Shown piece after piece: positions 1 to 24,000 of a stretch of 24,000 bases of DNA. A model generated the notes under the pieces. It was not told the DNA's origin, searched no databases, and saw only the letters and a list, made by a program, of their open reading frames with translations. Origin of the DNA: Phaeospirillum sp. (GTDB taxonomy: Bacteria > Pseudomonadota > Alphaproteobacteria > Rhodospirillales > Magnetospirillaceae); the NCBI GenBank assembly GCA_030651575.1, contig JAUSFB010000032.1, positions 1 through 24,000 on the forward strand. The letters are read 5' to 3'. Position numbers and translations under genes: made by a program. Positions within the stretch are counted from its first letter, which is position 1. Each line of letters opens with the position of its first letter.

Positions 1-58
1 CCCGGCGGGTCTGTTTCTTCTTTGTCGCGTACTCCAGTTCAGAAAAACTCGTTTGCAT
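1..58 (-). CDS. IS5-family transposase, first 19 codons only (gene runs off the left edge)
   Basis: Hand translation of the minus strand from the ATG at 58..56 gives MQTSFSELEYATKKKQTRR-. The opening pattern SF-x-[DE]-x-E-[YF]-x2-K-[KR]-[KR]-x-TRR is the typical N-terminus of IS5-group transposases (compare E. coli IS5 InsH QLTFADSEFSSKRRQTRKE). It is too short to appear in the ORF track. Confidence 0.5.
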   Translation of the reverse strand, partial: MQTSFSELEYATKKKQTRR

Positions 59-137
59 TGCCGATTCACCCCCGTCCGTTGCCTTGCCTGTATTTTCTCA
101 AGTTACGCCCCGATTGTGGGAATAAATCAGCGTTTCC
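1..137 (-). mobile_element. Partial IS5-family insertion sequence, transposase-proximal end. Proposed terminus is at 137.
   Basis: The transposase N-terminus lies at 58..1. The ~79-nt leader upstream of it ends, on the minus strand, with GGAAACGCTGATTTATTCCC (137..118), which opens with GGAA like the IS5 inverted repeat. The next 4 nt, CTAA (138-141), fit the IS5 YTAR target. The other end is outside the window, so neither the inverted repeat nor the target duplication can be confirmed. Confidence 0.35.
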
Positions 138-587
138 CTAATGGAAAATGGCGTGCTGCGGCAATTGCAATATCGCCGCGCGGTTGCTCGGCGAGAAAAC
201 TTTTTCTGCGGCATCCCGCCAAGCCAGCCACTGGAAGTTCAAATGTTCGTCCGGCGCGAGCCGGATGGCAACGGGGTGCGGCAGTTGCAGGCCGAACACA
301 TGCTCGGTGTTGTGTGTGGTGCCGGGGGCATAACGGTAGCGCCATTGCGGGTAAATCTCGTAGATGTTTTGCAACTGCCAGTCAGCCAGCGCGTATTGAC
401 GGGCGTCCAGCCCGGTCTCTTCGCGCACCTCGCGCTGCGCCGTCTCAACCAGTGTTTCTCCTGCTTCGCAACTGCCGGTAACGGATTGCCAGTAGCCGGG
501 ATGATCGGCGCGCTCCAGCAACAACACCTCCAGATCAGTGGTATGGATCACCACCAGCACCGAGACCGGCTGCTTATAGCCAGCCAT
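138..587 (-). CDS. nudB: Dihydroneopterin triphosphate diphosphatase (Nudix hydrolase NudB)
   Basis: 149-aa ORF. It has a Nudix box (GSCEAGETLVETAQREVREETGL) and NudB-specific blocks: KQPVSVLVVI, YWQSVTGS and RYAPGTTHNTEHVF, which are colinear with E. coli NudB. AGGAA lies 4 nt upstream of the ATG. Confidence 0.8.
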   Translation of the reverse strand: MAGYKQPVSVLVVIHTTDLEVLLLERADHPGYWQSVTGSCEAGETLVETAQREVREETGLDARQYALADWQLQNIYEIYPQWRYRYAPGTTHNTEHVFGLQLPHPVAIRLAPDEHLNFQWLAWRDAAEKVFSPSNRAAILQLPQHAIFH

Positions 588-591
588 ATAT

Positions 592-813
592 TCCTGACTT
601 CATTTCGAAGGCGAGGCAAGGCGGCGGCGAGTGAGCGACGCGGGCAGTGCTTGTGCCGTTCCGAGGCGGTGTGGGCGTAGCCCTCCGGTGCGGGAGGAAC
701 GGCCAAGTAACGGCTCCCGCAATCGGCTGGCTTTGCCAGTAACGTGTCGCCGTTACACGACTAGGAGCGAACGAAGAAGCCAACGCAGTATCGCCGATGA
801 AATGAAGTCAGGA
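592..813. repeat. 15-bp perfect inverted repeat (592-606 / 799-813) bracketing a GC-rich, hairpin-dense 192-nt non-coding spacer
   Basis: tcctgacttcatttc at 592-606 is the exact reverse complement of gaaatgaagtcagga at 799-813. Internal local hairpins, read on the minus strand, include gtaacg-gcgaca-cgttac, ctggc-aaa-gccag and cctcc-cgcacc-ggagg. No credible ORF is present. Confidence 0.7.
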
Positions 814-1206
814 GAAGAATATCCAAAAGGCTTTGTTGCGCTGCCGCCAATACACCACGGTGTCGGCCAAGATATCCTGCGCGATTTCCCTGTCGTTGGC
901 GGAAAGGCCGAGCGTATCGCTGGCATTGCGCAACAACAGCACATAGCCGACTTTCTCGCCGCACCAGGACAGATCGCACAACGCGTCGGCCAGCGCATCC
1001 CAGTTTGCGCCGAACCCGGATGGGAAATTGGCCGCTTGCGCAAGGGCATTAAGCAGGTTCTGCTTGCCCTTGACACCCTTGAGGTCGGCATCAAATAGCG
1101 CAAAACCGGCTTCACTGGCCGTGTTGCGCAATGTTTCAACGCTGCATTGCAGCGAATAGCTGCCCGCTGCTTCCCGATTATTCAGTTGCTGCGCCAGTGT
1201 GTCCAT
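808..1206 (-). CDS. Barstar-family ribonuclease inhibitor
   Basis: 132 aa from the ATG at 1206. GGAG lies 5 nt upstream, and the start is 2 nt after the RNase stop codon. The sequence has the barstar-like core LNALAQAANFPSGFGANWDALADALCDLSW. The 251-aa track ORF (808..1563) is an overlong 5' extension that overlaps the RNase gene. Confidence 0.8.
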   Translation of the reverse strand: MDTLAQQLNNREAAGSYSLQCSVETLRNTASEAGFALFDADLKGVKGKQNLLNALAQAANFPSGFGANWDALADALCDLSWCGEKVGYVLLLRNASDTLGLSANDREIAQDILADTVVYWRQRNKAFWIFFS

Positions 1207-1208
1207 GG

Positions 1209-1577
1209 CTACTCCAGAATGCGTTTGAAAGTTTTGTAATGATCGGCGGTGTAATAATACTCGTTTAGCTTGCCGCTGATAATACGGCGCGCACCGCGAT
1301 TGTGCGCATCGGGCGTTTTGACGGTGTATTCGCGATAATAGCCGCGCGCTTGTACTGGCAAGATGCGCTCGTAGTTCTTGAACACCACGCCGTCGCGCGG
1401 ATAGGCGAAGGGCCCGCCCTGTTTGATGGCGCGCAAGGTATCGCGTGCTTCGACGGGCAGATTGGCCACCGCAATGGCGGGCAAGCTTACCTGTCCGTCC
1501 CGGGCTGGCTGAGCGCCTTGAGATGCCAGAGGCAAACACAGCAGCGCCGCCAACACTATCCACAGCAAACGCAACAT
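1209..1577 (-). CDS. Secreted guanyl-specific ribonuclease of the microbial barnase / RNase Sa (N1/T1) superfamily
   Basis: 122 aa from the ATG at 1577. The N-terminal signal peptide is MLRLLWIVLAALLCLPLASQG. Family blocks present are LPVEARDTLRAIKQGGPFAYPRDGVVFKN, YYREYTV (catalytic Glu context), RGARRII and YYTADHY (catalytic His context). It is paired with barstar immediately downstream. Confidence 0.8.
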   Translation of the reverse strand: MLRLLWIVLAALLCLPLASQGAQPARDGQVSLPAIAVANLPVEARDTLRAIKQGGPFAYPRDGVVFKNYERILPVQARGYYREYTVKTPDAHNRGARRIISGKLNEYYYTADHYKTFKRILE

Positions 1578-1588
1578 GCGCAACACGA

Positions 1589-3388
1589 TTATTCCTTGGC
1601 GACTTCCACAGTGGCCTGCACCTGCTGGCGCAGGCGTATGTGCAGGTCGCGCAACTGGCGTTCGTCCACCGCGCTCGGCGCCTGGGTCAGCAGGCATTGT
1701 GCGCGCTGCGTCTTGGGGAAGGCGATCACGTCGCGGATCGATTCAGAACCGGTCATCATGGTGACGATGCGATCCAGCCCGAACGCCAGTCCGCCGTGCG
1801 GCGGCGCGCCATATTGCAGCGCGTCGAGCAGAAAGCCGAATTTGAGCTGCGCTTCTTCCGCGCCGATATTGAGCGCGCGGAACACCTGCGATTGCACCGC
1901 TTCCTTATGGATACGCACCGAGCCGCCGCCGAGTTCCGAGCCGTTCAACGCCAGGTCGTAGGCCTTTGCCAGGCATTTACCCGGATCGCTTTCCAGCATT
2001 GCGAGGTGTTCGTCCTTGGGCGCGGTGAACGGATGATGGCAGGCATTCCAGCGCTTGGCTTCCTCGTCGTATTCGAACATCGGGAAATCCACCACCCACA
2101 GCGGCTCCCATGCCTTGCCGTTGACGTAGCCCTTCTCGTGGCCGATCTTGCTGCGCAACGCGCCGATTGCATCGTTGACGATCTTCTCCTTGTCAGCGCC
2201 GAAGAAGATCAGGTCGCCGTTCTGCGCGCCGGTGCGTTCGACGATGGTCTTCAGCGCCGCCTCGTGGAGGTTTTTCACGATCGGCGATTGCAGGCCGGTC
2301 TCATTGAGCTGCGTCACGTCGTTGACCTTGATGTAGGCCAGCCCCTTTGCACCGTAAATCTTTGCGAATTCGGTATAGCCGTCGATCTCGCCACGGGTCA
2401 GGCTTGCCCCGTTGGGGATACGGAGCGCCGCCACGCGGCCCCCGCTAGTGGCAGGGCCGGAGAATACCTTGAACGCGACATCCTTCACCGCATCGGTGAC
2501 TTCGGTCAGCTCCAGCGTCACGCGCAGGTCCGGTTTGTCCGAGCCGAAGCGCGCCATCGCCTCCGCATAGGTCAGGCGCGGGAACGGGTTGGGCAGGTCG
2601 ACATCCAGCGACTCCTTGAACACGGTGCGGATCAGTTCTTCCATCAGCGCGGTGATCTGCGTCTCGGTCAGGAACGAAGTCTCGATATCGACCGGGGTGA
2701 ATTCCGGCTGGCGGTCGGCGCGCAAATCCTCGTCGCGAAAGCATTTGGTGATCTGGTAATAGCGGTCGAAGCCGGACACCATCAGCAACTGCTTGAACAG
2801 TTGCGGCGACTGCGGCAGCGCGAAGAACTCGCCCGGATGCACGCGCGACGGCACCAGGTAGTCGCGCGCGCCTTCCGGCGTGGACTTGGTCAGCATCGGC
2901 GTCTCGATGTCGATGAAGCCGCGGCTGTCGAGGAAACGGCGGAACGCCATCGCCACCTTGTAGCGCAGCATCAGGTTCTTCTGCATCTGCGGGCGGCGCA
3001 GGTCGATCACGCGATGGGTCAGGCGCACGTTCTCGGAGAGGTTCTCGTCGTCGAGCTGGAACGGTGGCGTCACCGACGTGTTCAGCACCTCGATCTCATG
3101 GCACAGAATCTCGATCTCGCCGCTGCCGATGTTGGCATTGGTCGTACCCGCCGGGCGGCGGCGCACCTTGCCGGTGACGCGCAGCACGAATTCGTTGCGC
3201 ACCGATTCGGCGATTTTGAACATCTCAGGGCGGTCCGGGTCGCAGACGATCTGTGCCAAGCCTTCGCGGTCGCGCAGATCGATGAAGATCACCCCGCCGT
3301 GGTCGCGGCGGCGGTGCGCCCAGCCGCACAGGCTGACGGTTTGGTCGAGTTGGTCGGTGTTGAGCAGTCCGCAATAATGAGTTCGCAT
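1589..3388 (-). CDS. aspS: Aspartate--tRNA ligase (bacterial type)
   Basis: 599-aa ORF with an N-terminal OB fold ([31 protein letters not shown]). Class II motifs are present ([15 protein letters not shown]; GGGSVRIH; [10 protein letters not shown]), as is the bacterial insertion domain. Confidence 0.97.
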
Positions 3389-3426
3389 GGTTCGGTTTCT
3401 TGAAAAGTATTTTGGAAAATATAGGG

Positions 3427-4056
3427 TTAATTTGGCTGGGGAGCCTGGACGATGGCGCGTTGTTTCCCTGCTTCCTGATCCGCCACCACCCCCATCGAAA
3501 CGATGGTGCGCAATGCGATATCCACCGTCATGTCCAGTTCAATCGTATCGGCCTTGCGCACATAGAAATAGAAGCCGTTCACCGGGCTCGGCGTGGTGGG
3601 AATAAACACGGCGACATATTCCTCATCGAACCGGCCGGCTACCTCACGCGGAACGCTGGTCTGGAACGCCAGTGACCATGCTTGCGGGTGGGGATAACGC
3701 ACCAGCAGGACCTTGCGGAAGGAATTGCCGCTGCCGGACAGCAAGGTATCGCTGACCTGCTTGACGCCTTTATAGATGCTGCCGACAAACGGCACATGAA
3801 GCATCGCTTTTTCCGACGCATCCCAGAGCTTCTGGCCGAATACGTTGCGGATCAGCAGGCCGGTGAGCAGCACGACTCCCAGCGTCAGGATGATACCCAA
3901 GCCGGGGATATGAATACCCAACACTTTGTCCGGACGCCATTGCTCCGGCAACAACAGCAACGTCTGGTCCATCGTGCCAATAGTCAGATTCAGCACCCAG
4001 ATGGTAATACCGAGCGGAACCCAGACCAGCAGGCCTGTGATGAGGTATTTCTTCAT
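3427..4056 (-). CDS. DUF502 family inner-membrane protein
   Basis: 209 aa with two N-terminal TM segments ([18 protein letters not shown]; [18 protein letters not shown]). The conserved block is [21 protein letters not shown]. It sits next to aspS, as is common in Betaproteobacteria. Confidence 0.75.
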
Positions 4057-4059
4057 GCG

Positions 4060-4323
4060 TTAAGCGGCACCACTGGCCATCGGGCAGGAATCGGCACTGG
4101 CGCAGGGCGTCGCGCAAGCGGGTTCAGCCTTGGGCTGGCTGCCATTCTTGAAGTCGGTAGCGTAATAGCCGCTGCCCTTCAGCTGAAAACCGGCAGCAGT
4201 CAATTGCTTGGCGAAAGTGTCCTTGCCGCATTCAGGGCAGGTTGTGAGCGGCGCATCGCTCATTTTCTGCATCACATCCTTTTGCAAGCCGCAATCGCTG
4301 CACGCATAAGCATAAATAGGCAT
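4060..4323 (-). CDS. FmdB-family zinc-ribbon protein (CxxC...CxxC)
   Basis: 87 aa reading MPIYAYACSDCG...TCPECG...QLKGSGYYATDFK, which is the FmdB/CxxC_CxxC_SSSS signature. It has a Cys-rich C-terminal tail. Confidence 0.75.
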   Translation of the reverse strand: MPIYAYACSDCGLQKDVMQKMSDAPLTTCPECGKDTFAKQLTAAGFQLKGSGYYATDFKNGSQPKAEPACATPCASADSCPMASGAA

Positions 4324-4421
4324 AACGTCTTCCTATAGGGTTGTTTTCAAAGGCGCGCATTATACATTAGGGCGGCGGCTGAAACAGGGTATCCTTAGTG
4401 CGAATTGAGGCGCGAATTGGG

Positions 4422-4451
4422 TTGAGTATTCCACACACGGTAGTTTAGAAT
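4422..4451 (+). promoter_or_regulatory. Candidate sigma70 promoter for the mla operon
   Basis: TTGAGT (4422-4427), an 18-nt spacer, then TAGAAT (4446-4451), lying just upstream of mlaF. This is sequence match only. Confidence 0.25.
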
Positions 4452-4459
4452 GTGCCCTC

Positions 4460-5284
4460 TTGTTTATTGAGATTTCAATTTTGCCTCAGTCAAATTTAGT
4501 CGAGATTCGCGACCTTAATTTTACCTACGATAAGCGACCTGTCCTGCAGGGTATCAATATGGTTTTCCCGAAAGGAAAGTTGATCACTATCATGGGGTTG
4601 AGCGGTTGCGGCAAAACTACACTGCTGCGGATTATCGGCGGGGCGCTCAAGCCGGTTAAGGGATACGTCAAGGTGGACGGGCAGAATATTCACGAGCTGA
4701 ATCAGGATGGTTTGTATGACATACGCCGCAAAATGGGCATGCTGTTCCAGTTTGGCGCGCTGTTCACGGATATGTCGGTTTATGACAATGTGGCATTTCA
4801 GATGCGCGAGCATACCGACCTGCCCGAAGAGCTGATTCACGATCTGGTTTTGATGAAGCTGCACGCGGTCGGGTTGCGCGGCACGCATAACCTGATGCCT
4901 TCCGAGCTGTCAGGCGGGATGGCACGGCGCGTCGCACTGGCGCGCACGGTGGCGCTCGACCCGATGCTGATTATGTATGATGAGCCGTTTGCGGGGCTGG
5001 ATCCGATTTCGTTGACCGTGGTGGGCGACCTGATCCGCCGCCTGAATGACGCGCTGGGTGCGACCTCGATAGTGGTCACGCACGATGTGCAGGAATCGCT
5101 GAAGATCGTCGATTATGTCTATTTCATGGCTAACGGGGTGATCGTCGCGGAGGGTACACCGGATGAGATCCGCGCTTCCGACAAGGATTTTGTTCATCAG
5201 TTCGTGCATGGCGAGATGGATGGCCCGGTGCCATTCCATTATCCCGGCGGCAATTATCGCCAAGATTTGAATTTGCAAGCCTGA
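4460..5284 (+). CDS. mlaF: Phospholipid ABC transporter ATP-binding protein MlaF
   Basis: Walker A (GLSGCGKTT), ABC signature (LSGGMARR) and Walker B (LIMYDEP) are present, plus the MlaF-type tail DGPVPFHYPG. The start is uncertain and no in-frame ATG exists. The options are TTG at 4460 or TTG at 4481 (MPQSNLVEIR), and the latter matches MlaF N-termini and the predicted promoter better. Confidence 0.9.
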   Translation: MFIEISILPQSNLVEIRDLNFTYDKRPVLQGINMVFPKGKLITIMGLSGCGKTTLLRIIGGALKPVKGYVKVDGQNIHELNQDGLYDIRRKMGMLFQFGALFTDMSVYDNVAFQMREHTDLPEELIHDLVLMKLHAVGLRGTHNLMPSELSGGMARRVALARTVALDPMLIMYDEPFAGLDPISLTVVGDLIRRLNDALGATSIVVTHDVQESLKIVDYVYFMANGVIVAEGTPDEIRASDKDFVHQFVHGEMDGPVPFHYPGGNYRQDLNLQA

Positions 5285-5297
5285 GGAATTTTCGATT

Positions 5298-6086
5298 ATG
5301 CCGGCAGCCAAAACCATCAGAGCAATCGGGCATCGCACCATTAATGCGGTGTGGCGCATCGGGATGGCGACGCGCTTCTTTTTCCTTACCCTGATGTATT
5401 CGGGGAGCAGCTTCCGGCGTTTCCACCTGATTATCAAGGAGCTGTTTTCCACTGGCGTGATGTCCCTCATCATCATCGTGGTGGCTGGGCTGTTCGTCGG
5501 GATGGTGCTTGGTTTGCAAGGTTATGAGACGTTGAAGCGTTATGGTTCTGAATCCGCACTCGGCGTGATGGTGGCATTGGGCTTGGTGCGCGAACTGGGA
5601 CCGGTAGTCGCCGCACTGTTATTCGCCAGCCGTGCCGGCTCGGCGATGACGGCAGAAATCGGCTTGATGAAGGCGACCGAACAGATTTCGGCGATGGAAA
5701 TGATGGCGGTGCATCCGATCGCGCGCATCGTCGCACCGCGTTTCTGGGCTGGGATAATCTCCATGCCGCTACTGGCAGCCTTGTTCAGCGCAGTCGGGGT
5801 GTTCGGCGGCTATTTCGTCGGCGTGGTGCAAATCGGCGTGGACGAGGGCTCGTTCTGGGCGCAAATGCAGGCGGCCGTGGACTTCGAGCATGACATACTG
5901 AACGGTGTGATCAAGAGTTTTGTGTTTGGCACGGCGGTGACGGTGATCGCGCTATTCGAGGGCTATGACGCACCGCCGACCGCAGAAGGCGTATCCGGCG
6001 CGACGACGCGCACGGTGGTCACATCGTCATTGGTGATCTTGATGCTGGATTTTATTTTGACTGCAATGATGTTTGGAGGAAGTTAA
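5298..6086 (+). CDS. mlaE: Phospholipid ABC transporter permease MlaE
   Basis: 262-aa polytopic membrane protein. The MlaE/Ttg2B blocks are LVRELGPVVAALLFASRAGSAMTAEIGLMKATEQISAMEMMAV. It lies second in the mla gene order. Confidence 0.9.
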   Translation: MPAAKTIRAIGHRTINAVWRIGMATRFFFLTLMYSGSSFRRFHLIIKELFSTGVMSLIIIVVAGLFVGMVLGLQGYETLKRYGSESALGVMVALGLVRELGPVVAALLFASRAGSAMTAEIGLMKATEQISAMEMMAVHPIARIVAPRFWAGIISMPLLAALFSAVGVFGGYFVGVVQIGVDEGSFWAQMQAAVDFEHDILNGVIKSFVFGTAVTVIALFEGYDAPPTAEGVSGATTRTVVTSSLVILMLDFILTAMMFGGS

Positions 6087-6089
6087 GCT

Positions 6090-6554
6090 ATGGAACGTAC
6101 CGGAATAGATTTATGGGTTGGAATGTTCGTGGTGGCGGGTGTTGCCGCACTGGTGATGCTGGCGATGAAAGTCGGGAACCTGGGCACTTATAACGTGTCC
6201 GATGCCTATCAGATTCATGCCTATTTCGCCAACATTGGCGGCCTGAAGGCCACCGCTTCAATTAAAAGTGCCGGTGTACTGGTTGGGCGCGTTGAATCGA
6301 TTTCGCTGGATACTCAACGCTATGAGGCGAAAGTGGTGATGAACATCGACAAACGTTACCAATTCTCCAGGGATACGATCGGCAAAATCCTGACTTCGGG
6401 TTTGCTGGGAGAGCAATACATCGGCCTGGATGTCGGCGGTGACACGGAAATGTTGAAGCACGGCGAACAATTGAAAAAAACGCAATCTGCAATGGTATTG
6501 GAAGACTTGATCGGCAAGTTCATGTACAGTAAAGCCGAAGAACCCGCCAAGTAA
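6090..6554 (+). CDS. mlaD: MCE-domain phospholipid-binding protein MlaD
   Basis: 154 aa with a single N-terminal TM segment followed by an MCE domain (GGLKATASIKSAGVLVGRVESISLD...). Confidence 0.85.
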   Translation: MERTGIDLWVGMFVVAGVAALVMLAMKVGNLGTYNVSDAYQIHAYFANIGGLKATASIKSAGVLVGRVESISLDTQRYEAKVVMNIDKRYQFSRDTIGKILTSGLLGEQYIGLDVGGDTEMLKHGEQLKKTQSAMVLEDLIGKFMYSKAEEPAK

Positions 6555-6591
6555 TCCCGGTTAAATAACGAATAATGGAGGAATGCTAAAA

Positions 6592-7215
6592 ATGAGGAAT
6601 TTGTTTAAGGTTGTTGTGGGCTTGCTGTGTTTTGTCAGCGTTGCGCAAGCTGAGGTAATCGCGCCGGATGTATTAATCAAGACTACTGTGGATGAAGTCC
6701 TCGCTATTGTTAAGCAAGACAAGGACATTCGAGCCGGCAATCAGAAGAAGATTCTGGAGATGGTCGAATCAAAAGTGTTACCACATTTCGATTTTGTGCA
6801 TATGACACGACTGTCTGTAGGCAAGTCCTGGCGTACCGCAACTCCAGAGCAAAAGCAGGCATTGTCAGCAGAATTCCGGAACATGCTGGTGCGCACTTAC
6901 ACCAAGGCCTTTACCGTGTACCGTGACCAGACAGTAGAAATAAAGCCGTTAAAGATGGCTGCTGACGCAACCGAGGTTACGGTCAAGACCAGCATCAACA
7001 AACCGGGGGCGTCGCCGATTCCAGTCAATTATGAAATGGAAAAAGGCCCCGATACATGGAAGGTTTTCGATTTGACCATAGAAGGCGTGAGCCTGGTGAC
7101 CAGTTATCGCGGCACGTTCTCCACGGAAATCCAGGAAAAAGGCATTGATGGCCTGATCAAAACCCTGGCCGATAAAAACAGGAACGCAGCGCTGCAAACG
7201 GCGGATGCAAAGTGA
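6592..7215 (+). CDS. mlaC: Periplasmic phospholipid-binding protein MlaC (Ttg2D/toluene-tolerance family)
   Basis: The signal peptide is MRNLFKVVVGLLCFVSVAQA. Ttg2D blocks present are LPHFDFVHMTRLSVGKSWR, F..MLVRTYTKAF and WKVFDLTIEGVSLV. I prefer the ATG at 6592, which is 9 nt after GGAGGA at 6577-6582. The ATG at 6583 used by the track abuts the SD directly. Confidence 0.85.
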   Translation: MRNLFKVVVGLLCFVSVAQAEVIAPDVLIKTTVDEVLAIVKQDKDIRAGNQKKILEMVESKVLPHFDFVHMTRLSVGKSWRTATPEQKQALSAEFRNMLVRTYTKAFTVYRDQTVEIKPLKMAADATEVTVKTSINKPGASPIPVNYEMEKGPDTWKVFDLTIEGVSLVTSYRGTFSTEIQEKGIDGLIKTLADKNRNAALQTADAK

Positions 7216-7499
7216 TTACACGCGAAGGCGACAGGCTGATGGTGCATGGCCGGTTGACCATTTCAACCGTGCCTGCCCTGTTTGAAGCCGGTTTGCAACA
7301 CTTGAGCAGCGGAAACTTTCTGGTGGATTTTTCAAAAGTTGAAGCCGTCGACTCCGCCGCAGTCAGCTTGTTGCTGGGTTGGGCAAGAGCTACCAAGCGG
7401 AAAGAACATAATCTGCGCGTGTCGGGATTGCCCGATGATTTGCTGAGCCTGGCGCGTTTATACGGTGTATCCGATCTGCTGCCGCAACAATCCACTTGA
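7212..7499 (+). CDS. mlaB: STAS-domain protein MlaB
   Basis: 95 aa. The GTG start overlaps the mlaC stop (GTGA). The pattern is STAS/anti-sigma-antagonist-like (VDFSKVEAVDSAAVSLLLGW). It lies fifth in the mla order. Confidence 0.75.
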   Translation: MITREGDRLMVHGRLTISTVPALFEAGLQHLSSGNFLVDFSKVEAVDSAAVSLLLGWARATKRKEHNLRVSGLPDDLLSLARLYGVSDLLPQQST

Positions 7500-7583
7500 T
7501 CGCCTTTGGCGCGCAGCACGCTCAGCGCCGCGCGCAACCCCTGATGGCTTTTAAATCATGCGCAGCTTTTGGCAAGACGCGCC

Positions 7584-7741
7584 TTTGCAAACAGGTGCAT
7601 TTGAAAGTGTTAGTAATTCTATCGGTAGCGTGCGCTGTGCGCACGGTTTTGGGTTGTGTTGTCGTGCGCACAGCGCACGCTACGCGCTAATCCGACACAG
7701 GTTAGCAATCGACCGACACTTTTAAATGCACTCTTTGCAAA
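7584..7741. repeat. Nested palindromic intergenic element (~158 bp)
   Basis: The inner stem is a perfect 21-bp inverted repeat, 7625-7645 against 7663-7683, with a 17-nt loop. The outer stem pairs 7595-7610 with 7716-7731 at 15 of 16 positions, and the one mismatch is G:T. The self-complementary octamer TTTGCAAA at 7584-7591 and 7734-7741 extends it further. All pairings were checked base by base. Confidence 0.75.
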
Positions 7742-7775
7742 CCGTATTCCCCGATTGTAAACAACAGGATTGGTA

Positions 7776-9273
<1,498 letters not shown>

Positions 9274-9381
9274 CAAACTGCATGGATGTCGCCCTGAAAG
9301 CTAAACTTGCAGCCACCGGATATTGATGACGGCAGTCAGGCAATTCAGTTTCTCTCAAGCCGAGTATGAAAACAAAAGAAA

Positions 9382-10419
9382 ATGGCAAGCCGCCATACAC
9401 CCCTCGGCAAGGTTGTTTTTGATCCGGCTTTAAAAATCACATTGAATAACTCGATTAAAGAAATCAGGCTTGTCGATGTCGCCGCCGCAGTAATACTGCG
9501 CTCGGACGGTTCCTTCCTGCTGGCGCAACGCCCCGCTGGAAAAGTATATGAAGGCTATTGGGAATTCCCCGGCGGCAAAATTGAGGCGGGCGAAACGCCG
9601 TTGCACGCGCTACGCCGCGAACTGCACGAGGAATTGGGTATCACTGCCACTACCGCTTTCCCTTGGCTGACGCGAGTATTCACTTACCCACACGCCACTG
9701 TCAGGCTGCATTTCTTTCGCGTGACTGAATGGCAGGGGGAGTTGCATGGCCATGAAGGCCAGCAGTTTGCCTGGCAGCCCCCTACCCTGCCACGCCCATT
9801 GGGTGTGATGGGGAAAATTTCTGTTTCTCCCGTGTTACCCGCCAATGCGCCAATTCTGCGCGCGCTGGAATTGCCATACTTGTATGCCATCAGCAATGCT
9901 GCCGAACTGGGTGTGGAGGAATTCATGCGGCGACTGGAAAGCGCATTGCAGAATGGCTTGCGCCTGCTGCAATTACGCGAAAATAATTTGCCGCGTAGCG
10001 AAATGCGCGCATTGTCATTGCGCGCGGTGAAACTGGCACATGCGCACGGCGCACAGGCATTGATTAACGGAGATATCGGGTTGGCACGGGAAACCGGCGC
10101 AGATGGCCTGCATCTGAGCAGCGTGCAGCTTGCTGCATGCGACACGCGCCCCGATGTTCCATGGTGCGGAGCTTCATGCCACAACGCGGAAGAATTACAA
10201 CGTGCCGGAATGTTGGGGCTGGATTTTGCGGTGCTCAGCCCTGTGCTGCCGACGCGAAGCCACCCGGGTGCAGCGCATCTCGGCTGGGAAAAATTTGCAG
10301 AAATGGTGGCCGGAACGGCAATCCCGGTTTATGCGCTGGGCGGGTTGGCGGCAACGGATTTGCCCGTCGCGCAAAGGCATGGCGCACATGGCATCGCTCT
10401 ATTGCGTCAGGCTTGGTGA
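9382..10419 (+). CDS. mutT: Nudix hydrolase (MutT-like 8-oxo-dGTP diphosphatase) fused to a thiamine-phosphate-synthase-like (TMP-TenI) domain
   Basis: The N-terminal half has a Nudix box (GGKIEAGETPLHALRRELHEELGI). The C-terminal half is a ThiE/TenI-like TIM barrel (LLQLRENNL.., INGDIGLARETGADGLHLS, PVYALGGL). This fusion is widespread in Betaproteobacteria. The true start may lie downstream of 9382. Confidence 0.8.
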   Translation: MASRHTPLGKVVFDPALKITLNNSIKEIRLVDVAAAVILRSDGSFLLAQRPAGKVYEGYWEFPGGKIEAGETPLHALRRELHEELGITATTAFPWLTRVFTYPHATVRLHFFRVTEWQGELHGHEGQQFAWQPPTLPRPLGVMGKISVSPVLPANAPILRALELPYLYAISNAAELGVEEFMRRLESALQNGLRLLQLRENNLPRSEMRALSLRAVKLAHAHGAQALINGDIGLARETGADGLHLSSVQLAACDTRPDVPWCGASCHNAEELQRAGMLGLDFAVLSPVLPTRSHPGAAHLGWEKFAEMVAGTAIPVYALGGLAATDLPVAQRHGAHGIALLRQAW

Positions 10420-10487
10420 TTTTCATGTCAGCGCTACTGCGTTGGCTTCCTCGCGCCCCCTTTAAGCTGGGTCGTGGCAGATTTGCC

Positions 10488-10694
10488 TCAGCCTCGAAAT
10501 AAAGCCGGAATAGGTGCCTCTTCGGAGAATTCTTGTTCGGGCTGTTCAACGCGATAGTCTTCATTTGCCCACTTACCCAGATCGATCAGCTTGCAGCGTT
10601 CGCTGCAAAATGGGCGGTAGCGGTTTCTGGTATCCCATTGGTGTTCAGTACCGCAATGCGGGCATGCAACAATCGGCAGCGTCTTGCCTGGCAT
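10488..10694 (-). CDS. yacG: DNA gyrase inhibitor YacG (zinc finger)
   Basis: 68 aa from the ATG at 10694, which overlaps the zapD stop by 1 nt (TAATG). The signature CPHCG...W....YRPFCSERCKLIDLGKWANEDY is present. The track's longer start at 10712 would overlap zapD by 19 nt. Confidence 0.85.
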   Translation of the reverse strand: MPGKTLPIVACPHCGTEHQWDTRNRYRPFCSERCKLIDLGKWANEDYRVEQPEQEFSEEAPIPALFRG

Positions 10695-11455
10695 TATGAG
10701 AGAAGGCTGCAAAAGGTCAGATCAAACGGCACATCCTGTTCGAACAGCGTGGATTTTGCAGCATAGTTGGCGGCGATGAAACGGATATTGATGGCGTACT
10801 TATTGGCGCCAACCTCAGGTATGCAAACCAGATCGCTGCTCAGGCTGACGCGCAGCATCTGCGCGGTACGCCCACCTTGCATCTGCTGGAAAGATCCCTG
10901 ATGTGCGGTAAAGTGAAAAACCTTACCGCTTTCGCGCAACAGGCGCAGGACGATTTTCAGGCCTGCATATAAAGGCAAGAACGGGGCCAGCCACATCTGC
11001 AGGCTTTCACGCCGCAAGGCGGCATCCTGCACCTGCCAGTAGTGATAGGAAGGCAAGTCAAACTCACACGCGCCGCCCGGTATGCAAGTGCGTTGTTTGA
11101 TGCCCATCAGCCATTCGTTTTCACGCAGGTGCTGGCCGATCTTTCCTGTCATGGCGAGCATGTTCGCAGAAGTTTCATCAATCTCCGCGATGATATCCTC
11201 CAGCGCGGCTTCGGATATTTCCGGGTTATTATGCAATGCAAAAAGGGTACGCTTCTGGCGTTCCAGCTCCTGCAACAGATCTGATTTCAAGTCGGCGCGG
11301 CTGATTACTTCGAGAATTTCAAACAGGGTGAGAAGGGCGGCGTGATGATCCATCCCATGATTGCGCATAATGAAATGATCTGTGTGCGCGAACAAGCTTT
11401 CCAATCGCAACAAAGTGCGCACTTTTTCGTTGAGAGGAAACTCATAGTCGATCAC
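10694..11455 (-). CDS. zapD: Cell division protein ZapD
   Basis: 253 aa with a GTG start. The N-terminus YEFPLNEKVRTLLRLESLF matches ZapD (E. coli LFEHPLNEKMRTWLRIEFL). The coaE-zapD-yacG order is conserved. Confidence 0.85.
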   Translation of the reverse strand: MIDYEFPLNEKVRTLLRLESLFAHTDHFIMRNHGMDHHAALLTLFEILEVISRADLKSDLLQELERQKRTLFALHNNPEISEAALEDIIAEIDETSANMLAMTGKIGQHLRENEWLMGIKQRTCIPGGACEFDLPSYHYWQVQDAALRRESLQMWLAPFLPLYAGLKIVLRLLRESGKVFHFTAHQGSFQQMQGGRTAQMLRVSLSSDLVCIPEVGANKYAINIRFIAANYAAKSTLFEQDVPFDLTFCSLLS

Positions 11456-11667
11456 GATTGCATCAGTGGATAAATTTTATTGGCAAAAAATAGTATCGAT
11501 TTATTCGTTTTTATAATGCTCGCTATTAACATGATCGCCGGCTCCAAAATGCAACCCTTGATTTTTAATTTAAAAGTTTCAAGCGCTATTCTATATATTC
11601 TATCACCACCAACCAGATAGATTAAGGGCATAAAAAGACCTTAATTCGATGCACTCCCTAAATACAG

Positions 11668-12285
11668 TCAATAGCTACTTTGCACGTTTGAGTAGCGTTC
11701 ATGCAAGATAGACACCTGTTTGGTCAAACTATCCAGGCCGGCATCATTGCATATGATATCGTCAGCCAGTTGCAGCCTTTCGGCACGCGGAGTTTGCCGG
11801 GCGATGATGGCGCGTACTTCCGCTTCTGTCATGCGGCTGCGTTCGATAACACGCGCAACCTGGGTATTTTCGTCACAATCCACCACCAGCACGCGCTGCA
11901 CCAATTGCCGGAATGCCGCACTTTCCGGCAGCAGCGGCACGACAATAAGTATGTAGGGCTTGTCCTGCAATTGACGCAATTGCGCCTTGGCGCGTTCTCG
12001 TATCATGGGATGCAGAATCCGCTCCAGCCGCTGCCTGGCGGCGTCATCCGAAAAAATCAGCCCACGCATCTTTGTGCGGTTCAATGCGCCGTTATCCGTG
12101 ACGTAGTCGTTGCCAAAAGCAGCGCGGATCGCTTCGATGGCCTCACCGCCGGTTTGCGTCAGACGGTGGGCGATAGCGTCGGTATCGACAATGCCTGCGC
12201 CGTGTTCCACAAACAGTGCAGCAATGGTGCTTTTGCCGCTACCGATCCCGCCGGTGAGTCCGATAATCAGCCTGTCCTGAGCCAT
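11668..12285 (-). CDS. coaE: Dephospho-CoA kinase
   Basis: 205 aa from the ATG at 12285 (MAQDRLIIGLTGGIGSGKST, which contains the P-loop). The track ORF extending to 12528 overlaps pilD and is an overlong extension. Confidence 0.9.
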   Translation of the reverse strand: MAQDRLIIGLTGGIGSGKSTIAALFVEHGAGIVDTDAIAHRLTQTGGEAIEAIRAAFGNDYVTDNGALNRTKMRGLIFSDDAARQRLERILHPMIRERAKAQLRQLQDKPYILIVVPLLPESAAFRQLVQRVLVVDCDENTQVARVIERSRMTEAEVRAIIARQTPRAERLQLADDIICNDAGLDSLTKQVSILHERYSNVQSSY

Positions 12286-12320
12286 GCCTGTCCTGAGCCT
12301 AGTCGAAGGATCAAAGAGTT

Positions 12321-13190
12321 TTATGGAGCAGCGAGCAATTGCAGGTAACCCTGTGTCAGCATTTTCCCCCAAAACAAGGCAATCAGCCCGCCTCCGGCGA
12401 GATACGGGCCAAAAGGGATAGGAATGCTGCGTCCATGTCTGGCCGCCACAATCAGGGTAATGCCAACCACCGCACCCACCATCGAGGACAGCATAATGAT
12501 CAGCGGCAACATTTGCCAACCCATCCATGCGCCCAGCGCCGCGAGCAGTTTGAAATCGCCGTAACCCATGCCCTCTTTGCCGGTGGCTAATTTAAACAGC
12601 CAGAAAACCCCCCACAACGCCAGATAACCGAACATTGCCCCCAGCACCGCGCTATGCAGGCTCGCAAATACGCCGAATGAGTTGAACAGCAAACCGAGCC
12701 AAAGCAGCGGCAGGGTGATGTCATCCGGCAGCAATTGCGTGTCGAAATCGATTGCCGTAAGCGCCAGCAATGCCCAAATGAGCAGTAATGCGCCGGCTGC
12801 CGCAATGCCGAAACCGAAGTGCCATGCAGCATAGGCGCACAGGATGCCACTGGCCGCTTCGATAACCGGATAGCGCGGCGAAATAGGAGCGCCACAACCC
12901 TTGCACTTACCGCGCAACAGCAGGTAACTGATGATGGGTATGTTTTCCCATGCACTGATGGCGTGATTGCAATGGGGGCAGGCGGAACGCGGAATAACGA
13001 GATTATAGGTGGGAGCAGCAGCCGGTTCTTCGCCTCGCAGATCGGCACATTGCTGCCGCCAGCCGATTTCCATCATTTTTGGCATGCGATGGATCACCAC
13101 ATTGAGAAAACTGCCGACCATCAGCCCGAGGATCAGGCACAGGCCGATAAAGGCGGCTGGAACCGCCTGCAGGATTTCCAGGAAGCTCAT
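12321..13190 (-). CDS. pilD: Prepilin peptidase / N-methyltransferase (A24 family)
   Basis: 289-aa polytopic protein. It has the CPHC...CKGC zinc cluster and the catalytic Asp contexts (LTAIDFDTQLLPD; GMGYGDFKLLAALGAW). Confidence 0.92.
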   Translation of the reverse strand: MSFLEILQAVPAAFIGLCLILGLMVGSFLNVVIHRMPKMMEIGWRQQCADLRGEEPAAAPTYNLVIPRSACPHCNHAISAWENIPIISYLLLRGKCKGCGAPISPRYPVIEAASGILCAYAAWHFGFGIAAAGALLLIWALLALTAIDFDTQLLPDDITLPLLWLGLLFNSFGVFASLHSAVLGAMFGYLALWGVFWLFKLATGKEGMGYGDFKLLAALGAWMGWQMLPLIIMLSSMVGAVVGITLIVAARHGRSIPIPFGPYLAGGGLIALFWGKMLTQGYLQLLAAP

Positions 13191-13205
13191 TGGCTTGAGT
13201 GATGA

Positions 13206-13290
13206 GTGGGGCGTGGGGAGTGGGGAGTGGGAAAACCAAAGTCAACTTCCCAACCCATCACTACGCTTCTCACACTTCCCACTTCCCACT
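13206..13290. repeat. Inverted arrays of a GTGGGRA heptad in the pilC-pilD spacer
   Basis: Four tandem heptads on the + strand at 13206-13233 read gtggggc gtgggga gtgggga gtgggaa. About 2.5 units of the same heptad lie on the - strand at 13273-13290. Segments 13213-13229 and 13273-13289 are reverse complements at 15 of 17 positions. The + strand stretch 13208-13231 reads G4-N3-G4-N3-G4-N3-G3. Confidence 0.7.
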
Positions 13291-13301
13291 ATCTACCATC
13301 A

Positions 13302-14519
13302 TCAAACCACCTGGCCCATCTTGAAGATCGGCAGGTACATCGCGATCACCATGCCGCCGATAAGCACGCCAAGCACCGCCATGATGATCGGTTCCATCAG
13401 ACTGGATAACGCCTCTACGGCATCATCCACTTCCCCTTCGTAGAAATCGGCGACCTTGCTCAGCATGGAATCCAGCGAACCGGCCTCTTCGCCGATCGCA
13501 ACCATCTGCAACACCATGCTCGGGAATACCTCGGTATTTTGCATGGCAACGGTCAAGTTTTGGCCGGTGGTGACTTCCCGTTGAATATATTTGGTAGCAT
13601 CAAAATAAACGGCATTACCCGCCGCCCCTGCAACCGAGTCAAAGGCTTCCACCAAAGGCACGCCGGCAGCAAACATGGTGGCAAGGGTGCGCGCCCAGCG
13701 CGCGATGCTGGCCTTGCGGATCAGTTCGCCGAAAATGGGCAGCTTCAGCATTAACCGATCCATCGCATCCTGCATTTTCCTGCTGCGTTTCCAGAAATAG
13801 AAAAAGGTATAAAGGCCGCCGCCGATTCCGCCAAAAATCAGCCACCAGTAAGTCACGAAAACCTTTGAAATCGCCATGACGACCAAGGTGGGGGCCGGCA
13901 AATCAGCGCCAAAGCTGGAGAACAGCTCCTCGAATGCGGGGATAACAAAAATCATGATCACGGCGGTGATGACGAACGCCACGACAATGATCGAAATCGG
14001 GTAGAACAATGCCGATTTGATCTTGCTCTTGATAGCCTGGATTTTTTCCTTGTAAGTGGCCAGACGATCCAGCAGGCTGTCCAGAATACCCGCTGCTTCG
14101 CCGGCACCAATCAGGTTGCAAAACAGTTCGTCGAAGTACAGCGGATATTTTTTGAAGGCCTGCTGCAGGCTGCTGCCGGTTTCCACGTCGGTTTTGATGT
14201 CGAACAGCAGCCGTGCGACAGAAGGGTTGCTGTGCCCTTTACCAACAATATCGAACGCTTGTAGCAGTGGCACGCCGGATTTCATCATGGTCGCGAGTTG
14301 GCGGGTAAATAGAGTGATGTCTTTTTCGGTGACAGGCTGCGTGCTACGGCGGGCGCGTTTTACTTTAATATCGACGATGCCCTGGCGGCGCAAATGAGCG
14401 GACACGCCGGCTTCGCCTGGGCTGCGCATCTCGCCCTTAACCCGCTTGCCGGTCTTGTCCTTGCCTTCCCAAGCATAGATATTTTCTTTTACTTTTTGAG
14501 TTTTTGGTGCGACAGCCAT
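13302..14519 (-). CDS. pilC: Type IV pilus inner-membrane platform protein (GspF/PilC family)
   Basis: 405 aa with two T2SS-F repeats (TRQLATMMKSGVPLLQAF.. and ARTLATMFAAGVPLVEAF..). The C-terminal EPIIMAVLGVLIGGMVIAMYLPIF motif is present. Confidence 0.92.
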   Translation of the reverse strand: MAVAPKTQKVKENIYAWEGKDKTGKRVKGEMRSPGEAGVSAHLRRQGIVDIKVKRARRSTQPVTEKDITLFTRQLATMMKSGVPLLQAFDIVGKGHSNPSVARLLFDIKTDVETGSSLQQAFKKYPLYFDELFCNLIGAGEAAGILDSLLDRLATYKEKIQAIKSKIKSALFYPISIIVVAFVITAVIMIFVIPAFEELFSSFGADLPAPTLVVMAISKVFVTYWWLIFGGIGGGLYTFFYFWKRSRKMQDAMDRLMLKLPIFGELIRKASIARWARTLATMFAAGVPLVEAFDSVAGAAGNAVYFDATKYIQREVTTGQNLTVAMQNTEVFPSMVLQMVAIGEEAGSLDSMLSKVADFYEGEVDDAVEALSSLMEPIIMAVLGVLIGGMVIAMYLPIFKMGQVV

Positions 14520-14612
14520 AGCGTTTTCCCCAAATCACCGTCCAACGTTGACGGGCATGATGCCGAGCTTTAGGCCTCTTGTAAAGCGGTAGTAGCGATT
14601 CATCAATCACCT

Positions 14613-15890
14613 CTACGATTCATTCGCCTGCGGCGGAAAAATGCGTGCCACTTTCACGATACGATCCTGCGTCTGGATGATCTCTATCGGATAGCCCGCA
14701 ATTTTCAGACTGACACCGGCTTCCGGCATATCTTCCAGATGATCGAGGATCAGCCCATTGAGTGTTTTCGCGCCGTCCATCGGCAAACACAACCCTAATT
14801 TTCGGTTCAATTCGCGCAGGCTGCTGCTGCCTTCCAGCAGGATGCTGCCATCTTCCTGGCGCAAAAATTTGCCGGATTGCGAGGGTGACTGGGTAGTGAA
14901 TTCACCGACAATTTCTTCCAGTATGTTTTCCAGCGTCACCAGGCCGAGCAACTCGCCGTATTCGTCCACCACCAGTCCAAGCCGTGTGTGGCGCTCCTGA
15001 AACTGCTGCAATTGCTTGAGCAATGGGGTGTCGGAAGGGATGAAATAAGGTTCATGCAGAATTTCGCGCAGTTGCGCCAGATCCAGCGTTGATTCCTGCA
15101 GCAATGCCAGCACCCGTTTGACATGCAGGATACCGATAATATTGCTGGGCATGCCGTCATAAACCGGCAGCAGCGTGTGGTGGCAGGTAATGATTTGCTG
15201 GCGCAATTCGCTGGCATCCGCATCGATATCAAGCGCTTCGATCTGGTTGCGCGGAACCATCACATCGTTCACGGTGATACGCTCCAGGTCGACCAGGTTC
15301 AGCAGCATTTTCTGGTGTTTGCGCGGCATGAATTGCTCCGCATCCAGCACCAGTCCGCGCAGTTCCTCCAGCGTCATTTTTTGCTTGCTCTGGTCGGTTT
15401 GCACCTTGATGCCGAATATCCCCAACATGCCTTTGACGATAGCGGTCGCAATAGAAACGACCGGATGGAACAGGGTGATAAGCGGCGCAAGCAGATAGCT
15501 GGAAGGCAAGGCGATGCGTTCCGGATGGCTGGCAGCAATGATTTTCGGCATGATTTCGCTGAATACCAGCAGCACGAAGGTGATGCCGAGCGTTCCCAGC
15601 AGCAGCGTCAACTCGCCAGCACCGAACAGCCGCATGATGACCACATTGGTCACCGCTGCGGCCGCTACGTTCAATAAAGTGTTGCCGAACAGGATCGAGC
15701 CGAGCAGCTTGTCCACTTTCGCGAGCAACCTGGAGGTCAGCTTCGCGCTTTTGTTTCCCTTGCGGACCAGGCTGCTCAAGCGATAGCGGTTGATCGCCAT
15801 CATGGATGTTTCAGCGGCAGAAAACCACGCGCCAAAAATGATCAGCAACAACAACACGCCAAGCAGCGCGTCTAAGGAAATATCGTCCAA
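14613..15890 (-). CDS. CNNM/HlyC-CorC family transporter (DUF21 TM domain + CBS pair + CorC_HlyC domain)
   Basis: 425 aa with a TTG start. The DUF21 opening is WFSAAETSMMAINRYRL. The CBS pair region includes ITVNDVMVPRNQI and LGLVVDEYGELLGLVTLENILEEIVGE. The C-terminal transporter-associated domain is also present. Confidence 0.85.
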   Translation of the reverse strand: MDDISLDALLGVLLLLIIFGAWFSAAETSMMAINRYRLSSLVRKGNKSAKLTSRLLAKVDKLLGSILFGNTLLNVAAAAVTNVVIMRLFGAGELTLLLGTLGITFVLLVFSEIMPKIIAASHPERIALPSSYLLAPLITLFHPVVSIATAIVKGMLGIFGIKVQTDQSKQKMTLEELRGLVLDAEQFMPRKHQKMLLNLVDLERITVNDVMVPRNQIEALDIDADASELRQQIITCHHTLLPVYDGMPSNIIGILHVKRVLALLQESTLDLAQLREILHEPYFIPSDTPLLKQLQQFQERHTRLGLVVDEYGELLGLVTLENILEEIVGEFTTQSPSQSGKFLRQEDGSILLEGSSSLRELNRKLGLCLPMDGAKTLNGLILDHLEDMPEAGVSLKIAGYPIEIIQTQDRIVKVARIFPPQANES

Positions 15891-15946
15891 GGTAAGGTTT
15901 TAGTGATATTCGATGGTGAGAATAGTGTGCCAGAGGTATGAGGGTG

Positions 15947-16726
15947 TCAAGTGCGCCGGATGCTTGAAAACATCAGTAATATACCCGCGATCACCATTGG
16001 CAAACTTAACCATTGTCCCATACTCATGCCGAATGACAACAAGCCGAGAAAATCGTCCGGTTCGCGGCTGAACTCCCCGATAAAACGAAAGCTGCCATAG
16101 CCGATCAGGAACATCCCGGATACTGCGCCGACGGGGCGCGACTTGCGCGCATACAGCCAGAGCAAGACGAACAGCAACACGCCTTCCAGCGCGAATTCAT
16201 AAAGCTGCGACGGGTGGCGCGGCAGGTTATCCACATTGGGGAAAATCATCGCCCAGGACACATCGGTGGGTCGCCCCCACAATTCGCCGTTGATGAAATT
16301 GCCGATCCGCCCAAAGGCCAGGCCGGGCGGCACCAGCGGGGCGATGAAGTCGGTCACTTGCAGCCAGCGCAAATGCCGCTTGCGCGCGAGCCACGCCATC
16401 GCCACCAGCACGCCGAGAAAACCGCCGTGAAACGACATGCCGCCCTGCCACACCGCAAGAATTTCCAGCGGATGGCCGAGGTAATAGGAGGCCTTGTAAA
16501 ACAACACGTAGCCCAGCCGCCCGCCCAGAATTACGCCGAGCACACCATAAAACAGCAGATCGTCGAGCAGTTTTGTGTTGATCTGCGGATGATTCAGCGT
16601 GGCGATGCGCCTGCGCCCCAGCCACAGGAAGGCCATGAACCCGGCGAGGTACATCAGCCCGTACCAGTGAATGGCAAGCGGGCCGAGCTGTAATGCAACG
16701 GGGTTGAATTGTGGGTGAACGATCAT
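15947..16726 (-). CDS. lgt: Phosphatidylglycerol--prolipoprotein diacylglyceryl transferase
   Basis: 259 aa. Lgt blocks are [48 protein letters not shown] and RHPSQLYE. Confidence 0.93.
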
Positions 16727-16788
16727 GTATGAATCGGGTAAAATCGCAGCTTCGATTATACGTGCGCTTTATTCCGAAAACCGCAATC

Positions 16789-16904
16789 GTCCGCAGATTA
16801 CGCAGATTATCAATCAGATACACGGGAATTTTTGCGCTTGCGCAGTGGCACTGGCACATTCCCGGCATATTTTTAATCTGCGTTAATCTGTGTAATCTGC
16901 GGAC
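16789..16904. repeat. Iteron-like inverted array of a 9-bp unit (CGCAGATTA / TAATCTGCG) flanking a 53-bp core
   Basis: The left arm at 16789-16820 reads gtc cgcagatta cgcagatta t caatcagata. The right arm at 16874-16904 reads taatctgcg t taatctgtg taatctgcg gac. The outermost 12 bp are perfect reverse complements (16789-16800 against 16893-16904). The core holds cgggaat/attcccg (16823-16829 / 16858-16864) and a tandem TGGCAC TGGCAC (16846-16857). Confidence 0.75.
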
Positions 16905-16946
16905 AGAAACGTTTTTCCAAGGTTTAACTTTCTAAAGAGAGACATT

Positions 16947-18797
16947 ATGCCCGCTTACCGTTCCCGCACTTCCACCCACGGTCGCAACATGGCCGGTGCG
17001 CGCTCCCTGTGGCGTGCCACCGGTATGACTGACGGCGATTTCGGCAAGCCGATCATCGCCATCGCCAATTCCTTCACCCAGTTCGTGCCCGGCCATGTTC
17101 ATCTCAAGGATCTGGGCCAGATGGTGGCGCGTGAGATCGAGAAGGCCGGCGGCGTCGCCAAGGAATTCGACACCATCGCCATCGATGACGGCATCGCCAT
17201 GGGCCATGCCGGCATGTTGTATTCGCTGCCGTCGCGCGAACTGATCGCGGATTCGGTGGAATACATGGTCAATGCCCACTGCGCCGATGCGCTGGTCTGC
17301 ATCTCCAATTGCGACAAGATCACTCCCGGCATGTTGATGGCGTCGTTGCGCCTCGACATCCCGACCATCTTCATCTCCGGCGGCCCCATGGAGGCCGGAA
17401 AGGTCACCTACCAGGGCGAAACCCATGCGGTGGATCTGATCGACGCCATGATCAAGGGTGCCGACAAGGCGGTTTCCGACGAAGAGGCGCTGGCCTTCGA
17501 GCGGGAAAGCTGCCCCACCTGCGGCTCGTGCTCGGGGATGTTCACCGCCAATTCCATGAACTGCCTGATCGAGGCTCTCGGCCTTGGCCTGCCCGGCAAC
17601 GGCACCGTGGTCGCCACCCATGCCGACCGCAAGGAACTGTTCCTGGAAGCGGGCCGGCGGATCGTCGATCTGGCCAAGCGGGCCTATGAGGGCGACGACG
17701 CCTCGGTGTTGCCGCGCTCCATCGCCACCAAGGCGGCGTTCGAGAACGCCATGACCCTGGACATCGCCATGGGCGGTTCCACCAATACGGTGCTGCATCT
17801 TCTGGCGGCGGCCGAGGAGGCCGGGGTCGATTTCTCCATGACCGATATCGACCGTCTCAGCCGGCGGGTGCCGTGTCTGTGCAAGGTGGCTCCCAATATC
17901 CCCGACGTGCATATCGAGGACGTTCACCGCGCTGGCGGCATCGTCTCCATCCTGGGGCAGTTGGACCGTGCCGGCCTGATCAACCGCGATTGCGGCACCA
18001 TCCACTCCCGCACTCTGGCCGAGGCGCTGGACAGCTGGGATATCAGCCGCACCAATTCGCCCAAGGTTGACGAGTTCTATCGCGCCGCCCCCGGCGGCGT
18101 ACGCACCATCGAGGCGTTCAGCCAGGCCAAGCGTTGGGACGCGGTGGACGCCGACCGGACCACGGGTGTGATTCGCTCGGCCGAGCATGCCTTTTCCAAG
18201 GATGGCGGCCTCGCGGTTCTGTTCGGAAATCTGGCGCTGGACGGCTGCATCGTGAAGACCGCCGGCGTCGACGACAAGAATCTGACCTTCTCCGGCCCGG
18301 CGGTGATTTGCGAAAGCCAGGACGAGGCGGTGGCCAAGATTCTCGGCGGTACTGTCAAGGCCGGCGACGTGGTCATCGTCCGTTATGAAGGTCCCCGGGG
18401 CGGCCCCGGGATGCAGGAAATGCTTTATCCCACCAGCTACTTGAAGAGCATGGGCCTCGGCAAGGAATGCGCCCTGATCACCGATGGCCGGTTTTCCGGC
18501 GGCACTTCGGGTCTGTCCATCGGTCATGCTTCGCCGGAAGCGGCCGAGGGCGGGGCCATCGGGCTGGTCGAGGCCGGCGACATCATCGATATCGACATTC
18601 CCAACCGTTCGATTCAGGTGCGGGTCTCAGACGCCGAACTGGAAAATCGGCGCCAGGCCATGGAGGCCAAGGGCGCCAAGGCGTGGAAGCCGGTGGATCG
18701 CGACCGGCCGGTCTCGGCGGCGCTTCGGGCCTATGCCGCCATGACCACCAGCGCCGCCCGTGGCGCTGTCCGCGACGTGTCGCGGATCGAGCGTTAG
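16947..18797 (+). CDS. ilvD: Dihydroxy-acid dehydratase
   Basis: 616 aa. The N-terminus [50 protein letters not shown] is nearly identical in pattern to E. coli IlvD. The Fe-S ligand contexts CDKITPGM and [18 protein letters not shown] are present. Confidence 0.97.
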
Positions 18798-18809
18798 GAA
18801 CAGCCCGAC

Positions 18810-19643
18810 ATGGCCATCATGTGGAGTGAGATGATGAGCGTCGGCGTGCCGGTGCTCGATTCCGACCACAAGACCCTTGTCGGGCTGATCAACCTGCTGC
18901 AACGCTCCATCGGCGACCCCGAGGAATACGTCGCCGTCTACAGCGTGCTGGGGTCGCTGGAGGAATATGCCGCCCATCATTTTACCCGCGAGGAGAAGAT
19001 GATGGTGGCCAGCCGCTGCCCGCAACTGGGCCAGCACCGGCAGTCCCACGAGGGGTTCGCCGAGCAGGTTCGCAATCTGAAGAACCGCTACGAGAGTAAT
19101 CCGACCAGCGTCCGCGCCCGTGATTGCCTCGGATTTCTCAACGACTGGCTGGTCAACCACATCTGTAGTACCGATATGAACTATCGGGCCTGGGTGGTTG
19201 GCCATGTGGACGCCATGGCGTCGGGGCAGGATCTCGTTGAAGAGGAAAGCGGCGGCGCCGATTGGCGACGCCTCAAGATTCTGGTGGTCGATGACAATCT
19301 GAATTTCTGTGAAATCCTGGGCGCTATTCTCCAAAGCGTCGGAATCTCCAGTATCTCCGTGGTCAATGATCTGGCCGCCGCGAAATCGGCCCTGATCGGT
19401 CAGAATATCGATCTCCTTATTTCTGACTGGCATGTGGGGGTGGAAAGCGGTCTGGACCTGGTGAAATGGCTCCGTCAGGGGCCTTTGCCATTGGCGTCGC
19501 TGCCGGTGCTGATGCTGTCGGGGCACGAGCGCATGATCAATCGCGACATCGCTCTGCTGGCCGGAGCCGATGAGTTCATGGAAAAGCCGATTTCGGCGCG
19601 GGGGTTGCTGATCTGTCTGGCGCGACTGGCGGCCCGACAGTAA
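18810..19643 (+). CDS. Hemerythrin-like metal-binding domain fused to a CheY-like receiver domain (no recognisable output domain)
   Basis: Residues ~1-135 form a bacteriohemerythrin pattern: W.....VGV..LD.DHK.L, then HF.REE, then H...HE.F, then FL.DWL.NHI...D. Residues ~155-277 form the REC domain: KILVVDD, the phospho-acceptor context LLISDWHV, LMLSGH and FMEKP. Confidence 0.8.
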   Translation: MAIMWSEMMSVGVPVLDSDHKTLVGLINLLQRSIGDPEEYVAVYSVLGSLEEYAAHHFTREEKMMVASRCPQLGQHRQSHEGFAEQVRNLKNRYESNPTSVRARDCLGFLNDWLVNHICSTDMNYRAWVVGHVDAMASGQDLVEEESGGADWRRLKILVVDDNLNFCEILGAILQSVGISSISVVNDLAAAKSALIGQNIDLLISDWHVGVESGLDLVKWLRQGPLPLASLPVLMLSGHERMINRDIALLAGADEFMEKPISARGLLICLARLAARQ

Positions 19644-19662
19644 AGCGACCGGCTCTCTTTGT

Positions 19663-20436
19663 TCACCGAAGCTCCACCCAGACCGGGGTGTGATCGCTGG
19701 CTTTATCCCTGCCACGCGGGGTCTTGTCGATATCGCAGGCTACCAGCCGGTCGGCTGCCTGGGGCGACAGCAGCAGGTGGTCGATTCTCAGTCCCTGATC
19801 GCGCGGCCATGCTCCCGCCTGATAGTCCCAAAAGCTGTAGCGGCCCTTTTCCGGGTGGAGGGAGCGGAAGGCTTCGGTCAGGCCCAGATTGAGCAATTGG
19901 CGGAACAGAGCCCGGCTTTGCGGCCGGCACAGGGCGTCGTCCCGCCAGCCGGCCGGGTCGTAAACATCGTCGTCGGTGGGGCAGACATTGTAGTCGCCGG
20001 CGAGGATCACTGGGTGGTCCGAGGCCAGCAGGCCCTTGGCATGGCTCACCAGACGGTTCATCCAGCCGAGCTTGTAGTCGTATTTGTCCCCCGGCGTCGG
20101 ATTGCCGTTGGGCAGGTAGAGCGAGGCCAGCCGGATGCCGTCCACCGTCGCTTCCATATACCGTGCCTGCTCGTCGGCATCGTTGCCGGGCAGGCGGTGC
20201 ACGACGTCGATGGCGGGACGCTTGGACAGGATGGCGACGCCGTTATAACTCTTCTGGCCGTGGATGGCGGCGTGATAGCCGGCGGCCTCGATTTCGAAGA
20301 CGGGGAAGTCGTCATCCTGACACTTCGTTTCTTGTAATAGGAGAGTGTCGGGTTGAAACGAGCCCAGCCAATCCAGAAGGTTGGGAAGGCGGGCTCGGAC
20401 GGAATTGACGTTCCAGGTGGCGATGCGAATACCCAT
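19663..20436 (-). CDS. xthA: Exodeoxyribonuclease III (AP endonuclease)
   Basis: 257 aa reading MGIRIATWNVNSVRARL...LLLQETK...GDYN...RIDHLLLSP, with the C-terminal SDHTPVWVEL. These are the EEP-family XthA motifs. Confidence 0.92.
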   Translation of the reverse strand: MGIRIATWNVNSVRARLPNLLDWLGSFQPDTLLLQETKCQDDDFPVFEIEAAGYHAAIHGQKSYNGVAILSKRPAIDVVHRLPGNDADEQARYMEATVDGIRLASLYLPNGNPTPGDKYDYKLGWMNRLVSHAKGLLASDHPVILAGDYNVCPTDDDVYDPAGWRDDALCRPQSRALFRQLLNLGLTEAFRSLHPEKGRYSFWDYQAGAWPRDQGLRIDHLLLSPQAADRLVACDIDKTPRGRDKASDHTPVWVELR

Positions 20437-20592
20437 GAGTATGGGAAACTCCTGATTGCTTTGATCGAAAGGTGTAGATCAGAAAAAATTAATTTAATTT
20501 ATTTCCATTTACATTGCCGAATGACGCTCTGGTAGATATGAATGCAGACAAAGTGCGCCATGGTTATGGCATGATAATTATGGCGTGGGTGG

Positions 20593-22785
20593 ATGTTTAA
20601 GCTTCTTCGGTATTTCTCGCTGACGAGCGCGGTGGCTTTGACGGTGACGGCCGTCTTGCTGGTGATGCTGTATCGCAGCGACCAGATGGACGAGCATACC
20701 AAGATCGCCGAGGAAGAGAATGCCCGGTTGGCCACGTCCTTCGCCAATACATTTTGGCGGCAATTCTCGCCTTTCTTTTCGTCGCTGTCCGGCATTGATC
20801 CGGGGCGCGTCCGTGGGCGTGGCGAGTTTCGCGCTTTGGACATTGCCTTTGAAACCCTTACTTCCGGCTTGCCGACGCTGAAGATCAAGATTTACGGCAC
20901 TCGGGGAGCGGTTCTCTACTCGCAGGTTCGCGAGGAGATCGGCGTGATCGAATTCGATAACTCCAGGTTACTGTCATCCGCTCTTGCGGGTAAATCATCG
21001 AGCAAGATCAGCTTTCGCAACAAGATGGCGGCGAGTTTCGGCACTATTTCCGATCGCTGGGTGGTGGAAACCTACAGCCCGATCTGGTCGGACGGCGGTA
21101 AGGTGGTCGGGGTCTTGGAGCTGTATTCGGACGTCACCTCGACCATGGAGCGTCTGTGGGCCGCCACGGTGCAGCTGGCCGTAGTGATAAGCGCCCTGTT
21201 CGCGGCGCTGTACGGTGTTTTATTCCTTGTGGTCAGGCGGGCCGACCGGATTCTGACCGCCCAGCACCGGGAACTGGACGGAAGCCGGGCGGTTCTGCGC
21301 GAGAAGGAGGAACGCTTTCGCGCCATTGCCGACTACACTTTCGACTGGGAGTCCTGGCTTGATCAGGACGGGCGGCTGCAATGGGTTAATCCGGCGGTCG
21401 AGCGTCTGGCCGGCTATGCCATCGAACACTGCCTGCGGATGGATGACTATCCGCTGCCCATGGTTCATCAGGATGACCGTCCCCTGATGATGAGCATGCG
21501 GGCGGCGGCCCAGGCCGGCGATTTCCAGAACGACGTGGAGTTCCGCCTGATCTGCCGGAACGGCATCATCAAATGGGCGGTGGCGAGCTTTCAGCCGATT
21601 TTTTCCGACCAGGGAGAGCGCATGGGGTCGCGCTGGAGCATTCGCGACATCACCGATCGCAAGAAGGCCGAGCAGCGGTTGCGGGATTCCGAGTTGCGCT
21701 TCCGCACCGTGACCCTGACCGCCGCCGACGCCATCATCTCCATCGACGCCCAGGGCGTGATCATTTCGTGGAATATCGGCGCGGCGCGGATCTACGGATA
21801 TGGCGAAGAGGAGGTTTTGGGGCAGAACGTCACCCAATTGATGCCGGAATCGTTTCGCGAGCGTCATAGATCTGGTCTGTGTAGTTCGGTCGAGACCGGG
21901 CAGGCCAAGATCCTCGGGATTCCAACGCTGTTCGAGGGGCTGCGTCGCAATGGCGAGGTTTTTCCCGTCGAATTGACGCTGTCACGCTGGGAGATGGATG
22001 GGGCGCCATTCTTTACCGCCATCCTTCGCGATATTACCGAGCGTAAGGCGGCGGAGGCTGAACTGGCGCAGCGCACGGCCGATCTGGAACGCTCCAACGC
22101 TGAACTTCAGCAATTCGCCTATGTGGCGTCGCACGATCTGCAAGAGCCGCTGCGGACGGTCACCAGCTTTTTGCAACTGCTGCAACGGCGTTATGGCGAG
22201 AAATTGGATGCCGACGCCGACGAGTATATCGGCTTTGCCGTCGATGGGGCGCGGCGCATGCACCGGCTGATCATCGATCTTCTGGTGTATTCCAGGGTGA
22301 GCACCCATGGCGACAGCTTTCTTCCGGTGGACATGAACGTGCCGCTGTCGCTGGCTTTGACCAATCTGAGCGGAGCGATATCCGAATCCGGGGCTCAAAT
22401 CACTTTCGATTCGCTGCCCGTCATCGAGGCCGATGAGAATCAGATTGTCAGCCTGTTCCAGAACCTGCTTGGCAATGCCATCAAGTACCGGGCCAGGGAC
22501 GTAACGCCGCGGGTCCATGTGGGAGTGACCCCCGAGGGAGAGGGCGCCTGGACTTTTTCCGTGCGCGACAACGGGATCGGGATTGATCCCGGACAGTTCG
22601 ACCGGATATTCGTTATTTTTCAGCGCCTGCATCAGCGGGGCGAATACGAGGGGACCGGCATTGGTCTGGCGGTCACCAAGAAGATCGTCGAGCGCCATGG
22701 CGGCCGGATCTGGGTGGACTCCATCCCCGGAGAGGGAGCGACATTCCGCTTCACCTTGCCGGTGCGGCATGCGCGCAAGGCTTAG
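20593..22785 (+). CDS. Membrane sensor histidine kinase: TM, ~165-aa extracytoplasmic domain, TM, two PAS domains, HisKA, HATPase_c
   Basis: 730 aa. The two hydrophobic segments are LTSAVALTVTAVLLVMLY and LAVVISALFAALYGVLFLVV. The PAS repeats include EERFRAIADYTFDWESW.. and ELRFRTVTLTAADAIISID... The H box is ASHDLQEPLR, the N box LLGNAIKY, G1 DNGIGI and G2 GTGIGLAV. There is no receiver domain. Confidence 0.9.
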   Translation: MFKLLRYFSLTSAVALTVTAVLLVMLYRSDQMDEHTKIAEEENARLATSFANTFWRQFSPFFSSLSGIDPGRVRGRGEFRALDIAFETLTSGLPTLKIKIYGTRGAVLYSQVREEIGVIEFDNSRLLSSALAGKSSSKISFRNKMAASFGTISDRWVVETYSPIWSDGGKVVGVLELYSDVTSTMERLWAATVQLAVVISALFAALYGVLFLVVRRADRILTAQHRELDGSRAVLREKEERFRAIADYTFDWESWLDQDGRLQWVNPAVERLAGYAIEHCLRMDDYPLPMVHQDDRPLMMSMRAAAQAGDFQNDVEFRLICRNGIIKWAVASFQPIFSDQGERMGSRWSIRDITDRKKAEQRLRDSELRFRTVTLTAADAIISIDAQGVIISWNIGAARIYGYGEEEVLGQNVTQLMPESFRERHRSGLCSSVETGQAKILGIPTLFEGLRRNGEVFPVELTLSRWEMDGAPFFTAILRDITERKAAEAELAQRTADLERSNAELQQFAYVASHDLQEPLRTVTSFLQLLQRRYGEKLDADADEYIGFAVDGARRMHRLIIDLLVYSRVSTHGDSFLPVDMNVPLSLALTNLSGAISESGAQITFDSLPVIEADENQIVSLFQNLLGNAIKYRARDVTPRVHVGVTPEGEGAWTFSVRDNGIGIDPGQFDRIFVIFQRLHQRGEYEGTGIGLAVTKKIVERHGGRIWVDSIPGEGATFRFTLPVRHARKA

Positions 22786-23437
22786 CGCCGTTTCGGCGGC
22801 CTGTCTGCTTGCCGCGTCAAGCGCCATGGCGGAGAGCTGCCCGCCGCAACGAGCCGTTGTTCCCAGCCGCAGCGTCACCCTGGCAATCGGAACCGCCACG
22901 CCGATCTATAGCGGCGAATACAACCGCGTCCATCTGACCACCCTGGCCGGACGGGACGGCGCCGGCGCCGGTCGCCTCAACACCGGCTTGACGCGGAGTT
23001 TGGCCGAGGTGAGGCTTACGCCCCAGGTCTGGGAGATCAATCTGGGAGGGGGGCGCCATTGCATCGGGCTGGGGCGGGTGGAGGCCCATTGGACGATCAA
23101 CGAATTGCTGGTCTATATCGCCTCCGAATACCCGCCCGGCGGCTGTAATTACCGGGCCATCCGCGAGCATGAGGACGAGCACGTCGCTTTTGCCCTCGCC
23201 ATCTACAAGGCCTGGACGCCGCGCGTCGAGGCGGCGCTGCGCGACGCGGTGGCGCGGATCAAGCCGGAGGTCTTCACCGGTGATACAAGGCAGGTCTCCA
23301 AGGACATCACCGCCCGCCTGATGCGGGGGTTGCAGCCGACAATCGACGGATTTCGCGCCGAATTGGGGGCTCACAACGCCAGCATCGACACCGCCCAGAA
23401 CTATCGGCTGGTCAACAGCCGTTGTCCAAAGTGGTGA
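22769..23437 (+). CDS. Secreted hypothetical protein with an HExxH motif (possible DUF922/COG5661-like zinc-dependent protease)
   Basis: 222 aa from the ATG at 22769, which overlaps the kinase 3' end by 17 nt. The signal peptide MRARLSAVSAACLLAASSAMA has an A-x-A cleavage site. There are four Cys in the mature part, and HEDEH is encoded at 23168-23182. The track's earlier start at 22583 lies deep inside the kinase. The family assignment is from memory only. Confidence 0.55.
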   Translation: MRARLSAVSAACLLAASSAMAESCPPQRAVVPSRSVTLAIGTATPIYSGEYNRVHLTTLAGRDGAGAGRLNTGLTRSLAEVRLTPQVWEINLGGGRHCIGLGRVEAHWTINELLVYIASEYPPGGCNYRAIREHEDEHVAFALAIYKAWTPRVEAALRDAVARIKPEVFTGDTRQVSKDITARLMRGLQPTIDGFRAELGAHNASIDTAQNYRLVNSRCPKW

Positions 23438-23438
23438 T

Positions 23439-23792
23439 CTAGACCGAGAATGAACTGCCGCAGCCGCAGGTGGACGAGGCGTTGGGGTTCTTGATCTGAA
23501 AGGATGAGCCCACCAGATCCTCGACGAAATCCACCATGGAGCCGTCCAACAGGTCCAGCGAGGTCTGATCGATCACCAGCCGGATGCCGTGATCTTCAAA
23601 GATCCGGTCCTCGTCGCCGATCTTGTCGTCCAGCGAAATGCCGTACTGAAAGCCGGAACAGCCGCCGCCGGAAACGCCGACGCGCAGCATCATGTTCGGC
23701 TTGCCTTCCATCTTGATCAGGTTCAAGACCCGCGTCGCCGCGCTTTCGGTGACGCCGACGCGCGCCGCGTAATTGTGTTCCGTCTCGGCCAT
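23439..23792 (-). CDS. erpA: Iron-sulfur cluster insertion protein ErpA (A-type carrier, IscA family)
   Basis: 117 aa from the ATG at 23792 (MAETEHNY..). Signature blocks are LRVGVSGGGCSGFQYG and the C-terminal NPNASSTCGCGSSFSV. The track ORF is extended 20 codons upstream. Confidence 0.9.
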   Translation of the reverse strand: MAETEHNYAARVGVTESAATRVLNLIKMEGKPNMMLRVGVSGGGCSGFQYGISLDDKIGDEDRIFEDHGIRLVIDQTSLDLLDGSMVDFVEDLVGSSFQIKNPNASSTCGCGSSFSV

Positions 23793-24000
23793 GGTCTTCC
23801 TCTTGTCAAGCAATCGGGCGGAGTTTTTCGACGATACCACCCCCGCCGTCACAAGGGGAAGGGGTGTGGGTACAATTTAGGTATGAGAATGCGTAATTCA
23901 AGTGGCCGGACAAGCGGGCGTGCCGTCGTCATGGCTTCCGGTTGCGCTCGCGCGTCTTGGCTTGTAGTGTCCCCAGCATGATCGCGATCAACGACTCCCG

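What the first reader, a model, noticed from the sequence alone, without database searches (positions are those of the whole stretch)
16727..24000. Abrupt switch of codon usage and taxonomic flavour at the lgt-ilvD spacer: the right-hand 7 kb looks like a different genome
Up to 16.9 kb the genes use mixed third positions. In aspS, for example, GCG visibly outnumbers GCC for Ala and CAA/GCA/AAA are common. The mla, pil and zapD genes and their spacers are A/T-rich.

From the ilvD ATG (16947) to the end of the window the picture changes. Third positions are almost uniformly G/C, and Ala is mainly GCC, Gly GGC and Ile ATC. Long antisense shadow ORFs appear (531, 362 and 305 aa), which is typical of high-GC DNA.

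Gene content changes as well. The left block has Beta/Gammaproteobacterial synteny (mlaFEDCB-ibaG-murA; pilCD-coaE-zapD-yacG). The right block carries core genes (ilvD, xthA, erpA) together with hemerythrin-domain signalling, which I associate with Rhodospirillales-type Alphaproteobacteria.

There is no integrase, tRNA or direct repeat at the border, and the cargo is housekeeping rather than island-like. The spacer up to the ATG is A/T-rich like block A, so the junction sits at or just inside the very conserved 5' end of ilvD. That position would be expected for one of two events:
- an assembly or binning chimera collapsed on a conserved gene
- a homologous-replacement event that imported a large foreign segment

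Either would matter for interpreting everything to the right.
Basis: partly seen in the sequence, partly recalled or inferred. Interest (0 to 1): 0.7.

Follow-up and report, generated by a model that had tools for sequence, protein, structure and literature searches.

The report
Two bacteria mis-joined inside ilvD
The composition switch is real, but it most likely marks an assembly error: about 17 kb of Gallionella (Betaproteobacteria) DNA was joined to a Phaeospirillum/Magnetospirillum-type (Alphaproteobacteria) genome inside the conserved start of ilvD, so a public genome carries mislabelled genes and one hybrid protein.

Summary
Codon usage, tetranucleotide profile, gene order and closest relatives all change at the lgt/ilvD border.

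- **Left side (1-17035):** Gallionella DNA, 88-90% nt identical to Gallionella contigs, with Gallionellaceae gene order up to the divergent lgt-ilvD pair.
- **Right side (17039-24000):** Magnetospirillum-clade DNA. IlvD is 92-93% identical in protein, and the order ilvD, hemerythrin-receiver, xthA, erpA is kept.
- **Switch point:** a single clean crossover about 90 nt inside ilvD, between 17035 and 17039. The window matches Gallionella at 7 of 7 diagnostic sites before it and the alpha type at 166 of 175 after it.

The window is part of a 701,840-bp contig of an NCBI MAG labelled Phaeospirillum sp. An independent assembly of run SRR13727527 recovers the right block at 100% identity, but that contig starts inside ilvD. 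It recovers the Gallionella block only as 1-2 kb pieces. It also holds the native alpha-type left flank (SLT-HAD-111 aa plus an alpha-type ilvD start). The same MAG carries that HAD gene on another contig.

I read this as an inter-class chimeric contig (confidence about 0.9). Real homologous replacement is not excluded without reads (about 0.05). Biological interest is low; the value is in data quality.

The parts
1..17035 (.). Gallionella-derived block. Genes: nudB 138-587(-), barstar 808-1206(-), RNase 1209-1577(-), aspS 1589-3388(-), DUF502 3427-4056(-), mlaFEDCB 4460-7499(+), ibaG 7770-8015(+), murA 8023-9273(+), nudix-thiE 9382-10419(+), yacG 10488-10694(-), zapD 10694-11455(-), coaE 11668-12285(-), pilD 12321-13190(-), pilC 13302-14519(-), CNNM/corC-like 14613-15890(-), lgt 15947-16726(-). 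It also holds the lgt-ilvD spacer and the first 89 nt of ilvD.
   Evidence: Window 13300-16733 is 88-90% nt identical to Gallionella contigs L085/L086, and 9472-16733 is syntenic with Gallionella MAG L087. lgt hits are Gallionella/Gallionellaceae wherever named. The left-end genes nudB and barstar fall in 90% clusters with Gallionellales/Gallionella proteins. Tetranucleotide r=0.88-0.93 to Gallionella loci. Annotations.
16727..16946 (.). lgt-ilvD divergent spacer, Gallionella-type from end to end. It contains a roughly 140-nt hairpin element (arms 16776-16809 and 16884-16917).
   Evidence: It aligns over its full length, up to the ATG, with the spacer of Gallionella MAG L087. It has no similarity to the region upstream of alpha ilvD. 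Inverted repeat; fold of -59.7 kcal/mol, z=-7.
16947..17035 (+). Gallionella-type 5' end of the hybrid ilvD (codons 1-30, including A16, S20 and G30).
   Evidence: The window matches the Gallionella base at 7 of 7 diagnostic sites. S20 was seen only in Gallionellaceae sequences. All twelve sequences read apart from the window's own P0001 (Magnetospirillum-clade best hits) have S16/G20 and A or E at residue 30. This stretch differs at 7 of 37 nt from the alpha-type ilvD start assembled from the same run (L091).
17036..17038 (+). Breakpoint interval of the join. It lies inside a stretch (about 17007-17130) where the window is at least 92% identical to L085/L086/L087 or at least 93% to AMB-1, and to both at 17007-17096.
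   Evidence: The last Gallionella-type diagnostic site is 17035 and the first alpha-type site is 17039. Sliding identity.
17039..18797 (+). Alpha-type (Magnetospirillum-clade) remainder of ilvD.
   Evidence: 166 of 175 diagnostic sites are alpha-type. Positions 17294 onward are 100% identical to Logan contig L084. The protein is 92-93% identical to Paramagnetospirillum IlvD.
18810..24000 (.). Phaeospirillum/Magnetospirillum-type block: hemerythrin-receiver protein 18810-19643(+), xthA 19663-20436(-), PAS histidine kinase 20593-22785(+), 203-aa ORF 22826-23437(+), erpA 23439-23792(-).
   Evidence: Same gene order as AMB-1 (L081) and the relatives L088-L090. It is 100% identical to L084, which runs on into dGTPase-argS-SPOR-nagZ as in Magnetospirillum. 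Tetranucleotide r=0.87-0.96 to alpha loci.

Best explanation
The window is an inter-class chimeric contig, that is, an assembly or contig-merging artefact. Run SRR13727527 contains both a Gallionella population and a Phaeospirillum/Magnetospirillum-type population.

In Gallionella, lgt and ilvD are divergent neighbours. In the alpha lineage, ilvD is preceded by SLT-HAD-111 aa and followed by hemerythrin-receiver, xthA and erpA. The first roughly 350 nt of ilvD are so conserved that the two genomes share near-identical stretches.

The assembler, or a later overlap-merging step, walked from the Gallionella path into the alpha path about 90 nt into the gene. This gave a contig whose left part is Gallionella, whose right part is alpha, and whose ilvD is a hybrid.

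**Shown:**
- the two origins;
- the single switch point;
- both populations in the same run;
- the native alpha left flank in the same run and the same bin.

**Inferred:**
- the join happened in silico rather than in a cell;
- which software step made it.
For: 1. **Origins.** Left block is 88-90% nt identical to Gallionella contigs, with Gallionellaceae synteny up to lgt-ilvD. Right block keeps Magnetospirillum-clade synteny, with IlvD 92-93% identical.
2. **One clean switch inside ilvD.** 7 of 7 Gallionella-type sites lie before 17036 and 166 of 175 alpha-type sites after it. The spacer is Gallionella-type up to the ATG.
3. **Provenance.** The window's proteins are MDO8606066-090 of one NCBI MAG, 'Phaeospirillum sp.', on a 701,840-bp contig.
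4. **Independent assembly (Logan) of SRR13727527.**
   - L084 (11.8 kb) equals window 17294-24000 at 100% identity and begins inside ilvD.
   - L091 (3.7 kb) carries SLT-HAD-111 aa plus 37 nt of an alpha-type ilvD start that differs from the window at 7 positions.
   - The Gallionella block appears only as 1.1-kb and 2.2-kb contigs (L092, L093).
5. **The native flank is elsewhere in the bin.** The HAD protein of L091 is exactly MDO8606756.1 of the same MAG, on a different contig of 68,112 bp.
6. **Consistent divergence.** L091 and L084 are similarly diverged from the same alpha relatives (83/82/75% and 86/85/79% nt), as expected if both come from one organism.
7. **Not seen elsewhere.** The hybrid IlvD occurs only in this one record, in a single-member cluster from NCBI only. 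A junction-spanning 45-mer has no match in the JGI metagenome contigs.
8. **Known failure mode.** Shared k-mers between genomes are a recognised cause of chimeric contigs (PMC7299287).
Against: - No reads were available, so coverage, read pairs and clipped reads across 16.9-17.3 kb were not examined.
- With the available references, the exactly shared stretch at the switch is only 3 nt (17036-17038). A k-mer-based misjoin therefore needs the true Gallionella parent to carry GAT rather than GAC at 17037-17039, or needs an overlap-merge step that tolerates mismatches. Neither was verified.
- The native Gallionella ilvD 3' part from this run was not recovered.
- The extent of the Gallionella block to the left of the window is unknown.
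Confidence: 0.9

Rival explanations
1. Real homologous replacement. A Phaeospirillum-type cell took up at least 17 kb of Gallionella chromosomal DNA. One crossover fell in the conserved 5' end of ilvD and a second fell somewhere left of the window. A recombinant subpopulation then coexists with the native form.
For: A single clean crossover in the most conserved stretch of a shared gene is also what recombination would leave. Both organisms live in the same sample. The public contig is continuous across the junction.
Against: - The native alpha flank, with an alpha-type ilvD start, is in the same run and the same bin. A second, non-recombinant population would have to be assumed.
- The cargo is core single-copy housekeeping genes in intact Gallionellaceae order (aspS, murA, lgt, coaE, mla, pilCD, zapD), with unameliorated Gallionella codon usage.
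- In the independent assembly the left block fragments into 1-2 kb pieces while the right block gives 11.8 kb. That fits two populations differing in abundance or diversity.
- The junction and the hybrid protein were found nowhere else.
- From general knowledge: recombination between classes across DNA about 15% diverged, with only tens of nt of near-identity, is very rare.
Confidence: 0.05
2. Genomic island or mobile-element insertion. The foreign block entered by site-specific integration next to ilvD.
For: There is an abrupt change in composition and taxonomy. A hairpin element sits in the spacer.
Against: - No tRNA and no Rfam family is present. The family scans found no integrase domain among the 20 ORFs scanned. 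No direct repeats flank the border.
- The cargo is core housekeeping genes.
- The spacer hairpin is native to Gallionella, being conserved in L087.
- The breakpoint lies inside a coding sequence shared by both lineages, not at an attachment site.
Confidence: 0.01
3. Ordinary heterogeneity within one genome. The two blocks would belong to one organism, with the codon differences reflecting expression level or gene-specific bias.
For: GC and GC3 vary gene by gene. aspS on the left has GC3 0.84, like ilvD.
Against: The closest relatives of the two blocks fall in different classes at 85-90% nt identity each. Each block keeps its own lineage's gene order. Diagnostic sites switch within ilvD.
Confidence: 0.01

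Closest known systems
Inter-genomic chimeric contigs in metagenome assemblies (shared k-mers or conserved regions linking the graphs of different species; reviewed in PMC7299287)
   Same: The two flanks come from different organisms in one sample. The join lies in sequence shared by both. An independent, more conservative assembly breaks in the shared region. The chimera was carried into a binned MAG.
   Different: Such chimeras are usually described between related strains or species, or at rRNA and mobile elements. Here the partners belong to different classes, and the shared sequence is a short, highly conserved stretch of a protein-coding gene. The join also sits within a very long (702 kb) contig.
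Mosaic genes made by homologous recombination (from general knowledge: mosaic penicillin-binding-protein genes of Streptococcus and Neisseria)
   Same: A hybrid coding sequence with one clean crossover in a conserved stretch, and flanking sequence of donor type.
   Different: Known cases involve donors of the same or a closely related genus, short replaced segments and selectable alleles. Here the donor and recipient would be of different classes. The block would be at least 17 kb of housekeeping genes. The native allele's flank is also still present in the same bin.
Genomic islands integrated at tRNA or att sites
   Same: An abrupt shift in composition and taxonomy relative to the neighbouring DNA.
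   Different: There is no integrase, tRNA or flanking direct repeats. The cargo is core genes in ancestral order. The boundary is inside a shared gene.

Membership tests
Inter-genomic chimeric contig (assembly artefact) | The two flanks have different taxonomic origins | tested here: met
   Left block is Gallionella. Right block is Magnetospirillum clade.
Inter-genomic chimeric contig (assembly artefact) | Each flank is colinear with its own lineage up to the junction, and the junction lies in sequence common to both genomes | tested here: met
   lgt-ilvD adjacency in Gallionellaceae. ilvD, hemerythrin-receiver, xthA, erpA order in alpha relatives. The switch at 17036-17038 lies inside conserved ilvD.
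Inter-genomic chimeric contig (assembly artefact) | The native, non-chimeric junctions exist in the same read set | tested here: inconclusive
   The alpha-side native flank, with an alpha-type ilvD start, was found (L091), and the same MAG carries it on another contig. The Gallionella-side native ilvD 3' part from this run could not be retrieved.
Inter-genomic chimeric contig (assembly artefact) | Coverage step, absence of spanning read pairs, or clipped reads at the junction | not testable with these tools
The only evidence is indirect. In the independent Logan assembly of SRR13727527 the left block gives 1.1-kb and 2.2-kb contigs, the right block gives 11.8 kb, and that contig starts inside ilvD.
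Homologous-recombination replacement (real mosaic) | A hybrid gene with the crossover in a conserved stretch | tested here: met
   The chimera explanation predicts this equally.
Homologous-recombination replacement (real mosaic) | The recipient's native allele and flank are replaced, hence absent from that genome | tested here: not met
   The native SLT-HAD-111 aa flank with an alpha-type ilvD start is present in the same run, and the HAD gene is in the same MAG on a 68-kb contig.
Homologous-recombination replacement (real mosaic) | The junction recurs in independent samples or assemblies | tested here: not met
   The hybrid IlvD occurs only in this NCBI record. A junction 45-mer gave 0 hits in JGI metagenome contigs. 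The independent assembly of the same run does not contain the hybrid.
Homologous-recombination replacement (real mosaic) | A second crossover on the far side of the imported block | not testable with these tools
   The Gallionella block runs off the left end of the window, and the MAG contig is not retrievable with these tools.
Genomic island (site-specific integration) | Integrase or recombinase, tRNA or att target, flanking direct repeats | tested here: not met
   No tRNA or Rfam hit. No integrase domain among the 20 ORFs scanned against the family libraries. No flanking direct repeats.

The most novel reading that the evidence does not exclude
The junction is real. A Phaeospirillum/Magnetospirillum-type bacterium replaced the region upstream of ilvD with at least 17 kb of Gallionella core chromosome (aspS, mla, murA, pilCD, zapD, lgt) by homologous recombination, with a crossover about 90 nt into ilvD, and it coexists with the unrecombined form. 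That would be an inter-class transfer of a large block of housekeeping genes through a short conserved anchor.
Probability: 0.05. Interest if true: 0.8.

Novelty: not a real feature. Interest (0 to 1): 0.15.

Why it matters
As biology this is most likely nothing. As data quality it matters.

- **Mislabelled proteins.** A public MAG labelled Phaeospirillum sp. carries at least 17 kb of Gallionella DNA on its 702-kb contig. The 21 proteins MDO8606066-086 are labelled Phaeospirillum in nr but are Gallionella proteins.
- **A hybrid protein in nr.** MDO8606087.1 is a hybrid IlvD that probably exists in no organism.
- **False inferences.** Anyone reading this contig could wrongly conclude that an alphaproteobacterium has ZapD, the Beta/Gamma-type mlaFEDCB-ibaG-murA cluster or this pilCD cluster. 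They could also infer a spectacular inter-class transfer.
- **A general warning.** A short, highly conserved stretch of a protein-coding gene can bridge genomes from different classes, and the join can survive inside a very long contig.

Everything to the right of 17038 can be read as Magnetospirillum-clade genome. Everything to the left is Gallionella.

Tried and rejected
- **Exact look-up of the window's IlvD and of P0001** in the contig index found nothing. The MAG contig itself could therefore not be extended left or right. The right-hand extension came from Logan contig L084 instead.
- **The protein-level sliding comparison of IlvD** showed no sharp breakpoint because the N-terminus is too conserved. 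The breakpoint appeared only with close relatives at nucleotide level.
The large protein search was needed to place IlvD in the Magnetospirillum clade.
- **Two exact-pattern scans of JGI metagenome contigs** found nothing: a junction-spanning 45-mer and a 30-mer covering the Gallionella spacer and ilvD start. The true Gallionella parent's ilvD, and hence the exact length of sequence shared at the join, remains unknown.
- **A paper search for the source study** (Phaeospirillum + Gallionella + MAGs) found nothing, so the assembler and any merging step are unknown.
- **Protein accession numbering** could not show whether the window lies at the contig's left end. The numbers fit that reading but do not prove it.
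- **Genomic island and ordinary within-genome heterogeneity** were considered and rejected (see rivals).
Full report

Yes. GC by 1-kb window rises from about 0.53-0.57 (14-17 kb) to 0.62-0.65 (17-19 kb).

Per-gene GC3 is 0.57-0.75 for the left genes, except aspS at 0.84. It is 0.75-0.84 for ilvD, the hemerythrin-receiver gene, xthA, the histidine kinase and erpA.

Pooled codon usage differs strongly:

| Codon | Left | Right |
|---|---|---|
| Ala GCA | 21% | 2% |
| Ala GCC | 29% | 61% |
| Lys AAA | 47% | 10% |
| Glu GAA | 67% | 38% |

The summed chi-square is 283 on 41 df, against 80 for a left-half versus left-half control.

Tetranucleotide profiles of the left segments correlate at 0.88-0.93 with Gallionella loci. 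The right segments correlate at 0.87-0.96 with Magnetospirillum-clade loci.

There is no tRNA and no Rfam family.

Two nuances apply. aspS has the same GC3 as ilvD, although its codon choice is different (GCG 29 vs GCC 11). Long shadow ORFs also occur on the left, for example 652 aa opposite aspS.

**2. Where the two halves come from**

*Right block.* A scan of species-representative genomes with IlvD gave alpha MAGs as best hits, at only 79-83%. The large protein search showed:
- IlvD is 100% identical to MDO8606087.1, 'MAG: Phaeospirillum sp.', on a contig of 701,840 bp.
- IlvD is 90-93% identical to Paramagnetospirillum and Magnetospirillum IlvD.

*Left block.* Lgt hits Gallionella/Gallionellaceae wherever a source names the protein. 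The best are 98% to a JGI contig, 94% to a Gallionella MAG and 87% to Ca. Ferrigenium.

*One public record.* Exact look-ups show that all window proteins, from nudB (MDO8606066) through lgt (…086), ilvD (…087) and the kinase (…090), belong to that one NCBI MAG and contig. The leftmost genes (nudB, barstar) fall in 90% clusters with Gallionellales/Gallionella proteins. The left block is therefore Gallionella from the first gene of the window.

**3. Gene order**

*Gallionellaceae.* The loci L038, L085, L086 and L087 carry the following run, next to a divergent ilvD:
- nudix-thiE, zapD, coaE, pilD, pilC, CNNM, lgt.

There, ilvD is followed by aldose epimerase and cytochromes c. Window 13300-16733 is 88-90% nt identical to L085/L086.

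*Magnetospirillum clade.* AMB-1 (L081) and three metagenomic relatives (L088-L090) carry the following run:
- smpB, dapA, SLT, HAD, a 111-aa gene, ilvD, hemerythrin-receiver, a 371-382-aa gene, xthA, sometimes a PAS kinase, erpA, a GGDEF gene, dGTPase, argS (L088 ends soon after erpA).

The window thus follows Gallionella order up to ilvD and alpha order from ilvD onward. ilvD is the only shared gene.

**4. The breakpoint**

The lgt-ilvD spacer (16727-16946) aligns end to end with the spacer of Gallionella MAG L087. The AMB-1 alignment starts exactly at the ATG.

Protein evidence inside ilvD:
- Residues A16, S20 and G30 are Gallionella-type. S20 was seen only in Gallionellaceae.
- Every Magnetospirillum-clade sequence has S16 and G20, and A or E at residue 30.

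Nucleotide evidence inside ilvD:
- Identity to Gallionella relatives is 90-93% for the first 90 nt, the same as the left block, against 82-83% to AMB-1.
- The pattern then reverses, to 93-98% with AMB-1.
- There are 182 sites where the two close Gallionella references agree, the three alpha references agree, and the two groups differ. The window is Gallionella-type at 7 of 7 sites up to 17035.
- From 17039 on it is alpha-type at 166 of 175 sites; 4 are Gallionella-type and 5 match neither.

This is one clean switch at 17036-17038, inside the most conserved stretch of the gene.

**5. Chimera or recombination?**

An independent assembly (Logan) of run SRR13727527 contains four relevant contigs.
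- **(a) L084, 11,805 bp.** It is 100% identical to window 17294-24000. It starts inside ilvD and continues into dGTPase-argS-SPOR-nagZ, as in Magnetospirillum.
- **(b) L091, 3,658 bp.** It carries SLT-HAD-111 aa and then the first 37 nt of an alpha-type ilvD (ATGCCTCCCTATCG…). It differs from the window's ilvD start at 7 positions.
- **(c) L092 and L093, 1,090 and 2,155 bp.** These are the Gallionella block in small pieces, identical to the window apart from one 7-nt repeat-unit difference.

The HAD protein of L091 is exactly MDO8606756.1 of the same MAG, on a different contig of 68,112 bp. L091 and L084 are similarly diverged from the same alpha relatives.

Three things follow:
- The native alpha left flank, with its own ilvD start, exists in the same run and the same bin.
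- Both organisms are in the sample.
- The conserved 5' third of ilvD is where an independent assembler breaks.

The hybrid IlvD is found in no other source, and a junction-spanning 45-mer has no hit in the JGI metagenome contigs. Shared k-mers between genomes are a recognised cause of chimeric contigs (PMC7299287).

I conclude that this is an assembly or merging chimera, with confidence about 0.9.

**6. What remains open**

- Reads were not available, so coverage and pairing across the junction are untested.
- With the references in hand, the exactly shared stretch at the switch is only 3 nt. A de Bruijn misjoin would need the true Gallionella parent to carry GAT at 17037-17039, which would give about 33-36 shared nt. 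Alternatively, an overlap-merging step that tolerates mismatches made the join.
- A scan for the parent's spacer and ilvD start found nothing.
- The leftward extent of the Gallionella block and the position of the window within the 702-kb contig are unknown.
- Real inter-class homologous replacement, coexisting with the native form, is not excluded (about 0.05). It needs extra assumptions and has no independent support.

**7. Verdict**

The feature is not biological. Its value is as a flag on a public MAG, where 21 Gallionella proteins are labelled Phaeospirillum and one hybrid IlvD sits in nr. It also shows that a short conserved stretch of coding sequence can bridge genomes of different classes.

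Noticed in passing
window 16776-16917 (lgt-ilvD spacer): A roughly 140-nt hairpin element with 34-nt imperfect inverted arms built from repeated CGCAGATTA / TAATCTGCG units. It folds at -59.7 kcal/mol (z=-7). It is conserved in the spacer of Gallionella MAG L087 but absent from L085, L086 and L038, which carry different spacer content. It looks like a small MITE/REP-like insertion or a regulatory palindrome of Gallionella.
   Followed up: partly
window ~13258-13272 (pilD-pilC spacer); L092: The tandem heptamer GGGAAGT is present in 2 copies in the window and 3 copies in the Logan contig from the same run. It is the only difference over 1,090 nt. This is either strain microheterogeneity in the Gallionella population or an assembly difference.
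   Followed up: partly
window 808-1577 (-): A barnase/RNase T1-type secreted ribonuclease (122 aa) and its barstar-family inhibitor (132 aa) sit between nudB and aspS. The barstar and nudB clusters include Gallionellales/Gallionella members, so the pair seems to be a conserved Gallionella feature.
   Followed up: partly
window 18810-19643 (+); L081, L088-L090, L004: A hemerythrin domain fused to a receiver domain (277 aa) lies directly downstream of ilvD across the Magnetospirillum clade and in a Rhodospirillaceae MAG. It may be an O2/iron-sensing single-domain response regulator. This conserved linkage to ilvD is unexplained.
   Followed up: no
window 19644-23437 compared with L081, L088, L089: Gene content varies inside the alpha block. 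Relatives carry a 371-382-aa gene (weak haem-oxygenase-like hit) between the hemerythrin-receiver gene and xthA; the window and L084 lack it. A PAS histidine kinase lies between xthA and erpA in the window (730 aa) and in L088 (601 aa), but not in AMB-1 or L089.
   Followed up: no
window 9382-10419 (+): A NUDIX (MutT-like) domain is fused to a ThiE/TENI domain in one 345-aa protein. It is conserved at the same position in the Gallionella loci L087 and L038.
   Followed up: no
public records MDO8606066.1-MDO8606087.1: The 21 Gallionella proteins MDO8606066-086 are deposited as 'Phaeospirillum sp.', and MDO8606087.1 is a Gallionella/alpha hybrid IlvD. A Gallionella sp. MAG with nearby accession numbers (MDO8812564/565) carries 90%-cluster relatives of corC and lgt.
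   Followed up: partly
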